NCBI GenBank assembly: GCA_963666285.1
Contig: OY762711.1
Length of the DNA stretch: 64,000 bases
DNA from: Sedimentisphaerales bacterium
Lineage (GTDB): Bacteria; Planctomycetota; Phycisphaerae; Sedimentisphaerales; SM23-30
Reading direction: 5' to 3' (one strand)
How positions within the stretch are numbered: position 1 is the first letter of the stretch; each line of letters opens with the position of its first letter. Below the pieces are notes generated by a model. The model saw nothing but the letters and a program-made list of their open reading frames with translations, was not told the origin of the DNA and searched no databases. Shown here one piece after another: positions 1 to 64,000 of the stretch. Made by a program: the position numbers and the translations under genes.

Positions 1-2
1 TT

Positions 3-191
3 GCAATTTGTAAAGGCAAGCCTGCCCCTATTACCCCCAGTTTCCTCAAAGCATCTGAAGCAGCAAAATATTTGAGCGTCAGCCTGAATACATTTTATTT
101 AATGCGAAAAAGCGGAAAAGTCAAGGCCGTAGAAATATCCCCCGGCCTTAAAAGATATAAGCGTTCTGACCTGGACAGTCTTGGTAATTAA
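3..191 (+). CDS. Excisionase-like HTH_17 DNA-binding protein (5' truncated)
   Basis: Manual frame-3 translation: ...FLKASEAAKYLSVSLNTFYLMRKSGKVKAVEISPGLKRYKRSDLD, the Xis/MerR-like pattern. Confidence 0.85.
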   Translation, partial: AICKGKPAPITPSFLKASEAAKYLSVSLNTFYLMRKSGKVKAVEISPGLKRYKRSDLDSLGN

Positions 192-253
192 ACAGCAAAC
201 TAAGGATGGTTATTATCCGGCAAGGATGCCGGGCTATTTTACAGGAGCTAAAG

Positions 254-757
254 ATGAATACATATTATGCAATCGGTGATTTATTCAAGTGTGCTGCATT
301 ACAGAAAAAGATAGATGTAATTGCAGAACAAAACGAGGGTGAATTTCCAGAAGAATTACTAACAGAACTATTTTACGCACAGACTCAAAGTATTGATTCA
401 TTGCAAGAACTAGGCGGCTTTGTTAAATACCTGGAAGCCAGACAAAACATGATAGCAGATCGCATAAAGGAATTAAGAGAGCTAAAAGATAAAGAAGACA
501 GGCTTATACAGCGTGTAAAACAGGCTCTAACTGATTTCCTTATAGTGAACGGTAAAACGGTAGCCGGTGAATATACTTTCTCATTACGCAAATCTGAAGC
601 CGTTAATGTTCCTGATATTACTACCCTGCCGTCTGAATACGTCAAAGTAAAGGTCGAAAAGTCCGCAGATAAAACCGCTATCAAAAAGGCTATTAAATCA
701 GGTCTGGAAATCCCCGGTGCAGAATTAGAAACAAAACAGAATGTGCAAATCAAGTAA
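254..757 (+). CDS. Siphovirus Gp157 family protein
   Basis: Coiled coil then FSLRKSEAV...LPSEY...ADKTAIKKAIKSGLEIPGAEL; start chosen after GGAG RBS. Confidence 0.9.
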   Translation: MNTYYAIGDLFKCAALQKKIDVIAEQNEGEFPEELLTELFYAQTQSIDSLQELGGFVKYLEARQNMIADRIKELRELKDKEDRLIQRVKQALTDFLIVNGKTVAGEYTFSLRKSEAVNVPDITTLPSEYVKVKVEKSADKTAIKKAIKSGLEIPGAELETKQNVQIK

Positions 758-778
758 TCAGATCGGAACGGAGTCATA

Positions 779-1471
779 ATGTCAGCAATAAAGAAATTAT
801 CAGCAATAAGGGCTGAACTAAAAGTCCCTAAAAATCAATGGAATGATTTTAGTAAGTTCAAATATCGAAATCTTGAAGATATCCAGGAAGCGTTAAAACC
901 GCTTGAGCAGGCACATAACGCAATAACTGTAATAACCTACGACATTCATCAAATCGGCGACAGGTACTACGTCAGGGCTAAAGCAGAACTGTTCTGTCTC
1001 GATGAAGGTGATTCTGTATTTGTAACAGCGGAGGCAAGGGAAACAGAAGAAAGACCCAAGTTTGACGCTTCACAATTAACCGGCTCTGCCTCTTCTTATG
1101 CCGGTAAATATGCTTTAGGTGGTTTGTTCGGTTTAGATGACAGTAAAGACGCAGATAGCCAGGAACCGCCAAAAGACCAGAACAAAAAACAACAAGGTAA
1201 GCAGCAGAATAAATCCAAACAGCAGCCAAAACAGCAGGAACAAACATCAAAGGAACAAAAGTTCTATGATTCGCTGAAAACTTCGATTGATGAGCTTGCT
1301 GGTGTTGACCTTGTAAAAATAGATTATGACGACAAAAAGCTGGAAGCAGCAGCCAAGAAAGCAAAGCAGGCAATAGTCGAAAAAGGCAAGAAAGCAAACA
1401 TTGCCAGTATTGCACAATACATATTTTCTGCTATTGGCATAACGGAGATAGGGAATGTTGCTACGGTTTAG
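779..1471 (+). CDS. ERF family single-strand annealing protein
   Basis: LKVPKNQWNDFSKFKYRNLEDI and GSASSYAGKYALGGLFGLDD motifs. Confidence 0.92.
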   Translation: MSAIKKLSAIRAELKVPKNQWNDFSKFKYRNLEDIQEALKPLEQAHNAITVITYDIHQIGDRYYVRAKAELFCLDEGDSVFVTAEARETEERPKFDASQLTGSASSYAGKYALGGLFGLDDSKDADSQEPPKDQNKKQQGKQQNKSKQQPKQQEQTSKEQKFYDSLKTSIDELAGVDLVKIDYDDKKLEAAAKKAKQAIVEKGKKANIASIAQYIFSAIGITEIGNVATV

Positions 1472-1856
1472 GCGTATTGGTGAAAAGGTCGCAGGCGATT
1501 GGAGCGGGCTTAAACGAGCGATAGACCTATTCCCCGATTGTATAGTTGAAGTTCGGAAATACGACAAGCAGCGTGAAATATCCAAGCAGCAAATGGCATA
1601 CTTGCACGCTGTAGTATTTCCGGCTTTAGCTGAATACATGGGCGTATCTGAGCTAATGGCAGAACTAATCCTTAAAAAGAAATGCGGCGAGCAGTGGTTT
1701 GTCAAAACCCTTAACCGGGAAAAGTTCATCATAAGCAAAACAGAACTGTCAACAAAACAAACAACTGTTTGGATGGAAAACATTTGGGATTTTATGGAGG
1801 CTATCGGTTGCCCTGTCCCACCACCAGATAAAGACTGGAAATCAGTATTAGAATGA
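1455..1856 (+). CDS. Hypothetical protein, possibly NinB/Orf-like recombination protein
   Basis: RE.S.QQ.AYLH...F..LAE.G and SKTELST...W..I pattern; position after ERF. Confidence 0.5.
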   Translation: MLLRFRRIGEKVAGDWSGLKRAIDLFPDCIVEVRKYDKQREISKQQMAYLHAVVFPALAEYMGVSELMAELILKKKCGEQWFVKTLNREKFIISKTELSTKQTTVWMENIWDFMEAIGCPVPPPDKDWKSVLE

Positions 1857-1885
1857 AATCTTAGCTATTAACAAAGGAAAATGAA

Positions 1886-2185
1886 ATGATTAACACTACC
1901 CCGGAAATAGAGGCAAAACATAGAGAAGTCAAAGAATTAAGAAAAAGGCTTTTAGATGTTATTGGTGAAACTGATTTTACTATTGCCATGCTTGCATTAG
2001 CAGAAGCAACAAGCACTAAAGTAATAGAAATTCGGGACGACCTTCTGGCAAATCCATCTTATGAAAAGCTACTAATAGCTAATTTCACAATGGTTGATTG
2101 GGTAAATATTCTAAAACCTGATATTGACTTGGCAAATGGCATCAAAGAAAAACCATTTCCTGATATTACGCTGGAGGTCAAATGA
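1886..2185 (+). CDS. Hypothetical protein
   Basis: ORF with RBS, overlaps ssb start. Confidence 0.6.
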   Translation: MINTTPEIEAKHREVKELRKRLLDVIGETDFTIAMLALAEATSTKVIEIRDDLLANPSYEKLLIANFTMVDWVNILKPDIDLANGIKEKPFPDITLEVK

Positions 2186-2580
2186 GCAGTTATAACAAAA
2201 TAATTCTTTTAGGCAATCTAACAAGAGACCCGCAATTAAACTACCTTCAATCTGGTATGCAGGTTTGCGAGTTCGGTATCGCCTGCAATCACAAGTATAA
2301 AAGCAATGGTCAGGACAGAGAAGAAACAATGTTTATTGACTGTTGTGTCTTTGGTGCAAAAGCAGAAACCGTCAATCAGTATTTCAGCAAAGGTAAACCC
2401 ATATTGATAGAAGGCAGGCTAAAGCTTGAAAGATGGCAGGATCAGCAAGGTAATCAACGCAGCAAACATAAGGTAATGATAGATAACTTCTCTTTTGTGG
2501 GCGGCGGCAATGCACAGAACCAGGCCCAAAACAATAATGATAACTACGATGTCAATGATGACGATGAGATTCCATTTTAA
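2182..2580 (+). CDS. ssb: Single-stranded DNA-binding protein
   Basis: NKIILLGNLTRDP, OB-fold signature, acidic DDDEIPF tail. Confidence 0.97.
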   Translation: MSSYNKIILLGNLTRDPQLNYLQSGMQVCEFGIACNHKYKSNGQDREETMFIDCCVFGAKAETVNQYFSKGKPILIEGRLKLERWQDQQGNQRSKHKVMIDNFSFVGGGNAQNQAQNNNDNYDVNDDDEIPF

Positions 2581-2592
2581 GGAGTAAAAGAG

Positions 2593-3471
2593 ATGGCAAA
2601 AACAGAAATAGTAAAAATTGAAACACGTTTCAAACGTGCAAATAAATCACATGAACTTGCAGAGAAGAGTAAAGAAAAGACATTTCAGAATATGAAAAAA
2701 GTTTTGCAGTATGCCGTTGATGCAGGCAGAGAGCTAAGTGAAATAAAGCGTGAAATTCCACATGGGGAATGGGGTAGTGCTCTTTCTGAACACTTTACAG
2801 GATCGGAACGGTCAGCAAGAAATTATATCAAAGTTTATGAGGCATGGGGAAATGATGAGCTTCCAGAAGGTTGCACACTTACAGAAGCTTATAAGCTACT
2901 AAGTGAAAAAAGCGTGTGCAAATCGGCAACTGTTTCCGATAACGGCAAAAATAAAGGACTTACAGACGAAAACATAGAACCAGAAGATGATTTGCTTGAT
3001 GACATTGAGGGCCTGGAAGATGAGGAAACAGAAGAATCAACAGATGATGACTTTGAATATGAACAGCCTAAAGTTGTTAAGAAAACTGATGCTGTTGTAG
3101 TTGATAAGCCTTCTAAAGATAGATTTGGTCAGAAAGTTCCGGCAAAGTTGAATGACGTATTTGCAACAGATACGCAATATAACCAGTGGCGAAATCAGAT
3201 AAGCGATGTTAAAAGCGATATGATAGAGGTCGGCGGTCAGCCAGGTTTTGAAAGAATAGAAGAAAAGTTTATCAAGGCAAGATTTGAGAATCTTTTCGAG
3301 CTTATCAGGATTGCGCGGCCCTATTGTGTTTGTCCGGTATGTAGCGGTGACGGTGGTGTTGGTAGTGTATGTGGTTATTGCAAAGGTAACGGCTGGATGA
3401 CAAAACAGGTCTTTCATGCGACACCGGAAGAGTTCAAAACCGGGCTTAAAAACTATAAGGTTAAGAAATGA
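2593..3471 (+). CDS. DUF3102-like domain protein with C-terminal CxxCxGxG zinc finger
   Basis: AGRELSEIKREIPHGEW...SERSARNY; CPVCSGDGG..CGYCKGNG. Confidence 0.7.
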   Translation: MAKTEIVKIETRFKRANKSHELAEKSKEKTFQNMKKVLQYAVDAGRELSEIKREIPHGEWGSALSEHFTGSERSARNYIKVYEAWGNDELPEGCTLTEAYKLLSEKSVCKSATVSDNGKNKGLTDENIEPEDDLLDDIEGLEDEETEESTDDDFEYEQPKVVKKTDAVVVDKPSKDRFGQKVPAKLNDVFATDTQYNQWRNQISDVKSDMIEVGGQPGFERIEEKFIKARFENLFELIRIARPYCVCPVCSGDGGVGSVCGYCKGNGWMTKQVFHATPEEFKTGLKNYKVKK

Positions 3472-3597
3472 CGTGTATATGTGGTAATTGCAAACGGCGG
3501 GTTTCCATAGTTGATTTAGAACCAATTAAGATTAGCGGTAAAGAACTGCAAATATGCCCTATGTGTCGTAAATGGGTTTTTAATATCGAGAGAAGAG

Positions 3598-5262
3598 ATG
3601 AAGGCGAGAAAATACCAACAAGAGGCGATAGATAACGCTTTTGATATATTCAAAACAAAGCAGTCTGCACTTGCGGTAATGGCTACCGGTCTGGGAAAGA
3701 CGATTACTTTTTCCCATGCCATAAGCCGCCGTCATAATGAAACAGGCAAAAGAGCTTTAGTTCTGGCCCATCGTGAGGAACTAATTAACCAGGCAGCGGA
3801 CAAAATAGAACGTGCTACAGGTTTACATTCAGATATTGAAATGGCTTCAAACTATGCACAGACATACGGTGCATTTATATCTGAGGTTGTAGTGGCAACG
3901 GTGCAAACCCTTTGTCGTGACCATAGATTAGAACGCTTTAATCCGCATGATTTCGGCCTTATTGTAACAGATGAGGCACATAGGGCCGCCGCTGCTTCAT
4001 ACCGCAAGATATATAATTATTTTCTCGATAGCAATCCTGATTGTAAACATTTGGGCGTTACGGCAACACCAGACAGAACAGATGAGCAGGCTTTAGGGCA
4101 AATATATGATGACGTTGCTATTGACTATAGTATTTCTGACGGAATTACAGACGGCTATTTGGTTGATGTTGAACAGCAAGTTGTAGAGGTTGTAGGTCTT
4201 GACTTATCTAGCTGTAGAACCAAGCTCGGCGATTTGGCTTCAAGTGACCTTAACGCCATATTAGAGCATGAAAAAATAATGCACGAAATGGCTATCCCTA
4301 CAATGGAAATTGCCGGGGATAGGAAAACGCTTGTTTTTGCCAGTTCAGTTACCCAGGCAGAAGGATTAAAAGAGATATTCAACCGATACCAGCCTGAATC
4401 GACAGAATTTGTATGTGGTAAAACGCCAAAGGATGTCAGGCGTGATATTGTTGAACGGTATTATAAAGGTGAAATACGCCGTCTAGTGAATGTTGGCTGC
4501 TTTACTGAGGGCTTTGATGATCCAGGTGTCGAAGTTATAGCCAACGGCAGACCAACTAAAAGCCGGTCATTATATGCTCAGATATTCGGCAGAATGACAC
4601 GCCCGGCAGAATGTATCGCCCATGAATTAAACTATCTGGAAACTGCACTGCAACGGCGAGAACTTATTGCTAACTCAATTAAGCCTAAAGCCTTAATGAT
4701 TGACTTGGTTGGCAATTCAGGCCGTCATAAACTTGTTACTGCTACTGATATATTAGGTGGTAAATACCCCGACGAGGTAATAGAACTTGCAGCAGAAAAC
4801 GCCAAACGTAAGGGCAAGCCTGAAAATGTAATGACAGAACTTGCCAGGGCTGAAGCTGAAATAGCACACCGGCACAGGAAAGCATTAGAAGCCGCAGAAC
4901 GTGAACAAATCAAGTTTCAGGCTAAATATTACGCTGTTGATGTTTCGCCTTTTGATGTACTGGATATTACCCCTAAACGCATTCCAGGTTATATCACTAA
5001 AAAGCCAATGTCCACCAAGCAAAGGGAAATGCTAGAAAGATGGGGAATCCCCAATATTGACCAGATCGATAACAGCATACACGCATCACAGGTAATTGAT
5101 GCAGCACCGCCGTCAGATAAACAGGCTTATAGATTACGGCAAGTTGGGATAGACCCATCAAGCGTTAATAGAATTACTGCTAATAAGATTATGGGTAGTT
5201 TGGCTAAAAATGGCTGGAAAATGAATGACTATGTAAGAGGGCTTGTTAAGGATGTCGGATAA
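3598..5262 (+). CDS. SF2 DEAH-box helicase (Irc3/ResIII-like)
   Basis: MATGLGKT, DEAH, TATP, TEGFDDP, QIFGRMTR. Confidence 0.95.
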   Translation: MKARKYQQEAIDNAFDIFKTKQSALAVMATGLGKTITFSHAISRRHNETGKRALVLAHREELINQAADKIERATGLHSDIEMASNYAQTYGAFISEVVVATVQTLCRDHRLERFNPHDFGLIVTDEAHRAAAASYRKIYNYFLDSNPDCKHLGVTATPDRTDEQALGQIYDDVAIDYSISDGITDGYLVDVEQQVVEVVGLDLSSCRTKLGDLASSDLNAILEHEKIMHEMAIPTMEIAGDRKTLVFASSVTQAEGLKEIFNRYQPESTEFVCGKTPKDVRRDIVERYYKGEIRRLVNVGCFTEGFDDPGVEVIANGRPTKSRSLYAQIFGRMTRPAECIAHELNYLETALQRRELIANSIKPKALMIDLVGNSGRHKLVTATDILGGKYPDEVIELAAENAKRKGKPENVMTELARAEAEIAHRHRKALEAAEREQIKFQAKYYAVDVSPFDVLDITPKRIPGYITKKPMSTKQREMLERWGIPNIDQIDNSIHASQVIDAAPPSDKQAYRLRQVGIDPSSVNRITANKIMGSLAKNGWKMNDYVRGLVKDVG

Positions 5263-6133
5263 CTGGATTGGAATAGAAAAGGCCCGCAAGTTATGTCCGG
5301 TTTGTGGTAAAAATGACTGGTGTCAGATAACCATTGATGGCTCTACTGCTCGCTGTATGCGCGTTGAATCAGATTGGCTCAAGATTGGCAAAGATGGTTC
5401 TTATGGCTGGCTGCACGTAATTACAGACAGTACAGAGGTAAAGCCTGTTGTTAAGCAGACAATAAATAAGCCGCCTAAACTACGCCCTGAACGCTGGTTT
5501 GAGCTGGCTATGGGTTATCGTGCTGGATGTGACTTATCGCCGCTAAGTACAGATTTGGGCGTGTCTGTGGCAAGCCTGGAACGCATGGAAACAGGCAGCG
5601 GATTAATAAAGTATAAGCCAGATCAACCCGCCCAACAATGTTGGACGTTTCCAATGCGAGACGGCAACGAAAGCATTATTGGTATCAGAACCAGACATGC
5701 AGGTAGAAAGGCAAGTTACCCCGGCAGTGAAAACGGCCTGTTTATCCCAGATGAAATATGCAGTAGTGAACTTGTCATTGTAGAAGGTGCAACAGACCCG
5801 CCCGCATTACTTGATATTGGTATTGAAGGCGTGATAGGCAGAGCTAATTGTAATAGTGGTATTAACCATATCCAGTGTTATATCAAGCGTACCAAACCAA
5901 AGAAAATAATCATAGTTACTGACAATGATGAGCCGAAAAAGCGTCCTGATGGTTCTGTATGGTTTCCCGGTCAGGATGGTTCATTAAGGCTTGCAAAGGA
6001 ATTACCTTATAAAGATATACCTGTTTGCATTATCAAACCTATTCGCTGTAAAGATGTTCGAGAATGGGTACAGAATGGATTAACAAGACAATTGTTTTAT
6101 AGCGTTGTAAAAAACACCAGACGCTTTTTATAA
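5252..6133 (+). CDS. Primase (Zn finger + TOPRIM)
   Basis: CPVCGKNDWC, VEGATD, TDND, KDVREW. Confidence 0.88.
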   Translation: MSDNWIGIEKARKLCPVCGKNDWCQITIDGSTARCMRVESDWLKIGKDGSYGWLHVITDSTEVKPVVKQTINKPPKLRPERWFELAMGYRAGCDLSPLSTDLGVSVASLERMETGSGLIKYKPDQPAQQCWTFPMRDGNESIIGIRTRHAGRKASYPGSENGLFIPDEICSSELVIVEGATDPPALLDIGIEGVIGRANCNSGINHIQCYIKRTKPKKIIIVTDNDEPKKRPDGSVWFPGQDGSLRLAKELPYKDIPVCIIKPIRCKDVREWVQNGLTRQLFYSVVKNTRRFL

Positions 6134-6339
6134 GCTCGTAAGCCTCAACCTGTAAAGGTCATGCAGAGCAAAAGACAACTTATTACAGCGGTGATTTCGA
6201 CCGTTCAACCTTGCGAGGTATCGAAATAGCAGAAGTTTGATTACACCGTCTATCTGCTTAATAAAACAGGCGATGAGCTGAATTATGTATCTGTTAATGT
6301 CGTGATGATATTTTCAGGAAAAAGTCGTGTAGGCTACTA

Positions 6340-6518
6340 GCGTTACCGCCTGCACGCCTTAAAGGTAACGCAACTTTAAGCACTCCAGCGTATCAGGCAG
6401 TGTCAGCGGTAATGGTGAAATGATACGCCGCACGAAAGCGACGGCTCGGCTCCGGTAGAGCAGAATTTTAGCATGTGCAGTCCCTATCCTGGGACGCAGT
6501 GCGCTCCGACTCTCACCA
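6340..6518 (+). ncRNA. Candidate structured RNA/DNA element in the primase-HNH intergenic region
   Basis: GC-rich non-coding stretch with several perfect stems (GCGTTACC/GGTAACGC, TGGTGA/TCACCA, GCCG/CGGC, GCTC/GAGC, GTCCC/GGGAC). Confidence 0.4.
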
Positions 6519-6566
6519 ATAGAGCATTTAATATTAACAACTATTTTAAGTAAAGAGATTTATATT

Positions 6567-7031
6567 ATGTCTAAACAACAAACAAAAAAAACTATTAAAA
6601 AGCATTGTGACCAGCTCTGGTCAATGATTGTACGGTTTCCCGGCAGGTGTGAAATATGTGGTAGTTCGACCAAGCAGCTACACGCCCACCATTTAATATC
6701 AAGAGAGCGGATACACTATCGTTATGACCTTAGTAACGGTGTTTGTCTTTGTGCAACCTGCCATGAGTTTAGTAATGATTGTGCTGCACATTCAAGTAAT
6801 ACCGCAGGTGTTGAAAACTTTATTGAATGGCTGAAAGGCTCAGAACATGGTCAATGGTGGAATGACAATAAAACCCAAAGGCCGTTAGAGACTTATAACC
6901 TTGCCTGGTATCAACAGCAGAAAGATTATTTGATGAAAGTCCTTGCAGATAAGTTGGGCTATAAGGGTAAACATACTTTATCTGGTCTTAGGAAGGCATT
7001 TAGAGATAGGGATAACGTATATGGCTATTGA
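6567..7031 (+). CDS. NinG/Rap-like HNH endonuclease
   Basis: CEICG...LHAHH...RYDLSNGVCLCATCH. Confidence 0.85.
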   Translation: MSKQQTKKTIKKHCDQLWSMIVRFPGRCEICGSSTKQLHAHHLISRERIHYRYDLSNGVCLCATCHEFSNDCAAHSSNTAGVENFIEWLKGSEHGQWWNDNKTQRPLETYNLAWYQQQKDYLMKVLADKLGYKGKHTLSGLRKAFRDRDNVYGY

Positions 7032-7221
7032 AAGCTGGGACGACATTAAACCGGGCAAGTGCAGAGTAAAACAAAGCGAGTTTCGGAAAAATGCCGTTCA
7101 GCTTATTCAAATTATTGAGGCTATGCCGGTAGATTGCCAGATGAGGTCTAACGGTATGGCATGTATTAAGAACATGATAGAACTGTACGAAGGAAGACAG
7201 TTAAAAGCTAAATCTAAGTAA
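7021..7221 (+). CDS. Hypothetical protein
   Basis: Short ORF coupled to neighbours. Confidence 0.5.
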   Translation: MAIESWDDIKPGKCRVKQSEFRKNAVQLIQIIEAMPVDCQMRSNGMACIKNMIELYEGRQLKAKSK

Positions 7222-7233
7222 GGAGTACAAAAG

Positions 7234-7695
7234 ATGAAAGCAAAAAGTAATGTAATTTTGGTATTGGTAGTATTGATGATGATTGCGCTGGTGGGCTGTG
7301 GCAGCCTGCTTGACAGGGTTACACCTTCAACTATTCCCAAACGTGCGGCAACTTATGCAAAGATGCCTGATAAAGAAGGTGTGCAAAGCCTATATGACGC
7401 TGAAATCATCAAACGTGAACTTGGCATTGTCCATCGTGATAATCAGCTTGCCTTTATGCGGCAAATTGAAGATGACAAGCTTGCTTACGATGATGCCAGG
7501 GTGATAGTAGAAAACAATATTGCTGATTCAAGAGAACTGCAAAGCACTGTATTAAATGGCGTTGATATGATACCCGGTGTCAATTCAATGTTGTATGGTA
7601 TGGGCGGCTTATTGGTCGGTAGGAATTTTCTAAAGCGTCCTGGAGATCTAACTAAAGAGGAAGCGGCAAGCCAGCCCACCGAGCAAAAGGCATAA
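7234..7695 (+). CDS. Predicted lipoprotein
   Basis: Basic N-terminus, hydrophobic stretch, lipobox LVGC; AAGGAG RBS. Confidence 0.8.
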   Translation: MKAKSNVILVLVVLMMIALVGCGSLLDRVTPSTIPKRAATYAKMPDKEGVQSLYDAEIIKRELGIVHRDNQLAFMRQIEDDKLAYDDARVIVENNIADSRELQSTVLNGVDMIPGVNSMLYGMGGLLVGRNFLKRPGDLTKEEAASQPTEQKA

Positions 7696-7761
7696 GGAAA
7701 GAGAATTTTAATATTGTTCTGCCCGTTTCGGCGGGCAGAACATTTGCAAAGGATTGCGGGA

Positions 7762-8427
7762 ATGGATTATTTAGATAAGTTTGAAATTTCAGGCAGAGCC
7801 AATATCACTATATACAATATGGATTGTATGGCTTATTTGCGGGAATGCCAGGATAAACAATTCGACCTTGCCATTGTTGACCCACCTTATAATCTGCAAT
7901 GTTTTACAAAGCCACGTAGCCCAAAAGATACCAGATTTAAGTCTATAGGTAATAAGCTGCAATGGAATAACAATAAACCTGATGAAAGCTACTTTCAAAA
8001 GCTTTTTAATGCCAGTGCAAATCAAATTATATGGGGTGCAAATAATTTCGAGTTACCAATAACAGAATACTTCTGTGTTTGGGATAAAGAACAGACGGTC
8101 GATAATTTTTCTTCTGCCGAGTATGCCTGGGTAAGTTTAGGTCTAAAGATGCCTGCAAAGGTGTTTAGATACAGCATTCATAAAAACAATAGAAATAAGT
8201 GTAAGTTTCATCCCACACAAAAGCCGGTTGATTTATATAAATGGCTTCTGGACAAATACGCAAAAGACGGTCAGTTGATATTAGATACCCATCTTGGTAG
8301 TGGTTCAATAGCTATTGCATGTTGGGATTTAGGCTTTGACTTAGTGGCTTGTGAACTTGATACGGATTATTTTCATGCTGCTTGTGAACGATTGAGCAAT
8401 CACACAAAACAAGGGCAGCTATTTTAA
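7762..8427 (+). CDS. DNA N6-adenine methyltransferase (beta class)
   Basis: DPPY, HPTQKP, LDTHLGSGS. Confidence 0.93.
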   Translation: MDYLDKFEISGRANITIYNMDCMAYLRECQDKQFDLAIVDPPYNLQCFTKPRSPKDTRFKSIGNKLQWNNNKPDESYFQKLFNASANQIIWGANNFELPITEYFCVWDKEQTVDNFSSAEYAWVSLGLKMPAKVFRYSIHKNNRNKCKFHPTQKPVDLYKWLLDKYAKDGQLILDTHLGSGSIAIACWDLGFDLVACELDTDYFHAACERLSNHTKQGQLF

Positions 8428-8436
8428 GGAGTAAAG

Positions 8437-8793
8437 ATGAAAAGACTAATATATTTGGCCTCTCCGTATTCGCATGAATCGGAAGCTATTAAAGAAAAGC
8501 GTTTTGAACTGGTTTGTGAATATGCAGCGGGGTTAATGAAACAGGGATTGTTTGTGTATAGCCCTATAGCACATACTCACCCGATATCCCGCTATGGCTT
8601 GCCAGGTGATTGGGATTTCTGGGAAAGTTATGATACTTTGATGATAAGTAAATGTGATGAGATAAAAGTGCTGCAAATCCCCGGTTGGCAAGAGTCAAAA
8701 GGTGTACAAGCAGAAATACAACTTGCTAAAGAACTGAATAAGTCAATTAGTTACATACCTATTAATAACGCAGAAAAATACAACTATGAATAA
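8437..8793 (+). CDS. DUF1937 / nucleoside deoxyribosyltransferase-like protein
   Basis: IYLASPYSH, SPIAHTH, PGWQESKGVQAEI. Confidence 0.88.
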   Translation: MKRLIYLASPYSHESEAIKEKRFELVCEYAAGLMKQGLFVYSPIAHTHPISRYGLPGDWDFWESYDTLMISKCDEIKVLQIPGWQESKGVQAEIQLAKELNKSISYIPINNAEKYNYE

Positions 8794-9556
8794 CATAATC
8801 TCGTTGAGTGGCGGCAAAGATTCAACTGCAATGCTGCTGCACATGGTAGAGCTTAATGAGCAGATTGACGAAGTAGTATTTTTTGATACAGGTTGGGAAT
8901 TTCCCCCAATGTTGAAGCATATCGACCAGTTAGAAATAGTAACCGGCCTAAATATAACCAGGTTAAAACCTGATAGGCCATTTAACTATTGGCTATTGGA
9001 TCGGCCTGTAAAAGCACGCAAAGGCCCATTAGTCGGACAGGTGCATCGGATAGGCAATGGCTGGCCTTCGCCGCTACGTCGTTGGTGTACCCGCATAAAA
9101 GTAAATACTATAGAACGGTATGTTAAAGCCAATTATGACATTAAAAAGGTTATTATGAATGTTGGCTTTGCTGCTGATGAATCACACAGGCAAACTCCTA
9201 CAATGGAATCAAAGGCATATTCATATCGATACCCGCTAATTGAATGGGGTTGGAATGAAAATAAATGTCTTACCTATTGTAAAAGCAATGGTTTTAACTG
9301 GTCTGGCTTATACGATGTATTTTACCGGGTTTCCTGTTACTGCTGTCCACTGCAAAGATTAAGCGAATTAAGAAAGTTGCGTAAATACTGCCCTGATTTA
9401 TGGGCTGATATGTTGCGTAAGGATAAGTTAATAAATAACAATATCGGATTTCATGGCTATTCGACTGTATGTGACCTGGAAAAAAGGTTTGCCGCTGAAG
9501 ACTGTCAATTGGAATTTGATTTTATGCCGGAATGTACAGAAACGGAGTTAATATGA
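8786..9556 (+). CDS. PAPS reductase family protein
   Basis: PP-loop SGGKDS, DTGWEF, RWCT, RVSCYCCP. Confidence 0.92.
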   Translation: MNNIISLSGGKDSTAMLLHMVELNEQIDEVVFFDTGWEFPPMLKHIDQLEIVTGLNITRLKPDRPFNYWLLDRPVKARKGPLVGQVHRIGNGWPSPLRRWCTRIKVNTIERYVKANYDIKKVIMNVGFAADESHRQTPTMESKAYSYRYPLIEWGWNENKCLTYCKSNGFNWSGLYDVFYRVSCYCCPLQRLSELRKLRKYCPDLWADMLRKDKLINNNIGFHGYSTVCDLEKRFAAEDCQLEFDFMPECTETELI

Positions 9557-9909
9557 TAGAACGAAAAATACATCCTGTATATCAGTTGCCAATTTCCCAG
9601 ACTGCATATTTAGCGGAAATGATAGGCACAGAGCCAATATCAAAAAATGAACTATACCTGGAAATGTTAAAGGTTTGGGATGGTATGCCGAAAAACCACT
9701 TTAATATATTACTTTCCAGGGTGATAAAGACGCTTAATGCAAAGGTAGTTAAGAATAATGTTTCTATAACATCAGAACAATTACAAGTTCTGAAAGAAGC
9801 TTATGCAATACAGCGTTTGCGTGTGATTGGCTTAATAAGGGTTGGCAAAACCGGCTATGTATCACTTACTACAATTGCGGAAATTTACAACAAACCTTAC
9901 AACAAATGA
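9553..9909 (+). CDS. Hypothetical protein
   Basis: ORF with GGAG RBS, ATGA overlap with upstream stop. Confidence 0.6.
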   Translation: MIERKIHPVYQLPISQTAYLAEMIGTEPISKNELYLEMLKVWDGMPKNHFNILLSRVIKTLNAKVVKNNVSITSEQLQVLKEAYAIQRLRVIGLIRVGKTGYVSLTTIAEIYNKPYNK

Positions 9910-9927
9910 CGGCCTTTTGTCTATTAA

Positions 9928-9978
9928 ACTCCTGTATGTGTGTTATGATTCATATATAGCAAAGACGCATACAGGAGT
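9928..9978 (+). promoter_or_regulatory. Inverted repeat sequestering the RBS of ORF 9985
   Basis: ACTCCTGTATG (9928-9938) / CATACAGGAGT (9968-9978), 11-bp perfect; right arm contains AGGAG. Confidence 0.55.
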
Positions 9979-9984
9979 ATTTTT

Positions 9985-10233
9985 ATGAGCGAAAAAAAAG
10001 AGAAATTGCAGGCAGAACTTACCCAATGGCAAAATCCGGCTACAGCTGATGACCTGATAGATGGGATAGTAAGCAAATTACAGTTACATGTTGATAATAT
10101 TAGTGTCTGGCCTACTGTACAGGCTAATTGTGCTTTGCAGATTGAGGCAATCAATAATGATAGACAGGCATATATTGACAGTAAAATATCATACCTGCAA
10201 GGGGTAATAGAAAGTATAGAAGATGATAGCTGA
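9985..10233 (+). CDS. Hypothetical protein
   Basis: ORF with AGGAG RBS. Confidence 0.65.
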   Translation: MSEKKEKLQAELTQWQNPATADDLIDGIVSKLQLHVDNISVWPTVQANCALQIEAINNDRQAYIDSKISYLQGVIESIEDDS

Positions 10234-10534
10234 AAGTGATATTCAGGCATTTATTGATAGTCTTGTTAAAAAGTATAATCCAATTAAGGTTTTACTATTT
10301 GGTTCTTATGCTAAAGGAGAGGCAACGGATTTGTCAGATGTGGACATACTGGTAGAAATAGAAACATACATACCAAGTATAGTATTAGCAAAACACATGT
10401 TAGATGATTTGCAACCTGCCTTTTCTGTTGACTTGAGAGTTTATCGGCCTGATGAGATTAAAGAGCGACTATTAGTTAGAGACGAATTTTTGATACAGGT
10501 ATTTTCTGAAGGATTAGTAAAGTATGGCATTTAA
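10223..10534 (+). CDS. Minimal nucleotidyltransferase (MNT, Pol-beta superfamily)
   Basis: LFGSYAKGEATDLSDVDILV...VDL. Confidence 0.93.
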   Translation: MIAESDIQAFIDSLVKKYNPIKVLLFGSYAKGEATDLSDVDILVEIETYIPSIVLAKHMLDDLQPAFSVDLRVYRPDEIKERLLVRDEFLIQVFSEGLVKYGI

Positions 10535-11417
10535 TACTAGAGATGGTTATATACAGATAGCTAATTTTGCAACACTTCAGGCTTATAGGGATTATTACGA
10601 TAGTCTTTCAAACCCTATATTAAGCGTGCAGGCTTATGGTGCAGAGTTGCAAGCAGATATCCTTTATAATGACCCATATAGCCGTAGTTATAGTGAGACA
10701 TACTGGTCAGGGTTTACATGCTATCAACATGATTTTTTCGGTAATGGCTATGTGATTGATAAATTTAAGGCTAATAGTTCGGAAAATGGTTTTATAAGAG
10801 AGCTTTCAGGAAGAGCGTTAATAAAGGAAATAGGCTTTACTGATGCTTACTGTACAGATTTGAGTTATGGAGCAGGTTGTCTAATTGGCAGGATAGCAGC
10901 TGATGATTACGGCGAAATAACAATAGCTCGCTGTTTTGTTGATGGTTACAGTGAAACACCTTACGGCTATGAAGTTGGTTGTTTAATCGGCTTTGCGGAG
11001 TTGTCTATTGTCCAGGACTGTTATAGCACAATGATTGCAGAGAATGGTAAACCAGGTGTTATAGGTTATAGTCAATTTACAGTAAGGCGTTGTGTATTAA
11101 ATGCACATGTTTACAGCAATTCTCAATTTGACCCATTTATGGAATATTACGAACCTGGGGCTGATGGATATACTTCTGATAATTATTATAACTCAGATTT
11201 AGTAACCTTAGATAGCAGCCAGGTCGCTACAGGATTAACAACAGAAGAATTTACTAATAAAGATAACTTCACTAACTTTGATTTTGTGAATACATGGTAT
11301 ATGGATGTACTTTCCGGTATGCCAAAATTAAGAGCATTCCAGAAGAACAAAGTTAAATCATTTCGTAACAGATTTAATTCAAAGATGATGAGAAAGGAAA
11401 AACGCTATTATGAATAG
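10524..11417 (+). CDS. GLUG-like beta-helix protein
   Basis: GCLIG repeats, C-terminal TGLTTEEF...NFTNFDFVNTW...G.PKLRAF. Confidence 0.6.
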   Translation: MAFNTRDGYIQIANFATLQAYRDYYDSLSNPILSVQAYGAELQADILYNDPYSRSYSETYWSGFTCYQHDFFGNGYVIDKFKANSSENGFIRELSGRALIKEIGFTDAYCTDLSYGAGCLIGRIAADDYGEITIARCFVDGYSETPYGYEVGCLIGFAELSIVQDCYSTMIAENGKPGVIGYSQFTVRRCVLNAHVYSNSQFDPFMEYYEPGADGYTSDNYYNSDLVTLDSSQVATGLTTEEFTNKDNFTNFDFVNTWYMDVLSGMPKLRAFQKNKVKSFRNRFNSKMMRKEKRYYE

Positions 11418-11928
11418 TCTAAATGGCGATGTGAAATCCAAATGGCAGACACTAAGGTCAATAAGTGCTATTGACAGCGTAAGGATAGCGGATACAGCCT
11501 TGTTATTAGATAAAAGGCCGGACGGTACATATTCACTTGATAGTAACCTGGAATCGGTAATTAAGCTTTGCGGCTATGCTACTGGTGTATCGGCAAATAG
11601 TACCTTTACTGTTAAGTTATGGGGATTCCGTAATGATTCTACCTTAGCCGAATATATAGCAACAGTATCATTAACGGTCGGTACTTCTGCTATTACTACA
11701 GACCCGGTTACAGGAGATAAGGTAACAGGCTTGTTAATAGATACATGTACTATAGCTAATGATAACTGGTCTTTACCAGATACACCACTGATTATAGAAG
11801 GTGCAGACTCGGCCCATAATAGGCTTGGTTGTGTTCACCTGGACTTAGTTGGCTTACATTATCTATATGCGGAAAGAACAGCAGGAGCCGGAAGCTTAGT
11901 ATTATTCTATAGCTATCTGAATGACTAA
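11410..11928 (+). CDS. Hypothetical beta-rich protein
   Basis: ORF coupled to both neighbours. Confidence 0.6.
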   Translation: MNSLNGDVKSKWQTLRSISAIDSVRIADTALLLDKRPDGTYSLDSNLESVIKLCGYATGVSANSTFTVKLWGFRNDSTLAEYIATVSLTVGTSAITTDPVTGDKVTGLLIDTCTIANDNWSLPDTPLIIEGADSAHNRLGCVHLDLVGLHYLYAERTAGAGSLVLFYSYLND

Positions 11929-12224
11929 TGCCAATAGCACCAGTACCACACAGCAGGAAGAGAAAGCCCAAGAAAGATACAAGACCGTCGGCAGCGAAGC
12001 GGGGATATGATAGAAGGTGGAGAAAAGCAAGGCTTCTATTCTTAAAGCAAAACCCCTTATGCGTATTCTGTAAGGCCAAAGGTATTACAACAGCGGCTAA
12101 TGTAGTTGACCATATAAAGCCGCATAAAGGCGATATGACGTTGTTCTGGGATAAAGACAATTGGCAAGCCTTGTGTACACAGTGCCATAACAGCACAAAG
12201 AAGCGGATAGAAAACCGGGGATAG
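11928..12224 (+). CDS. Packaging-associated HNH endonuclease (HK97 gp74-like)
   Basis: RGYD..W...PLCVFC...VVDHIKPHKGD..LFWD..NWQALC..CH directly upstream of terS. Confidence 0.95.
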   Translation: MPIAPVPHSRKRKPKKDTRPSAAKRGYDRRWRKARLLFLKQNPLCVFCKAKGITTAANVVDHIKPHKGDMTLFWDKDNWQALCTQCHNSTKKRIENRG

Positions 12225-12295
12225 GCGGTAAAAATCTCTACAGGGTAAAAGTAGCAAGACCAAACGCCCCCAGTTGATTATTTTTTCACGAGATA
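12217..12295 (+). other. Probable cos/packaging site, prophage 1
   Basis: GG..GGTAAAAATCTCTA...CAAGACC...GCCCCC between HNH and terS; same motif at 44685-44770. Confidence 0.6.
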
Positions 12296-12308
12296 GAGGA
12301 TTTTTATT

Positions 12309-12722
12309 ATGCCAGGCCCACCGAAAACACCAACGGCTATTTTAGAGAAGCGTAATAGCTGGCGTGCTAAAGTGCGTCATAACGAGCCTGAAACTATCGG
12401 CCTGCCAGAGCCGCCGGAATGGTTAGACGGTGATGCTCTGGCCCATTGGGATAGATGTGTACAGAGACTTGTAAACATGAATATAGCGGGTGAGGCTGAC
12501 GCTGATAAGCTGGCTATATATTGTGTTACTTATATCAAGTTTCGGGATGTTTGCCGTAATAACGATGACCCTAAGCAGCTTGATAAGATGGTAAAGGCTG
12601 CACAGTTGATAGACAGGCTTGGTTCACAGTTCGGGTTCAGCCCATCGGCAAGGGCTAATATGGCTATTGAAATGCCTAAAAAGGACGTAGAGAAAAAGAA
12701 ATTCTTTAGAGATCGTGAGTAA
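12309..12722 (+). CDS. Terminase small subunit (P27 family)
   Basis: MPGPPKTPT..., PPEWL, FGFSPSAR. Confidence 0.92.
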   Translation: MPGPPKTPTAILEKRNSWRAKVRHNEPETIGLPEPPEWLDGDALAHWDRCVQRLVNMNIAGEADADKLAIYCVTYIKFRDVCRNNDDPKQLDKMVKAAQLIDRLGSQFGFSPSARANMAIEMPKKDVEKKKFFRDRE

Positions 12723-14332
12723 TGGACTACCCCGATTATTTACAACTTATACCGGATTATGACCCGGTTGCAACAGCCGAGGACTGTACTTTTGACGCTG
12801 AAATTGCGCAGCTTGCTATTGATTTCTTTGCTGAAGAGTTGTGTTTAATCGAGGGTGTACCGGGTTATCCTGCCTTTATCCTTGAGGCATGGCAAAAGGC
12901 TATTATCGCTAATCTGTTCGGCTGGCTGCGTCCTGATGGCACTAGGCGTTATACCGAAGCGTTTTTAATGATACCACGTAAGAACGGTAAAACCCCGCTT
13001 ATGGCAGGTGTGATTAACCATATAGCCTATAATGAGGATGAGCCAGGCGGTCAGATATATTCCAGTGCCGGGGAAAAGAACCAGGCCGCTTTGATATTCC
13101 GTCATGTAGCGGGCATGATTCAGCGTAATCCAGAGCTTGACAAGCGGGCCAAGATATACAAGACCTATAAAAGTGCCGAATTTTACGGCGGTGACTGTAT
13201 CTATAATGCTCTTTCTGCTGACGCTAATACCAAGCATGGTCAGAACGCCCATTTGATTATCAATGATGAGCTGCATGTACATAAAACAAGGGATTTGATT
13301 GATACCCTGGAAACGTCCACCGCTTCACGAAAGCAGCCTTTAGTAATTCATATTACTACTGCCGGATATGACAAGGAAACAATCTGTTATGAAAAATATG
13401 ATTATGCCTGTAAGGTTCGTGACGGTGTTATAAATGACAGTTCATTCCTGCCTGTTATCTATGAAATCAAGCAGGCTGATTATGACCGCTGGGATGATCC
13501 GGCTGTATGGGAATATTGCAACCCGAATTTAGGTATATCGGTTAATCGTGACTATCTGGAAAAGCAGTGTCAGAAAGCAAAGGCAATCCCGGCAAAAGAA
13601 AACACCTTCAGGCGTTTACACCTGAACCAGTGGACAGAGCAGGAATGCCGCTGGTTAAGTGTTAAGGCGTGGCAGGATTGCAATGTCGAACTTAGAAATG
13701 ATAACGGTATTATCTGGATCGGCGGGCTTGACCTATCAACTACAACAGATTTAACGGCCTTTACTGCTTTGGGTTTTGATTCGCTTGGTAATCTGCACTG
13801 GCATAGCTGGCCTTTTATCCCGAAAGATAATGCAACCAAGCGGGAACATCAAGACGGCGTTCCTTATCTGACCTGGGCGCGGCAAGGTAAAATCACTCTT
13901 ACAGATGGTAATGTAGTTGATTATAACGTGATTCAGGATCATATATTGAAAATGCACCAGATATATAACTTTGCTGAAATAGCTTATGACCCATATAACG
14001 CTACTCAGATGATATTAAACTTACAGGATAAAGGCATAGAATGTACGCCTTATGGTCAGGGTATAAAGAATATATCCCCGCCTTGTAAAGCTTTAGAGGC
14101 TTTGTTACTGGCTGGCAAAATCGCCCATGATGACCATCCTGTATTAAACTGGTGCGTTTCTAATGTAACGGTCAAACAGGATGAAAACGAAAATATCAAG
14201 CCTGTCAAGCCTAAGAACTTTAAGCGTATCGATATTATTGTTGCCGGTCTAATGGCTTTAGGCCGGTTAATTACAGAGAACCACGAAACCCAAGAATCAA
14301 TTTATGAGGAAAGAGACCCTTTTACATTCTAA
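12722..14332 (+). CDS. Terminase large subunit
   Basis: PRKNGKT Walker A, DELH, GGLDLS, KRID. Confidence 0.97.
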   Translation: MDYPDYLQLIPDYDPVATAEDCTFDAEIAQLAIDFFAEELCLIEGVPGYPAFILEAWQKAIIANLFGWLRPDGTRRYTEAFLMIPRKNGKTPLMAGVINHIAYNEDEPGGQIYSSAGEKNQAALIFRHVAGMIQRNPELDKRAKIYKTYKSAEFYGGDCIYNALSADANTKHGQNAHLIINDELHVHKTRDLIDTLETSTASRKQPLVIHITTAGYDKETICYEKYDYACKVRDGVINDSSFLPVIYEIKQADYDRWDDPAVWEYCNPNLGISVNRDYLEKQCQKAKAIPAKENTFRRLHLNQWTEQECRWLSVKAWQDCNVELRNDNGIIWIGGLDLSTTTDLTAFTALGFDSLGNLHWHSWPFIPKDNATKREHQDGVPYLTWARQGKITLTDGNVVDYNVIQDHILKMHQIYNFAEIAYDPYNATQMILNLQDKGIECTPYGQGIKNISPPCKALEALLLAGKIAHDDHPVLNWCVSNVTVKQDENENIKPVKPKNFKRIDIIVAGLMALGRLITENHETQESIYEERDPFTF

Positions 14333-17300
14333 TGTTACCGGAAATTATAAAAAAGAATAAAGACGAGGTATTAGATGAGCTTGTTAGTGTTATTATGGTT
14401 GCACGTAATGAAAAGCTGCTTGGTAAAACCTTAAATAATATGCAGCAGATGTCAGAAGGCCCGATAGAGTTCATTGTTTTACTTGATGGCCCAAATGATG
14501 AGCCGATTGATATAGCAGGTGCAAAGACTACTATTATCACCCTGAAAGATAATATAGGCAGAAGGCCCGCAACTGACAAGGCTGTTTCTTATGCTAAGGG
14601 TAAGTATGTATTTCATATAGATTCACACTGTAAAACCGATGTTTTCGGTTGGGATACTATATATAAGCAGCTATGTATTGATAAGCGTACTATGGTAATT
14701 CCAGACCTTGACGCTTTGTTAGTAGATAAATACAAAAGCAAAGGCCGTCGAGCTGGTCATAAATATATTGATGTTCGCTATAAAGATCAATGGAGCGGCG
14801 TTAAGACCCAGGGCCGTAATGAATATACCATTACTGGTAACGGTATGGGCTGGTTTCTGGAAAAGCAGTTTTATGATGCTTTTAATGGCTGCTGTAAAAA
14901 ACAGCCTGCCCGGTGGGGTAATTTCGGGGTTGAATGGGCCTCTAAAGTCTGGCTTTCTGATCCATACGGCGAGGGTATCGGCGGTAAGGTTATATTGTGC
15001 GGTGAAGTGCCGTTTGCTCACATGTGGAAAACAGGCGGCACAGGCTATAATACACCGGGGGTATCTAAAGGCAGGCAGGATTTATTCAAGTGGTTTAATG
15101 GTACAGGTGAGAATCAGTGCCGGGAATTTAGCTTTTTTGAAACTGAGCTTAAACACTTACTGCCTAAAAGGGTTAAGCATGAACATAAACGGCCTTTAAC
15201 TGTCTCATTACCGCCTGTCGCTGTTGTCAATTGTGACAAGCCCGCTGTAACGGCGATAATGAATACAAACGGTCTTTACCCACATTTAGACGCTGAGGCC
15301 ATAGAAAGCTTTTTACGGCAGGATTACGAAAATAAGCAGCTTATTATAGTTGCAACAAATCCAACATACAAGCTTGATAAGAGCTATGAAAATATTACAG
15401 TAATCAACCATGAACCGTTTAACCGTTTCCCGCAGCAGATAGCCTATGCCTTAAAGCAGGTTAAAACGCCGCTATGGTGCATTATGGATTCAGATGATGT
15501 ATTTAGTTCTGACCATATAAGCAGACTTGTAAAGCTATATCACAGGGCTAAAAGTGACGGTCTGGAAAGTCCCGGCTATGTGGTAAATGATACAGCCTGG
15601 GAACAGGTAAAAAATAACTGGCCTAAACGCCGGGAGCGTGGCTGGTGGTGTTGCCTGTATGAAAAGGTTGATAGTACCTTTATTGATGAGGTATTCAATG
15701 ACTTTCTAGCTAGTAAACAGAAAGATACCGGCAGCGACTTACATTTCATTAAAAATCAGGAATGGAACTGGATTAAATACCATAATGAAAAAGCGACCGT
15801 ATTGCACCGGCTCGGCGTAGGCTTCCATATCAGGAATGAACATAGTAAGCCAGGCTATTACAGAAATTCAATAGAAAAGGTCAAAAATAACATATTAGAG
15901 CCAATTATACCCGGTTGGCAGAAAGATTATAATGATATGATAGATAACTTTAACAATCCCGCTATTACCTGCATTATGAATACATTTCAAAGGGATAGAG
16001 CAACACTTGAAATAGCTGTAAATTCCTTTTTGAATAATGACTATGAAAATAAAAAGCTTCTTATTGTCAACAGCAATCCTAAACCGCTATGGATTAATGG
16101 CTATCACCCATGTATTGAAGTTGTAAATATTGCACCTTCTGACCATATAACCGAGTTTAAGCAAGCCTTAAATTATGTTAAAACATCGCATGTATCAATC
16201 CTTGACGATGATGACCGGGTAAGTATTAACCACGTTGGACAGATAGCAGAAGCTCTAAAAGCCAATAAGTTCAAGAATATTATCAATCTGAACTTTGAGG
16301 AAATGGATTGCAGTAATATCAAGCCTGGAAATATGTCCGGGCCGGTAAAGCAGCTTAAAAAACTTATGTGGTGGAATGGTGTCTATCGTACTGATGATAT
16401 GCGTAAAGTTGATATCGGTACAGACCTGCAAGGCTTTGATAAACGTATTATGGCAGCTTTAGCACCGCTTGAACTTGACTTGCCTGTTACTTATACATGG
16501 TGTCGCAACCATGTAATACATGAAAGCAAGTCCGGCAGAAACGCCCATAAAAACAAACTGGATCGGATTGCAAGAGCCAGAGCCGAGGCAAGCCCGCAGC
16601 CTATTACATTGGATTATACATTAAGTGAATACCCCGAAGTTACTGTAGTTTGCTGCACGTATGGCGCACATAAACACCGTACCGAAGAAATGTTAGAATC
16701 ATTTTTACGGCAGAGCTATCCAAAGGCAAGGCTTTTATTGCTTAATACCCATAAAGACCCTATTGTATTTCAGCAGCGGTATAGCAATATAGATGTTGTG
16801 GAAATGCCGGGCCATAACTTCGATACCCTTGCCAAAAAGCATGAACACGCTATCAGTCTGGTTAAAACACCTTATTGGATGATTTGTGATGATGACGATA
16901 TTATGCTGAAAAATCACATATTAACCTTAATGCAGGTCAATTACTGGAATAAGCGAGGGTATCATAAACCATCAAATAAACGGCCTTTGCAATCTTCACA
17001 TGAACGCAAGATTGTAATGTGTAATAATGATTATGCCTTTATCAAGAATGGTTCGGGCTGGACTTGTGCAGCATTTGAGACAGTGAGCCGGGATAAGCTG
17101 GCAGCCAAGTTTAGCAAACCTGTAAAGGGTTTGCCTGATAACTGTTACGATGGCCGGGTTCGTTTAAGTTCATGGCATGAGCAGCGTATCAGTTACCCAT
17201 TTTTACCGGGCTATGTCTGGCGTGGCGGTGGTAATGGATTTCACTTATCTATGACCGGAAAAAACAAGCAGTTAGCCGATTATGCCTATGAAAATGCCGA

Positions 17301-17907
17301 GCAGCGGGCAAACCTTATTAATAATGGTACTTGGCATCCGCATTTTGAAAAAGACTATAATAGCGAATTTGCGGCGTTTCTGTACAAGGCAGAAGAAAAG
17401 CGGCTGCATGGCAAAAATGCTTTTTATGTTCATTTGGATGATAAAGGTGCTATGCGTACAAAGGAATTTAACTTTGTTGTTGATTTCCTGAAGCAGCATA
17501 ATATCAGCAAAATAGTAGAGTTTGGCTGTGGTGCTTCTACTCTTTCCTTTGCTTCACTTGGCTTTGATATTACCAGCTATGAAACAAGTCAGTATTGGCA
17601 TGATAAAATTAGGCTGCTATTAGACCGGGATTGTATCAAGTTATATGATGGTGCAGCCATTAATTTGCCTGTACATGACTTTATTATCATTGATGGCCCA
17701 GACCCACCGGAAACAAGGGAAGAATCATTTATCGCTGCTGTTAACTCAAAGAGTAAATACATTGCCTGTCATGATATATTCAGAAAGCAGGAGCAGGATT
17801 TAATCAGTAAATACCTGATTGGCACAGGTTACAGGGAAATAGCCAGGCTTGAACCAAGTAAAAAACATAAACTGCATGGAGTAGCTATATATGGTCTTGG
17901 CAATTGA
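14332..17907 (+). CDS. Multidomain glycosyltransferase (GT27-like + 3x GT2-like) with C-terminal class I methyltransferase
   Basis: FHIDSHC, DSDD, DDDD, DDDD motifs in four repeated GT-A starts; VEFGCGAST...IDGP methyltransferase. Confidence 0.88.
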   Translation: MLPEIIKKNKDEVLDELVSVIMVARNEKLLGKTLNNMQQMSEGPIEFIVLLDGPNDEPIDIAGAKTTIITLKDNIGRRPATDKAVSYAKGKYVFHIDSHCKTDVFGWDTIYKQLCIDKRTMVIPDLDALLVDKYKSKGRRAGHKYIDVRYKDQWSGVKTQGRNEYTITGNGMGWFLEKQFYDAFNGCCKKQPARWGNFGVEWASKVWLSDPYGEGIGGKVILCGEVPFAHMWKTGGTGYNTPGVSKGRQDLFKWFNGTGENQCREFSFFETELKHLLPKRVKHEHKRPLTVSLPPVAVVNCDKPAVTAIMNTNGLYPHLDAEAIESFLRQDYENKQLIIVATNPTYKLDKSYENITVINHEPFNRFPQQIAYALKQVKTPLWCIMDSDDVFSSDHISRLVKLYHRAKSDGLESPGYVVNDTAWEQVKNNWPKRRERGWWCCLYEKVDSTFIDEVFNDFLASKQKDTGSDLHFIKNQEWNWIKYHNEKATVLHRLGVGFHIRNEHSKPGYYRNSIEKVKNNILEPIIPGWQKDYNDMIDNFNNPAITCIMNTFQRDRATLEIAVNSFLNNDYENKKLLIVNSNPKPLWINGYHPCIEVVNIAPSDHITEFKQALNYVKTSHVSILDDDDRVSINHVGQIAEALKANKFKNIINLNFEEMDCSNIKPGNMSGPVKQLKKLMWWNGVYRTDDMRKVDIGTDLQGFDKRIMAALAPLELDLPVTYTWCRNHVIHESKSGRNAHKNKLDRIARARAEASPQPITLDYTLSEYPEVTVVCCTYGAHKHRTEEMLESFLRQSYPKARLLLLNTHKDPIVFQQRYSNIDVVEMPGHNFDTLAKKHEHAISLVKTPYWMICDDDDIMLKNHILTLMQVNYWNKRGYHKPSNKRPLQSSHERKIVMCNNDYAFIKNGSGWTCAAFETVSRDKLAAKFSKPVKGLPDNCYDGRVRLSSWHEQRISYPFLPGYVWRGGGNGFHLSMTGKNKQLADYAYENAEQRANLINNGTWHPHFEKDYNSEFAAFLYKAEEKRLHGKNAFYVHLDDKGAMRTKEFNFVVDFLKQHNISKIVEFGCGASTLSFASLGFDITSYETSQYWHDKIRLLLDRDCIKLYDGAAINLPVHDFIIIDGPDPPETREESFIAAVNSKSKYIACHDIFRKQEQDLISKYLIGTGYREIARLEPSKKHKLHGVAIYGLGN

Positions 17908-17993
17908 TATTTGTCTATTGGGCGTGATATATAGGGTTTCAATATTGTTATTTTATCAAGCGATTAAATGTTTAAATACACGAGGTGTATATG
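17901..17993 (+). promoter_or_regulatory. Conserved late leader/promoter motif, copy A
   Basis: CAATTG-N13-GGGCGT-N14-CAATAT-N11-CAAGCG...TACAC-GAG-GTGTA-T-ATG; matches 22650-22738. Confidence 0.6.
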
Positions 17994-18680
17994 GAAGAGA
18001 ATAATAAAGCTGTTGTGATCCGCTGGTATGGGCCTGGAACACCTAGAATTATAGACCCTAGCTGTATTACTAAAGGTTGGGACTATATATTTCTGACAGA
18101 TGATTTATCACATAATAGTTCTGATATATGGGAATCGCTTTTAATGCGTTTCCCAGGCTATAGCGGTGAACATGAATCGAAGATCATCAAGGCTATGTTT
18201 CCAATAATATATCCTAAATATGATTGGTGTGTAATTATCGATACTGAAAAGTATATCATTGATTCAGACCTGGACGCTCTTATCTACCAGTTACAGCCTG
18301 AAACAGAATTTGCAGCGTTAAGGCATAGAGTAACAAATTGTACCTATCACGAAATAGCACGCAACCGCAAGTATAAAAGGGATAGTAACGAGGCTTTAGA
18401 TGCCATAACTACAACAAACCTTACAACAAACCTACCTGTTAAATCTGGTTTATATGACACTTCTATAGTAATTTATAAATGTACAGAAAAGATGTGTGAA
18501 GCTCTTAAAACATGGGCTGAAATGATAAAGGTTTGTAAGCGTGACCAGTGCAGTATAGTAACTGCCATGCGTGAACATAAAGTTAATACCGAATATTTAC
18601 AGCTTGCTAATTACAAGCACTATAAGAAGCTAAGGCCAACAAGTAACGTATATGCTGAAAAGTCTATTGAACATATTTAA
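17991..18680 (+). CDS. DUF616 (TOD1/MUCI70-like) glycosyltransferase-like protein
   Basis: GWDYIFLTD, PKYDW..IID, H...CTY.E, GLYD.S, RDQCS. Confidence 0.8.
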   Translation: MEENNKAVVIRWYGPGTPRIIDPSCITKGWDYIFLTDDLSHNSSDIWESLLMRFPGYSGEHESKIIKAMFPIIYPKYDWCVIIDTEKYIIDSDLDALIYQLQPETEFAALRHRVTNCTYHEIARNRKYKRDSNEALDAITTTNLTTNLPVKSGLYDTSIVIYKCTEKMCEALKTWAEMIKVCKRDQCSIVTAMREHKVNTEYLQLANYKHYKKLRPTSNVYAEKSIEHI

Positions 18681-19881
18681 GGCAAGCGAAAAGCCCCAGA
18701 AGAAAAGTCCTTATGATGACTTCTGGTATTCTGCTATACCTGCTTTGTCGGCGGCTGGCGTTCCGGTTACACCTGAGAACGCATTAAAGGTTAGTGCGAT
18801 ATGGGCCTGTAACAAGGTTATATGTGAGACAATAGCATTATTGCCATTTCTGACATATCAGAAACAGCCGGACGGCGGTAAGCAGCGAGCCGAGAACCAT
18901 TATTTGTATTTACTGCTTAAAGAATCGCCTAACAAGATTCAGACAAGCTTTGAATGGCGTATGACGCTATTAACACATAAAAACCTTTACGGGCGTGCAT
19001 ATAGCCCGATTAAGCGTGATTACTTTGGCAATATAATAGAGTTTGGTTTACCGATACACCCGACCCAGGTACAGAACCAGTTAATGACCGATGATACTTT
19101 ACGGTATAAAGTGACAAGGAACGGTGAAAGCCGCATATATTTACAAGATGAAATGCTGTATTTACCTGGTATTACTTTGAATGGTTATGATGGTATATCA
19201 CCTATTGAAGCGGGCAGCGATACTATCGGGTTGGCAAGGGCTACCGAGTTATTTGGTGCTAAGTTCTTTCAAAAAGGAGCAAGGCCGAACGCTGTATTAG
19301 AACATCCTAACACCTTATCGGAAACCGCACAGAAGCGACTTGTCAAGTCTGTAAAGCGTATGGCAGAAGAAGGCGTATTAGTTACTGAGGAAGGTATTAA
19401 ATATTCTTCAATGTCAAATACGCCGGAAGAATCGCAGTTTTTACAGACCCGCCAACACCAGATAGAGGAAGTATGCCGCTGGTATCGTATGCCGCCGCAT
19501 AAGATAGCACATTTACTTAGATCGACCTTTACCAATATAGAACACCAAAGCTTAGAATTTGCGACAGATACTATTTTACCGCAGGTTAAAAGCTTTGAAG
19601 GCCGTATAAAGAAAACTGTATTAACTGGTGATGATTACTTCTGTGAAATGCTAATGGAAGGCTTGTTAAGAGGTGATATCAAAACCAGACAGGACGCATA
19701 TACAAAGGAATTTTACCGGGGTACATTGTCTCGTAATGAGATACGGATTTTAGAAAACCGAAACCCTATCCCCGGTGGTGATAACTATTACATGCAAACA
19801 AACATGACCAGAATTAGCGAAGATGGCACAATTGAAAGTTCTGGTATTGAACAGGTGAAAGAGCCAACAGATGAAGAATAA
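18652..19881 (+). CDS. HK97 family portal protein
   Basis: ENALKVSAIWAC, GYDGISPI, QFLQTR, PPHKI, LLRGD, NEIR..EN. Confidence 0.97.
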   Translation: MLKSLLNIFKASEKPQKKSPYDDFWYSAIPALSAAGVPVTPENALKVSAIWACNKVICETIALLPFLTYQKQPDGGKQRAENHYLYLLLKESPNKIQTSFEWRMTLLTHKNLYGRAYSPIKRDYFGNIIEFGLPIHPTQVQNQLMTDDTLRYKVTRNGESRIYLQDEMLYLPGITLNGYDGISPIEAGSDTIGLARATELFGAKFFQKGARPNAVLEHPNTLSETAQKRLVKSVKRMAEEGVLVTEEGIKYSSMSNTPEESQFLQTRQHQIEEVCRWYRMPPHKIAHLLRSTFTNIEHQSLEFATDTILPQVKSFEGRIKKTVLTGDDYFCEMLMEGLLRGDIKTRQDAYTKEFYRGTLSRNEIRILENRNPIPGGDNYYMQTNMTRISEDGTIESSGIEQVKEPTDEE

Positions 19882-20710
19882 AAATAAAATCTGGCACATA
19901 CACGAGGATTACGCCGCTGATATTAAAGACATTATTACCGAATGTCACGATATGGAAAAGCCGCAAAATGCAAGCTGGTATGAAAAAGCTGCTACGCTAA
20001 ATGTGGTCGGTTCTGCCGGTGTAATACCAATTCAAGGGCCGCTATTTAACCGGGACAGTGCATACTCCCGCTATTTCGGCCAGAGTTACCAAAACTTGAA
20101 TAACCTGTTAGATCAGGCTATGAGTAATAAAAAGGTAAACCGTATCATACTTGATATTGACAGCCCCGGCGGTGACGCTATGGGAATGGATGAGATGAGC
20201 GGTAAGATTGCTTCTATGCGGTCACATAAACCTATTATAGCTATGGTTAACGGCTGGATGGCTTCTGCTGCTTATGGTATTGGCTCGGCGGCAAGTGAAA
20301 TTGTGGCAATGCCTACCAGTCAGTCCGGCAGTATTGGTACTCTGGTAATTCATCAGGATGTCAGTAAGGCATTAGATAAGATGGGTATCAAGCTTACTAT
20401 TGTCAAAGCCGGTGAACATAAAGTTGAGGGCAACCCATACGAGCCGTTAAATAAAGATGCTAAAGAATATCTACAATACCAGGTTAACCAGTATTACGAC
20501 CGCTTTGTTAATACCGTTGCCAGTAACCGCAATACAACAGCAGACAATGTTAAAGCTACTTACGGTAAAGGTAGAATGTTAATTGCAAGTGATGCTTTAC
20601 AGGCCGGTATGATCGACCGTATAGCAACATTTGAACAGATAATGAGGGGAAGTCCTGTCAATAAACAGGCAATGCGTAATAGGCTGAGACTTGCGCGGAC
20701 AGCAAGCTAA
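19871..20710 (+). CDS. S49 family prohead protease
   Basis: DIDSPGG, MASAAY, GSIG, GEHKVEGNPYEPL. Confidence 0.95.
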   Translation: MKNKNKIWHIHEDYAADIKDIITECHDMEKPQNASWYEKAATLNVVGSAGVIPIQGPLFNRDSAYSRYFGQSYQNLNNLLDQAMSNKKVNRIILDIDSPGGDAMGMDEMSGKIASMRSHKPIIAMVNGWMASAAYGIGSAASEIVAMPTSQSGSIGTLVIHQDVSKALDKMGIKLTIVKAGEHKVEGNPYEPLNKDAKEYLQYQVNQYYDRFVNTVASNRNTTADNVKATYGKGRMLIASDALQAGMIDRIATFEQIMRGSPVNKQAMRNRLRLARTAS

Positions 20711-20756
20711 ATATACGCTATATGTAAACACCATTTCATTTAAAGGAGTAAAGAGA

Positions 20757-22058
20757 ATGGATAAGTTATTTAAGCTTAGAGCGAAGCATAAAGAGATTTG
20801 CGACAAGGCCGACGCAATTCTCAATCCAGAAGACGGCCACGAAATTACAGAAGATGAGCAGGCAAAGTTTGACGAGCTTATGGAAAGTGCCGAAAAGGTA
20901 CAGCAGCAGATCGTCAATGAAGAAAAGCTTATCGACCAGAAGCGTACTGTCCCGGCACAGAGTACAGATACTACAATTAGTAATGTACATGACCGCCGGG
21001 AAGATGACCCGACTTGTGGTTTTTCTAACCTGGGCGAGTTTGCAACTATTGTACATGCCGCCGGTCAGGGTGGAGTCAGACCGGATGAAAGATTACTTGT
21101 TTCCGCTGCTGCTTCCGGTGCTAATACCCAAACCGGATCGGAAGGCGGCTTTGCTATCCCGCCTCAGTTTTCAACTACCATACATGAAGGTTTGATGGCA
21201 GATGAGGCAAGCCTTCTATCCTTATGTGACCAGTACACAGTAACCGGCTCAAGCCTTACATTCTCTGCTGTTGATGGTAATGTAAGAAGTGGCGGTTCTC
21301 GCTATGGCGGTGTTGTTGCGTTTTGGGTTAAGGAAGGTAACAAAATTAAGAGCAGCGATTATAAGCTACGTGAAATGGAGCTTAAACCGCAAAAGCTGGC
21401 GGTATTGATACCCGCTACAAATGAGCTGCTTAGTCAGGCTGTAGCGGCTGACCAGTTTATTTCCAGGGCTGCAACATCGGCATTGAAAGCAAAGGTTAAT
21501 GATGCCATTCTAAACGGTAATGGTACAGGTAAACCGCATGGCATTATGAACTCTGGCTGTTTACTTGGTATCGATGCCGAAAGTTCACAGTCAAAACAGA
21601 CTATTGTTGCACCTAACATTAATAAGATGTGGGCGCGTATGCCTGCCGAATGTCGTAACCGTTCTATCTGGTTACATAATCATGGTTGCAGCGAGCAGTT
21701 CGACGGTTTGAATGTAATATCAACTGATAGTGCAGGTTCTAAGACGGTTGTTGGTTTGTCTTCCGGTATTTATAACAGCGGTAAGGAAACGCTAAAAGGC
21801 CGTCCAATGCTGACAACTGAGTATTGTAAAGAACTTGGTACAAAAGGCGATATTGTCCTTGTTGACCCTTCTTTCTATGCTGTTGGTTTGCGTGGCGGTG
21901 TTAAATCTGCAATGAGTATTCATTTGCGGTTTGACTATGATGAATCTGTTTTCCGCTTTACCTTCGAGCTTGACGGTCAAAGCTGGCTGAATGGTGTAAT
22001 TATACCTGAAAACGGCCCGGAACTATCGCCAATGATAGCACTAAACAATCGTAAATAA
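20757..22058 (+). CDS. Major capsid protein (HK97 fold)
   Basis: N-terminal coiled delta domain, EGGFAIP, GNGTGKPHGI, TLKGRP; start after AAGGAG. Confidence 0.95.
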   Translation: MDKLFKLRAKHKEICDKADAILNPEDGHEITEDEQAKFDELMESAEKVQQQIVNEEKLIDQKRTVPAQSTDTTISNVHDRREDDPTCGFSNLGEFATIVHAAGQGGVRPDERLLVSAAASGANTQTGSEGGFAIPPQFSTTIHEGLMADEASLLSLCDQYTVTGSSLTFSAVDGNVRSGGSRYGGVVAFWVKEGNKIKSSDYKLREMELKPQKLAVLIPATNELLSQAVAADQFISRAATSALKAKVNDAILNGNGTGKPHGIMNSGCLLGIDAESSQSKQTIVAPNINKMWARMPAECRNRSIWLHNHGCSEQFDGLNVISTDSAGSKTVVGLSSGIYNSGKETLKGRPMLTTEYCKELGTKGDIVLVDPSFYAVGLRGGVKSAMSIHLRFDYDESVFRFTFELDGQSWLNGVIIPENGPELSPMIALNNRK

Positions 22059-22102
22059 TACGGTTATTAACTATTAACTTCATAGTATGGAGATTTAAGA
22101 TA

Positions 22103-22576
22103 ATGAAATCTGTTATAGAAGAATCAAAGTATGTATCAGCACTAGCACCAATTACCCCGGCTAGTTCTGTACCTGCTTTTGTAAGCCTGGAGAACTATAG
22201 AAAGCTGGCTGTTGTTATTACTGTTGACAATGGAACAGATGTAACCGGCTCTGCTATTTCCTTGATCCAGGCTAAGGATGCAGAAGGTGCGGACGCTAAA
22301 GCTTTATCGTTTGATACTGTATTTGCAAATATTGATACCGATTCCGGTGATACATTAGTTAAGACAGAAGTTGAATCAGATACTTTTACTACTGATGCAA
22401 CTGCTGACGCTAACCTGTTGTATGTGATTGGAATTGATGTCGCCGACCTTGATGTTAACGAGGACTTTACCCATGTAAGGCTTGTTACCGCTGACGGTGC
22501 TAATATGGCGTTAAGTGCTGTATATCAGCTTTACGAAGGCCGCTATCACCAGGAAACGCCGCCTTCAGCAGTGTAA
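22103..22576 (+). CDS. Probable head decoration/cement protein
   Basis: Acidic beta-rich ORF immediately after capsid. Confidence 0.55.
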   Translation: MKSVIEESKYVSALAPITPASSVPAFVSLENYRKLAVVITVDNGTDVTGSAISLIQAKDAEGADAKALSFDTVFANIDTDSGDTLVKTEVESDTFTTDATADANLLYVIGIDVADLDVNEDFTHVRLVTADGANMALSAVYQLYEGRYHQETPPSAV

Positions 22577-22649
22577 TATACTAAAAGTTTTCTTCATTTT
22601 TTATGTGTGACTGTCTAAATGGCAGTCACACTAATATATTTAATGTTTA

Positions 22650-22738
22650 CAATTGCAATTATTCGTTAGGGCGTATTGTAAATATTGGCAATATAGAATA
22701 TCAACAAGCGGCTAAATAAAATACACAAGGTGTACATG
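22650..22738 (+). promoter_or_regulatory. Conserved late leader/promoter motif, copy B
   Basis: CAATTG-N13-GGGCGT-N14-CAATAT-N10-CAAGCG...TACAC-AAG-GTGTA-C-ATG. Confidence 0.6.
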
Positions 22739-23293
22739 AATCATAAAGTAACAATAGAACCAAATACCGAGCCTGTAACACTGGAAGAGGCTAAAACACA
22801 TTTGCGGGTAACTTCAACCGCAGAGGATAGTTATATATCGTCTTTGATTACTATTGCCCGGCAATGGTGCGAAGGCTACGAAAATACCAAGTATATTACT
22901 CAGACAGTTACAGTTAAATACAATGCTATGAGAAGTGTTATCGAGTTGCCAGTTGGCCCGGCTCAGTCTGTAACTTCATTTAAGTATATTGATGATGACC
23001 AGATCGAACAGACAATTGATACAGCCGATTATGTGCTTGATACTTATAGTATGCCGCCTCTGGTATATGAGGCTTATGATGTTGAGTTCCCGACACCTTT
23101 GGATATTAGAAACGCTGTTGAAATCGTTTATGTTGCCGGGTTCGGTGATGCTGACGCTGTACCTGAAAGAATCAAGCAGGCTATAAAACTGATACTTACT
23201 CATTTGTATGAACACCGGGAACAGAACAGCGAGTTAAAACTTGAAGAAATGCCAATGAATGCAAAAGATTTATTGTTTGAGAGGGTATTTTAA
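22736..23293 (+). CDS. Head-tail connector (gp6-like)
   Basis: EPVTLEEAKTHLRV, VPERIKQAI..HLYEHRE. Confidence 0.93.
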   Translation: MNHKVTIEPNTEPVTLEEAKTHLRVTSTAEDSYISSLITIARQWCEGYENTKYITQTVTVKYNAMRSVIELPVGPAQSVTSFKYIDDDQIEQTIDTADYVLDTYSMPPLVYEAYDVEFPTPLDIRNAVEIVYVAGFGDADAVPERIKQAIKLILTHLYEHREQNSELKLEEMPMNAKDLLFERVF

Positions 23294-23613
23294 TGCAGGT
23301 TGGACAGTTAAGGCATTTAGTAGAATTGCAGAATTATAGCACAACTGTAAACAGCGATTACGGTGAGCCGGTAAAAAACTGGACAACCTTTGGTGATGCT
23401 TGGGCTAGTATTAAGCCGGTATCAGGTCAGGTTAAAGAACAGGGTAATCGTGAAACTGCCAGCATAACACATAGTATTGTAATCAGGTATAACGCCGATT
23501 TGGATGAGAATTGCCGCATAGTATGGGAAGATAGAGTTTTTGAAATTGTAGCTATTCAGAACTATCAGCAGCGCAATATATTTATGATAGTAACAGCCAG
23601 GGAACAGAAATGA
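23293..23613 (+). CDS. Head closure protein (SPP1 gp16-like)
   Basis: MQVGQLRHLVELQ...WASIKP...THSIVIRY. Confidence 0.92.
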   Translation: MQVGQLRHLVELQNYSTTVNSDYGEPVKNWTTFGDAWASIKPVSGQVKEQGNRETASITHSIVIRYNADLDENCRIVWEDRVFEIVAIQNYQQRNIFMIVTAREQK

Positions 23614-24056
23614 GCAGTTTAGAAGGTTTTGACAAGCTTGAAAAAAAGCTGCTTAAAATGGAAAAGACACAGGCAAAGAATATTGTCCGTAAAGCAAACA
23701 GAGAGGCTCAGAAAGTCACACTTGCACAGGCAAAGGCAAACGCTGTTTCTATGGTTGGCGGTGAAATGGGTAATAAGATAAGCGGTGCATTAAAGGTAAA
23801 GGCAGCTCGCAGGCAAAAGCCTGGTGAATACCGGACAAATGTTGAAATTGATTCAAAACGTGCAGAAGAGTTTGTACATAATACCGAGTCAGGTGAAAGG
23901 TATTTTATCCCGACCGCTATAGAATATGGACATATTTCAACTGATGGCGGTTTTGTACCACCAATACCGTATATGTGGAAAGCAGCAGAAACAACCAAAG
24001 ATTCACGTATAAAGGTAATGGAAAAGGAAATCAAAAAAGGTATTGAATCAGTATGA
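23610..24056 (+). CDS. HK97 gp10-like tail component
   Basis: LEGFDKLEKKL, IEYGH, PPIPYM. Confidence 0.88.
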   Translation: MSSLEGFDKLEKKLLKMEKTQAKNIVRKANREAQKVTLAQAKANAVSMVGGEMGNKISGALKVKAARRQKPGEYRTNVEIDSKRAEEFVHNTESGERYFIPTAIEYGHISTDGGFVPPIPYMWKAAETTKDSRIKVMEKEIKKGIESV

Positions 24057-24487
24057 ACAGTGCAGAAAAAGCAATATATAAGCTTCTGGCAAATTGCAGC
24101 CAGGTAACGGCTTTAGTGGCTGAACGGATATCGCCGGAACTGGGCGAGTCTAAAGATATTATGCCATATATTACATATAACCTTATCTCTGAAGAAAGAG
24201 ACCATGTATTAGATGGTGTAGGTGGTATGAGTAAAGCACGTATGCAGCTAAATTGCTGGTCTGGCAGTTATACAAGCACTGTAGAGCTTAAAAATGCTGT
24301 AGTTGAAGAATATAACAAGTCAGATGAAACCGGCGGTATAGACGGCTTTAGTGGTTCTATTGATGACTTAATAATACAGTGTGTACATGTAAATGATATA
24401 AGTGATATTTTTGACTATACAGAGGGTACAGATAAATCGAAACGCTACGGCAAGCGAATAGATATACAGTTATGGTATAACCTGTAA
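24053..24487 (+). CDS. Tail terminator (DUF3168-like)
   Basis: RISP..PYITY..IS, RMQLNCWS; synteny. Confidence 0.85.
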   Translation: MNSAEKAIYKLLANCSQVTALVAERISPELGESKDIMPYITYNLISEERDHVLDGVGGMSKARMQLNCWSGSYTSTVELKNAVVEEYNKSDETGGIDGFSGSIDDLIIQCVHVNDISDIFDYTEGTDKSKRYGKRIDIQLWYNL

Positions 24488-24508
24488 CAGCTTTAAAGGA
24501 GTAAAGAG

Positions 24509-24910
24509 ATGAGCGGTGCAACACATGGTTACGGCACAACATTTAAGGGCAGCAGTGCCGGTATTATCGGCGAGTTAATTTCGATCACAATCGGCGGTTT
24601 GACCGTTGATATGATTGAAGTATCAAATATGGATAGTCCTGATGCGTATAAGGAATTTATCGCCGGGATGATTGATGCCGGTGAAATAACATTTTCAGGT
24701 AATTATATTAAGGCAACTTTTAGTTCTCTGAAAGATGCAGCAGACGGCAGAGAGGCAGAAGATTGGACGGTAACTTTCCCTGATGGTGCAAGCTGGAAAG
24801 GTTCCGGCTATGTTTCCGGTATTTCCGGTACATCACCTAATGATGACAAGATTACTGCCGACATAACAATTAAACTAACTGGCAAGCCTGAATTTTCGGC
24901 AGGTGCATAA
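24509..24910 (+). CDS. Major tail tube protein
   Basis: IEVSNMDSPDAYKEFIAGMIDAGEITF, KLTGKP. Confidence 0.9.
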   Translation: MSGATHGYGTTFKGSSAGIIGELISITIGGLTVDMIEVSNMDSPDAYKEFIAGMIDAGEITFSGNYIKATFSSLKDAADGREAEDWTVTFPDGASWKGSGYVSGISGTSPNDDKITADITIKLTGKPEFSAGA

Positions 24911-24946
24911 TTTAATATAACATTCTAATACAAGGAAGTAGCAAAG

Positions 24947-25291
24947 ATGTTGACAAGAGAAGATATACTTAATTCAAAAGACCTTACTATACAGGTTGTT
25001 TCTGTCCCTGAATGGGGAGGCGATGTAATTGTAAAGACAATGTCAGGCGTTGAACGTGACGCATTTGAAGCGTCTATAGTACAAGGTGGTGTAACGGATA
25101 CCCGCAATATACGTGCTAAACTTGCCGCTATGAGCGTTGTAGATTCAAGTCGTAACCTGATGTTTACCCAGGCTGATATTGTAGAGCTTGGCAATAAGTC
25201 GGCGGCGGCCCTGGATAGAATATTTACGGTAGCCAGTAAGCTATCGGGTATTAGCCAGAGCGATATAGATGAACTTGAAAAAAACTCGTAA
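24947..25291 (+). CDS. Tail assembly chaperone (gpG-like)
   Basis: VPEWGG, ends ELEKNS with slippery site. Confidence 0.88.
   Translation: MLTREDILNSKDLTIQVVSVPEWGGDVIVKTMSGVERDAFEASIVQGGVTDTRNIRAKLAAMSVVDSSRNLMFTQADIVELGNKSAAALDRIFTVASKLSGISQSDIDELEKNS
25279..25285 (+). promoter_or_regulatory. Programmed -1 frameshift site A AAA AAC
   Basis: -1 frame is open (LVNHPFRQFVFTLAGHLG) and continuous with ORF 25339. Confidence 0.85.
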
Positions 25292-25338
25292 ACCATCCAT
25301 TCAGGCAATTTGTATTTACCCTTGCCGGTCATTTAGGA

Positions 25339-25593
25339 ATGACAGTCAATGAACTGTTAAACCGGATGACCAGCAAGGAACTATCCGAATGGATGGCATA
25401 TTATAAAGTTAATCCTTTTGGCGAATGGCGGGCAGATTTTAGAAATGCCTTATTGTGCCAGGTTAACGCTAATCTGCATAGTAAAAAGAATTATAACCTT
25501 AAAGAATTTATGCCAACATTTAGCCGGTTCAAAAAAATGATGAGCTGGCAGATGATGAAAGAACTGTTAAAGGCAACATGTAAACATACATAG
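25339..25593 (+). CDS. Tail assembly chaperone frameshift extension (gpT-like)
   Basis: MTVNELL.RM.S.EL.EWMAYY...PFGE.RAD. Confidence 0.85.
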   Translation: MTVNELLNRMTSKELSEWMAYYKVNPFGEWRADFRNALLCQVNANLHSKKNYNLKEFMPTFSRFKKMMSWQMMKELLKATCKHT

Positions 25594-25608
25594 TATGTAA
25601 AGGTCATT

Positions 25609-27012
25609 ATGGCAACTGTAGCAACATTATTAGTAAACCTTACCGCAAAGACTGTATTGTTTGAGCGTAATATCAAGCGAAGTCGTAAGAAGCTTAACAG
25701 GTTTGAAAAAGCCGCAAAAGCAAGCGTGACGGCTGTTTCCAGAGTCTTTAAGGCTATGGGTATAGCAGCGGCGGCGGGCTTTGGTGCTGTTTCTGTGGCT
25801 GTTGGTAAGTCTATGGGTAAAATTGACAGTATTGCCAAATTATCCGACCGGCTTGGAATTGCGACAGAGGATTTAATAAAACTGCAACATGCCGCCGAAC
25901 TGTCCGGGGTTAAAACTGAATCGCTGAATACTTCCATACAAAGGATGGTTCGGCGTGTTGGTGAAGCTGCACAGGGTACAGGAGAGGCCAAAAATGCCCT
26001 GGTAGCTTTGGGGGTAGATGCCAAGAAACTCAACCGGGAAGGCCCGGCAAAAGCACTTTTAACGCTGGCTGATGCCTTTGCTAAAGTTCCGAGCCAGGCA
26101 GATCGTGTTAGATATGCCTTTAAACTATTCGATACTGAAGGTGTGGCAATGCTGCAAATGCTGCAAGGCGGTTCCGGTTCAGTACGTGAAATGATGGCTG
26201 AGATAGATAAGTTTGGTGGTGCAATAAACCGGGTTGACGCTGCACAGGTTGAAGCTGCTAACGATGCTATTACTAACCTGAAGAAATCAACCGCCTTGCT
26301 TACTGACAAGCTTGCTGTGGGCCTTGCGCCGTATATACAGTATGTAAGCGACTTGTTTATTGATATGCGTTCCAGCGGTGTTATAAGCACAAATAGCATA
26401 AACAAGGGTTTGGAAAAGACCTTTAGAATAGCAAATATTATCGCAAAAGCTTTTAATGTTGTTCATGGAATACTGAAAATAGTGTCGGCTTTTATAGGTG
26501 GTGTTATAACCTTATTCAGTGGGCTTACAAGTGTTGTTCTTGATGTAGTGTCGGCAGTGTCAAAACTGGTTGGTAAGCTGCTTGACTTGCAGTCAGTATC
26601 AGATTTTGCCGAATCGACAGGCAATAAAGCAAGGGAGCTTGAAGCTTTTGCAACTGAATTAAGTAAACAAAATAACAATCTTGCCAAAGAAGGGTTAAAC
26701 CAGATATTTTCCTTTGATGATGGTAAAAAGACAATAGATAAAATATTCAATGAGGTTGAAAAAAGGCGTAAAGCTACAGAACTGAAGATTAAGACCAGAG
26801 ATAAAATAGGTTCTGTTAGTGAAAGTATGCCGGTGTCTGCTGCTATGAAAGGCGGCTCAATAATTAGTATTGATGCCGGTGCTGTTTCTGTTGGCTCGCT
26901 TGGCTCTTCATTGAGTAATAACAAAATAGCCCAGAACTTAAAGGCAAACGAAAAAACAGCACAGAACACAACGGCAATAGCAAATACTATCCAGAATGTT
27001 GTATTGAGGTAA
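25609..27012 (+). CDS. Tape measure protein (short, 467 aa)
   Basis: MATVATLLVNLTA, Ala-rich helical, follows chaperones. Confidence 0.88.
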   Translation: MATVATLLVNLTAKTVLFERNIKRSRKKLNRFEKAAKASVTAVSRVFKAMGIAAAAGFGAVSVAVGKSMGKIDSIAKLSDRLGIATEDLIKLQHAAELSGVKTESLNTSIQRMVRRVGEAAQGTGEAKNALVALGVDAKKLNREGPAKALLTLADAFAKVPSQADRVRYAFKLFDTEGVAMLQMLQGGSGSVREMMAEIDKFGGAINRVDAAQVEAANDAITNLKKSTALLTDKLAVGLAPYIQYVSDLFIDMRSSGVISTNSINKGLEKTFRIANIIAKAFNVVHGILKIVSAFIGGVITLFSGLTSVVLDVVSAVSKLVGKLLDLQSVSDFAESTGNKARELEAFATELSKQNNNLAKEGLNQIFSFDDGKKTIDKIFNEVEKRRKATELKIKTRDKIGSVSESMPVSAAMKGGSIISIDAGAVSVGSLGSSLSNNKIAQNLKANEKTAQNTTAIANTIQNVVLR

Positions 27013-27015
27013 TAG

Positions 27016-27819
27016 ATGTCAGTAGTATATACAGATTTAATCGATGGTGACGCTGCAACCTATACCCGACGTGGTTGGGAAAATATCAGCCGTTCAGCTT
27101 TGGTAAGTGGTATTAGCCCAAGTATTAGCGGTCATGCAAAGATAATGCAGGCTTTTAATATATTAGAGCTTGATATTGGTATGCAGCATCCAAGTTTTGA
27201 CAATAACTATATCCGTTCTATTTCGCCGACTTCGATAGCTTCTGATACTGTAACATTCCTAATACAGTATGAGCAAATGACCGGCTTTGCAGATGAAATA
27301 AGCGGCGGTGGTGGACTGATACAGATTGAAACTAACCTGGATCGGAACGGCAAAGCAATTGTTTTAGAATACACGTATCCTGATGACTATGCTATTGATA
27401 TAAAATATGCCGGGCAGACAGATAAAGTAAGCAAGTTAATAGCTGTTGATAAGTCAGTTGTGCCATTGTCAATTAAACGCAGACAGATATTTTCTGCTAT
27501 TCAGAAGCCTCAGCAGCTTGCGGAAAGCTATGTCGGTAAAGTCAATAGTGATAACTGGTCTGTTGCCTTTGATGGTGCAACTCGCAGATGGAAATGTACA
27601 GGTATAGACTTTAATTATGTACTTCCAATATTTAATTCAGGCAAACAGTATGTTTATGATATGACATATCAGTTTCAATATAATTCTAACGCCTGGAATG
27701 AGTCGCTTATTTATGTTGACCCCAATACCGGCAATCCGCCCGAAGATGCCGAGGCAGATGAATTTGAAGTATTAGACCAGATAGCTTTTAACAGCCTTAT
27801 TGACAGTATAATTACATGA
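27016..27819 (+). CDS. Putative tail (distal tail/hub) protein
   Basis: Position after tape measure; beta-rich. Confidence 0.55.
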   Translation: MSVVYTDLIDGDAATYTRRGWENISRSALVSGISPSISGHAKIMQAFNILELDIGMQHPSFDNNYIRSISPTSIASDTVTFLIQYEQMTGFADEISGGGGLIQIETNLDRNGKAIVLEYTYPDDYAIDIKYAGQTDKVSKLIAVDKSVVPLSIKRRQIFSAIQKPQQLAESYVGKVNSDNWSVAFDGATRRWKCTGIDFNYVLPIFNSGKQYVYDMTYQFQYNSNAWNESLIYVDPNTGNPPEDAEADEFEVLDQIAFNSLIDSIIT

Positions 27820-29252
27820 GCAGAAATTCATATAAAATTGAAAAATTTACACAAGGCCCGCATTCGACCGTTAAGCGTCTGAACCAGGTTATAGACACAG
27901 TAAATACGCTATCCAGCCGTAAAACAAGTGTTATCAATGGTAAAGTGCTTAAAGATGATATGGTCTTTGGTATTATAAATAGTACCGAGGTAGATGATGA
28001 GGGTTATTTCAGGGGTACATTATTTAATCGTGAAAATGAAGAAGTACCGGAAACAAATCCTTATTATGATATACTGATAAAGTGTCAGATAGCCGAATAC
28101 CCAAATGTATTAAAGAACAACTACTTTACTGCTATCAGGAATAAAATACAAGATGAATGGTATTGTACTGGTATCTATGTAGGTGATGCCAGTTCGTTAA
28201 GTTCATTCCTTAGCTCTGAAACTGAAAGCAGCTCGAAACATTCGAGCGATAGTTCAGAGTCAACAAGTGGCAGTTCTGACGGCACAACAGCAAGTTCATC
28301 ATATAGTTTTTCCAGTGAATCAAAATCTATAAGCAGCAGTTCATCATTATCAAGCTTTAGTTCTTATGATAGTTCTGGCAGTTCCGGTACATCTGCAAAA
28401 AGTTCTCATAGTTCAGGGCATAGTTCAAGTTCAGTGGATAGTTCTGGTAGTTCAGATGGCAGTTCGGGCAGTTCTGACCATACTTCCGGTAGCTCATACG
28501 AAAGTACAGGCAGTTCAGATTTAACATCGGGTAGTTCAGACGAAAGTTCCGGCAGTTCGGATAACACTTCTGGTAGTTCAGGTAGTAGCTCAGGTAGTTC
28601 TGACTATACGTCGGGTAGTTCAAGTGTAAGTTCTGGTAGTTCTGACCATACATCAAATAGTTCTGATAGAAGTAGTGGCAGTTCAGATCATACATCAGAA
28701 TCACGTAAAAGCTCAAGCAGTCGTGATTTCAGTACGCCACCGCCTTTGTCTAGTTATAGTTCCTGGGATAGTTCCGGCAGTTCTGAAGATGAATCTTCCT
28801 CTAGTTCCGGTGATTCATCAGATAGTTCAGCTTCAAGTTCTGGCAGTTCTGCTAGTTCAAGTGGCAGTTCCAGTAAAAAGTCAAGCTCTAGTTCTGGGGG
28901 GAGTTCCAGTTCAAGTTCTGACAATTCCTCAAGTAGTTCAGAGGGTAGTTCCAGCGAATCATCTTCAAGCGATTTGCCGATAGAAGTTGGCGGCGATTGC
29001 TGTTTATGTAGTATGTTAAGTGGCAAAGATGTTACTGTTGGTTGGGGAGGTGGTACTGGCGGTTATTCCGGTGGTAGTTGTGCTTCTAATATAGCTATAG
29101 ATTGTGGTGGTATTAGTGGAGCTGGTACATATACAGTTTTATGTCCAGGCAATAAAAAGGTAACTGTGTCCGTTGGCGGCGGTGAATATTGTGCAAGTTG
29201 TTGTAACGCATATTTTGCCGATGCTGTAATTGATAGTATAGAGTATTTATAA
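27816..29252 (+). CDS. Putative tail protein with ~260-aa Ser-rich tract and Cys/Gly-rich C-terminus
   Basis: Translation; overlaps the upstream tail gene. Confidence 0.8.
   Translation: MSRNSYKIEKFTQGPHSTVKRLNQVIDTVNTLSSRKTSVINGKVLKDDMVFGIINSTEVDDEGYFRGTLFNRENEEVPETNPYYDILIKCQIAEYPNVLKNNYFTAIRNKIQDEWYCTGIYVGDASSLSSFLSSETESSSKHSSDSSESTSGSSDGTTASSSYSFSSESKSISSSSSLSSFSSYDSSGSSGTSAKSSHSSGHSSSSVDSSGSSDGSSGSSDHTSGSSYESTGSSDLTSGSSDESSGSSDNTSGSSGSSSGSSDYTSGSSSVSSGSSDHTSNSSDRSSGSSDHTSESRKSSSSRDFSTPPPLSSYSSWDSSGSSEDESSSSSGDSSDSSASSSGSSASSSGSSSKKSSSSSGGSSSSSSDNSSSSSEGSSSESSSSDLPIEVGGDCCLCSMLSGKDVTVGWGGGTGGYSGGSCASNIAIDCGGISGAGTYTVLCPGNKKVTVSVGGGEYCASCCNAYFADAVIDSIEYL
28191..28970 (+). repeat. Ser-rich coding repeat, core heptad x(S/T)SGSSD (21-bp period)
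   Basis: About 12 consecutive heptads from ~28438; recurring GGYAGTTC DNA motif. Confidence 0.92.
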
Positions 29253-29253
29253 T

Positions 29254-30372
29254 ATGGTTGTAGTATTAGAAAAAAATAATCTTGTACATGAATATCCAGA
29301 ATGTTTCCATAGGGTAGGTAATATTTGCCTGTATGGTTCCAGGCGGACAGGTAGAGCATGTAGGGTAAATGAGGTATTTTGTAAATTCTTATGTGCTGCT
29401 AAAGGCGGCCCATGTAATAAAGAATGTAACGGCAATGAGCCAAAAGCCGTATTTAAAAAGATGTTTGGTAAATCGATGCCTTTTCTTAATTCATTATTTA
29501 TAGAAAAGATACTCAAGAAATATTTTGGTACATTTGAAATCAAAGTGCCGGGAATGTGGGAACTAATAAAAAAAAGCTTCCAGCCGGTATTAGATGAGTT
29601 TGACGACTGTTTAGGCGGTGTGCTTATAACAGGCTCTTTAATGGTTGTTGGTGCACCATTGAAAGACATAGATATTTTACTTGAGGTTAAGGATGAAAAG
29701 CTATTTGGTCAGAAGTATGACGAGATAATATCAAAGGTTCCCAAAACAGTTAATAATATTACGGTGGATTGCTTTTTCTGTTTTGATAAGCATAAGAACT
29801 TTTTTATGTTGATGAACCCTGATAAGCGAGAGGTTTATACAAGTGAGTTTTTTGAACCATCAATTGTTAACGGTAAAGAGTTTAATATTGTATCTTCTGA
29901 TAATCCGTACTATTCAGATGGCTTTGTTGCTATGGTAGAATTTTTGTATGAATATAATGCTGATACTAAATTCATTATCGATGAAATTGAACGTATAAAA
30001 AAGGTATATGGTGAGGAAGTCGTTAATCATATATTGGCTTTACAAGCTAAGTATAGAGACAGTATCGAAGCTTTACAGAAATGCTATACCTGCCAGTATT
30101 ATAGAAATAAATGCAATAATTGTTCCCCATATTGTTTATGGTTAACCAGGCAAAAAAATCTAATTGAATGGCTGAAAAATGGGAATGCCTGTCCATTAGA
30201 TAATAATGCTGCATTGCAATCTGATGATAGCAGCTTTTGCCGTAAAAAGAGTATGTGTACTAATTGCAAGTATTATATTGAAAGTAGTGATATGTGCCTG
30301 TATTTAACCAGGGCAACAAATCTAAACAACTGGATCAAGCAGGATAACGCTTGCCCGCTTAATAAATTCTAA
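29254..30372 (+). CDS. Cys-rich protein with central nucleotidyltransferase-like motif
   Basis: LITGSL...KDIDILL...VD; duplicated C-terminal CxxCxYY...CLxLTR..NL..W.K...ACPL. Confidence 0.6.
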   Translation: MVVVLEKNNLVHEYPECFHRVGNICLYGSRRTGRACRVNEVFCKFLCAAKGGPCNKECNGNEPKAVFKKMFGKSMPFLNSLFIEKILKKYFGTFEIKVPGMWELIKKSFQPVLDEFDDCLGGVLITGSLMVVGAPLKDIDILLEVKDEKLFGQKYDEIISKVPKTVNNITVDCFFCFDKHKNFFMLMNPDKREVYTSEFFEPSIVNGKEFNIVSSDNPYYSDGFVAMVEFLYEYNADTKFIIDEIERIKKVYGEEVVNHILALQAKYRDSIEALQKCYTCQYYRNKCNNCSPYCLWLTRQKNLIEWLKNGNACPLDNNAALQSDDSSFCRKKSMCTNCKYYIESSDMCLYLTRATNLNNWIKQDNACPLNKF

Positions 30373-30382
30373 AAGGTGCTGT

Positions 30383-30592
30383 ATGTGTGATAAGTGTGTA
30401 CAAGAAAAAAGGGTAACAAATATTGAACATGACCTATACGGCAACGGTCGGCCAGGTCTGAAACAAGATGTTACCCAAATTAAAAATGATTTAATGTGGT
30501 TGAAGCGGATAGGCGGCTGGATCGCCGGTATGCTTGCGGTTATTATAGCCGGGCTGATACTTGCAGGGGTGCAGTATTTGACTAAGCTTTAG
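30383..30592 (+). CDS. Small membrane protein, holin/XhlA-like
   Basis: Coiled coil, LYGNGRPGL, one C-terminal TM helix. Confidence 0.6.
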   Translation: MCDKCVQEKRVTNIEHDLYGNGRPGLKQDVTQIKNDLMWLKRIGGWIAGMLAVIIAGLILAGVQYLTKL

Positions 30593-31853
30593 GAGAGGTG
30601 TTTTCAGGCTTTTGGAATTGAAAATTTATATCACCATTGATTTCGTTTGGCAAGTTATCTACTTTTATACTATATCTACATTTGAAGGGTTTGATGGATT
30701 CATAATTGTTGAAAATTAAAAAAATTTCATTTATACACCCTATAGTGTTATGTTTAATTGATGAAAAATGGTCACAAACATCATAACTGTTTGTTTTTTT
30801 AAGTGAAAATGAAGAAAATGTTGACAATTTGGGTTCGGTCATTAGTGCGAGATTGGCTATGCCTAACTGCGTTGACTGAAACAAGTTTTCAGTTGCACTT
30901 AAAGGCTTAGAAGGTAAAGTTGGTTCTATTGGAGCTTGGGGACAGTCATCTTCTTCATATAACTCGAATCCATCTGGAAAATGTAACTCGATATCAACGT
31001 TACATGCAGGAGTGTTACCTTTATTGGCAATTCCTATTATAAATCTAAATTTTGGTTTATTTTGATACTTCTGAAGCTCTACTAAATACTTTTCATACTC
31101 TGTAATGTAGTTATCTAGTTTCTTGTGGTATGCTGAAATTCTTTCTTTTGAAATTGGTAAAACCATATCTAAAAATGATTCTGAAGGCTGAGTGGACATG
31201 TAATGTTCTTTGGTATATGTTTTTAGGTTAAGTATCATTTCTTCAATTTCGTTATCAGACAAAACTTCATAGTCTATAGGAAATATAGGATTAGCTGTAA
31301 CGTTGTTTTCGGCATAAATAATACCAATTTCAAGTTTGGGGTGAGCGTTTTTCAATTGATCAATCTCACGTTTTAAGCGGCGATTTTCTTCTTCAATTGG
31401 GTGGATGATTGAAGGTAGCATCAGTGATTCATCAATTTCCTCCGCTATAATGCCGAGGTGTTTGGCAGTAAGTAGCATGTTTGTATCGTTAGTTATAAGA
31501 ACTTTATCCTCTATTGCCTTTGGATATTCAATAATATTTGCAAGTAAGATATCATCATTAGAGGTTTTATCTAAACCATGCTCTTCTGGGTTTGGGGTAT
31601 GTATAACAAATTCAAAACCTAATTTGTCAGATACTGTTTTTGTTTCACTCCAACTTGCAATAGAATTGCATATAGAACGCGCTCTTTTTTGAATTGCGTT
31701 TGATTTATGCGAATCTTTATGCTTGTTAAGTTCACCTAGCGTTACTCGTGGAACTACAAGTACGCAATCCTTATCAAACCGATTAAGGTTAAGTTCAACA
31801 ATTGGTTTGTAATGGAGATATACCATTGTGTCTAAAAAAATGTATTTAGGCAT
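30582..31853 (-). CDS. PIN-domain nuclease with C-terminal extension
   Basis: IFLDTMVYLH, V..ELNKHK, NDDILLA, LITNDTNM..TAK. Confidence 0.88.
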   Translation of the reverse strand: MPKYIFLDTMVYLHYKPIVELNLNRFDKDCVLVVPRVTLGELNKHKDSHKSNAIQKRARSICNSIASWSETKTVSDKLGFEFVIHTPNPEEHGLDKTSNDDILLANIIEYPKAIEDKVLITNDTNMLLTAKHLGIIAEEIDESLMLPSIIHPIEEENRRLKREIDQLKNAHPKLEIGIIYAENNVTANPIFPIDYEVLSDNEIEEMILNLKTYTKEHYMSTQPSESFLDMVLPISKERISAYHKKLDNYITEYEKYLVELQKYQNKPKFRFIIGIANKGNTPACNVDIELHFPDGFELYEEDDCPQAPIEPTLPSKPLSATENLFQSTQLGIANLALMTEPKLSTFSSFSLKKTNSYDVCDHFSSIKHNTIGCINEIFLIFNNYESIKPFKCRYSIKVDNLPNEINGDINFQFQKPENTSPKA

Positions 31854-32457
31854 TTGATGTTCCTTGCGTAAGTGTAGAAAAAATATCCTTTATATAGCTA
31901 TTGATAGGTTGGTAAGATACGATTGTAATAAGGCTAGCAACTAATCCTATAAGCCAGAAAATAAATTGCAGGAATTTAAGAAACTTTGATTCTTCAATTG
32001 CTTTCTGTTCCATGCCTATTTTTTCGGCAGCATAAACAGGAATTAATGAAATTGCATTAAGTAACATTGCAATGTAGAGAAAAGGATTTATTGAGCGTAA
32101 TAACGAGGGGAATATATTATATTTGTACACTCCAATAGCCCTATCGATATAGCTTACTATTGTGCTAGGCGGTACGTCTCTGGGGTTGATTAAATCAAAA
32201 TTTCTAATCACATTAACCGTTGTTGTCCCTTCATCATTAGTAATATGTATTGCGGTATTTATATCTGATGAACCGAGCATGAGTTCGGTTATATGTGACC
32301 TTTGATTAAATTTTATTTCATATTCATGTCTTTCATTACCAGTCCTTGAGTGAAAATAATTATTCAGTATTGTCTTAGATTTTGACAAATACATAAGCCT
32401 ATGAATATTATTTATAATCATTATTTTTTTATAATGTCTCAAAACATAAACTCCCAT
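31846..32457 (-). CDS. Membrane protein (2 C-terminal TM segments)
   Basis: Hydrophobic helices; overlaps the PIN gene start. Confidence 0.7.
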   Translation of the reverse strand: MGVYVLRHYKKIMIINNIHRLMYLSKSKTILNNYFHSRTGNERHEYEIKFNQRSHITELMLGSSDINTAIHITNDEGTTTVNVIRNFDLINPRDVPPSTIVSYIDRAIGVYKYNIFPSLLRSINPFLYIAMLLNAISLIPVYAAEKIGMEQKAIEESKFLKFLQFIFWLIGLVASLITIVSYQPINSYIKDIFSTLTQGTSNA

Positions 32458-32572
32458 GTTATAAATTACAAAAATGATATGAAAATATTTTAAGCAGAAA
32501 CACTTTTATTTCCAATTAAATAATAGAGAGCCGGTTTTAGGTGATGTATTAAAGGCAAAATAAGCTAAAAGG

Positions 32573-32593
32573 TGTGGTTGTTTTGTGGTTGTT
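32573..32593. repeat. Direct repeat TGTGGTTGTT x2 (candidate integrase arm sites)
   Basis: Copies at 32573 and 32584, ~115 bp left of the att core. Confidence 0.5.
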
Positions 32594-32705
32594 GTTATAG
32601 CGTAATTTAGTATATTATCGCATACTAGTAAAAAAGCAAAATCTGTATAAGTAGTTTGTTTGTAATATGTTATACGATATGGCTAAAGGCGTAAGATAAC
32701 GATTC

Positions 32706-32753
32706 TTTGGCCTACGAAACCAAAGGTTACAGGTTCGACTCCTGTCGGGCGTA
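32706..32753 (+). pseudogene. 3' half of tRNA-Arg(ACG), probable att core
   Basis: Anticodon loop CTACGAA, T-arm ACAGG-TTCGACT-CCTGT, acceptor 3' strand CGGGCGT; no matching 5' strand or D-arm upstream. Confidence 0.88.
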
Positions 32754-32803
32754 TTTGTAAACACTTGTAAAATAGAAACTTATAAAACTGAAAACTATAG
32801 AAC

Positions 32804-32832
32804 TCTGTAAAGGATTCTGTAAAATCTGTAAA
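32804..32832. repeat. Direct repeat TCTGTAAA x3 (candidate arm sites)
   Basis: Copies at 32804, 32816, 32825, right of the att core. Confidence 0.5.
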
Positions 32833-33170
32833 GATTAAAATGGTTATAAGTTATTATTTTATAAGTGTTTATTCTTTTTTTAATGGTCTTATATGGATTT
32901 TTAATTGAGTAGTTCATAAATATTTTCAAAAAAATATCTAAAGATTATGAATAATTCTTCTAATTCCTCATTTAATAGATTGACTTTAAGTATTTGATTT
33001 TGGTACCATAGATAATGAAAATATGGGACTTGAATATAGGGAAAAAGTTCTAAATCATTTCCTTCTATTCACCTTTATTTAATGACTGCCTTATGTTATG
33101 TATAGGCTGTTCACTGGGAACAGTTTTGAGGATAAAAGTTGCTAAGTGATACGAAAGGAAGAATGGTATA

Positions 33171-36140
33171 ATGAGGAATGTTTTCACAAGGTATTTTCTG
33201 GGAATAGTTACTTTAATGTTAGTTACATCAGGGGTAATGGCGGACCTGCCGATTCAGACATTATCAATTGAATTAAGTAATTCGGTCCCTCTTGATTTTG
33301 ACCCTGATAATTATAATTTCTTAGTTTATGATTGTGGGGCAAAAGATAATAGTGGGCAATATAATGATATCGTAGCTGCAATGATAGAGCTGTTTGATTA
33401 TTATCCTGATGTAGATTACACATATAGAAATGCTAGTACTGCTTCCATAACTCTCAATGATTTAGCATCTCATGATATATTGATTGTTGGTTGGAGCAAT
33501 AGTGGAGGCACAGGGGGATTATCAAAAACAGTTATTGAAACAGGTATAATGGGAAGAGTTGTTCTTAGCGGACACGATGCAGACTATCATACAGCAACAA
33601 AAGCTGGTTCGCATGATAGTGGAGATTTTCAACCTGCTGATATGTTTTTCTCACAAGCTATTGAATATGTATTAGGTGGAACAGGGACAGGCATGGTGGC
33701 TCTGGGCAATACTTCCGGCTTTACCTGGCTTCCCGATGAATGGAATATAGATTCTGAAGTAGTATCAGAAGGAGGAGAAACGGTATCAAATATAACAGAG
33801 TTTGGATATGAAAGCGGTGTATATGATGGGCTATACCATACAGATATGAGTAATTGGAGTCAGTCTTATCATAATTCATTTGATGTTGATACTCTTCCTG
33901 CTTATTTTTCCCCTTTTGAATTAAAATATTCGACAGGGACAGAAGTTGAATATGCAATTACCATTGCAGCAGATGTTAATCCTTATGAACTTATTGAATT
34001 AACTAAAGAAGATTTAATAATAGACCATAATCAAAATGGAACTTCTTGCTGTGACCCTAATGACGAAATTGAATATACTATATGTTGGGACAATATTACA
34101 AATAGAACTTTTGAAGATGTATGGATAGTTGATTATCTTCCTTATGGTGTTGATTATCCTGAAGGATTTTATCAGGAAACAGAAGACCCATTTAATCCAA
34201 TTCCTCCAGACCCTAATTATGATGAATATGCACATTCATATATATGGGAAATTGGAACAATTGACCCTAACAATACAGAAGGTTGTGTTTCAATTACTGT
34301 AAGAGTTAATGATTATGCTCCTGCTGGTATGTTTTTGAATAATGAAGCTTATATCTATAGCGGTGATACTCTAATAGGAATAGCTGAAGTAGATACTCCT
34401 GTTTGTTGTTGGCAAACAGAAGATGCAGACTTAATCTTTGTAGATAAGAATGCAGAAGGTTTTAATACAGGCATGTCATGGACCCACGCTTACAATGATT
34501 TGCAAGATGCACTAAAAAGAGCAAGTGAAGCTAATTGTTCACCTACAGGATATAAAATATATGTTGCAGAGGGAAGTTATAATCCTGGCAATTCTTCATC
34601 TTTAAGTTTTATATTACCATATCAAACTAAAATGTATGGTGGTTTCAAGTCTGGAGGGTGCGATTTTGCAGATAGGAATCCTGATAAATATAGAACAGTG
34701 TTGACTGGAAAAATTGAAGATATAAGAAAGAATGATTATGTAGTCACTATGGGAGATGAGTGTGTCTTGGATGGTTTTAGTGTAGAACATGCCCTTAAGG
34801 ACCTAATATTTGCTGATGGTGTTGATTTCAATCTAAAGAATTGCTTAATACAAAAAAGTGTTCAAAATGGAATTAATATTAAGAATGGAAATGTTGGTAT
34901 TGAATGGTGTAAGTCATATTCTAATGGTCATAGTGGAATATACATAGAAGAAGGTAGTGAAGCCGTAATACAAAATAGTTACACTAGTAATAACAATAGA
35001 CATGGTATAATCTCTTTGAGTTCTATAGTAACAATTAATAACTCAGTCATAACAGCAAATGGAGTGGATGGTGATAATTATTTTGGGGTAAGAATTATTG
35101 ACCCTAATGAACCACCTGTGTTATATAATAATACTATTGCATATAATTACAATGAAGGTCTTTCTTATGTTCAAACAGACCCTAATGCTTTGGACCCTGT
35201 TATAAATAGTAATATTATTTACTACAATAATGATGATGGTGTTCAGTTGTCAGGTGTTGAATATCCTGAACACTGCTGTATATATGACCCTGTCAATGAC
35301 CCTAATGGAGTTGATTATATTGATTATGATGGGTTTGGTAATTTCTCAGGAAAGCCAATGTTTGCTTATCCTGGGGACCCTAACAATATTCATCTTGCAT
35401 ATAACTCAGGATTAAAAGATAGGGGAGATGGGTATCTTTCAAGTGTTGAGATTGGCTCTGAAGATATAGATAATGAAACAAGGATAATTGATGATTGGGT
35501 TGATATTGGGGCAGATGAAATCTATTCTTGTGATAATGATTTATCTGAAGATGATATTTACAATGCTAGAGATTGGAATGCTGATGGTGTTGTAAACTTA
35601 CATGAGTTTGCAATGATGTCTGCGGCTTGGTTAACTAATAGCCCTAACACTCCTGCATATGTAGCAGACCCTAACAGTTTTGACCCTAATTTTGCAGACA
35701 ATTGGAATGAAACTTGTAATTTATATGTTGATTATAAAATTGACTTATCTGACTTCGATTTGTTTTTAGATGAGTGGTTATGGACCGCTTGTTGGAAAGA
35801 TAGTTATGATAGTAGGTTTGATAATCTTGTTGCTCCTTTGGGTGGTGAAACAATGATGATGGTCCCTATGTCCATGTCATTAGAAACAACATCGAGCCTA
35901 TCAACTGTTGAAGAGTATAGCATTGATGAAACTACAGAGAAAGAAAATATGGCTATGCTTGTTATAGGCATATATCAGATAATGGATATTTTGGATGAAG
36001 CTAAATATAATGCAGACTCAGACATATCAATTGAAAACATTGATGAGGAAAAAGCTAAATTAGAAGAAATTCTATGGGAAATGTATGATGATTATTATTC
36101 AATAGATGATAAAAAAACCAAGAAAGATAAATCTAAATAA
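33171..36140 (+). CDS. Large secreted protein: DUF11-like, right-handed beta-helix, dockerin/EF-hand-like motifs
   Basis: Signal peptide; LTKED...IEYTI..N...V.IVDYLP; IFVD..A.G.N.G.SW..AY.DLQDAL; DWNADGVVNLHEF..M..AWL; many DPN motifs. Confidence 0.82.
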   Translation: MRNVFTRYFLGIVTLMLVTSGVMADLPIQTLSIELSNSVPLDFDPDNYNFLVYDCGAKDNSGQYNDIVAAMIELFDYYPDVDYTYRNASTASITLNDLASHDILIVGWSNSGGTGGLSKTVIETGIMGRVVLSGHDADYHTATKAGSHDSGDFQPADMFFSQAIEYVLGGTGTGMVALGNTSGFTWLPDEWNIDSEVVSEGGETVSNITEFGYESGVYDGLYHTDMSNWSQSYHNSFDVDTLPAYFSPFELKYSTGTEVEYAITIAADVNPYELIELTKEDLIIDHNQNGTSCCDPNDEIEYTICWDNITNRTFEDVWIVDYLPYGVDYPEGFYQETEDPFNPIPPDPNYDEYAHSYIWEIGTIDPNNTEGCVSITVRVNDYAPAGMFLNNEAYIYSGDTLIGIAEVDTPVCCWQTEDADLIFVDKNAEGFNTGMSWTHAYNDLQDALKRASEANCSPTGYKIYVAEGSYNPGNSSSLSFILPYQTKMYGGFKSGGCDFADRNPDKYRTVLTGKIEDIRKNDYVVTMGDECVLDGFSVEHALKDLIFADGVDFNLKNCLIQKSVQNGINIKNGNVGIEWCKSYSNGHSGIYIEEGSEAVIQNSYTSNNNRHGIISLSSIVTINNSVITANGVDGDNYFGVRIIDPNEPPVLYNNTIAYNYNEGLSYVQTDPNALDPVINSNIIYYNNDDGVQLSGVEYPEHCCIYDPVNDPNGVDYIDYDGFGNFSGKPMFAYPGDPNNIHLAYNSGLKDRGDGYLSSVEIGSEDIDNETRIIDDWVDIGADEIYSCDNDLSEDDIYNARDWNADGVVNLHEFAMMSAAWLTNSPNTPAYVADPNSFDPNFADNWNETCNLYVDYKIDLSDFDLFLDEWLWTACWKDSYDSRFDNLVAPLGGETMMMVPMSMSLETTSSLSTVEEYSIDETTEKENMAMLVIGIYQIMDILDEAKYNADSDISIENIDEEKAKLEEILWEMYDDYYSIDDKKTKKDKSK

Positions 36141-36153
36141 GGAGAATTAAATT

Positions 36154-36753
36154 ATGAAAAAGATGATGTTATTTATGCTTTTATTGTTTGCTTATTCAGT
36201 AAATGCTATGGTTATTTCTGATACGTATGAGTATGGAGTTAGCTTATACAATAATGATTCACTTCTAGTGACTGGTGGTGGTGCTGATTCAATAAACGCT
36301 TATGACTATGCAACAATTAATATTGAAAATACATTACCTCTTCAAATTGACGTTGGAGGGATTGTAGATATTACCCTCAATTATAATAGCAAGTTAACTA
36401 TGGAAGGGGGAGAAGTAGAAATTATTGATTTATTTGAATATTCAACAGCCACTCTTTCAGGTGGTTCAATACATAAAATTTTTAGTTATCAAGATGCTTA
36501 TTCTCCTAATCAAGTTCATCAACCTCATATAGAAATTATATGCAGAGAATATGATGATTCTGTTGCTAATTTAATTACAGGCATATGGGATGTTGATAAT
36601 GATGGAAATGGTTTCTATGATACTTTTTCTATTGAATTGAAAAATCAATCAGGCTATGACCCTGTAATTGATAATATTAAGTTCACTATAGTCCCTGAAC
36701 CTTGTTCCTTAGTTCTACTAGGATTAGGTGGATTATTGATTAGAAGGAAGTAA
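36154..36753 (+). CDS. PEP-CTERM sorting domain protein
   Basis: Signal peptide and C-terminal VPEPCSLVLLGLGGLLIRRK. Confidence 0.95.
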   Translation: MKKMMLFMLLLFAYSVNAMVISDTYEYGVSLYNNDSLLVTGGGADSINAYDYATINIENTLPLQIDVGGIVDITLNYNSKLTMEGGEVEIIDLFEYSTATLSGGSIHKIFSYQDAYSPNQVHQPHIEIICREYDDSVANLITGIWDVDNDGNGFYDTFSIELKNQSGYDPVIDNIKFTIVPEPCSLVLLGLGGLLIRRK

Positions 36754-36775
36754 CTCAACTTCTATACATAAGGCT

Positions 36776-36816
36776 AAGGCTCTTGGTCCCTTGGGACTGG
36801 GAGCCTTACTTTTTTA
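36776..36816 (+). terminator. Intrinsic terminator
   Basis: AAGGCTCTTGGTCCC/GGGACTGGGAGCCTT hairpin then T-tract. Confidence 0.75.
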
Positions 36817-37145
36817 AGAAGGGAAAAGAATAATGATAAGATATGCTCCTGATAAAGAAATTGAACCTGTTATTTTTGAAATCAATATAGATGCTGAAAG
36901 ATTATCAAGGCTTCTATCTGTTATTTTAGAAGAATCTGAGCCTGAAGAGATATAGTCTTAATTCTTCCCTATTTCCTCTCTATGGGCTTCCCTTGGTCCT
37001 ATGTCTAATAAACCTACTCTCCCTAGTTCTCTCAGTGTGGGCTAAAATAAGCCATTTTTTACTGGGCACCGATTGTAAAGAGCGCTAAGATATGAACTTA
37101 TGTAAGATTTTTCATATTTATAACCTCTTTTTAGGAGATTTAGAC

Positions 37146-37418
37146 ATGCAAAGAACTAAGATTTCAAGAAGGTTCTGTAAGAACTGTGGGAAAAAAACAA
37201 AACATGAAAGACATATAACTGCTATGGGACTTGGAGATTTTATAATGATAATTTTTACCTGTGGACTATGGCTCATTGCTAGAAGGTTAGAGGTTTTAAA
37301 TTCTTACGAGCCTTCCCCTGTTTGGGGAGGGCTTTTTTTCTTGTATTATCATCCTGATTTTATTATATTATATTCTCTTGCTCATTTCTTTGGGAGAAAT
37401 TACAATAAACGACACTAG
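37146..37418 (+). CDS. Small Zn-ribbon membrane protein (3' end doubtful)
   Basis: FCKNCGKKTKH then a TM segment; frame reads through the terminator at 37309. Confidence 0.5.
   Translation: MQRTKISRRFCKNCGKKTKHERHITAMGLGDFIMIIFTCGLWLIARRLEVLNSYEPSPVWGGLFFLYYHPDFIILYSLAHFFGRNYNKRH
37309..37339 (+). terminator. Intrinsic terminator
   Basis: AGCCTTCCCC-TGTTT-GGGGAGGGCT then T-tract. Confidence 0.7.
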
Positions 37419-37459
37419 TGACGGTTTCTGTATATTTATATTTTTCAGGGAAGATATTT

Positions 37460-38317
37460 ATGAATAAATCCCTTATAAAACAAATAAAAGAGCTTCATTC
37501 CTCTATATCTAAGGACTCTAAAAACTCCCTTAAAAAAGCTCTTAAACTAGGTGGAATTCTTCAAGAACAGAAAAAAGAAATAGGATTTGGAAACTTTACA
37601 CACTGGGTAGAAAAGACCCTTCCATTCTCAGAAAGAACAGCTCAAAGATATTTAGCAGTCAATAGGAACAAAGAAAGAATTGAAGAATCAGGAGTAACTA
37701 CACTCTATGAAGCCTATGAACTCCTGAAAAGTAAACTTCCTTATCAACAAAATAGCACTAAAAAAGATTCTACTGTTTATACTCCTAAAAAAGTTTCTGA
37801 ATATCTTTACAAGCTCATATCTCCCCATATAAGCCCTGAAACTGTTTTAGACCCTGGAATAGGTAAGGGAAGTCTTTCAATGCTATGGAGGGAAAATGGA
37901 GCTTCTATAATAGGTTCTGATATAGAATCACATGGGAAGAAATATTCAGACCTATTTTTATTAGGGAAGTTTGAAGAAATAGAAAAATGGGAATGGGAAA
38001 AGCCTGATTTGATTATATGTAATCCTCCCTTTAATGCTTATGGAGAAGGGAAATTATACCCTGAAATCTTTCTCAGGAAGATGATTGAACTATTTGGGGA
38101 GAAACAAAAGATAGTTTTAGTTGTTCCTATGGGATTCAGGCTCAATCAGAGGGTAACTAGTGAAAGATGGAATTGGTTAAGCAACTCAAAATGTAAAATA
38201 ACTTCTATTATTAGTCTTCCTATTGATTGCTTCAAAGCAAAATTTCACACTGAAATTCTTATTTTCAATATTCCAAAATTGAAACCTCATTATTTTTTAT
38301 ATGAGGAGATTAAATGA
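37460..38317 (+). CDS. DUF3102-like domain fused to N6-adenine DNA methyltransferase (gamma order)
   Basis: GNFTHWVE..LPFSERTAQRY; VYTP, LDPGIGKG, NPPF. Confidence 0.88.
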   Translation: MNKSLIKQIKELHSSISKDSKNSLKKALKLGGILQEQKKEIGFGNFTHWVEKTLPFSERTAQRYLAVNRNKERIEESGVTTLYEAYELLKSKLPYQQNSTKKDSTVYTPKKVSEYLYKLISPHISPETVLDPGIGKGSLSMLWRENGASIIGSDIESHGKKYSDLFLLGKFEEIEKWEWEKPDLIICNPPFNAYGEGKLYPEIFLRKMIELFGEKQKIVLVVPMGFRLNQRVTSERWNWLSNSKCKITSIISLPIDCFKAKFHTEILIFNIPKLKPHYFLYEEIK

Positions 38318-39468
38318 CTAAAAAAGAAAAAGACCTTCTATCAAGAATTCAAAAGCTTCATTCTGAAATTATAAAAAACACTAAGAATTCCCTTAATAGA
38401 GCTATAAGATTAGGGACTATTCTTGACACTCAAAAAAAGAATCTTGGACATGGAAATTTTACAAGATGGGCTAACTCTTCTCTTCCTTTTTCTGAGAGGA
38501 CAGGACAAAGATATATGAGTGTTTTTCATCATAAAGATGATATTAAACAGGCTAATATAACTAGTCTATATGAAGCCTATAAACTTCTCTCTAATTATGG
38601 TAGTTATGCTATGACTAGAAAAAGGGAGGAAATGAAGCAGAGAAGGAGAGACTTTGCAGCTCAAGAAACAAAGTTTCAAAATCCCAGGACCTGGGAAAAC
38701 AAGGTTATTTGCGGGGACTGTCTCTCCATCATGGAGAAGATGATAAAAAAGATGAGTGGGAAATATAGTTGTGTTATAACTAGTCCCCCATATAATGCTA
38801 ATTTTGACTATGGGAAAAAGTATAATGACTCCCTCCCTTATGAAGACTATTTAGAATGGCTCCTTAAACCTTTTCCCTATTATTCCAAGCTCCTTAGGAC
38901 AGGAGGAAGAGTTATATATAATATTGGAGCAATGGTCCAAAATAATAATAGGAATGAAGGAGGAGATTATAATCATCAGCTTATTACAGATTTAACTTAT
39001 AGAGTGAGAAATGATTTCCCTGAGTTTAAACACCTAACAACTTATATATGGGATAAAGGGAATAAAGGGAAGAACCCTCTTAATTGTAGATGGGGTTCAT
39101 TCTGCTCTCCTGAAAGCCCTGTATCAAGGATAAACCATGAGTATATAGTAATATGGTGTAAGGATTCATTCATCCTTGAGAATGAAACAGGAGGAGAAAT
39201 AGACATAACTGAGGATGAGTTTAAGGAGTGGACTTGGTCTATATGGACCATTACTTCAAATAATGTTGGAATTCATCCTTGCACATATCCAAGGGAACTA
39301 GTTAAGAGATTGATTAAATTATATACTTATAAAAATGATTTTGTTTTGGACCCATTTTCAGGAATTGGAACAACTGGAATAGTGGCTCAGTCCCTAAAGC
39401 GAAAATATACTTGCATAGAAATTAACCCTAATTATTGTCAGGAAGCGAAAAAGAAACTAAAAGATTAA
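38314..39468 (+). CDS. DUF3102-like domain fused to N4C/N6A DNA methyltransferase (beta class)
   Basis: GHGNFTRW..LPFSERTGQRY; TSPPY, HPCTYP, LDPFSGIGTT. Confidence 0.9.
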   Translation: MTKKEKDLLSRIQKLHSEIIKNTKNSLNRAIRLGTILDTQKKNLGHGNFTRWANSSLPFSERTGQRYMSVFHHKDDIKQANITSLYEAYKLLSNYGSYAMTRKREEMKQRRRDFAAQETKFQNPRTWENKVICGDCLSIMEKMIKKMSGKYSCVITSPPYNANFDYGKKYNDSLPYEDYLEWLLKPFPYYSKLLRTGGRVIYNIGAMVQNNNRNEGGDYNHQLITDLTYRVRNDFPEFKHLTTYIWDKGNKGKNPLNCRWGSFCSPESPVSRINHEYIVIWCKDSFILENETGGEIDITEDEFKEWTWSIWTITSNNVGIHPCTYPRELVKRLIKLYTYKNDFVLDPFSGIGTTGIVAQSLKRKYTCIEINPNYCQEAKKKLKD

Positions 39469-39507
39469 AACTATTTATTAACATAATATAATTAAGGAGA
39501 TTAAAAA

Positions 39508-39702
39508 ATGAAATGTCCACATTGTGAAAATGAAATTGTTAATCCATATAATAATGGAATAGTTCAAATCAATATTGACAATAGACCTTTTAGTGTATAT
39601 GAATTGACTTGCACTACTTGTAAAAAACTTATATCATTACTTCCAGTTTCTACTGTCCCTGATATTCCTTCTCAAGGAGTAAATTCTGTAAAACGAATAT
39701 GA
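39508..39702 (+). CDS. Small Zn-ribbon protein
   Basis: CPHC...CTTC; AAGGAG RBS. Confidence 0.7.
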   Translation: MKCPHCENEIVNPYNNGIVQINIDNRPFSVYELTCTTCKKLISLLPVSTVPDIPSQGVNSVKRI

Positions 39703-39709
39703 TATTTTC

Positions 39710-39735
39710 AGCCCTGTTTTTCAGGGCTTTTTTTA
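39710..39735 (+). terminator. Intrinsic terminator (identical to 42384-42409)
   Basis: AGCCCTG-TTTTT-CAGGGCT + T-tract. Confidence 0.85.
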
Positions 39736-39864
39736 TGCCCTGTAAAATAAAAGTTTTCATTTTTTGATTTCAGTTTTGGAAACTAATATTATCAGTTTTT
39801 TTCTCATTTTAATGGTCCTTAAAAATCCTAATTTTTGACCATATAAACAAGGAAATTTATCAAA

Positions 39865-40040
39865 AAAGGTGACTGGTTTGTATGACTGAAAGGTGACTGG
39901 AAGATGACTGAAAAGGTGACTGGAAACAGGAAAAAAGGTGACTAAGAGATGACTATACTATAATAGTTATAACTATAAGAGTAGTTACTATAATAGTTAC
40001 TATAAAAGAGAAACTATAAAAGAATTACTATAAAAGAAAA
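39865..40040. repeat. Iteron array plus AT-rich repeats, probable replication origin
   Basis: TGACT core at 39870, 39883, 39894, 39905, 39917, 39939, 39950; ACTATAA at 39957, 39972, 39987, 39999, 40013, 40027. Confidence 0.75.
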
Positions 40041-40506
40041 TTCAATTTTATTTTTCAGTTTTTAGGGACTAAGGGAATAGGGTTAACTTGGCAAGCTGAG
40101 TTCAAGCTTTGCTTGTCCTCAGAATCCCCTCCCTCATAGAGGGAGAGTCTTATCATTATCTTTTTTTCTTTTCAGGATTGTCTACAAGGAAGAATGAGAT
40201 TAATTAACCTTGTTACCCATATTTCTTTTTTTAGTCATTCTGGGGGCTATATAGCCCCATATATAAGGCTTCAGATAATATTACCTTATCCTTATTGTAT
40301 ATGCCCCATAATGGGGCTTCCTGATTGCCCCCCAAGTTCCGCTCTCCCCCCAGTTCTCAGAATAATCTTGAAAAGCGAAAAAGTTTTAATTATAATTACA
40401 AAAAGAGTGAGTTAGAGTAAGTGTTCAGGGATTTTAGTTTTTTCAAAAATAATTAAAGGAGTTTTTATTTTAAACTCGAATAGTAGTTAGAAAATGATTT
40501 TTTATA

Positions 40507-40573
40507 CTTCCTATAAAATCGTTGTAGCCTGCTGACGGGCAGGCTCAACACTTTTAAAATGTTTTATAGGAAG
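40507..40573 (+). promoter_or_regulatory. Long nested hairpin in the leader of ORF 40607
   Basis: CTTCCTATAAAA/TTTTATAGGAAG outer stem; GTTG.AGCCTGC/GCAGGCTCAAC inner stem. Confidence 0.6.
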
Positions 40574-40606
40574 AAAAAATAATACAATTTATTAGGAGTG
40601 TATAAA

Positions 40607-41578
40607 ATGAGTGTGAAAAAAATAAGTTTTGTAAGTCAAAGCGAAAATGAAACTAAGGCAAGTCTGTTATATTTGACTTCATCTGTTAGTAAGTTCAAAA
40701 GTGAAAAGCGAAAACTCAGTTCAATAATAAAAACATTAGAACTGTTTGAGCTTGAAAGAAAAGGTTCCCCCATGTTTAAGTTTCTTGTTAGAGAATATGG
40801 GTTAAGCTGTTCTAAACAAGAGTTTGACGAAATCCGTGAACATATCAAATACAAAGCGGAAAAAAAGATTAAGATTGAAAATTATTATTTTGTTCAAAAT
40901 TTAGTTTATGAAGAAGACCTTCAATTCCTAAATAACAGGTTCCTTAAAAAGGAGGAAATTCAATTCTATTTATATAAAATCTCTCAAGCTTTGCTTGAAG
41001 AAAAATATGAGGGAACTAGGACCCTCAGTCGAAACTATTTGTTAAAATTCGCTGACAATTATAAGAGGAACACAGGGAGGACACTGAACAAGAATAAGAT
41101 TGCTTACATGAATAAGTTACTAGTCAAATTAGGATTATTGCAAACACAAGATTTCAGGAAATTCTACATAGGGGAAAATCATCCTTTATTTCATACTAGC
41201 CTTGTTAGTGAAGAAGTTAGACATGTTAAATTTAAAAATATTGCCCCTCTAAATGAACAAATAAGGGAAGCAAAACAGGATTATGATAACCTTGTTAGTG
41301 GTTATCAGGAACTTCAGGCAGAAAATGAAGCCTTAAAAAAGCAAATAGAAGACATGAAAAAGAATGAAATAAGGAGAGATAAGATGAGTTTAATAGTTGC
41401 GAAAATAGAAGATTTGAAAGAAATTGAAAACCAAGAACCTGTTTATTCATTTTTTGACTTTGGTTCTCCTCCTGAAGGAGTTGAAAATGTGGAAGATGAC
41501 AAAGAATTATACATTAAATGCGTGAATAGTTATAAGGGAAGTTATAAGGGAAGTTATGATAGAAGGAATAAAAATTGA
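40607..41578 (+). CDS. Hypothetical basic protein with C-terminal coiled coil, candidate replication initiator
   Basis: AGGAG RBS; nearest large ORF to the iteron array; function inferred from position only. Confidence 0.55.
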   Translation: MSVKKISFVSQSENETKASLLYLTSSVSKFKSEKRKLSSIIKTLELFELERKGSPMFKFLVREYGLSCSKQEFDEIREHIKYKAEKKIKIENYYFVQNLVYEEDLQFLNNRFLKKEEIQFYLYKISQALLEEKYEGTRTLSRNYLLKFADNYKRNTGRTLNKNKIAYMNKLLVKLGLLQTQDFRKFYIGENHPLFHTSLVSEEVRHVKFKNIAPLNEQIREAKQDYDNLVSGYQELQAENEALKKQIEDMKKNEIRRDKMSLIVAKIEDLKEIENQEPVYSFFDFGSPPEGVENVEDDKELYIKCVNSYKGSYKGSYDRRNKN

Positions 41579-41695
41579 ATAATATACTTAAAGAAAGAAT
41601 AAGTCCCCCAAAAAATAAAACAATTTAAAGCCTGTTTGATGTTAGTGGGGACTGCATTGAGCGGGCTTTTTCTTTTGAAACAGGAGAATAAAGAA

Positions 41696-42103
41696 ATGGA
41701 AAATGTGAAAGAAATGAAAGAAATGAATTATGATTGCGGAGATTTTTACTTTCGCAAAAATGAAATGGGAACAGAAATAGTGTGGGAAACTGACCCTTAC
41801 ATATATTTTGGAGAAATTGATTTTGATATTAATGCAGCGGATGACCCTAACTTTAAAGAGATGGATATTGATGGCGATTTTAATTTTGAGGACTGGCAGC
41901 GAAAACAAGGAGAACAGGCAATTGAGGAGATTATTGCTTGTATAGTGGAAAAATTGTTAGAATTTTACGATGATGAGGGTGAGTATAGCGAGGTAGGAGA
42001 AATAGAAATTTACAACATTCAAAATGTCCCCAATTCCTCATATGTAAGAGAAATTATTAATATAGGCATTGATCACACAGCTTTAGTCGTGTGGGAAAAA
42101 TAA
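41696..42103 (+). CDS. Hypothetical acidic protein
   Basis: AGGAG upstream; D/E-rich. Confidence 0.65.
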   Translation: MENVKEMKEMNYDCGDFYFRKNEMGTEIVWETDPYIYFGEIDFDINAADDPNFKEMDIDGDFNFEDWQRKQGEQAIEEIIACIVEKLLEFYDDEGEYSEVGEIEIYNIQNVPNSSYVREIINIGIDHTALVVWEK

Positions 42104-42123
42104 AATATAGGAGAAGAAAGAAG

Positions 42124-42360
42124 ATGAATGAGAATGTTTTTATAATAACTTTTGACAAAGATTATTGTTTTTACTTTATAGAAAGTCTCGGTTTCTTCTA
42201 AAACAGGGACTTCTATAAAGTAAAATGGGATTCTGAGAGAGAAGGTGTTTTCCCATCAAAGATAGAAAAATGTGAGAAAGTGTATAAAACCAAGGAATCC
42301 TGCAATAAGGTTTGTAAAGATTTGAATGCTTATGTTTCATCAAAACTTATGTGGTATTAA
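42124..42360 (+). pseudogene. Probable small pseudogene with one in-frame TAA
   Basis: AGGAG + ATG 42124; TAA after 25 codons, same frame stays open to 42360. Confidence 0.4.
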
Positions 42361-42383
42361 TAAAAAAGATAACCATCTCTCAT

Positions 42384-42409
42384 AGCCCTGTTTTTCAGGG
42401 CTTTTTTTA
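42384..42409 (+). terminator. Intrinsic terminator (identical to 39710-39735)
   Basis: AGCCCTG-TTTTT-CAGGGCT + T-tract. Confidence 0.85.
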
Positions 42410-42535
42410 CGCCTATTCTCAAACTCTATCCCTGTCAGATTATTTTTTAAGATTCTCAAAAATAAAAGAAGGATTTCTCAATTCTTTATTGAAATCATTT
42501 ATATAAGAATAATAAAATAATGGAGAATTGGAAAA

Positions 42536-43441
42536 ATGGGAAAAAGTTACACTTACCAACAAGTTCAAGAAATTTTTGAAAAATATGGGATGAAACTTCT
42601 ATCAGAATTATATGTTAAAAATGATGAGAAGCTATCTGCACTCTGTAGTTGTGGAAAAAAATGGGAAACATCTCTTAACAATTTCAATAAATTAAAACAT
42701 AAAACCTGCCCTAGTTGTAGGCAAAAAACACTATATGACCTTGAACAAGTCAAAGAGGAGTATGAGAGAAGAGGGTATAAGTTACTAGCCACTACATATA
42801 AAAATGACAAGTCTCCTCTTGATTGTTTATGCAGTTGCGGAAGACCTGCAAAAATTTCTTTGTATGACCTTAAAAAAGGCTATAGATGTAGGGAATGTTG
42901 GTTAGAATCTCACTCAGGAAAAAACAATTGTAACTATAATCCTAATCTCACCGCTGAAGACAGGGACAGAGAAAGAAGCCGAGAAAATAAAGCTTGGGCT
43001 AAGGCAGTTAAGGAAAAAGACAATTACACTTGTCAGGTCTGTGGTAAAAGAGGAGGAACAATGAATAGTCATCATCTCTATAACTACTCAAAATTTCCTG
43101 AGTTCAGAACTGAATTAAAAAATGGAAAATGCTTGTGTAGGTCCTGTCATTATAATTTTCATCAGGGATATGGTTACAAGGAAAATGAAGCTTCTGATTA
43201 CCTCTTCTTCAAAAATGGAGAAGATAGTCTAATTGTAGATTTTGCAGGTCCATTCTCCCTTAAAGCCTTCTCACCTGATCAACTAAATAAGGCAATAAAA
43301 GAGACTCAAGGAGAAAGTTTTAATAATGTTCCTGTTGAACAATTCCTGGGGAAGAAAGAGAAGAAAGAAAAAAAGAACTACCACTATAACCAACTCTCTA
43401 CAGGTTATAGCAAAGATTATTTTAATTCGATTAATAAATAG
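42536..43441 (+). CDS. HNH endonuclease with two N-terminal Zn-binding repeats (homing-type)
   Basis: Two G.KLL...Y.N....L...CSCG...C..C repeats; KDNYTCQVCG...SHH...NGKCLCRSCH. Confidence 0.88.
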   Translation: MGKSYTYQQVQEIFEKYGMKLLSELYVKNDEKLSALCSCGKKWETSLNNFNKLKHKTCPSCRQKTLYDLEQVKEEYERRGYKLLATTYKNDKSPLDCLCSCGRPAKISLYDLKKGYRCRECWLESHSGKNNCNYNPNLTAEDRDRERSRENKAWAKAVKEKDNYTCQVCGKRGGTMNSHHLYNYSKFPEFRTELKNGKCLCRSCHYNFHQGYGYKENEASDYLFFKNGEDSLIVDFAGPFSLKAFSPDQLNKAIKETQGESFNNVPVEQFLGKKEKKEKKNYHYNQLSTGYSKDYFNSINK

Positions 43442-43461
43442 AGAATAAAGGAGAAAAGGAA

Positions 43462-43653
43462 ATGAATTGGAACAGTTATATAAGCAAAAAAGAAAAACCA
43501 CTTTCAAAAGAGCAAGCTAGGCAATTAAAAGAAATAGTTTCAAATAGTTTTGATAGTCTAATCAGCTACATTGAAGAAGAGCAAGAAAGAATGAGAAAAG
43601 ATATGAACAAATCATTTGATGAGTTAAAAAATAAGTTAGAACAAATGAAATAA
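43462..43653 (+). CDS. Hypothetical coiled-coil protein
   Basis: Strong RBS, short ORF. Confidence 0.55.
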   Translation: MNWNSYISKKEKPLSKEQARQLKEIVSNSFDSLISYIEEEQERMRKDMNKSFDELKNKLEQMK

Positions 43654-43788
43654 ATATATGAAAAAAGTAAAAGCTAAAACAATTTAGAGCAACAGCCTGA
43701 ACAGGGATTCTGAGGGACAGGAGGAGGACTAGGAGAGCAGGAATAAGAGGGAACTGAAGTTTAGTTTATCCTGCTCTTCATTTTTAAT

Positions 43789-44130
43789 ATGCCATATTTA
43801 CCAAAAACAAACTCACAGAGAAACAAGGAAAATAGCCCATTCAAAAAGTTTTATGAGAAGCAAGAGAAACTTCAGAAAAAAGAACATGAGAAGAAGAGAG
43901 GAACAGCAGCTCAAAGAGGTTATGGTTCAAGGTGGCAAAAGACAAGAATAGGATTCTTAAAGAAACATCCTCTTTGTGTTGAATGTCTGAGAAATGGGAT
44001 AACTAAGGAAGCTACTGTAGTTGACCATATAATCCCACACAGGGGAGATATGAAATTATTTTGGGATAGTAAGAATTGGCAAAGTCTTTGTAAACAATGC
44101 CATGATAAAAAGACAGCAAGAGGAGAATAG
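43789..44130 (+). CDS. Packaging-associated HNH endonuclease
   Basis: QRGYG.RW..PLCVEC..VVDHIIPHRGD..LFWD..NWQSLC..CH; homologue of 11928. Confidence 0.95.
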   Translation: MPYLPKTNSQRNKENSPFKKFYEKQEKLQKKEHEKKRGTAAQRGYGSRWQKTRIGFLKKHPLCVECLRNGITKEATVVDHIIPHRGDMKLFWDSKNWQSLCKQCHDKKTARGE

Positions 44131-44133
44131 GGA

Positions 44134-44655
44134 ATGCATAAAAATAGTATGAACATTATGAATGAGTTATTAACTAACTATTTAAACAAGGAAGAATCTC
44201 TTTACATTGCAGACATAGGAAGCCTTGATGTTAATGGAACATATAAGACTCTTATCCCTAGTCAATGGACATATACAGGCTATGACATAGCCAAGGGAAA
44301 CAATGTAGATATAGTTATGAGTTCTCCCTTCTCTATCCCCGCCCCTGATAAGTCATATGATGTTGTTTTGTGCGGACAGGTAATAGAACATTGCTGTCAT
44401 CCTTTTAGGCTTATGGAAGATATTTACAGGATAACCAAGGACAATGGTTATGTGTTTGTTGTGGCTCCCTCTGTTTGTCCTGTACATAGGTACCCTAAAG
44501 ATTATTGGCGTATCTTTCCCGATGGAATGAAAGAACTATTAACTCAATCAGGGTTTGCTTGTTTAAATGTTTACGAGAGTCCCAGGAATGCCCTCAAAAG
44601 GATTTCTAAATATAGGATGATAGATTGTGTAGGCATAGGAAAGAAGGCTTTGTAG
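44134..44655 (+). CDS. Class I SAM methyltransferase (Methyltransf_11-like)
   Basis: DIGSLDVNG, YDVVLCGQVIEH, HRYPKDYWR. Confidence 0.9.
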   Translation: MHKNSMNIMNELLTNYLNKEESLYIADIGSLDVNGTYKTLIPSQWTYTGYDIAKGNNVDIVMSSPFSIPAPDKSYDVVLCGQVIEHCCHPFRLMEDIYRITKDNGYVFVVAPSVCPVHRYPKDYWRIFPDGMKELLTQSGFACLNVYESPRNALKRISKYRMIDCVGIGKKAL

Positions 44656-44684
44656 GTTCTGTGAGAGCCATTAAAAGGGTAATT

Positions 44685-44770
44685 GGGGTATGGGGGGTAA
44701 AATCTCTAAGAGCCTAGAAAACCAAGACCGAAAGCCCCCATTTTCCGCGAAAAAATACCAGTTTTTCAGA
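44685..44770 (+). other. Probable cos/packaging site, prophage 2
   Basis: GGGGGGTAAAATCTCTA...CAAGACC...GCCCCC upstream of terS. Confidence 0.6.
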
Positions 44771-44803
44771 GATAATAAATATTTTTATTAAAGGAAAATA
44801 AAT

Positions 44804-45178
44804 ATGGAAATACAAAAACTAAATAAAGACTTCATCCCTGAGGACCTCTCACCTGAAGAAGTTGAGGTATGGAATAAACTAGCTCCTCAACTGATTGAAC
44901 TAGAAATAATCAATTCTCTTAATTATTTAATTCTATCACGCTATTGTTCCTTGGCAGTTCTTAACATTCAACTAACAAAGAAATACCCAAACAACACACA
45001 GGGAATAAGACTAAGGAACCAAGAATTAAAAAAGATGGAAGAAGAGTTATGTTTAACTCCTCAGGCTTATAACAAATGGATGAAAGATAGATTGATAATT
45101 TCTGAAAGAAAGAAAAAGCAGGAAAAGGGAAATAATAATAGAAATATAGATGAAGATGATGAAAAGTTTTTCGGATAA
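44804..45178 (+). CDS. Terminase small subunit (divergent P27-like)
   Basis: PEDLS.E...W..LAP.L, L.RYC, ELCLTP; position. Confidence 0.8.
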   Translation: MEIQKLNKDFIPEDLSPEEVEVWNKLAPQLIELEIINSLNYLILSRYCSLAVLNIQLTKKYPNNTQGIRLRNQELKKMEEELCLTPQAYNKWMKDRLIISERKKKQEKGNNNRNIDEDDEKFFG

Positions 45179-45650
45179 TAAATAAAATATTTAAACGGGG
45201 AAAAAATAGAATGAGTGTAAAAATTGATTGTGATGTTATGTTTCCAAGTTTTCAATGGCGAGATAATAAGAGAAGTAAAGAAGTCAGGGACAGGAGTTTC
45301 TACAGTAATATTATATTTATATCATAAAAAATGAGTGTGAATAAATCAGAAATAGACAACTTAATAGAATTGATTCCTAACTATTCTCCTACAGAAACAT
45401 CAGAAGAAGGAATGTATTTCGATTATGAAGAAGCTGAGAGAGTTTTAGACTTCTTCCAAAAACATCTTAAATATGTTAGAGGAGAGAAGGCAGGACAGCC
45501 TTTTGAACTAGAACCTTGGCAAAAATCAATCATTATAAATCTCTTTTCATGGAAAAAGATAAATGGGGAAAGAAGATATAGTCAATCATTTATTTTCATA
45601 CCAAGAAAGAATGGAAAGAGTTTTTTAGTTGCTGGTATTTTAACTTATAT

Positions 45651-46985
45651 CTGAACTTTTGCAAAATTAAAAAATTAACGTTAAAATGTGGTATAGACCG
45701 ATAAAATTTGATAGCAGAGCACTCCGAAAACCCAGAAAGGATTTTGGTATGCCAGCTATAGTACAATACCCTACAGTAGTCCAGCAAGCTGTCGATGAAT
45801 TTGGCGATCATTTTCAAAATGAGCCTGAACGTCGTCATTTTGCTGAGTATATCACCGGTCTTATCATTGCCCGCAAGAAAAACGTCTCTGCCATCAACAG
45901 GGAATTTGCATTTGCCTCTGATCAATCCTGTCTCAACCGGTTTCTCACCGATGTTGAATGGGACGAAGAATCGCTTAACACTGCCAGACTGGAGTGGCTG
46001 CAGAAAGACCCTAAAACCAGATATAGCGATTCTGGGGTTATTGCCCTTGATAATGTTCTGATAGACCATAGTGGTAAACATATTGAGGATGTAGGATATT
46101 TCTGGGATCATGCAGATCAACGTAATAAAATAGCCCATGATTACCTGATAGCCAATTATGTCTGTAATTCCGGGAAACATTATCCTTTGGAGTTTTACAG
46201 ATTTGTCAAAAAAGAAGATTGTCTGGAACGGGGCATTGAATTTCAGGATCATAATATCCTTTTCCGCAATCTGGTTGACTGGACTGTAGCTAACGATATT
46301 CCCGGTGACTTTACCTTCGATAGCTGGTTTACCCATAGCGACAACCTTAACCATATAAACCAGTATGAACGTAATTATGTTGGTGATTTGAAAACAAATC
46401 GTAAGACTATATTTCAGGGCAAAGTAATAAAGGCTGAAGAAGTAGCCAAATCTATTGACCCTGAAATCAAAAAACTCATAACTATTGGCAAGCATCGCCA
46501 ATATTACTTTACTAAAAGTATCAGGATTCCTGGTGTAGACCACAAAGTACGTATCCTGATTATCTGGCATAAAAAGAATGATATTGAACCTAAAAAGATT
46601 CTGGTTTGCAATCGATGCAACTGGGAAGCGATTCGTATCCTGAAGGTCTATCGCTGCCGCTGGCAAGGCACAGAGTGCTTTCATCGAGACGGCAAGCAGT
46701 ATTTGGGCATGGGCGACTGTCAGCTTAGAAGCGGCCTGGGTCAGACAAGACACATGTACATGGTGTTTCTGGCGTATAGCGTACTTTTGACTCAAATGCA
46801 GCAGAACCGTGTGTGTGAATGGGCACGAGAACGCCTGACGACCATAGGACAATCTTGTATGGCAGTTATGCGAGAAACTCTCAGCAATACAATCGCTTGG
46901 GTGGTTGATCAAATCGAATCCAACGGAACAAGTTTTAAACGTATTAAAGTACAATTAGCTTTACCCTAATTTTGCAAAAGTTCAG
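45651..46985 (+). mobile_element. IS701-like insertion sequence
   Basis: 19-bp perfect TIR CTGAACTTTTGCAAAATTA; flanking TTATAT duplication (45645-45650, 46986-46991). Confidence 0.93.
45749..46969 (+). CDS. DDE transposase (IS701-like)
   Basis: IALDNV, TFDSWF, Y..RW..E.FHRDGKQ.LG. Confidence 0.92.
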   Translation: MPAIVQYPTVVQQAVDEFGDHFQNEPERRHFAEYITGLIIARKKNVSAINREFAFASDQSCLNRFLTDVEWDEESLNTARLEWLQKDPKTRYSDSGVIALDNVLIDHSGKHIEDVGYFWDHADQRNKIAHDYLIANYVCNSGKHYPLEFYRFVKKEDCLERGIEFQDHNILFRNLVDWTVANDIPGDFTFDSWFTHSDNLNHINQYERNYVGDLKTNRKTIFQGKVIKAEEVAKSIDPEIKKLITIGKHRQYYFTKSIRIPGVDHKVRILIIWHKKNDIEPKKILVCNRCNWEAIRILKVYRCRWQGTECFHRDGKQYLGMGDCQLRSGLGQTRHMYMVFLAYSVLLTQMQQNRVCEWARERLTTIGQSCMAVMRETLSNTIAWVVDQIESNGTSFKRIKVQLALP

Positions 46986-48320
46986 TTATATATGTTATTG
47001 TGCTGGTGAGCCTGGGAGCCAGGTCTATAGTGCAGCAGCTTCAAGGGAACAGGCTTCCCTTATCTATAATGATATGGCAGCTATGATAGAGAGGAATCCT
47101 TCTCTCTCAAAGAGAGCCAATTTAACTAAAGCCTATAAAAAAATAGAAATTGAGTCTAAAGAGGAATGTGTTTTTAAGTCTCTTTCTTCTGAGGGAAAGG
47201 TTTTACATGGTCTAGATATATATGCACTATGTATAGATGAACTTCATTGTATCTCTGACAGGGAATATTTAGCGGCTCTCACAACGGCTCAGGGAGCAAG
47301 AAAGAACCCTCTTACTATATATATAACTACTGCTGGAGTCTATGAGCCTAATAGCCCTTGTTATGAGAAATATGATTATTCTAAAAAGATAATTGAGGGA
47401 GTTATTCAAGATTCTTCATTTCTCCCTGTTATATTTGAAGCTGATAAAAATATAGATTGGCGAGAAGAGGAAACATGGAAACAGGCTAATCCTAACTTGG
47501 GTGTTTCTGTATCATTAGATTATCTAAAAAAGAAATGTGAGGAAGCTAAAAACCTTCCTTCAGAAGAGAATAATTTTAAGAGACTCCACCTTAATCTATG
47601 GACAGAACAATTAGATAGATGGCTCCCTATGGAAAATTGGAATGAGTGTGATGAACTGCCTTCCAAGGATAATTCTATAAAATGGTATGGTGGTCTTGAT
47701 ATGTCTACAGTTACAGACTTATCTTCATTTGTTTTAGTGGGAGAAGATGAAGAAGGATATTTCCATGTTCATACTTGGGCGTTTATTCCCAAGGATAACA
47801 TAACAAGAAGAGAAGAAAGAGATAAGGTTCCCTTCTCTGTATGGGCTAAAGAAGGAAAGATAGAACTAACAGAAGGAAACTCAATAGACCATGATTATAT
47901 AAGGAAAAGAATAGGAGAGATTGCTGAAGAGTTTGAGATAAAAGAAATAGCAGTAGATAGAGCTAATGCAACTCAGATAATAACTCAACTAATGGGAGAT
48001 GGTTTTGAAATTGTCCCTCATGGACAAGGTTTTCTCTCTATGAGTTCTCCTTCAAAGTTTTTAGAAACTCTTCTATTGCAGAAGAAAATTAAACATGGAG
48101 GACAGCCTGTTTTAAGATGGTGCGCTAGTAATGTTACAGTTGAAACAGATGCTTGTGAAAACATAAAACCTTCTAAAAAGAAGTCAATAGAAAGAATTGA
48201 TAGTATTGTTGCCTTAGTTATGGCATTAGGGAGACTGATTTCAACTGAAATAGTTGAAGAAAAAGAATCTGTTTATGAGTCAAGAGGAATATTAAGTTTT
48301 TAAGATTGGGAAAAGGGAAT

Positions 48321-51300
48321 ATGGGAGACAAGGAAATAATTAAAATCAATAATAGAAATCCATTTGTTCAAAAAATAAATGAAGCTTCAAATCCTTATAA
48401 CAAGGGAAATAGTATATTCAATGTTAGAAAGAAACCATATGAAGAAGTTAAGGAAGAATTAGTTTCTGTTGTTATCCTGTCTAGAAATGAAGAATTTTTA
48501 TCTCAGACAATAAATAATATGTCTGAGCTGGCTGAGGGACCAATTGAGTTTGTTATAGTTTTGGACGGGGACTATGAACCTGAAAAGATAATTGATGTTA
48601 ATGAAACTCTTCACAGGTCTCATTCTATTCAGTTTGTTTGTAATAAAGAGCCACTAGGGAGAAGACCTTCTTCAAACCTTGGAGCAGAGAGAGCAAGAGG
48701 GAAATATCTTTTCCATTTAGATGCTCATTGCAAAACTGATTGTAAGGCATGGGACACATTACTTAAACAGTCTGTAACTACTCCTTCTACTATGGTTATT
48801 CCTTCCCTGAATAAACTTATTGTTCCTGAATATAAGCAAGTTGGGAATAGGAATGGACACAAGTATATAAGTGTCAATTTTAAGGACCAATGGTCCGGAA
48901 ATAAGGGAAGATATAACTTAGAACCTACTATAACAGGAAATGGAATGGGATGGTTTTTGACAAAGGAATATTATTTATCCTGTGGAGGTTGTGATGTTTC
49001 TTCTCCTGCTTATGTATGGGGAAACTTTGGTATAGAATGGGCTTTGAAAACTTGGCTATGTGATTTTGGTTTAGGAGCTGGACAGGTCCTTCTTACAACT
49101 GAAGTTGTCTTTGCTCATTTATGGCAAAAGAAACTTCCATATAAACAGCCAGGAATAGGGAAAGATAGAAACAGATTAAAAGAAATGTATCTTGATGGAA
49201 AAGCCCCTAATCAAGTTAGACCATTTTCATTCTTTGAAGAGAACCTTGGACACCTTCTCCCTAAAAATAAAGAGACACCTGAGAAACAGCCTTTAAGAGT
49301 TCTACAGGAAGAAACTGAACCTGATGTAACTGTCATTATGAATACTAACGGTCTTTATCCCGATTTGATTGAGGAAGCAATTCAATCATTTATAAATCAG
49401 GATTATCCAAATAAATATTTGAAAATAGTTTCAACTAATAAACATTTGAAACTTGATAGAGAATATGAAGATATAGAAATTATTTATGTTGAACCATTTG
49501 AAAGATTCCCACAACAGATTCAATATGCTTTGAAACAAGTTAAGACTCCTTATTGGTGTATTATGGATTCAGATGATGTTTTCAGTTCAGACCATATTTC
49601 TAAGCTAGTAAAAATAATGTTAAGGGAAAAGAAGAATGGATTAAAAAGCCCTTGTTATGTAGGGATTGATGGAGCCATAGAGCATTGGGTTAATAAAGGA
49701 ACTCCTAAACTTAGAAATAGAGGGTGGTGGTCTTGTCTTTATGATAGAGTTCCTGATGAAAAGATAGATGAAGTATTCAATGAGTTTCTTAATAAGAGAA
49801 ATAAGGACACAGGCTCAGACTTGCATTTTATAAAGAAAGATTTTTGGAATAAGAAACTAGTTCAAGGGAAAAAGACAGCCTATCACAGATTAGGAGTAGC
49901 TTTCCATATTAGAAATGAAAGATGGAAGGATAATTATTATAAAAACTCATTAGAGACTGTTAATAACTATGTTCCTCCTGTATTGGTTCCCAAATGGAAA
50001 AAGGATTATGATAAAATGATAAATGATTTTAATTATCCAAGAGTTACTTTGATTATGAACACTTTTCAAAGGGACATGAAGACTCTTCAAGAATCCATAT
50101 ATTCTTTCTTATGCCAGGATTACCCAAATAAGAAACTTCTGATAGTTAATTCTTCCCCAAAAAGATTAGTTCATAGAGGTTATTCTCCTGATGTTGAAGT
50201 TATAGATATTAAATCTTCTCACCATTTACAAGAGTTTAAGAATGCTTGTAAACACTTGATAGAGAATGCAGGAGATAATGAGTTCTTTTCTATTTTTGAT
50301 GATGATGATGTTTTAAAGCCTAATCATATTTCCCAAATGGTCCAAAATCTTCAGAAAAACAAGTTCAAATCTTGTATAAATAGAAACTATGTAGATTTCA
50401 ACATAAAAAGAAATTCGGGGAAAGAAGTATCTAAGCTTATGTGGTGGAATGGTATTTATCCTGTCTCTCTTTTAGAGACTATTAAATTAGGAACAGATTT
50501 AGAAGGCTTTGATAAGAGATTCATGGAACAGGCTAATCCTGTTGAATATGATGGAGAAGCAACATATATATGGCAAAGAGGAAATGTTATCCATGAATCC
50601 AAAACTAATAAAAACTCTCATGAAGAGAAATTAGATAGGATGAAGAGAGCTAAGGAAGAAGCTATGAACAGGAAAGATGATATCCCCGTTTATGTCAGAC
50701 CTTATATCCCTGATCCACCTATGATAACTGTTTGTATGGTTACTTATGGAAGTCATAAGGCTAAGACTGAAGAAGCTATTCAATCTTATATAAATCAATC
50801 ATATAAGTTTAAGAAATTACTAATTCTGAACACTCACAAGGACCCTATTAAGTTAGAAACTGAATATTCAGATATAGAGATTATAGAATTGCCTAATAAG
50901 AAGTTTAACTCTTTGGGAGAAAAACATGAATATCTAATAAATCAGGTAGATACTCCATATTGGACTGTTCTTGATGATGATGATATTATTCTCCCTTGGC
51001 ACCTTGAAACCTTGGCTTCTGCATTAGTTCATAATAGAGCTAGTTATGATAAGCCTTCACACAAGAGACCTTTATTAACAGGACATAATAGAAAGATTAT
51101 CTCCGTAGATAATAAGTATTCATATATAAAGAGTGGTTCAGGTTGGACCTGTCGAGTATTTGAGAAGTTGAGTCCTGATAAGGTAAGAGGGAAATTACAG
51201 AAGAAAATTAAGGGAACAAGTGAATGTAATTATGATGCTAGGTTCTGTTCTGGGAAATGGCACTCATTTATATTAAATTATCCTGTTCTTCCTTCTTATG

Positions 51301-52007
51301 TATGGAGAGGAGGAGGAGATAATTTCCATCTTTCAGCAGCAGGAGACACAGATGAAGTATTCAATAATGCTTTTAATAATGCTGAGGATGAAGCACAAAA
51401 AATAGATAATTCTTCTGTTTGGGTTCCTCATTGGGAAAAAGACTATGTTAAAGAGTTCTATTATTTTCTTAATATAGGAAGTCATAAACAAATATTTGGA
51501 AAGAATCATCATCATTTAAGACTAAGTTCCTCAGGAGCCATAAGGAAGAAAGAATTTCATTTCCTGAATGATTTCTGTAAAGAACATAATGTTAAGAATA
51601 TAGTTGAGTTTGGTTCAGGAGCCTCTACTCTCTCTTTCTCTTTGGAAGGATATAATATAACTTCCTATGAGACTAGTGAATATTGGCGTGACAGAGTTAG
51701 ACTATTCCTGAGTTATGACCCTATTAAAATGTGGGATGGAAAAGCATTTAAATTAGAAGAAGATGTAGATTTAGTTTTCATAGACGGTCCAGACCCTCCT
51801 GATTCAAGGGAAGAATCATTCAAGACAGCTATAACTAGTAATGCTAAATATATAGCTGCTCACGATGTATTCAGGCATATAGAGCAAAATTTTATTGAGA
51901 AATATCTTCTTCAGAATGGTTATAAGGAGATTGCAAAGATAGGACCAACAAAAGGAGTAAAAGGACCTAATAAACTAAGAGGGATAGGGATATATGGGAA
52001 AGAATAA
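48321..52007 (+). CDS. Multidomain glycosyltransferase (GT27-like + 3x GT2-like) with methyltransferase; homologue of 14332
   Basis: FHLDAHC, DSDD, DDDD, DDDD, VEFGSGAST; long blocks identical to the prophage 1 copy. Confidence 0.88.
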   Translation: MGDKEIIKINNRNPFVQKINEASNPYNKGNSIFNVRKKPYEEVKEELVSVVILSRNEEFLSQTINNMSELAEGPIEFVIVLDGDYEPEKIIDVNETLHRSHSIQFVCNKEPLGRRPSSNLGAERARGKYLFHLDAHCKTDCKAWDTLLKQSVTTPSTMVIPSLNKLIVPEYKQVGNRNGHKYISVNFKDQWSGNKGRYNLEPTITGNGMGWFLTKEYYLSCGGCDVSSPAYVWGNFGIEWALKTWLCDFGLGAGQVLLTTEVVFAHLWQKKLPYKQPGIGKDRNRLKEMYLDGKAPNQVRPFSFFEENLGHLLPKNKETPEKQPLRVLQEETEPDVTVIMNTNGLYPDLIEEAIQSFINQDYPNKYLKIVSTNKHLKLDREYEDIEIIYVEPFERFPQQIQYALKQVKTPYWCIMDSDDVFSSDHISKLVKIMLREKKNGLKSPCYVGIDGAIEHWVNKGTPKLRNRGWWSCLYDRVPDEKIDEVFNEFLNKRNKDTGSDLHFIKKDFWNKKLVQGKKTAYHRLGVAFHIRNERWKDNYYKNSLETVNNYVPPVLVPKWKKDYDKMINDFNYPRVTLIMNTFQRDMKTLQESIYSFLCQDYPNKKLLIVNSSPKRLVHRGYSPDVEVIDIKSSHHLQEFKNACKHLIENAGDNEFFSIFDDDDVLKPNHISQMVQNLQKNKFKSCINRNYVDFNIKRNSGKEVSKLMWWNGIYPVSLLETIKLGTDLEGFDKRFMEQANPVEYDGEATYIWQRGNVIHESKTNKNSHEEKLDRMKRAKEEAMNRKDDIPVYVRPYIPDPPMITVCMVTYGSHKAKTEEAIQSYINQSYKFKKLLILNTHKDPIKLETEYSDIEIIELPNKKFNSLGEKHEYLINQVDTPYWTVLDDDDIILPWHLETLASALVHNRASYDKPSHKRPLLTGHNRKIISVDNKYSYIKSGSGWTCRVFEKLSPDKVRGKLQKKIKGTSECNYDARFCSGKWHSFILNYPVLPSYVWRGGGDNFHLSAAGDTDEVFNNAFNNAEDEAQKIDNSSVWVPHWEKDYVKEFYYFLNIGSHKQIFGKNHHHLRLSSSGAIRKKEFHFLNDFCKEHNVKNIVEFGSGASTLSFSLEGYNITSYETSEYWRDRVRLFLSYDPIKMWDGKAFKLEEDVDLVFIDGPDPPDSREESFKTAITSNAKYIAAHDVFRHIEQNFIEKYLLQNGYKEIAKIGPTKGVKGPNKLRGIGIYGKE

Positions 52008-52686
52008 GAAAGTTATATACACTTCTTATTTTGGGAATAGAGGAGGAATTATAGAACCTTCTTATATATCCCCAGGATGGGACTATGTATTTTTCACTGA
52101 CAACGAATATATATATGATTTGAGTAAGAAACATCTATTAACTTGGAAGATAGAATATATTCCTACTACTACAGAAGAAACAGACTCAGAAATTAGAGCA
52201 AAGTTCTATAAAATTGTTTCTCATGCCTTTTTTCCTGAGTATGAATATTCCATATATATAGATTCTGACAAATACAAGATAGATTGTAACCTTGATAGAT
52301 TTATAGAAAATACTCTTTCTCCTGATTCTGTTTTTGCTTCTTTGAAGCATAGAAAATGCGATTGCACATATAAAGAGATTGAGAGACAGAGAAAAAGAAA
52401 AAGGGATTTTGATAAAAACTTCGATGATATAAGGGATAGATGTATAGATTCAGGACTTCCTGAGCATTGGGGATTGAATGATAATTCTATAGTTGTAAGG
52501 AAACATTGTTCAGAATTATATATAGTTATGAATAATTGGTGGTTAGAAGTTGCTAAGTATTGCAAGCGAGACCAATGTTCCTTAATGAAGGTTTTATATG
52601 AATCAGGTCTTCCATTTAATCAGTTGGAATATGAAGGATTTAAGAATTATAAAACTATGAGATATTTGAGTAGAATCTCAAAATAA
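51994..52686 (+). CDS. DUF616-like glycosyltransferase-like protein
   Basis: VIYTSYFG, GWDYVFFTD, FPEYEYSIYID, GLP..GL.D, WW.EV..RDQ.S. Confidence 0.85.
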   Translation: MGKNKKVIYTSYFGNRGGIIEPSYISPGWDYVFFTDNEYIYDLSKKHLLTWKIEYIPTTTEETDSEIRAKFYKIVSHAFFPEYEYSIYIDSDKYKIDCNLDRFIENTLSPDSVFASLKHRKCDCTYKEIERQRKRKRDFDKNFDDIRDRCIDSGLPEHWGLNDNSIVVRKHCSELYIVMNNWWLEVAKYCKRDQCSLMKVLYESGLPFNQLEYEGFKNYKTMRYLSRISK

Positions 52687-52779
52687 AAAAAGGGATTAGA
52701 GAAAATTGAGTGAATATATATGGAGAGGAGGAGAAGGACTCTCTCTATATAGATAGATAGAACAGGGATTCATATAAAT

Positions 52780-54336
52780 ATGTTCAAGAAAATACGTTCT
52801 TTTTTTGATGGCACAAAGAAAGCTGATACAGCCACTACAAAAACAATAACAAATCAGTGGTTCCCGTCTTCCTTGATTTCAGGGAATACAACTCATGGGG
52901 AAAATGTTTCTTATGGGAATGCTTTAACAATTTCAACAGTTTTTGCTTGTGTTAATGTGATTTCACAAGATACAGCAAAGGTCCCATTTTATTCATTTCA
53001 GAAGACAGACAAAGGAAAAGAGAGACAAAATAATAAAATATCTCATTTATTGAATTTTAGACCTAATCCTTTAATGTCTTCAATGGATTTCAGACAGACA
53101 CTTACAGCACATTGTTTAACTTATGGTAATGGCTATGCAGAAATTCAGAGAGACATAAATAATGAAATAACTGCTTTATGGATTCTCCCACCTGATAAAG
53201 TTAAGCCTGTTTTTAATGAGGAAAATAAGCTCATATATGAGATTCATTCTCATGGGAGGATTTCATATTTATATCCTGAAGAAATTATTCATATAAAAGG
53301 ACTAGGTTTTGATGGTTTCCAAGGTTATTCAGTGATTGCTTATGCTTCTCAGTCTTTGGGTTCTGCCCTAGCACAAGATAAATATGCAGGTTCTTTCTTT
53401 GGAAATGGAGCCTCTATGGGTGGATTCTTAGAACATCCTGGGAATATAACAGACAAAGCTCAAAAGAATCTCTTGGAGAGTGTAGAAAGAAGACATTTAG
53501 GAGCAGATAAAGCACATAGATTGTTATTGTTGGAAGAAGGAATGAAGTTTAATCAGGCTTCAATATCGCCTGAAGATTCACAATTATTACAATCAAGACA
53601 ATTCTCTATATCTGAAATATGCAGATGGTTTAGAGTTCCACCTCATAAGGTTTCAGACTTATCTAAAGCAACATTTTCTAATATAGAACAACAATCATTA
53701 GAATATGTCTGTGATACTCTAACTGCTTGGTTTAAGAGATGGGAACAGGAATTATGGTTTAAGTTGTTTGATGATGAAGAAAAAGAACAGGGATATTATG
53801 TTGAACATGTTATAGAAGGGTTATTAAGAGGAGATATAGGAGCAAGATATTCAGCTTATGCTACTGCTAGACAATGGGGTTGGTTAAGTGTAAATGATAT
53901 AAGGGAAAAAGAAAATATGAACCATATAGAAGGAGGAGATAAATATTTAGTTCCTCTTAATATGGTTGATGCCAATACAGTTAATACAGAAGAAACAACT
54001 GAGGAAGATTTAACTGGGGAAAAGATAAACAAACTATCTTTATCTAAAGACATTGCTGAAAGAATAGGAAGAGCAGAATTAAGGGAATTAGATAAACAAA
54101 TAAATAGAGAAGATTTTAATCCTGAATTATTTTCTGAATGGATGAATAAGTTCTATTCAAAACATAATGAATATGTAATTAAGACTCTTTCAATCTTTTC
54201 AGGTGAAATAGAACCTGATAATTTTACTATGAAAAAAGATTTAGAAGAATCTGAAAATAAACAAGGATTATTCAACACAAACAAAGAAACATATATAGAT
54301 AATTTAGAGAGTATGATTTATGGATTCATTAAATAA
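52780..54336 (+). CDS. HK97 family portal with C-terminal extension
   Basis: TVFACV, GNGYAEI, GFDGFQG.S, RVPPHKV, LLRGD, NDIREKEN. Confidence 0.97.
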   Translation: MFKKIRSFFDGTKKADTATTKTITNQWFPSSLISGNTTHGENVSYGNALTISTVFACVNVISQDTAKVPFYSFQKTDKGKERQNNKISHLLNFRPNPLMSSMDFRQTLTAHCLTYGNGYAEIQRDINNEITALWILPPDKVKPVFNEENKLIYEIHSHGRISYLYPEEIIHIKGLGFDGFQGYSVIAYASQSLGSALAQDKYAGSFFGNGASMGGFLEHPGNITDKAQKNLLESVERRHLGADKAHRLLLLEEGMKFNQASISPEDSQLLQSRQFSISEICRWFRVPPHKVSDLSKATFSNIEQQSLEYVCDTLTAWFKRWEQELWFKLFDDEEKEQGYYVEHVIEGLLRGDIGARYSAYATARQWGWLSVNDIREKENMNHIEGGDKYLVPLNMVDANTVNTEETTEEDLTGEKINKLSLSKDIAERIGRAELRELDKQINREDFNPELFSEWMNKFYSKHNEYVIKTLSIFSGEIEPDNFTMKKDLEESENKQGLFNTNKETYIDNLESMIYGFIK

Positions 54337-55156
54337 AAATACAATATGGGCTTTAATGCCTGAGTTTGATTTAGTTTCATTTTTTGGACAGGATAAAGAA
54401 GCCTTAACAAAAGAAGCTAGCTCAGGTTCTTCTTATTCAAAATCTGATAAAGTGGCTATACTTCCTCTATATGGAATGATAGTTCAGAAAGAATCTTGGA
54501 TAACTAAATATGGTTTAGGAACATCTACAGAAACATTCTCAAGATGGTTAGATATGGCTTTATCTGATAATTCTATAGGGAGAATAATAATAGATGTTAA
54601 TAGTCCAGGTGGTTCAGTTTATGGGGTTCAGGAACTATCAGACAAGATAAGGAACTCAAGAGGAAAGAAACCTATTGTAGCAATTGCTAATACACTTATG
54701 GCTTCTGCTGGCTATTGGGTAGCTAGTGCAGCAGACAAGATTTATGCTTCTCCTTCTGCTGATGTTGGTTCAGTGGGTGTTTATATGACTCATGCAGACT
54801 TTTCTGAGCAATTAGAGAAAGAAGGTGTAAAAGTTACATTTATATCAGCGGGAAAATATAAAGTAGAAGGAAATGCTTATGAACCTCTTCAGGAAGAAGC
54901 TAAAGCATATTTACAAAAATCTGTAGATGATACTTATGAAAGTTTCATTTCATCAGTTGCAAAGAATAGAAATACAACTAAATCAGATGTTATTGCTAAT
55001 TATGGTCAAGGAAGAGTTCTTTCTTCTAAGGATGCAATGAAGAATGGTTTAATAGATGGTGTTAAAACATTAGAAGAAGTTCTTAATATAAAAAGAATAA
55101 ACACTTTCAGCAAAAAAAAGGCTGAAATGGATATAGAGTTAAGGAAGTTAAAGTAA
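54320..55156 (+). CDS. S49 family prohead protease
   Basis: DVNSPGG, MASAGYW, GSVGV, GKYKVEGN. Confidence 0.95.
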   Translation: MDSLNKNTIWALMPEFDLVSFFGQDKEALTKEASSGSSYSKSDKVAILPLYGMIVQKESWITKYGLGTSTETFSRWLDMALSDNSIGRIIIDVNSPGGSVYGVQELSDKIRNSRGKKPIVAIANTLMASAGYWVASAADKIYASPSADVGSVGVYMTHADFSEQLEKEGVKVTFISAGKYKVEGNAYEPLQEEAKAYLQKSVDDTYESFISSVAKNRNTTKSDVIANYGQGRVLSSKDAMKNGLIDGVKTLEEVLNIKRINTFSKKKAEMDIELRKLK

Positions 55157-55309
55157 ATAGTTATCTTTCTTACTTTTCACTCGGTAGAGGTTAAGGAGCT
55201 AGAGAATTATGAACAGAGACTTTGTGAATAATAATAATTTTAACAATAACTCAGAGAAGATGTAGAAGAAAAAGATGTAGATTGAAATCTTTGAGGGAGG
55301 ATTTTAATC

Positions 55310-56671
55310 ATGTTATCAATTGAAAAATTGAATGAAAAGAAAGTTGAATTGCTTTCTAAAATGGAAGCTATTGTAGAAGCTTCAGAAGAGTCTCTTTCAG
55401 AAGAGTCTCAAAAAGAATTTGATACTCTTAAAGCTGAGTTTGATAGCACAGTTAAAGCTATTGAAACAGCAGAGACATTAGAAAAGGCTAAACAGGACAA
55501 AGAAGCACAGGATAAAAGACCTGTTCCTTCTAAAGAGAGAATAGTTCCTCAAGAACAGATTTCAGAAGTTAAACCTGAAACAAGTTCAAAGGTTATTCTT
55601 CCTGCAACAGTGAGAAAATCTCATTCATTAAAATCTTTTAAGGGTGAAGATGCTAATGAGAAAGCCTATTCATTCGGTCAGTTTATTAAAGCGGCTAATG
55701 GTGATTATAGAGCAGCTCAATGGTGTAGTGATAGAGGAATTGAAGTAGGTAAGTTTGCAGTTCATAACTCTACTACTAATTCTGCTGGTGGTTATCTTGT
55801 CCCTACTCAGTATTCAGACGATATAGCACAGTTGATTAATTCATATGGTGTAGCTAGACAGGAATGTAAAGTTATTTCAATGGGTTCAGATACTTTTAAT
55901 AGACCTAAAAGAAGTTCAGGTCTAACAGCCTATCCTATAGCTGAATCTGCACAGACAACAGAAAGCACTAAAAGTTATGGAAATATTCAATTAGTGGCTA
56001 AGAATTGGGGAATTATAACAAGAATGACAAGACAACTTTCAGAAGATGCTTTGATTTCTGTTGCTGATGACCTTATGAATGAAATAGCATATCAATTTGC
56101 TTACGCAGAAGATAATTGTTTGTTTAATGGTGATGGAACTTCTACTTATAATTCTATCACAGGTCTTAATTCAGCTATAACAACAGCGGCGGCTGATTCT
56201 AGTTCTAATCCTAATGTAGTTAGTAATACAGCTACTTCAGGTTCAGTAGCAATCAGTGATATAACTTCCCTAATGGGTAGTCTGAATAGATTCTCTTCTA
56301 ATGGTGCTAAGTTCTATTGTAACTCTGCTACTTATTGGAGCGAGCTAATGAAAGCGGCTTATGGAACTTCAGGAACTAATGTAGTTAATGTTGTTGAAGG
56401 CGCTAATGTTAAGTTGATGGGTAAACCTGTTGTGTTCTGTGATATCTTGGCAGATGGTGTAGTTTACTATGGAAATCTTGCTCAGGTTGCAGACTTTGGA
56501 GACAGGTCTCAATATTCTATCGATTTCTCTGATTCTGCTGTAGTTGGTGGAGAAAGTGTATTTGAAAGAAATCAAATTGCTGTTAGAGGATTTGAAAGAT
56601 TTGATATCAATGTTCACTCTTATGGACAAGATGATGAAGCTTGTCCTGTAGCATTGCTAACTATATCTTAA
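55310..56671 (+). CDS. Major capsid protein (HK97 fold)
   Basis: Coiled N-terminus, AGGYLVP, EDNCLFNGDG, FERNQIAVR..ERFD. Confidence 0.95.
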   Translation: MLSIEKLNEKKVELLSKMEAIVEASEESLSEESQKEFDTLKAEFDSTVKAIETAETLEKAKQDKEAQDKRPVPSKERIVPQEQISEVKPETSSKVILPATVRKSHSLKSFKGEDANEKAYSFGQFIKAANGDYRAAQWCSDRGIEVGKFAVHNSTTNSAGGYLVPTQYSDDIAQLINSYGVARQECKVISMGSDTFNRPKRSSGLTAYPIAESAQTTESTKSYGNIQLVAKNWGIITRMTRQLSEDALISVADDLMNEIAYQFAYAEDNCLFNGDGTSTYNSITGLNSAITTAAADSSSNPNVVSNTATSGSVAISDITSLMGSLNRFSSNGAKFYCNSATYWSELMKAAYGTSGTNVVNVVEGANVKLMGKPVVFCDILADGVVYYGNLAQVADFGDRSQYSIDFSDSAVVGGESVFERNQIAVRGFERFDINVHSYGQDDEACPVALLTIS

Positions 56672-56763
56672 TTAACTGGGTTTACTCCCTTTTTTCCTTA
56701 AAGAGTTGGGAGCCTATGGTTCCCTTCTCTGCAAGGAATCACTAGGGACAAGGAAGGGAATAT

Positions 56764-57354
56764 ATGAATTATATAACTCATAATAACTATAAAATAACAA
56801 GCTCTCCTTCTTATGAACCTGTTACTCTTTCAGAGATGAAAGAACATTTGAGAATAACAGATTCTACTGAGGATGATTTCATAATAACACTAATTCAGGT
56901 TGCTAGAGAATATTGTGAACACTATGAGAACAGGGCTTACTGTCTTCAGACAGTTACAGCCAAATATTCAGCATTTGGAGAGAGAATAATTCTTCCTGTA
57001 AATCCTGTTATAGAAATTGAATCAATAACTTACATAGATAATTCAGGGATAACTCAAACTTTAGATAGTTCTCAATATGAGATTGACAATTATTCTTGTC
57101 CTGCTTTTGTTTATCCTGCCTATGGAATTAGTTTTCCTAATGTTAGAGATGTCCCTAATCCTATTACAATTACTTATACAGCGGGATATGATGCAGAACC
57201 TTCATTAGGAGAAGATGTTCCTGCAAGGGTTAAACATGCTATTAAGTTACTAGTTGGACATTTGTATGAACACAGGGAAGAAAACTCTGAAATGATTTTA
57301 ACTAATATTCCTTTTGGAGTTAAAAACTTATTATGTGAAAGAGTCTTTTTATAA
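56764..57354 (+). CDS. Head-tail connector
   Basis: EPVTLSEMKEHLRI, HLYEHRE; homologue of 22736. Confidence 0.93.
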   Translation: MNYITHNNYKITSSPSYEPVTLSEMKEHLRITDSTEDDFIITLIQVAREYCEHYENRAYCLQTVTAKYSAFGERIILPVNPVIEIESITYIDNSGITQTLDSSQYEIDNYSCPAFVYPAYGISFPNVRDVPNPITITYTAGYDAEPSLGEDVPARVKHAIKLLVGHLYEHREENSEMILTNIPFGVKNLLCERVFL

Positions 57355-57369
57355 GGGAAAAGGGAAATA

Positions 57370-59253
57370 ATGAAAATAGGTAAACTGAGACATTATATAG
57401 AACTTCAATCTTATAATACTACAAGAAATGTAGTTGGAGAAGTTCAAAAAGTATGGACTACTTATGCTTCTGTATGGGGACAGATTTCACCTGTTTCTTC
57501 TTCTAATTATGAGGCGGGAGAAAAAGAAAATTATGAACTGACTCATAAAATAGTTGTTAGATATAATGGAACAATCAATTATAAAGATAGAATTAAATAT
57601 AATGATGACTATTATGAAATAGTTGAAATAATCAATTATGACCATAGAAAAGTATATCAGATAATAAAAGTTAAACAGGTCTTCCCTGAAGATAATGATA
57701 CTTATGAAATAGACTATTCAGGACATTACTCAGAACTAGTTAACTATGTTGATGAGGATGAAGGATTTATATTTTTAGATTCTGATAATTGGGTTTTATA
57801 TACTAGAAATTCAACTGCTTATACAGGCTCTAACTTATTAGATTGTTTTAATTCCTCTTCTATAGAATTAGCTCAAGTTAGTTCAGGAACATCAGGAACA
57901 AGTGGAACTTCAGGTGTATCAGGTAGCAGTGGAAGCTCAGGAACATCAGGAGTAAGTGGGATTAGTGGAACATCAGGCTCAAGTGGTAGTTCAGGGACTT
58001 CAGGTATAAGCGGAGCTTCAGGTTCTTCTGGAACAAGTGGAAGCTCTGGAACCTCAGGTATCTCATCAGTTCAACCTTTTTTAGGTTCTACTAGTTCTTA
58101 TGCTCAAGGAAACATACAGACAGATTCTTCTTTCTTTGAGTATATAACTACAATAAAAATATATGATACGTTATTAAACAAAGATGGACAGAATATAGGA
58201 TTATGGTTCAATTCCATGTATTCAAATCCATATATTAAAATTGTCAATTCTGATGACCCTTCAAAGTATGGAATCTATGAAGTTTTAGGAGTTATACATG
58301 ATGGAAACTTTTATTCCTTTGATGTTTCAGTAGTTGAATCTAATAGTTTTTTTTCCAGTGGATATGATACTCTTTATGTTTCTTATGTAGGAATATCAGG
58401 AACTTCAGGGACAAGTGGATCTTCAGGAAGCTCAGGAGTTTCAGGTTCATCAGGTTCAAGTGGTAGTTCAGGAACATCAGGTAGTTCAGGAACATCAGGA
58501 GCAAGTGGAGCCTCAGGTTCTTCAGGGACTAGTGGAACCTCAGGTATTTCATCAGTTAATCCTTTTACAGGCTCTACAAGTTCATACTCTTCAGGGTTCT
58601 TGTGGGCTGATATGAGTATGTATGAATATATAACTACTATTAGAATAAGTTCTAATTTATTAAATAATAATGGACAAGATATAAGTTCATGGTTTGAAGG
58701 ATTATATTCTTATCCATATATAAAATTGACAAACAAGAATTATCCTACTGATTATGGAGTATATGAAATAACTAATATAACTTATAACTATTCTTCATAT
58801 TACTATGAATTGAGTGTTAATTATATAAAGGGTTCAGGTTATTTCTCTTCAGGAATAGATACAGTTAATTTTTCAATTTCAGGGGAAAAGGTGAATTATA
58901 TGCCAAAACTAATATATATGAGTGGAAAGACTCTTAGTGAGTCACCAACAATGACTAATATTTCAGATTCTTCTAATTGGAATGTAAATAGTTCTATTAT
59001 AAAAGCTATTAAGGTCCAAACTGATTCTACTGATTGGGACTTGGAACTATGGACCAATGATTCAGGAAGTGATACAGGTATTTATGATGAAGGAAAGATT
59101 ACAGTTGCTTCTTCTTTATCTGGGGACCAAGTTCTATTATTAGATTTACCTTATAAAGATAATGACTCTTCTAAAGAGGTCCATTTGATGTTTTATGATA
59201 ATGATTCAGGAACTACTCATTTAATTGATATATATGGGGTAGAAGGAAACTAA
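57370..59253 (+). CDS. Head closure protein fused to (Ser-Gly-X)n repeats and duplicated domains
   Basis: First ~105 aa homologous to 23293; then two SGX blocks, each followed by a similar ~105-aa domain. Confidence 0.88.
   Translation: MKIGKLRHYIELQSYNTTRNVVGEVQKVWTTYASVWGQISPVSSSNYEAGEKENYELTHKIVVRYNGTINYKDRIKYNDDYYEIVEIINYDHRKVYQIIKVKQVFPEDNDTYEIDYSGHYSELVNYVDEDEGFIFLDSDNWVLYTRNSTAYTGSNLLDCFNSSSIELAQVSSGTSGTSGTSGVSGSSGSSGTSGVSGISGTSGSSGSSGTSGISGASGSSGTSGSSGTSGISSVQPFLGSTSSYAQGNIQTDSSFFEYITTIKIYDTLLNKDGQNIGLWFNSMYSNPYIKIVNSDDPSKYGIYEVLGVIHDGNFYSFDVSVVESNSFFSSGYDTLYVSYVGISGTSGTSGSSGSSGVSGSSGSSGSSGTSGSSGTSGASGASGSSGTSGTSGISSVNPFTGSTSSYSSGFLWADMSMYEYITTIRISSNLLNNNGQDISSWFEGLYSYPYIKLTNKNYPTDYGVYEITNITYNYSSYYYELSVNYIKGSGYFSSGIDTVNFSISGEKVNYMPKLIYMSGKTLSESPTMTNISDSSNWNVNSSIIKAIKVQTDSTDWDLELWTNDSGSDTGIYDEGKITVASSLSGDQVLLLDLPYKDNDSSKEVHLMFYDNDSGTTHLIDIYGVEGN
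57883..58062 (+). repeat. (Ser-Gly-X) x20 coding repeat
   Basis: 9-bp period TCAGGAACA-type units. Confidence 0.93.
58396..58548 (+). repeat. (Ser-Gly-X) x17 coding repeat
   Basis: 9-bp period units. Confidence 0.93.
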
Positions 59254-60528
59254 GGGGGATAAATGGCAACATTTGAATTAGGCTCATTAGGCTCTTCCTT
59301 ACTAGAGGTAAGAGAAGGGACAGGAACCTTAGAACAATTATATCAGGATTTTTATACAGCTGCTGGAAATGCTGAAACATATATGAGTAAGACAGGTTCA
59401 GACCCTTATACTTATTCTATTCATGGAAACAGGGAATTAGAATTAGAAAGTGGAGTTACACTAAACATTACTAATACAGGTGATACTCTTCAATGGGATT
59501 CAAGAACAGGAAGTGACTCTCCTGTAATAGACCACCAAAGAGGAGCAGTATTAAATATAGGAGAAGGAGTAACTATAGATTTTGATACTTCTATTACTAG
59601 AACTTGGTATTCAATTTCTTATTTTGAAGGAACAACTAATTTCCAAGGGACAAGTTCAAATCCTATTACATTAAAGAATCTGTTCTCACTTTACATATAT
59701 AATAGAGAAGGAGAACTTCACACTTGGGACTATGTAAATATAGAGGATGGGAGCTACTCTACTTATAATGGATTGTTACAGTTATATTATACTAATAATT
59801 CTCAGAATGAGAACTCATTCACTAATATCTATATATCTGAAACTATTTCTCCAACTACTTCTTCTGCAAGAGGATTAGGATTAGCTATATATGGGGATTG
59901 GTCCAAAACAACATTAAATAATATAACTATAGATGGAACTTATTATGGAGCCAAGTTTGAAGGAGCTATATGTAAACTTTCTAATTTAACTATTAAGAAT
60001 ACTTATGGAGACCCTATATATGATACTTATAATTGCGGTTGGCTTCCTAAGTGGTATTATAACCCAGACATAGCCAATGAAGATTCAATGTTTTACAATT
60101 CCTTCAATCAGCCTAAAGTTACATTTGACAATTGCACCTTCCAAGACAATAAACAATCAGGAGGAAACTATCAGTTCTATTATTCTAAAGCTAGCATAAT
60201 AAAACTTAAAGATTGCACTTTTTCTTATACATTAGGAGGAGTTTCAGGGAGAGGGATATCTAGTTATTATGGAACTAAATGTCTATTAGAAGGAACTCAG
60301 ACATATAACAATATCTCTATAGATAGATACTGGTATTATAATGGTTCTATACATTGGACAAAGACTTTAGATTTAACTGTTGAAGATGTTTCAGGGAACC
60401 CTATAGAAGGAGCCTCAATAACTATTCAACAATCTCAAGGATATGAAAGAGAAACTCTCTATTCAGATTCTAATGGAGAAGTATTAGATGTATTTGGAGA
60501 TTTACCTGTTTTTGTTGAGAAAATAGAA

Positions 60529-61955
60529 GTAAACTTTCGCATTTTTTATAGTGTATTTAAGCCGCTGGAGCCAGAGCATCCAGCAGAAACGTATATTTTT
60601 TATCATGAACGGCCGAATTACCGAACATATATTTAATTCTTTCACTCCAAAGTTCCCTTCGGAGGTCAGCGATAGCATCGGCGAAGCTCGGAGTCTCTTT
60701 GTGTTGATACCATGGCTGAACAAAGAAGTATTGTTCATTGGGTTTCTTGGTCAGATACCTCAACCAGACCATCGAGTACAGCCAGAGTCCAAGACCAGCG
60801 GCTCTTTCTGGTCCTTTGCCCTTATATGTCTGCAGCTGTTGAACACCGAGCAGCTGTTTAGTGTTCTTGAACGTATCTTCAATAGCCCAGCGATCGGCAT
60901 AACAGGTCAAAACTTCCTCAGGCGCCATAGTAATATCTGTCGTAAAGAAAAAGTCATCTTTTTCCTTACCTTCAGGGTCTCTACATATAACAACAAGGAT
61001 TGGTTTGCGAGTTACCTTATACCAGAGAGCAATACGAGTATAAACCAGCCTTTCAATAATCGTACCTCTCTGACTAAACTCAACTGTTCTCCAATTTCTG
61101 ATATGGGCAGCCATTTTTTCCAACTTAGCCAGTTTTTGCCCTCTACAGCGAGGTCTGCCACGGGTTTTCTCTTTAACTTTAGGCGGCAGCTCAAACAGAT
61201 CGGCATTACGCCTGATTCGAGAGATAATGGTAACATTCTCAAGATTCTTTCCAGCCAGAGTAGCATAAAACCCGTCTGCTACAAGCCTTATACGCCTGTT
61301 TGGAAGCCATTGGCATATTTCATTAATGATTTGTACCGCCAGTTCAATCAAGGATTCTTCTCCTTTGCGATGCAACCGCATATTGACCGGCAGTGCCAGA
61401 GGTTCGCCACCCCAAGATGGTTGAATTTGCAGACACGTTACTACCAAATTCAAACCCCAGGCATATACTATTCTTTTCTTGGTAGAACGAACGGCATCTC
61501 TCCAGAATCCGGCTCCATGGACTTTTGGACCGCTTCGATGAAACAGGGTGTCGTCCATGGACAGAGTGATTGTTCCTTTGGGACAGAATCTTTGAACCAT
61601 AATCAGGGTGAGCATCTTCCACATCCGGCTCAGAGACCAGCGGCAATCTGGAAAGAAACGATGATATGCATCGTGAGCTCGTTCGCCCAGCGGGTCTGCG
61701 TAGGGTATTATGCCTGTTATCGTGCGGCGAGTAGTGCACAATATCCAACCAATTACCACCCGGCAGAAGATTTGTGCCCCCGGCTCTGTAAAAATTGGAA
61801 AAAATTGTTGAATAAATTGCGTCCATGTCGAATAATATTGATAGTACATATCGGCCTCCGTGTCCTATTGTTATCAATCATTAAAGACATCGGATCGCCG
61901 ATATTTTTTTGTTTATATTTTCAAATTTTAACCCTCAAAAAGTGCGAAAGTTTAC
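60529..61955 (-). mobile_element. IS701-like (DDE) insertion sequence
   Basis: TIR GTAAACTTTCGCA(T/C)TTTTT, 18/19 match; 5-bp TAGAA duplication (60524-60528, 61956-61960). Confidence 0.93.
60557..61849 (-). CDS. DDE transposase
   Basis: MDDT, VADGFYA, YADRWAIEDTFKNTKQLLG. Confidence 0.93.
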   Translation of the reverse strand: MYYQYYSTWTQFIQQFFPIFTEPGAQIFCRVVIGWILCTTRRTITGIIPYADPLGERAHDAYHRFFPDCRWSLSRMWKMLTLIMVQRFCPKGTITLSMDDTLFHRSGPKVHGAGFWRDAVRSTKKRIVYAWGLNLVVTCLQIQPSWGGEPLALPVNMRLHRKGEESLIELAVQIINEICQWLPNRRIRLVADGFYATLAGKNLENVTIISRIRRNADLFELPPKVKEKTRGRPRCRGQKLAKLEKMAAHIRNWRTVEFSQRGTIIERLVYTRIALWYKVTRKPILVVICRDPEGKEKDDFFFTTDITMAPEEVLTCYADRWAIEDTFKNTKQLLGVQQLQTYKGKGPERAAGLGLWLYSMVWLRYLTKKPNEQYFFVQPWYQHKETPSFADAIADLRRELWSERIKYMFGNSAVHDKKYTFLLDALAPAA

Positions 61956-62152
61956 TAGAAACCTCATTAAATAATTATACTAATTGGTCTGATTCAATTT
62001 CTTCAGGCAGATATCATTTAATTACTATCTCAAAGGAAGGATTTCAGACATGGACAAGGAAAGTAGAGTTCACTTCTGATTTAACTATTACAGCAAAATT
62101 AAATTCTGAAATTGGAACAAGGAATATTGCTCAATAAAGGAGAAATATATAT

Positions 62153-62548
62153 ATGGGAATATTAAACAAAAACTTTATAGAAGATAAGGATTTTATCCTT
62201 AAAAGGAATCTAGCAAGAATTGACAAGATAAACAGGGTTCTCTATTCAAAAATTAAAAATATGATTAAAACAAGTTTTAATTTAGTGTGGGATAATCCTG
62301 AAGGTCTAACTCCTCAAGAAATCTTAGATGGTTTTGGAACTGATGCAGGAGAATTATTTATTTTTTCCGCACAAATGCAAACATTATTATTAACTGTTAA
62401 TCCTGATTATGAGTTCCTAACTCCTCCTTACAACTATGTTATCAATCCTGATGGAACTGTTACAGTAGGAGAAAAGATAGAAGAAGATAATCCTTCTGAT
62501 ATTACTGAGGAACTTGAGCCTGAGATAGTGGAGGAAGATATTATTTAA
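62153..62548 (+). CDS. Hypothetical protein
   Basis: AAGGAG RBS; TAATG coupling to the gp10-like gene. Confidence 0.7.
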   Translation: MGILNKNFIEDKDFILKRNLARIDKINRVLYSKIKNMIKTSFNLVWDNPEGLTPQEILDGFGTDAGELFIFSAQMQTLLLTVNPDYEFLTPPYNYVINPDGTVTVGEKIEEDNPSDITEELEPEIVEEDII

Positions 62549-62991
62549 TGAAAGTTAAGGGATTAAAAGAACTAGAGAAGAAACTAAAGAGGATGGAAAA
62601 AAAGGATGCAAAGAAGGCAGTAAGAAAAGGTGTTAGGGAAGCTCAGAAGATAACACAAAAGGTAGCTAAGTCTAATTCTCAATCTATGGTTGGTGGAGAA
62701 ATGGGACAAAAGATTTCTGGTGCTCTAAAGGTTAAACCTATTAACAAACAAAAGAAGGGTTATTATGCTCTTCAGGTTGGAATAGACCCTAATAAATCTG
62801 ATGAGTTTGTTCATATTACAGAAGATGGAACTCGTTATTATATTCCTACTGCAATTGAATATGGACACAGGAAACAAGGAGGAGGGACCGTCCCTGCTAT
62901 ACCTTTTATGAAAAAGGCTTCAGATGAAACTGAGCAACAGAGAATAAAGAAAATGGTCCAGGTTATTAAAAAAGAAGTTGAGAAAAAGTAA
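62548..62991 (+). CDS. HK97 gp10-like tail component
   Basis: SMVGGEMG.KISGALKVK and YIPTAIEYGH shared with 23610. Confidence 0.9.
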   Translation: MKVKGLKELEKKLKRMEKKDAKKAVRKGVREAQKITQKVAKSNSQSMVGGEMGQKISGALKVKPINKQKKGYYALQVGIDPNKSDEFVHITEDGTRYYIPTAIEYGHRKQGGGTVPAIPFMKKASDETEQQRIKKMVQVIKKEVEKK

Positions 62992-63750
62992 ATGTTAGAA
63001 ATAGCCTTATATAACTTATTATCTTCAGATACTACTATTGAAGGGATAGTAGGAGAAAAGATTTATCCTATTTTAGCAGATGAATCTGTAAGAGAGCCTT
63101 ATATAGTTTATCAGGTTTTAACTACTTCTCCTACTCATACATTAACTGATTCTGTTGATTTGGTTAAAGCAAGTGTTCAAGTTTCCTGTTGGACTGATTC
63201 ATATTATGACAGTCTAACATTGTCTCAAGCTGTAAGGGATGCACTAGATAATTATTCAGATTTGGAAAATCCTTCCATGGGAGAAGATTATTTTCAATGT
63301 ATTCATTTAGAAGATGAGGGAGATTTATTCGATTATAACAAGGGTGTTGATAAATCTAAGAAATTCGGGAGAAGATTAAACTTTTCTGTTTGGTATAACA
63401 GGAATGTTAGCCTAGAAGGAAGGACATTCTTAACATATGGAACTGATGGAAATTATTTAGTTGCTAATATTGAAACAGTTACAAATGATTATTCTATTAG
63501 TGAGGATGATTATACTATTTTAGTTAATTGTTCTTCTGGTCCAATTACTTTAACACTTCCTTCTTCTCCTGTACAAGGGCAAGTTTTTGTCATAAAGATG
63601 ATAGATAGTTCAGGGGGAATATGCACAATTCAAGGTAATGGGAAAATGATAGATGGTTCTTCTTCATTTTTGATATTAACCACCTTAAAAGCATTGACCA
63701 TTCAATATGATGAAAATTATGAATGGGCAGTTATAAATAGCACAAATTAA
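62992..63750 (+). CDS. Tail terminator (DUF3168-like) with C-terminal extra domain
   Basis: N-terminus homologous to 24053; extension ...DYTILVNCSSGPITLTLP..P..G..F.IK...IDG. Confidence 0.85.
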   Translation: MLEIALYNLLSSDTTIEGIVGEKIYPILADESVREPYIVYQVLTTSPTHTLTDSVDLVKASVQVSCWTDSYYDSLTLSQAVRDALDNYSDLENPSMGEDYFQCIHLEDEGDLFDYNKGVDKSKKFGRRLNFSVWYNRNVSLEGRTFLTYGTDGNYLVANIETVTNDYSISEDDYTILVNCSSGPITLTLPSSPVQGQVFVIKMIDSSGGICTIQGNGKMIDGSSSFLILTTLKALTIQYDENYEWAVINSTN

Positions 63751-63822
63751 AGAAGGACTTTTTTAAGTTCTTCAGAATATAAGATTGAGAAAATTGAGTT
63801 ATCCTTTTAGGAGGGATTTTAC

Positions 63823-64000
63823 ATGGCAAGTTCAGGCACACATGGACACGGAACAACTCTATCAGGTTCATCATTAGGAACAGTTGGAGAAGTTATAGAT
63901 ATTGATTTGGGTGGAATTGAAGCAACTGATATAGATTTAGGTTCTATGGATTCAACAGACAAGTATAAAGATTTTATTTCTGGGATGATAGATGCGGGAG
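63823..64000 (+). CDS. Major tail tube protein (3' truncated)
   Basis: Manual translation MASSGTHGHGTTLSGSSLGTVGE...MDSTDKYKDFISGMIDAG matches 24509. Confidence 0.92.
   Translation, partial: MASSGTHGHGTTLSGSSLGTVGEVIDIDLGGIEATDIDLGSMDSTDKYKDFISGMIDAG

Follow-up and report, generated by a model that had tools for sequence, protein, structure and literature searches.

The window analyzed here is a 64,000-nt stretch of a planctomycete genome, three prophages of which carry a putative glycosylation cassette between the terminase gene terL and the portal gene; the third copy lies outside the window. In prophage 1, the cassette and its flanking genes are arranged as follows.

12722..14332, plus strand: terL, large terminase subunit (Pfam TerL_nuclease E 1.5e-48, TerL_ATPase E 1.3e-29)
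14332..17907, plus strand: five-domain enzyme, an ORF of 1191 aa
14332..15231, plus strand: domain 1, GT27-like (polypeptide GalNAc-transferase-like) GT-A, Asp97-x-His99 plus His230 (by profile, AF2 and Foldseek)
15232..15936, plus strand: domain 2, GT2-type GT-A, DSDD (Pfam PF00535 E 2.9e-9)
15937..16611, plus strand: domain 3, GT2-type GT-A, DDDD, domain-2 paralogue (Pfam PF00535 E 1.4e-6)
16612..17331, plus strand: domain 4, GT2-type GT-A, DDDD, domain-2 paralogue (under both curated Pfam cut-offs: Glyco_tranf_2_3 E 3.1e-5, Glycos_transf_2 E 1.1e-3)
17332..17907, plus strand: domain 5, predicted class I methyltransferase fold, EFGCGAST and IIDGPDPP (by Foldseek on the AF2 model)
17985..18680, plus strand: small TOD1/MUCI70-like putative glycosyltransferase (GT) (Pfam PF04765 E 0.005, under cut-off)
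18652..19881, plus strand: portal (Pfam Phage_portal E 3.5e-86)

A sequence-only reading of this DNA had described a 1191-aa ORF with four tandem GT-A domains starting near 14370, 15240, 15960 and 16635. Our data bear this out: the frame is open throughout 14332-17907, Pfam Glycos_transf_2 matches the protein in four stretches (E 8.7e-30), the first strands begin at nt 14383, 15247, 15964 and 16639, and the motifs are those claimed (DSH, residues 97-99; DSDD, 386-389; DDDD, 625-628; DDDD, 853-856). Scanned singly in Pfam, the four GT parts give E values of 2.2e-8, 2.9e-9, 1.4e-6 and 1.1e-3. The junctions likewise agree with that reading: the terL stop and the enzyme start overlap in TAATG at 14330-14334, as read directly in the sequence, and the small GT gene, which runs from GTG 17985 or, more likely, ATG 17991 to 18680, shares 29 nt with the portal gene, whose start is at 18652.

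To place domain 1 among known GTs, we searched a family profile built from 71 members against the PDB. The 14 best matches are all polypeptide GalNAc-transferases (ppGalNAc-Ts; best E 1.4e-33), with ppGalNAc-T1, T2, T4, T7, T9, T10, T12 and Toxoplasma GalNAc-T3 matched over the entire catalytic domain and the DAHC, WG..G.E and H.FR motifs in alignment. The AF2 model of domain 1 has a pLDDT of 92.3, and a Foldseek search of the PDB with this model lists ppGalNAc-Ts at all of ranks 1-48 (E about 1e-14), at a sequence identity of only 14-17% to the solved structures. Residues G76, D97, H99 and H230 are invariant across the 71 family sequences. Judged by profile and predicted structure, domain 1 is thus GT27-like, a distant relative of the ppGalNAc-T catalytic domain and not a generic GT2, although such a likeness is no proof that the acceptor is a protein or the donor a HexNAc. 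The sequence-only reading had missed this GT27 likeness, which is an addition to it. Glycosylation of phage DNA, in which hypermodified bases would evade restriction, has a precedent in phage GTs that assemble DNA-linked glycans (Pyle 2024, cited in the available part of PMC12619734), and the cassette does adjoin packaging genes; this is nonetheless very improbable, since the nearest matches of domain 1 are protein O-glycosyltransferases, the early-region ORFs scanned yielded no hydroxymethyl-pyrimidine synthesis gene, just DNA methylases and a PAPS-reductase-like gene, and the link to Ser/Thr (S/T)-rich proteins described below would be left without a place.

Domain 2, for which stand-alone relatives exist, gives a profile that matches heparosan synthase B and SpsA in the PDB (E about 3e-6), and domains 3 and 4 are related to it with BLASTP E values of 3e-13 and 4e-16, respectively. 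The best single-sequence PDB match of the 1191-aa protein is GalT1 of the Fap1 pathway (5hea, E 1.4e-3). The C-terminal SAM methyltransferase proposed earlier stands as a fold but not as a Pfam family: the domain-5 AF2 model, of moderate quality (pLDDT 77.6), matches class I O-methyltransferases of the CCoAOMT/COMT type in Foldseek (E 2e-6, TM about 0.5), whereas the Pfam scan returns no match at E<=1. One relative (P0009) carries a Methyltransf_24 domain fused at the domain-5 position, and a methyltransferase is the immediate neighbor of the enzyme gene in 11 of 65 viral representatives, eight of them Methyltransf_24. The small GT had been termed DUF616-like, which we take to be TOD1/MUCI70; the prophage 1 gene falls short of the Pfam cut-off (16.6 versus 21.4 bits), but its homologue in prophage 2 (36% identity, E 6e-45) scores 45.7 bits.

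The order terL, GT, small GT and portal is repeated in prophage 2, where the same cassette had been noted at the same place.

45331..48303, plus strand: terL, split by an insertion sequence (N-fragment 45331-45654, DDE transposase 45686-46969, C-fragment 46972-48303)
48306..52007, plus strand: five-domain enzyme (Pfam GT2 in four stretches, E 1.6e-31), with ATG 48321 the likely start
51994..52686, plus strand: TOD1/MUCI70-like small GT (Pfam PF04765 E 7.1e-12)
52780..54336, plus strand: portal (Pfam Phage_portal E 1.7e-109)

The N-fragment of the split terminase aligns to TerL residues 5-101 (E 2e-28). The enzymes of prophages 1 and 2 share 50% identity over 1210 columns, and terL (49%) and the adaptor (50%) have diverged to a similar extent. 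For prophage 1 versus prophage 3, dN/dS is 0.11 for the whole enzyme and 0.07-0.13 per domain, with 0.08 for terL; all five enzyme domains are under purifying selection.

Neither enzyme has a signal peptide or an apparent transmembrane segment (the highest Kyte–Doolittle 19-residue mean is 1.07 in the 1191-aa enzyme and 1.17 in the small GT), and no GtrA-type flippase is found among the part of the window's ORFs scanned with Pfam, in keeping with the previously noted lack of such segments and of gtrAB-type genes. In GtrABC-type seroconversion, membrane proteins and a lipid carrier alter the O-antigen; the GTs are likewise prophage-borne, but neither phage enzyme here has a hydrophobic segment. 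Promoter- and terminator-like sites at the cassette show no excess over chance, as judged by a sigma-70 consensus, which may be ill suited to this host, and assignment of the enzyme to the late operon is supported in silico. Lysogenic conversion, in which the cassette would modify a surface glycan or a glycoprotein of the lysogenic host, for instance to exclude superinfecting phages, appears quite unlikely given the soluble enzymes, the absence of a flippase among the ORFs scanned, a start codon that overlaps the terL stop with no separate promoter signal above chance, and the linkage of the enzyme with phage-encoded S/T-rich genes across viral contigs. It draws on the well-known serotype-altering phage GTs (as covered in the available part of PMC12619734), on a split homologue in a Phycisphaerae MAG that adjoins an integrase, a typical moron position, and on a close relative that does without the cassette.

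Two candidate acceptors and the last gene of prophage 1 are listed next.

27816..29252, plus strand: candidate acceptor in prophage 1, a 478-aa protein at the tail-tip position (by sequence composition and gene order)
29254..30372, plus strand: last prophage 1 gene, a 372-aa protein with two Cys modules (BLASTP to the N terminus of relative P0010, E 7e-8 and 5e-7)
57370..59253, plus strand: possible second acceptor, prophage 2, with a head-completion domain and two collagen-like (Gly-Ser/Thr-Ser)n tracts (Pfam Phage_HCP E 2e-19, Collagen E 8e-17)

The 478-aa protein, whose gene comes after those for the tape measure (phrog_9483 E 3e-62) and a 267-aa protein, consists of an N-terminal domain of ~125 aa, a tract of ~265 residues with 56% Ser, and a C-terminal domain rich in Cys and Gly; family searches with it return no match. 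The tract is built of SSGSSD-type repeats that use all six Ser codons. All three cassette prophages encode such a tail-module protein of 478-488 aa with 39-41% Ser/Thr. The enzyme and Ser-rich genes of prophage 1 are not adjacent, lying about 10 kb apart.

In four distant relatives examined, the enzyme gene sits at the tail or integrase end, and in all four it is immediately preceded by a Ser-rich gene, strongly so in L002, L004 and L005 (22-24 S/T in 30 residues) and moderately in L001 (13 in 30). Among the acceptor-like proteins, comparison by eye shows shared residues just ahead of the tract (WYCTGIY / WLCTGIF / WWCTGIY). TerL or portal is the immediate neighbor of the enzyme gene in only 3 of 65 viral representatives, and the terL–portal position, as a general feature of homologues, does not survive these comparisons. 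We then surveyed IMG/VR loci encoding the domain-1 family for S/T-rich genes (≥22 S/T in a 40-residue stretch, no more than 8 kb away). Such a gene is found in 33 of 76 loci, or 29 of 65 after merging enzymes at least 70% identical, versus none of 39 randomly chosen IMG/VR loci (Fisher p 1e-7 and 6e-8, with relatedness ignored and control positions unmatched to tail regions or habitats). The remaining 43 loci have no S/T-rich gene in the available sequence, many being cut by contig ends. All 42 S/T-rich genes are on the enzyme's strand, and domains of the fibre or adhesin type occur in some of them (Laminin_G_3 twice; Gly_rich_2, Sipho_Gp37 and Ig_3 once each). Among 50,697 GenBank phage records, neither the 1191-aa protein nor domain 1 finds a match, and we found no published description of the cassette.

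Provirus G025, whose terL and portal are 60% and 51% identical to those of prophage 1, provides a natural control, albeit as one record rated 44% complete. Here, terL adjoins portal directly with no cassette, no enzyme homologue is present in its 27.7 kb, and the tail-protein orthologue is 207 aa long, the N-domain alone without the Ser tract; enzyme and Ser tract are lost together in this one relative. The cassette-less relative also encodes a protein similar to the collagen-like protein of prophage 2, which is a weaker main target for that reason. That other virion proteins (capsid, tail tube or this head-completion protein) are glycosylated instead of, or besides, the Ser-rich tail protein is unlikely: the capsid and tail proteins of prophage 1 contain no S/T-rich stretch (maximum 10 in 30 residues), no collagen-like protein occurs among the prophage 1 ORFs examined, the cassette-less relative retains the collagen-like protein but has the tail protein without its Ser tract, and the relatives' enzyme gene adjoins a Ser-rich gene and not capsid genes. 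The location of the cassette among head genes, from terL to portal, would suit such acceptors, as would the existence of the collagen-like Ser-rich protein itself and the C-terminal glycans reported on mycobacteriophage capsid and tail-tube proteins (available part of PMC12619734).

On balance, we consider it fairly probable that the cassette carries out a soluble, cytoplasmic, late mucin-type O-glycosylation of the phage's own Ser-rich tail-tip protein, followed by extension and methyl capping. The earlier proposal that one polypeptide initiates, extends and methyl-caps a virion glycan is consistent in silico with an initiating-type domain, three GT2 domains, a methyltransferase fold, the absence of a membrane segment and late-operon context, with the acceptor now refined: the 27816-29252 product is the best candidate, in place of the capsid or tail-tube subunits modified in mycobacteriophages. 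We infer the acceptor, sugars, order of steps, timing and any role of the glycan in adsorption, protection or stability. Late in infection, domain 1 would probably use a divalent metal, coordinated by Asp97, His99 and His230, to link an initial sugar, most likely a HexNAc donated by a UDP-sugar, to Ser hydroxyls of the ~265-residue tract in this protein and in its orthologues in prophages 2 and 3. Chain extension would then fall to the three GT2 paralogues together with the stand-alone TOD1/MUCI70-like enzyme, and domain 5 would O-methylate a sugar, yielding a mucin-like, glycan-coated fibre or stalk at the tail tip.

Several known systems share parts of this scheme. Domain 1 resembles eukaryotic GT27 enzymes (mouse GalNAc-T1, 8v9q/1xhb; human GalNAc-T2, 2ffu/4d0t) in its GT-A catalytic domain, its metal triad of Asp-x-His plus a distal His, and its WG..E region, and is likewise associated with long Ser/Thr tracts, the acceptors of animal and apicomplexan ppGalNAc-Ts as described in the available part of PMC3417536. 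Unlike them, it comes without a ricin-type lectin domain and shares a polypeptide with three GT2 domains and a methyltransferase-fold domain; it also lacks a membrane anchor and would therefore be cytoplasmic, whereas GT27 enzymes are Golgi-located. The same design principle, compared by description and not by sequence, is seen in the soluble, multidomain enzymes of chlorovirus PBCV-1 that assemble a virion-protein glycan in the cytoplasm, where A064R, which combines a methyltransferase with two rhamnosyltransferase domains, methyl-caps the glycan and A111/114R has three GT domains (available part of PMC7826918); these are eukaryotic-virus enzymes, with three domains versus five, that make N-linked glycans on the major capsid protein. 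Mycobacteriophage GTs, often with a methyltransferase, modify their own virion proteins (Freeman 2023, Cell Host Microbe; available parts of PMC12619734 and PMC13313380), but at the C termini of capsid and tail-tube subunits, and are likened here by description, not enzyme family. Finally, partial accounts of the Ser-rich repeat (SRR) adhesins of Gram-positive bacteria (GtfA/GtfB, GalT1) describe Ser-rich repeats O-glycosylated in the cytoplasm by sequential transferases before export. In the SRR pathway, a GT-B pair initiates with GlcNAc and the accessory Sec system exports the product, whereas the phage initiator is GT27-like and its product would enter the virion.

The Cys modules of the 372-aa protein encoded at the end of prophage 1 are homologous to the N-terminal module of the relatives' GT27-like enzymes, and its center may be nucleotidyltransferase-like, a lead provided by an Atlas match to NTP_transf_2 clusters (score 0.89).

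The packaging end of prophage 1 is organized as follows.

12309-12722: terS, which precedes terL
12722-14332: terL, directly before the large glycosyltransferase (GT) gene
14332-17907: five-domain enzyme ORF, 1191 aa
17985-18680: TOD1/MUCI70-like ORF, 231 aa; an ATG at 17991 fits the start of its paralogue

The enzyme ATG and the terL stop have an A in common (TAATG at 14330-14334), a 77-nt spacer lies between the 1191-aa and 231-aa ORFs, and the last 29 nt of the latter are shared with the portal gene, which starts at 18652. After this cassette come the genes for the portal, an S49 protease, an HK97-type capsid protein, the adaptor, head closure and neck proteins, and then the tail genes (tail terminator, major tail protein, chaperones, and tape measure, in that order). 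The layout, terL, 1191-aa ORF, small GT, and portal, is as the sequence-only reading had described it, and recurs in prophage 2, where terL is followed by a gene encoding a 1233-aa homologue with 50% identity to the prophage 1 enzyme, a TOD1/MUCI70-like gene, and the portal gene, at a GC content of 0.33 versus 0.40 in prophage 1. The source genome, judged near-complete (97%) from its marker genes, has three copies of the cassette. The third enzyme gene (G000:C1:979752-983324), 92% identical to the prophage 1 copy, is found in prophage 3 (G000:C1 about 966870-997400; L012, L013), a reversed element whose DNA is 84-94% identical to that of prophage 1 (window 153-30580) and which has its own cassette and its own Ser-rich tail gene. 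The terL of prophage 2 (45331-48303) is interrupted by an insertion sequence: a DDE transposase (45686-46969) separates an N-terminal fragment (45331-45654), which harbors the Walker A region and matches TerL residues 5-101 (E 2e-28), from the C-terminal 443 aa of TerL; prophage 2 is probably packaging-defective.

The four GT-A domains proposed from the sequence are borne out by Pfam, which places Glycos_transf_2 in four stretches of the 1191-aa protein (E 8.7e-30), with the first strands beginning at most 15 nt from the domain starts originally proposed. Our key result concerns domain 1, which on its own matches PF00535 with 34.6 bits (E 2.2e-8). A whole-protein profile search of 1.84 billion representatives yields 94 relatives of domain 1 at E ≤ 1e-30 and 1055 at E ≤ 1e-10. 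Among these representatives, only P0005 and P0008 share the five-domain architecture, which P0001, P0006, and P0007 also have. Aligned with 70 relatives (71 sequences in all), domain 1 shows four invariant residues, G76, D97, H99, and H230. The best 14 sequences retrieved from the PDB with this 71-sequence profile are all polypeptide GalNAc-transferases (ppGalNAc-Ts; CAZy family GT27), with a best E of 1.4e-33, and the match spans the whole catalytic domain, such that the DxH motif, the WG..E motif, and the His of H.FR line up. GT27 enzymes use an Asp-x-His motif and a distal His as metal ligands; in the HMM alignment, D97/H99 of the DSH motif (residues 97-99) and H230 align with DAHC and GHVFRK of GalNAc-T1. 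The Gal/GalNAc-T motif, WGGENxE, is altered in domain 1 (WGNFGVEW against WGGENLE), with G196 and E201 nearly invariant. An AF2 model of domain 1 (pLDDT 92.3) gives the same result, in that ranks 1-48 among the Foldseek matches listed from the PDB are all ppGalNAc-Ts (E 1e-14 to 9e-13; query-normalized TM 0.65-0.74).

Whole GT27 enzymes harbor a C-terminal ricin-type lectin domain and a type II membrane anchor, and are retaining transferases that move GalNAc from UDP-GalNAc to Ser/Thr of a polypeptide. A Pfam scan of the 1191-aa protein finds no lectin family, and the protein has no N-terminal membrane anchor (maximum hydrophobicity 1.07). Because the profile, the invariant residues, and the model all point to ppGalNAc-Ts, domain 1 is, as judged from sequence and predicted structure, related to the GT27 catalytic domain but soluble, with neither lectin domain nor anchor, and so falls short of full GT27 membership where that is defined by whole-enzyme architecture. 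A search of BFVD by fold returned only unnamed or uncultured viral GTs, and tblastn found nothing matching the 1191-aa protein or domain 1 in 50,697 phage records. More speculatively, the prokaryotic-viral family may be the evolutionary source or the sister of the eukaryotic mucin-initiating enzymes.

Scanned singly against PF00535 (gathering cut-off 23.3 bits), domains 2 and 3 score 37.5 bits (E 2.9e-9) and 28.8 bits (E 1.4e-6), and domain 4 scores 19.4 bits (E 1.1e-3), below curated cut-offs. Their motifs are DSDD (386-389), DDDD (625-628), and DDDD (853-856), respectively. Domains 2, 3, and 4 are mutually paralogous (E 3e-13, and 4e-16 for domain 4 to domain 2) and generic GT2-type, with heparosan synthase B and SpsA matching at E about 3e-6; domains 3-4 searched as one sequence against the PDB gave no match. 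Class I SAM-dependent O-methyltransferases combine a Rossmann-like fold with a Gly-rich motif I. Domain 5 has no Pfam match at E ≤ 1, and the six full-length sequences all conserve it, including its motifs EFGCGAST and IDGPDPP; its model (pLDDT 77.6) matches the metal-dependent O-methyltransferases CCoAOMT/COMT (Foldseek E 2e-6, TM about 0.5). The C-terminal part appears to be a swappable finishing module, since relatives differ there, harboring a Methyltransf_24 or a GT9 heptosyltransferase domain behind a conserved domain 1-domain 2 core. For the small GT, the TOD1/MUCI70 family (PF04765; gathering cut-off 21.4 bits) scores 16.6 bits in prophage 1 and 45.7 bits (E 7e-12) in the prophage 2 paralogue, and the two proteins are homologous (E 6e-45). 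The enzyme genes of prophages 1 and 3, compared with each other, give a dN/dS of 0.11 overall and 0.07-0.13 for each domain, similar to the 0.08 for terL; all five domains are therefore maintained.

The enzymes of prophages 1 and 2 are 50% identical, as compared to 49% for terL and 50% for the adaptor. Since its divergence equals that of the flanking genes, the cassette is, on these identities, old in the prophage lineage and not a recent insertion. As a general or defining feature, the terL-portal position did not hold up: the gene directly upstream of the enzyme is TerL (L046, L061) or portal (L085) in three of 65 loci from viral contigs, and in distant relatives, the cassette is found at the tail or integrase end. 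In those three, which lie on unrelated IMG/VR contigs, a domain-1-type GT comes right after a T4-type large terminase or portal (L046:1565-3759, L061:1684-4153, L085:5628-7983), making the packaging-portal junction a recurrent home for the enzyme. A portal-anchored scan of IMG/VR returned a single relative of the portal (L091, record G025), which is nearer to prophage 1 (terL 60%, portal 51%) than prophage 2 is (49% and 35%). In this provirus the portal begins 72 nt after terL, and there is no enzyme homologue in its 27.7 kb (the record is rated 44% complete). This absence, together with the low frequency and the tail- or integrase-end location in distant relatives, marks the position as a feature of the lineage that is occasionally recurrent.

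Because enzymes resembling domain 1 act on Ser/Thr tracts, as PMC3417536 describes for solved ppGalNAc-Ts, we looked for such tracts in the prophages and obtained one candidate acceptor in prophage 1.

27816-29252: candidate acceptor, 478 aa, after the tape measure and a 267-aa gene

Residues 126-390 of this protein are 56% Ser, arranged in SSGSSD-type repeats with all six Ser codons in use, and are flanked by an N-domain of ~125 aa and a Cys/Gly-rich C-domain. Prophage 3 has an orthologue, and prophage 2 encodes a 488-aa protein (39% S/T) at the same position, just outside the window. Neither the Ser-rich proteins of the window nor the 267-aa gene product matches a family in PHROGs or Pfam. 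In G025, orthologues of the tape-measure and 267-aa proteins are followed by a 207-aa protein and then by a 752-aa protein; the 207-aa protein lacks a Ser tract and corresponds to the Ser-rich proteins' N-domain, with 118 residues aligned at 35-37% identity (E 3e-12 to 9e-18). Thus, in this small set, enzyme and tract are both present or both absent. That other virion proteins are the acceptors is unlikely: mycobacteriophage glycans are reported at the C-termini of the subunits that form capsid and tail tube (PMC12619734, citing Freeman et al. 2023), and the capsid and tail proteins of prophage 1 are without an S/T-rich stretch. We also considered and rejected as the main acceptor a protein with a head-completion domain and two long collagen-like (Gly-Ser/Thr-Ser)n tracts, each followed by a repeated globular unit, found in prophage 2 (57370-59253) and in G025 (L091:12518-14251). 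Because it is retained in this cassette-less relative, it is the weaker candidate; most likely it forms a fibre on the head or neck.

The last gene of prophage 1 (29254-30372) encodes a 372-aa protein with two copies of a Cys module, C..C.YY...C..CL.LTR..NL..W...ACPL, with which the GT27-like enzymes of relatives also begin (E 7e-8). A GS...DIDILL motif at its center hints at a minimal nucleotidyltransferase (Atlas lead 0.89, all leads below 0.9), and the glycosylation system may use this protein for docking or as a partner.

We scanned genome, viral, and also metagenome contigs with an 11-sequence alignment, which yielded one genome locus, no viral loci, and five metagenome loci; single-protein scans of genome and viral contigs found no relatives of the 1191-aa protein. 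A Ser-rich gene lies immediately upstream of the domain-1-type enzyme in four of four loci (L001, L002, L004, and L005, with L003 left out and L006 being without upstream sequence). It is strongly Ser-rich in L002, L004, and L005 (22-24 S/T per 30-residue window) and moderately so in L001 (13 S/T per 30), a Phycisphaerae MAG of the same family as the source genome. The residues just before the tract are alike by eye (WYCTGIY, WLCTGIF, WWCTGIY), and BLASTP gives no significant match between P0161 and the L005 protein. Nor does BLASTP relate the large proteins of L001 and L005 to the tape-measure or 267-aa proteins of the window.

The 71-sequence alignment being too diverse for a locus scan, we surveyed IMG/VR with eight closer domain-1 relatives; of 175 pattern matches, 116 encode a relative, and 80 were kept, giving 76 loci. 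Counting as S/T-rich any gene whose product has 22 or more Ser/Thr within a stretch of 40 residues, in a simple greedy ORF set, we find such a gene in 33 of 76 enzyme loci (42 of 1152 genes), as compared to none of 39 control loci (0 of 421 genes) drawn at random from IMG/VR with an arbitrary 15-mer, unmatched for genome region. The difference is significant (Fisher p 1e-7, a test that ignores relatedness of loci) and persists when enzymes at least 70% identical are merged (29 of 65 clusters; p 6e-8, deeper relatedness being ignored). The remaining 43 loci are without a tract and are often cut by contig ends. All 42 S/T-rich genes are on the enzyme's strand, as are 1060 of all 1152 genes, and their rate is highest at gene positions -1 (7/76), +2 (8/62), and +4 (7/50). 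Tracts are of poly-Thr, poly-Ser, and SPSxS-type repeats. No Pfam family is found at E ≤ 1e-4 for 34 of 41 S/T-rich proteins scanned; families seen are Laminin_G_3 (two proteins), Gly_rich_2, Sipho_Gp37, and Ig_3 (one each), and two proteins, one of them the Ig_3 protein, have weak Mucin matches. The 122 immediate-neighbor proteins of 65 representative enzymes include 11 methyltransferases (eight Methyltransf_24), six GT2 proteins, two sulfotransferases, two UDP-glucose dehydrogenases, a DegT aminotransferase, and LicD. The sulfotransferase genes (L047:9334-9942, L070:9298-9825) are directly upstream of the GT27-like gene on contigs that also encode Ser/Pro-rich proteins, which hints at sulfated phage glycans.

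On balance, we favor the cassette as an O-glycosylation line for the phage's own Ser-rich tail-tip protein, a reading that is probable. The analysis shows the domain assignments, the solubility, the selection, and the co-occurrence, whereas acceptor, sugars, step order, and biological role are inferred. Because the terL stop and the enzyme start overlap, the enzyme would be made with the head proteins, late in infection; promoter- and terminator-like sites around the cassette show no excess over chance, with a promoter consensus that may not suit this host. In the cytoplasm, domain 1 would initiate O-linked chains on the Ser tract, which would be lengthened by domains 2-4 together with the TOD1/MUCI70-like enzyme; domain 5 would methylate a sugar, and the modified protein would then be assembled into the tail tip. 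Host-directed lysogenic conversion by these prophage-borne genes is quite unlikely. GtrABC-type O-antigen conversion employs a membrane flippase and a membrane glycosyltransferase, whereas neither the 1191-aa enzyme nor the small GT has a hydrophobic segment, and no GtrA-like match is found among the ORFs scanned. Domain 1 resembles polypeptide transferases, and we give very little credence to phage DNA as the glycosylation target.

Among known systems, GT27 enzymes come closest, for the chemistry of domain 1. Next are A064R and A111/114R of PBCV-1, described in PMC7826918 as soluble viral multidomain glycan builders with a methyl cap, followed by mycobacteriophage virion glycosylation and, fourth, glycosylation of SRR adhesins, the Ser repeats of which are O-glycosylated in the cytoplasm by multiple steps; GalT1 of the latter pathway (5hea) is a PDB match of the 1191-aa protein. 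Phage-encoded virion glycosylation is documented so far for mycobacteriophages and virus-encoded multidomain builders for chloroviruses. We found no published account of a GT27-like phage enzyme or a glycosylated Ser-rich phage tail protein in literature lying largely outside subscription journals. A GT27-like initiator tied to Ser/Thr-rich tail proteins would represent mucin-type O-glycosylation outside eukaryotes, in the bacterial cytoplasm, widespread in uncultured phages (116 matching IMG/VR stretches) and absent from sequenced phage isolates. More tentatively, and short of a reading we would favor, soluble GT27 relatives in many tailed-phage lineages could turn Ser/Thr tail tracts into glycan "bottle-brush" fibres, with the pathway (initiation, three or four extensions, and a methyl cap) fused here into one 1191-aa protein in the head-gene operon. 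Ser tract and glycan would then replace a folded fibre shaft, as suggested by the conventional 752-aa protein that G025 has there instead. Fibres coated with glycan would affect how the phage adsorbs, how it resists proteases, and how hosts or immune systems recognize it, and a single polypeptide with five activities could be a compact tool for defined O-glycans on Ser-rich carriers in bacteria. The window offers a tractable case: its genome has the system in triplicate, with two copies at about 90% identity, and a natural relative is without enzyme and tract.

Other features of the window include a region of host-like GC between the prophages (30582-36753), which harbors a PIN-domain protein (30582-31853, minus strand), a 203-aa gene, and a 989-aa beta-helix/DUF11 protein (33171-36140). 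The early regions of both prophages (7714-9556; 37418-39468) encode DNA methyltransferases fused or adjacent to DUF3102, and prophage 1 has a PAPS-reductase-like gene (8786-9556). Finally, GC rises to 0.405 from about 0.33 at 60001-62137, with negative GC skew, coincident with a 528-aa ORF (60551-62137; weak PEGA match) and a long antisense ORF (60557-61849).

Follow-up and report, generated by a model that had tools for sequence, protein, structure and literature searches.

A serine-rich protein in the tail-tip gene slot of Sedimentisphaerales prophages is a probable target of the phage's own glycosyltransferases

A temperate siphophage integrated in the genome of a Sedimentisphaerales bacterium probably sugar-coats its own tail tip. 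In the 64,000-nucleotide stretch of DNA analysed here (the window), a 478-aa protein encoded behind the tape measure gene contains a long serine tract that is under protein-level selection. We consider it fairly likely that this tract is a tail-tip stalk O-glycosylated by the phage's own multi-domain enzyme, an array of glycosyltransferase (GT) domains. New here are the frozen-serine test, made against a sister prophage, and the trimer result for the N-terminal domain.

The gene and its prophage

The tail end of the prophage contains the following features:
25609-27012, plus strand: short tape measure protein, 467 aa (PHROG 9483)
27016-27819, plus strand: 267-aa conserved gene following the tape measure, in the Dit/hub slot by position only
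27816-29252, plus strand: 478-aa candidate tail-tip protein with a serine stalk (ORF, composition, sister copy and paralogue)
29254-30372, plus strand: Cys-rich protein of 372 aa whose middle domain weakly resembles nucleotidyltransferases (PF01909, E 0.07; Atlas leads 0.89)
32712-32755, no strand assigned: attR, where 44 bp of the tRNA-Arg 3' end are repeated (attL at C1:2104112)

The 478-aa reading frame is a real gene. It has zero internal stops, its ATG overlaps the stop codon of the 267-aa gene upstream, and it lies two genes 3' of the tape measure protein (E 3e-62 to PHROG 9483). Contigs from four public DNA runs (two studies) cover it, although some of them may represent the source sample and would then not be independent. 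At full length the protein matches no family in Pfam, PHROG or NCBIfam, and its best Atlas score, 0.75, is not useful.

The element that hosts this gene (prophage 1) is an intact temperate siphophage prophage of ~40.6 kb integrated in tRNA-Arg; no excision joint is present in the contigs covering 25600-33000. Its genes run in the order terminase, 1191-aa GT array, 231-aa GT-like gene, portal, protease, capsid, connectors, lambda-like tube, chaperones, 467-aa tape measure, 267-aa gene, 478-aa gene and 372-aa gene, and its tail is non-contractile, with a lambda-like tube. The same genome harbours a sister prophage (C1 about 965-1005 kb, ~90 % identity in most genes), whose copy of the 478-aa gene lies at C1:968195-969640, and a more distant relative, prophage 2, which begins inside the window and carries its paralogue at C1:2179148-2180614. 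In all three, TerL and portal flank a GT array, and the second gene past the tape measure is Ser-rich.

This position in the late operon agrees with an earlier sequence-only reading, which had placed the protein in the slot of a tail tip or fibre. The least probable of the alternatives that we considered is a role outside the virion: the protein might serve in or on the host cell, as a decoy glycoprotein or in lysogenic conversion. The prophages do carry host-type surface genes (beta-helix, PEP-CTERM), and the assignment of the 478-aa protein to the virion is drawn from sequence rather than from RNA or proteomics. However, such a role is hard to reconcile with translational coupling two genes past the tape measure, with the lack of any hydrophobic or anchor segment (no LPxTG, no signal peptide, no hydrophobic 19-mer above 1.05), and with an N-terminal helix motif that recurs in relatives in the post-hub tail genes of the same slot (score 26, 0 of 200 shuffles).

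A serine tract with frozen hydroxyls

28191-28970, plus strand: Ser-rich tract, aa 126-385, presumed O-glycan acceptor (composition, sister comparison)
28437-28688, plus strand: 12 in-register heptads xx(S/T)GSS(D) (TRF, codon-level alignment; the period recurs in the prophage 2 paralogue)

Residues 124-385 include 149 Ser in 262 aa (57 %). The tract is made of Ser, Gly and Asp, is acidic, has 3 Pro and is poor in hydrophobics (13 L/I/V/F/W per 262 residues). It was correctly described beforehand as a Ser-dominated region of ~260 aa between an N-terminal domain and a Cys/Gly-rich C-terminus, which is 93 aa long. The heptads reported in the same description exist but do not fill the region: the xxSGSSD heptad is confined to 12 units (aa 208-291, ~84 residues), and the remainder consists of irregular Ser runs. 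At the DNA level, a 21-bp TRF array spans 28428-28642. The 7-residue period of the tract is beyond chance, with 0 of 2000 shuffles matching it, and is also kept in the distant prophage 2 paralogue.

The two sister prophages provide a natural experiment. Their copies of the gene align with one 3-residue insertion, and in the tract a synonymous divergence near 0.9 (dS 0.90, dN 0.06, dN/dS 0.067) is accompanied by 0 changes among 162 hydroxyl residues: each of the 149 Ser and 13 Thr is retained and no new ones arose, against 28 changes, often radical, among the 111 non-Ser residues. Serine is kept before (47/47), within (44/44) and after (58/58) the heptads. In a DNA-only, gapless comparison, the Ser/Thr codons differ 60 times at the third position and 0 times at the first or second; 17 amino-acid changes were expected at these codons and none observed (P about 3e-12). 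Across 31 further gene pairs shared by these prophages, 133 of the 589 columns that contain Ser differ. The tract is under protein-level selection. Since a linker defined by composition only should turn its serines over and these are frozen, each hydroxyl appears to matter, and the freezing of Ser/Thr amid changing neighbours is a first reason for reading the tract as a glycosylated stalk. An assembly artefact or a slippage repeat is ruled out by this dN/dS, the sister copy and the paralogue.

Codon usage had previously been taken as the sign of such selection, because Ser codons alternate between AGT and TCN. The alternation is real (67 of 82 Ser-Ser pairs in the gene mix AGY and TCN, versus 40.9 expected), and maintenance at the protein level holds by dN/dS, but the argument from alternation is weak. 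Mixing is absent in the prophage 2 paralogue (29 of 61 pairs, 28.6 expected) and is not general among ten Ser tracts from other phages. Moreover, the Ser codon family is set by heptad position, which points to descent by DNA duplication, and with a duplicated unit codon alternation alone is no proof of selection. It is better read as inheritance of that unit.

The same data bear on the possibility that the protein is a tail-tip part whose tract stays unmodified, its serines being packed as a serine ladder or tight beta-solenoid or forming a hydrated spacer, with the GTs acting elsewhere (capsid, DNA, host surface). Retention of the 7-residue period in the distant paralogue is in its favour, but almost no hydrophobics are available, Ser is frozen in the irregular parts as well, whereas 5 of the 25 Gly were replaced, and a plain spacer should gain and lose Ser. 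We regard this explanation as quite unlikely.

The glycosyltransferase array

14332-17907, plus strand: soluble 1191-aa protein comprising four GT2-like domains of the GT-A type and ending in a weakly methyltransferase-like region (domain searches)
14377-15081, plus strand: GT domain 1, ppGalNAc-T (GT27)-like (profile and residue alignment)
17985-18680, plus strand: glycosyltransferase-like protein of 231 aa, similar to TOD1/MUCI70 and encoded between GT array and portal (PF04765, E 0.005, below cut-off)
48306-52686, plus strand: the GT array of prophage 2, a 1233-aa paralogue with 52 % identity, together with its TOD1/MUCI70-like GT (domain searches)

The array is encoded by ORF 14332, whose start overlaps the TerL stop and whose product has no hydrophobic or membrane segment (maximum KD19 1.07). 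Searched as a single sequence, domain 1 retrieves ppGalNAc-Ts at E 0.02-0.07 only, ranked below an ordinary GT2 sequence. With a profile of the two prophage GTs alone, ppGalNAc-T1/T2/T9 become the top 9 PDB sequences (best E 5e-6), the match spanning the whole catalytic domain, and with one viral homologue added the top 13 are all ppGalNAc-Ts (best E 5e-13). Residues D97-S-H99 and H230 align with D224-x-H226 and H359 of T2 (the Mn-binding DxH and the distal His), W195 and E201 correspond to Trp331 and Glu337, and G196 is kept as well; the DxH, Trp331 and His359 features of ppGalNAc-Ts are described in the available text of PMC6994419. The top rank of the ppGalNAc-Ts with the two-GT profile and the conservation of key residues also argue for a glycosylated stalk.

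The WGGENxE motif reads WGNFGVE in domain 1, where F198/G199 replace E334/N335 of T2; this makes the donor sugar uncertain, and it may be other than GalNAc. Neither a ricin lectin domain nor a type II membrane anchor was found in ORF 14332, and GT2-like domains follow domain 1. The weak single-sequence match, the two replaced residues and the missing lectin domain were counted against glycosylation of the stalk. Domain 1 would work like a GT27 enzyme, and we do not class it as a member. The 231-aa protein is better supported through its prophage 2 paralogue, which matches PF04765 at E 7e-12.

In the source genome the GT27-like domain occurs in the three prophages only. All three have both enzyme and tract, and this joint presence in a genome that has the domain nowhere else is a further argument for glycosylation. 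Since two of the prophages are sisters, the lineage amounts to two independent cases only. Among 401 genomes of the class, 4 contain the domain at E 1e-10 or better, one of the matches covering the N-terminal half only. No match was found among 50,697 GenBank phage records, and a direct locus scan with ORF 14332 as query returned nothing.

Co-occurrence of the GT27-like domain and serine tracts

IMG/VR contains 333 relatives of the GT27-like domain, the best 80 of which were examined together with 7 earlier loci (87 in all). A tract was defined as at least 24 Ser in 60 aa on the same strand and at most 10 kb from the domain. Such tracts are found in 62 of the 87 loci (59 with an overlap filter), and in 39 of the 43 loci of at least 15 kb; clustering at 60 % identity gives 28 groups, 23 of which have one. 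For control loci centred on tube, post-TMP or portal homologues the count is 0 of 114 (0 of 42 at 15 kb or more), in a set that includes some duplicates of one contig and two GT27-carrying loci (one contig) and in which portal-centred controls often end before the distal tail genes. In the stretches read from two complete control phages, the coding strand has at most 8 Ser per 30 residues, and one shadow frame on the opposite strand has 28 Ser per 60.

Tracts are therefore not equally common where the GT cassette is lacking, which favours the sequence-only reading and is another ground for glycosylation; its proposal that the tract is a glycan acceptor of ORF 14332 is probable. Identity between the window's domain and the viral family counted here is only about 30 %, and that family's tracts are Ser/Pro-rich (15 % Pro). 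The tract-less loci (25 of 87) include many short ones.

Relatives that share the tail module point the same way. Approximately 20 of them have post-hub genes without a Ser tract, and 15 of 16 virus records sharing the module lack the GT27-like domain, which again fits a glycosylated stalk. In the sole record with the domain, it lies right behind a Cys-rich tail gene bearing a short STTTTTP run. On the opposite side of the balance were placed the ~30 % identity, the Pro-poor tract, the restriction to two independent cases, the tract-less loci and this one relative's enzyme with only a five-Thr run.

Relatives L123, L144 and L155 carry other GT clusters and no Ser tract, so phage GTs need none, a point for the explanation in which the tract is left unmodified; the association of tracts with the GT27-like domain weighs against it. 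As for DNA as the target of the GTs, Pfam and PHROG searches of prophage genes inside the window gave no match that suggests a base hydroxymethylase.

Prophage 2 also encodes a further candidate acceptor, this time on a protein identifiable as part of the virion:
57370-59253, plus strand: prophage 2 head-closure protein with two added SGT/SGS repeat tracts (PF05521, E 2e-19; TIGR01563)

The N-terminal domain

27816-28190, plus strand: N-terminal anchor, helix (aa 16-35) and OB-fold barrel, predicted homotrimer (AF2, trimer score)

The AF2 model of aa 1-125, based on a seven-sequence alignment, comprises a helix and a beta-barrel (pLDDT 80) with OB-fold matches at Z 6-7.5. Spikes of phages and injection systems are among these matches (Z 6.0-6.7, ~70 residues, rmsd 2.6-3.5 A), but they tie with ribosomal OB proteins (up to Z 7.5) and IF1, so the OB-fold alone names no family. 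Prediction of three copies gave a trimer score of 0.87, versus 0.00 for the best control, with pLDDT of at least 75 and contact agreement of at least 86 % between runs; in calibration, 20 of the 30 true pairs passed the threshold, as did 1 of the 23 monomers. This score also counts in favour of the stalk reading, even though the pass may mirror likeness to solved OB trimers. OB-fold spikes normally run on into a beta-helix, and this habit lends some credit to an unmodified, packed tract.

In related phages the module consists of the tape measure, a 250-290-aa 'DPxTG' gene, the gene with the helix motif (roughly 140-290 aa, one of 450) and then often Cys-rich genes. A phmmer search with the N-terminal domain gave 7 matches, five of which are 203-229-aa proteins without a long tract. 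Matches P0002 and P0005 are repeat-rich long proteins and were discarded as chance. A search for longer homologues found P0008 alone, on weak evidence.

The gene order of siphophage tail tips is TMP, Dit, Tal (available text of PMC7291167). The 267-aa protein yields a model of pLDDT 53 with no fold match and has no PDB or PHROG profile match; homologue scans returned one already-known phage from metagenomes and one unrelated locus from genome contigs. As the gene is not assignable as Dit or hub, we can only infer on-axis docking of the N-terminal domain. The generic OB-fold match and this neighbour were likewise entered on the debit side of a glycosylated stalk.

The C-terminal domain and the gene downstream

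28971-29249, plus strand: 93-aa Cys/Gly-rich C-terminal domain, exchangeable between paralogues (composition, paralogue comparison)

The last 93 aa of the protein contain 9 Cys and 19 Gly and match no Pfam family. Profiles of the relatives' Cys-rich tail genes give no score for this domain nor for the 372-aa protein, and the prophage 2 paralogue, which keeps the N-terminal domain (37 %) and the 7-residue period, has an unrelated, Cys-poor C-terminal end. The Cys-rich tip proposed earlier as receptor-binding thus has no family match, is unlike the relatives' Cys-rich genes and is missing from the paralogue; we find receptor binding by this domain unlikely, and metal binding, as in lambda gpL (available text of PMC7291167), would be an alternative role. 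Compared with the sister, the domain has a dN/dS of 0.16 and evolves slightly faster than the tract (0.067).

The gene directly downstream raises the question of another modification. The serines might carry a phosphate, a nucleotidyl or a phospho-linked group, or might not receive their first group as a sugar from ORF 14332, the 372-aa protein or a host enzyme being responsible; we consider this very unlikely. Asp-Ser-Ser repeats recall the phosphorylated dentin phosphophoryn, the 372-aa protein has its weak NTase-like domain, and frozen hydroxyls suit any O-modification. In addition, the tract is acidic and Pro-poor, while the usual ppGalNAc-T acceptors are Pro/Ser/Thr-rich, as far as the available text of PMC6994419 goes. 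However, prophage 2 has both tract and GT array and no homologue of the 372-aa gene by tblastn, a different 234-aa gene following its paralogue, and the tract co-occurs with the GT27-like domain.

Comparison with known systems

Freeman et al. in 2023 reportedly found virion glycosylation in mycobacteriophages Che8, Corndog and Myrna, and mycobacteriophage virion glycosylation is the nearest published system to the one proposed here. In the available texts, glycosylation of virion proteins is shown chemically in mycobacteriophages, on the capsid and tail tube (PMC11256854, PMC12619734, PMC12363180, PMC13313380, PMC12582341), and phage-encoded GTs are proposed to modify the phage's own structural proteins. 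The location of phage GTs amid structural genes is a mycobacteriophage-type feature present in all three prophages. The mycobacteriophage glycans described there sit on capsid and tail-tube C-termini, whereas the candidate acceptor here is an internal 260-aa tract on a predicted tail-tip trimer, and the putative initiating domain is ppGalNAc-T-like and fused to three more GT domains.

The resemblance to GT27 ppGalNAc-Ts acting on mucin domains extends over a GT-A domain aligned along ~240 residues, with DxH, Trp331, Glu337 and His359, and a dense Ser/Thr acceptor nearby (available text of PMC6994419). In contrast to GT27, the domain 1 enzyme is soluble, has no transmembrane anchor or lectin domain, has E334/N335 replaced, and continues into three GT2-like domains and a methyltransferase-like end. 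Its acceptor would be Ser/Gly/Asp instead of the Pro/Thr/Ser of GT27 acceptors in that source.

Serine-rich repeat adhesins (Fap1, GspB, PsrP; GtfA/B, accessory Sec) share a long Ser-rich stalk and cytoplasmic co-encoded GTs, according to the available text of PMC6973325. The Fap1/GspB analogy drawn by the sequence-only reading fails as a mechanism, however, since the 478-aa protein has no signal peptide (long or otherwise) or LPxTG and no GtfA/B-type match, and the initiator is a ppGalNAc-T-like GT-A enzyme. No Pfam or NCBIfam match to GtfA/GtfB or SecA2/SecY2 was found among the window ORFs scanned, the GTs there being GT2-like. The repeats are SGSS heptads, and the anchor is a predicted N-terminal OB-fold trimer in a phage tail operon. 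Membership in this adhesin family was rejected, although the long Ser-rich repeat is present.

OB-fold central spikes (P2 gpV 3qr8, phiKZ 6orj, AFP 6rbk, PVC 9qgm) likewise have an OB barrel of ~70 residues near the tail tip, in a trimer that is here predicted. Against this likeness, unrelated OB proteins reach equal Z-scores, a Ser tract nearly free of hydrophobics stands where the spikes have their beta-helix, and the tail of prophage 1 is non-contractile.

A possible mechanism and its meaning

In this reading the 478-aa protein would belong to the tail-tip structure of a temperate siphophage. The helix and OB-fold at its N-terminus are predicted to trimerise and would dock at the tail end like the OB-fold central spikes, three 260-residue serine chains taking the place of the spikes' usual beta-helix. 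The 1191-aa enzyme, which is soluble and would be made together with the packaging proteins late in infection, would prime Ser/Thr via domain 1, its ppGalNAc-T-like part. Elongation or capping of the sugar chains may then fall to domains 2-4, to the methyltransferase-like end and to the 231-aa GT. The outcome would be a stiff bottle-brush stalk that resists proteases and bears a small exchangeable C-terminal domain. Mucins rise about 0.25 nm per residue, and at this value the stalk could reach roughly 65 nm.

A bolder version, which we judge unlikely, is that the phages carry a genuine mimic of mucin on the end of the tail that infects. Near-every serine of a trimeric, tail-long stalk would be glycosylated by an assembly-line polyprotein (GT27-like initiator, three extenders, methyl cap), and the viral enzymes would be the prokaryotic counterpart of animal mucin initiators. 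The glycan, rather than a protein domain, may then be captured by carbohydrate-binding surface proteins of the host.

Titles and the beginnings of abstracts in the literature searched, in which most subscription journals are not represented, yielded no phage ppGalNAc-T-like enzyme or mucin-like tail-tip stalk. If glycosylation of the stalk is true, phage self-glycosylation would extend to the adsorption apparatus, and glycoengineering would gain a soluble peptide O-glycosyltransferase of bacterial type along with the substrate that it naturally modifies. It would also bear on the origin of mucin-type glycosylation.

Divergence between the sister prophages

The packaging, GT and hub-slot genes that were compared between prophage 1 and its sister prophage in the same genome show a synonymous divergence of 0.24–0.41. 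This value rises across window 28191–30372, to 0.90 in the Ser tract and 0.62–0.66 in the distal region, which suggests either that the tail-tip module has been exchanged or that selection acts against DNA repeat identity.

The right arm of prophage 1 (window 30582–32457, minus strand) carries two moron genes, one with a PIN domain, which are not present in the sister prophage and could form a defence or toxin-antitoxin pair. Large secreted genes of beta-helix type, accompanied by small genes of PEP-CTERM type, occur in the left arm of each sister prophage and again just past attR.

Positions of beta-helix-type and PEP-CTERM-type genes
window 33171–36753
G000:C1:2107238–2111419 (contig C1 of the source genome)
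G000:C1:998537–1003355

On contigs C2–C4 of this genome (65–66 kb each), neither a GT27-like domain nor a homologue of the 267-aa gene nor a long Ser tract was found; the 297-aa gene located at window 10524 has a homologue on C3.

A candidate second acceptor in prophage 2

The head-closure protein of prophage 2 (window 57370–59253, 627 aa) is extended by two SGT/SGS repeat tracts, in which Ser accounts for 28 of 62 and 25 of 53 residues, making it a candidate second acceptor, on a known virion protein.

Genes downstream of the Ser-rich gene of prophage 2 (G000:C1:2180604–2182541; L001:6605–8542)
234-aa protein, judged GT-like by eye, with no match in Pfam, NCBIfam or PDB
115-aa holin-like gene
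C1 peptidase of the papain family, which may be the endolysin

No comparable lysis genes (holin-like, C1 peptidase) were recognised in prophage 1.

Prophage 2 itself looks defective: a DDE transposase (45686–46969, within window 45331–48303) divides its large terminase, and the gene at 59263 appears to be broken by another insertion, which lies on the minus strand (60557–61849, within window 59263–62137). At its start, two DUF3102-methyltransferase fusion genes lie side by side (window 37418–39468).

Possible minimal and satellite-like relatives

In L127, a relative with the same tail module whose contig is shared with L143, a Cys-rich tail gene bears a short CCSTTTTTPEPG run, and the gene directly behind it fuses a Cys-rich domain to the GT27-like domain. 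This gene pair (14566–16515) may represent a minimal form of the tract-and-enzyme system. Small integrated elements in two other genomes (G211:C46, loci L024 and L025; G349:C5, loci L026 and L027) encode a tape measure, a gene of the 267-aa type and a short tip gene with the helix motif; capsid, portal and tube genes were looked for by eye and none was seen. These elements may be satellites that supply their own tail tip.
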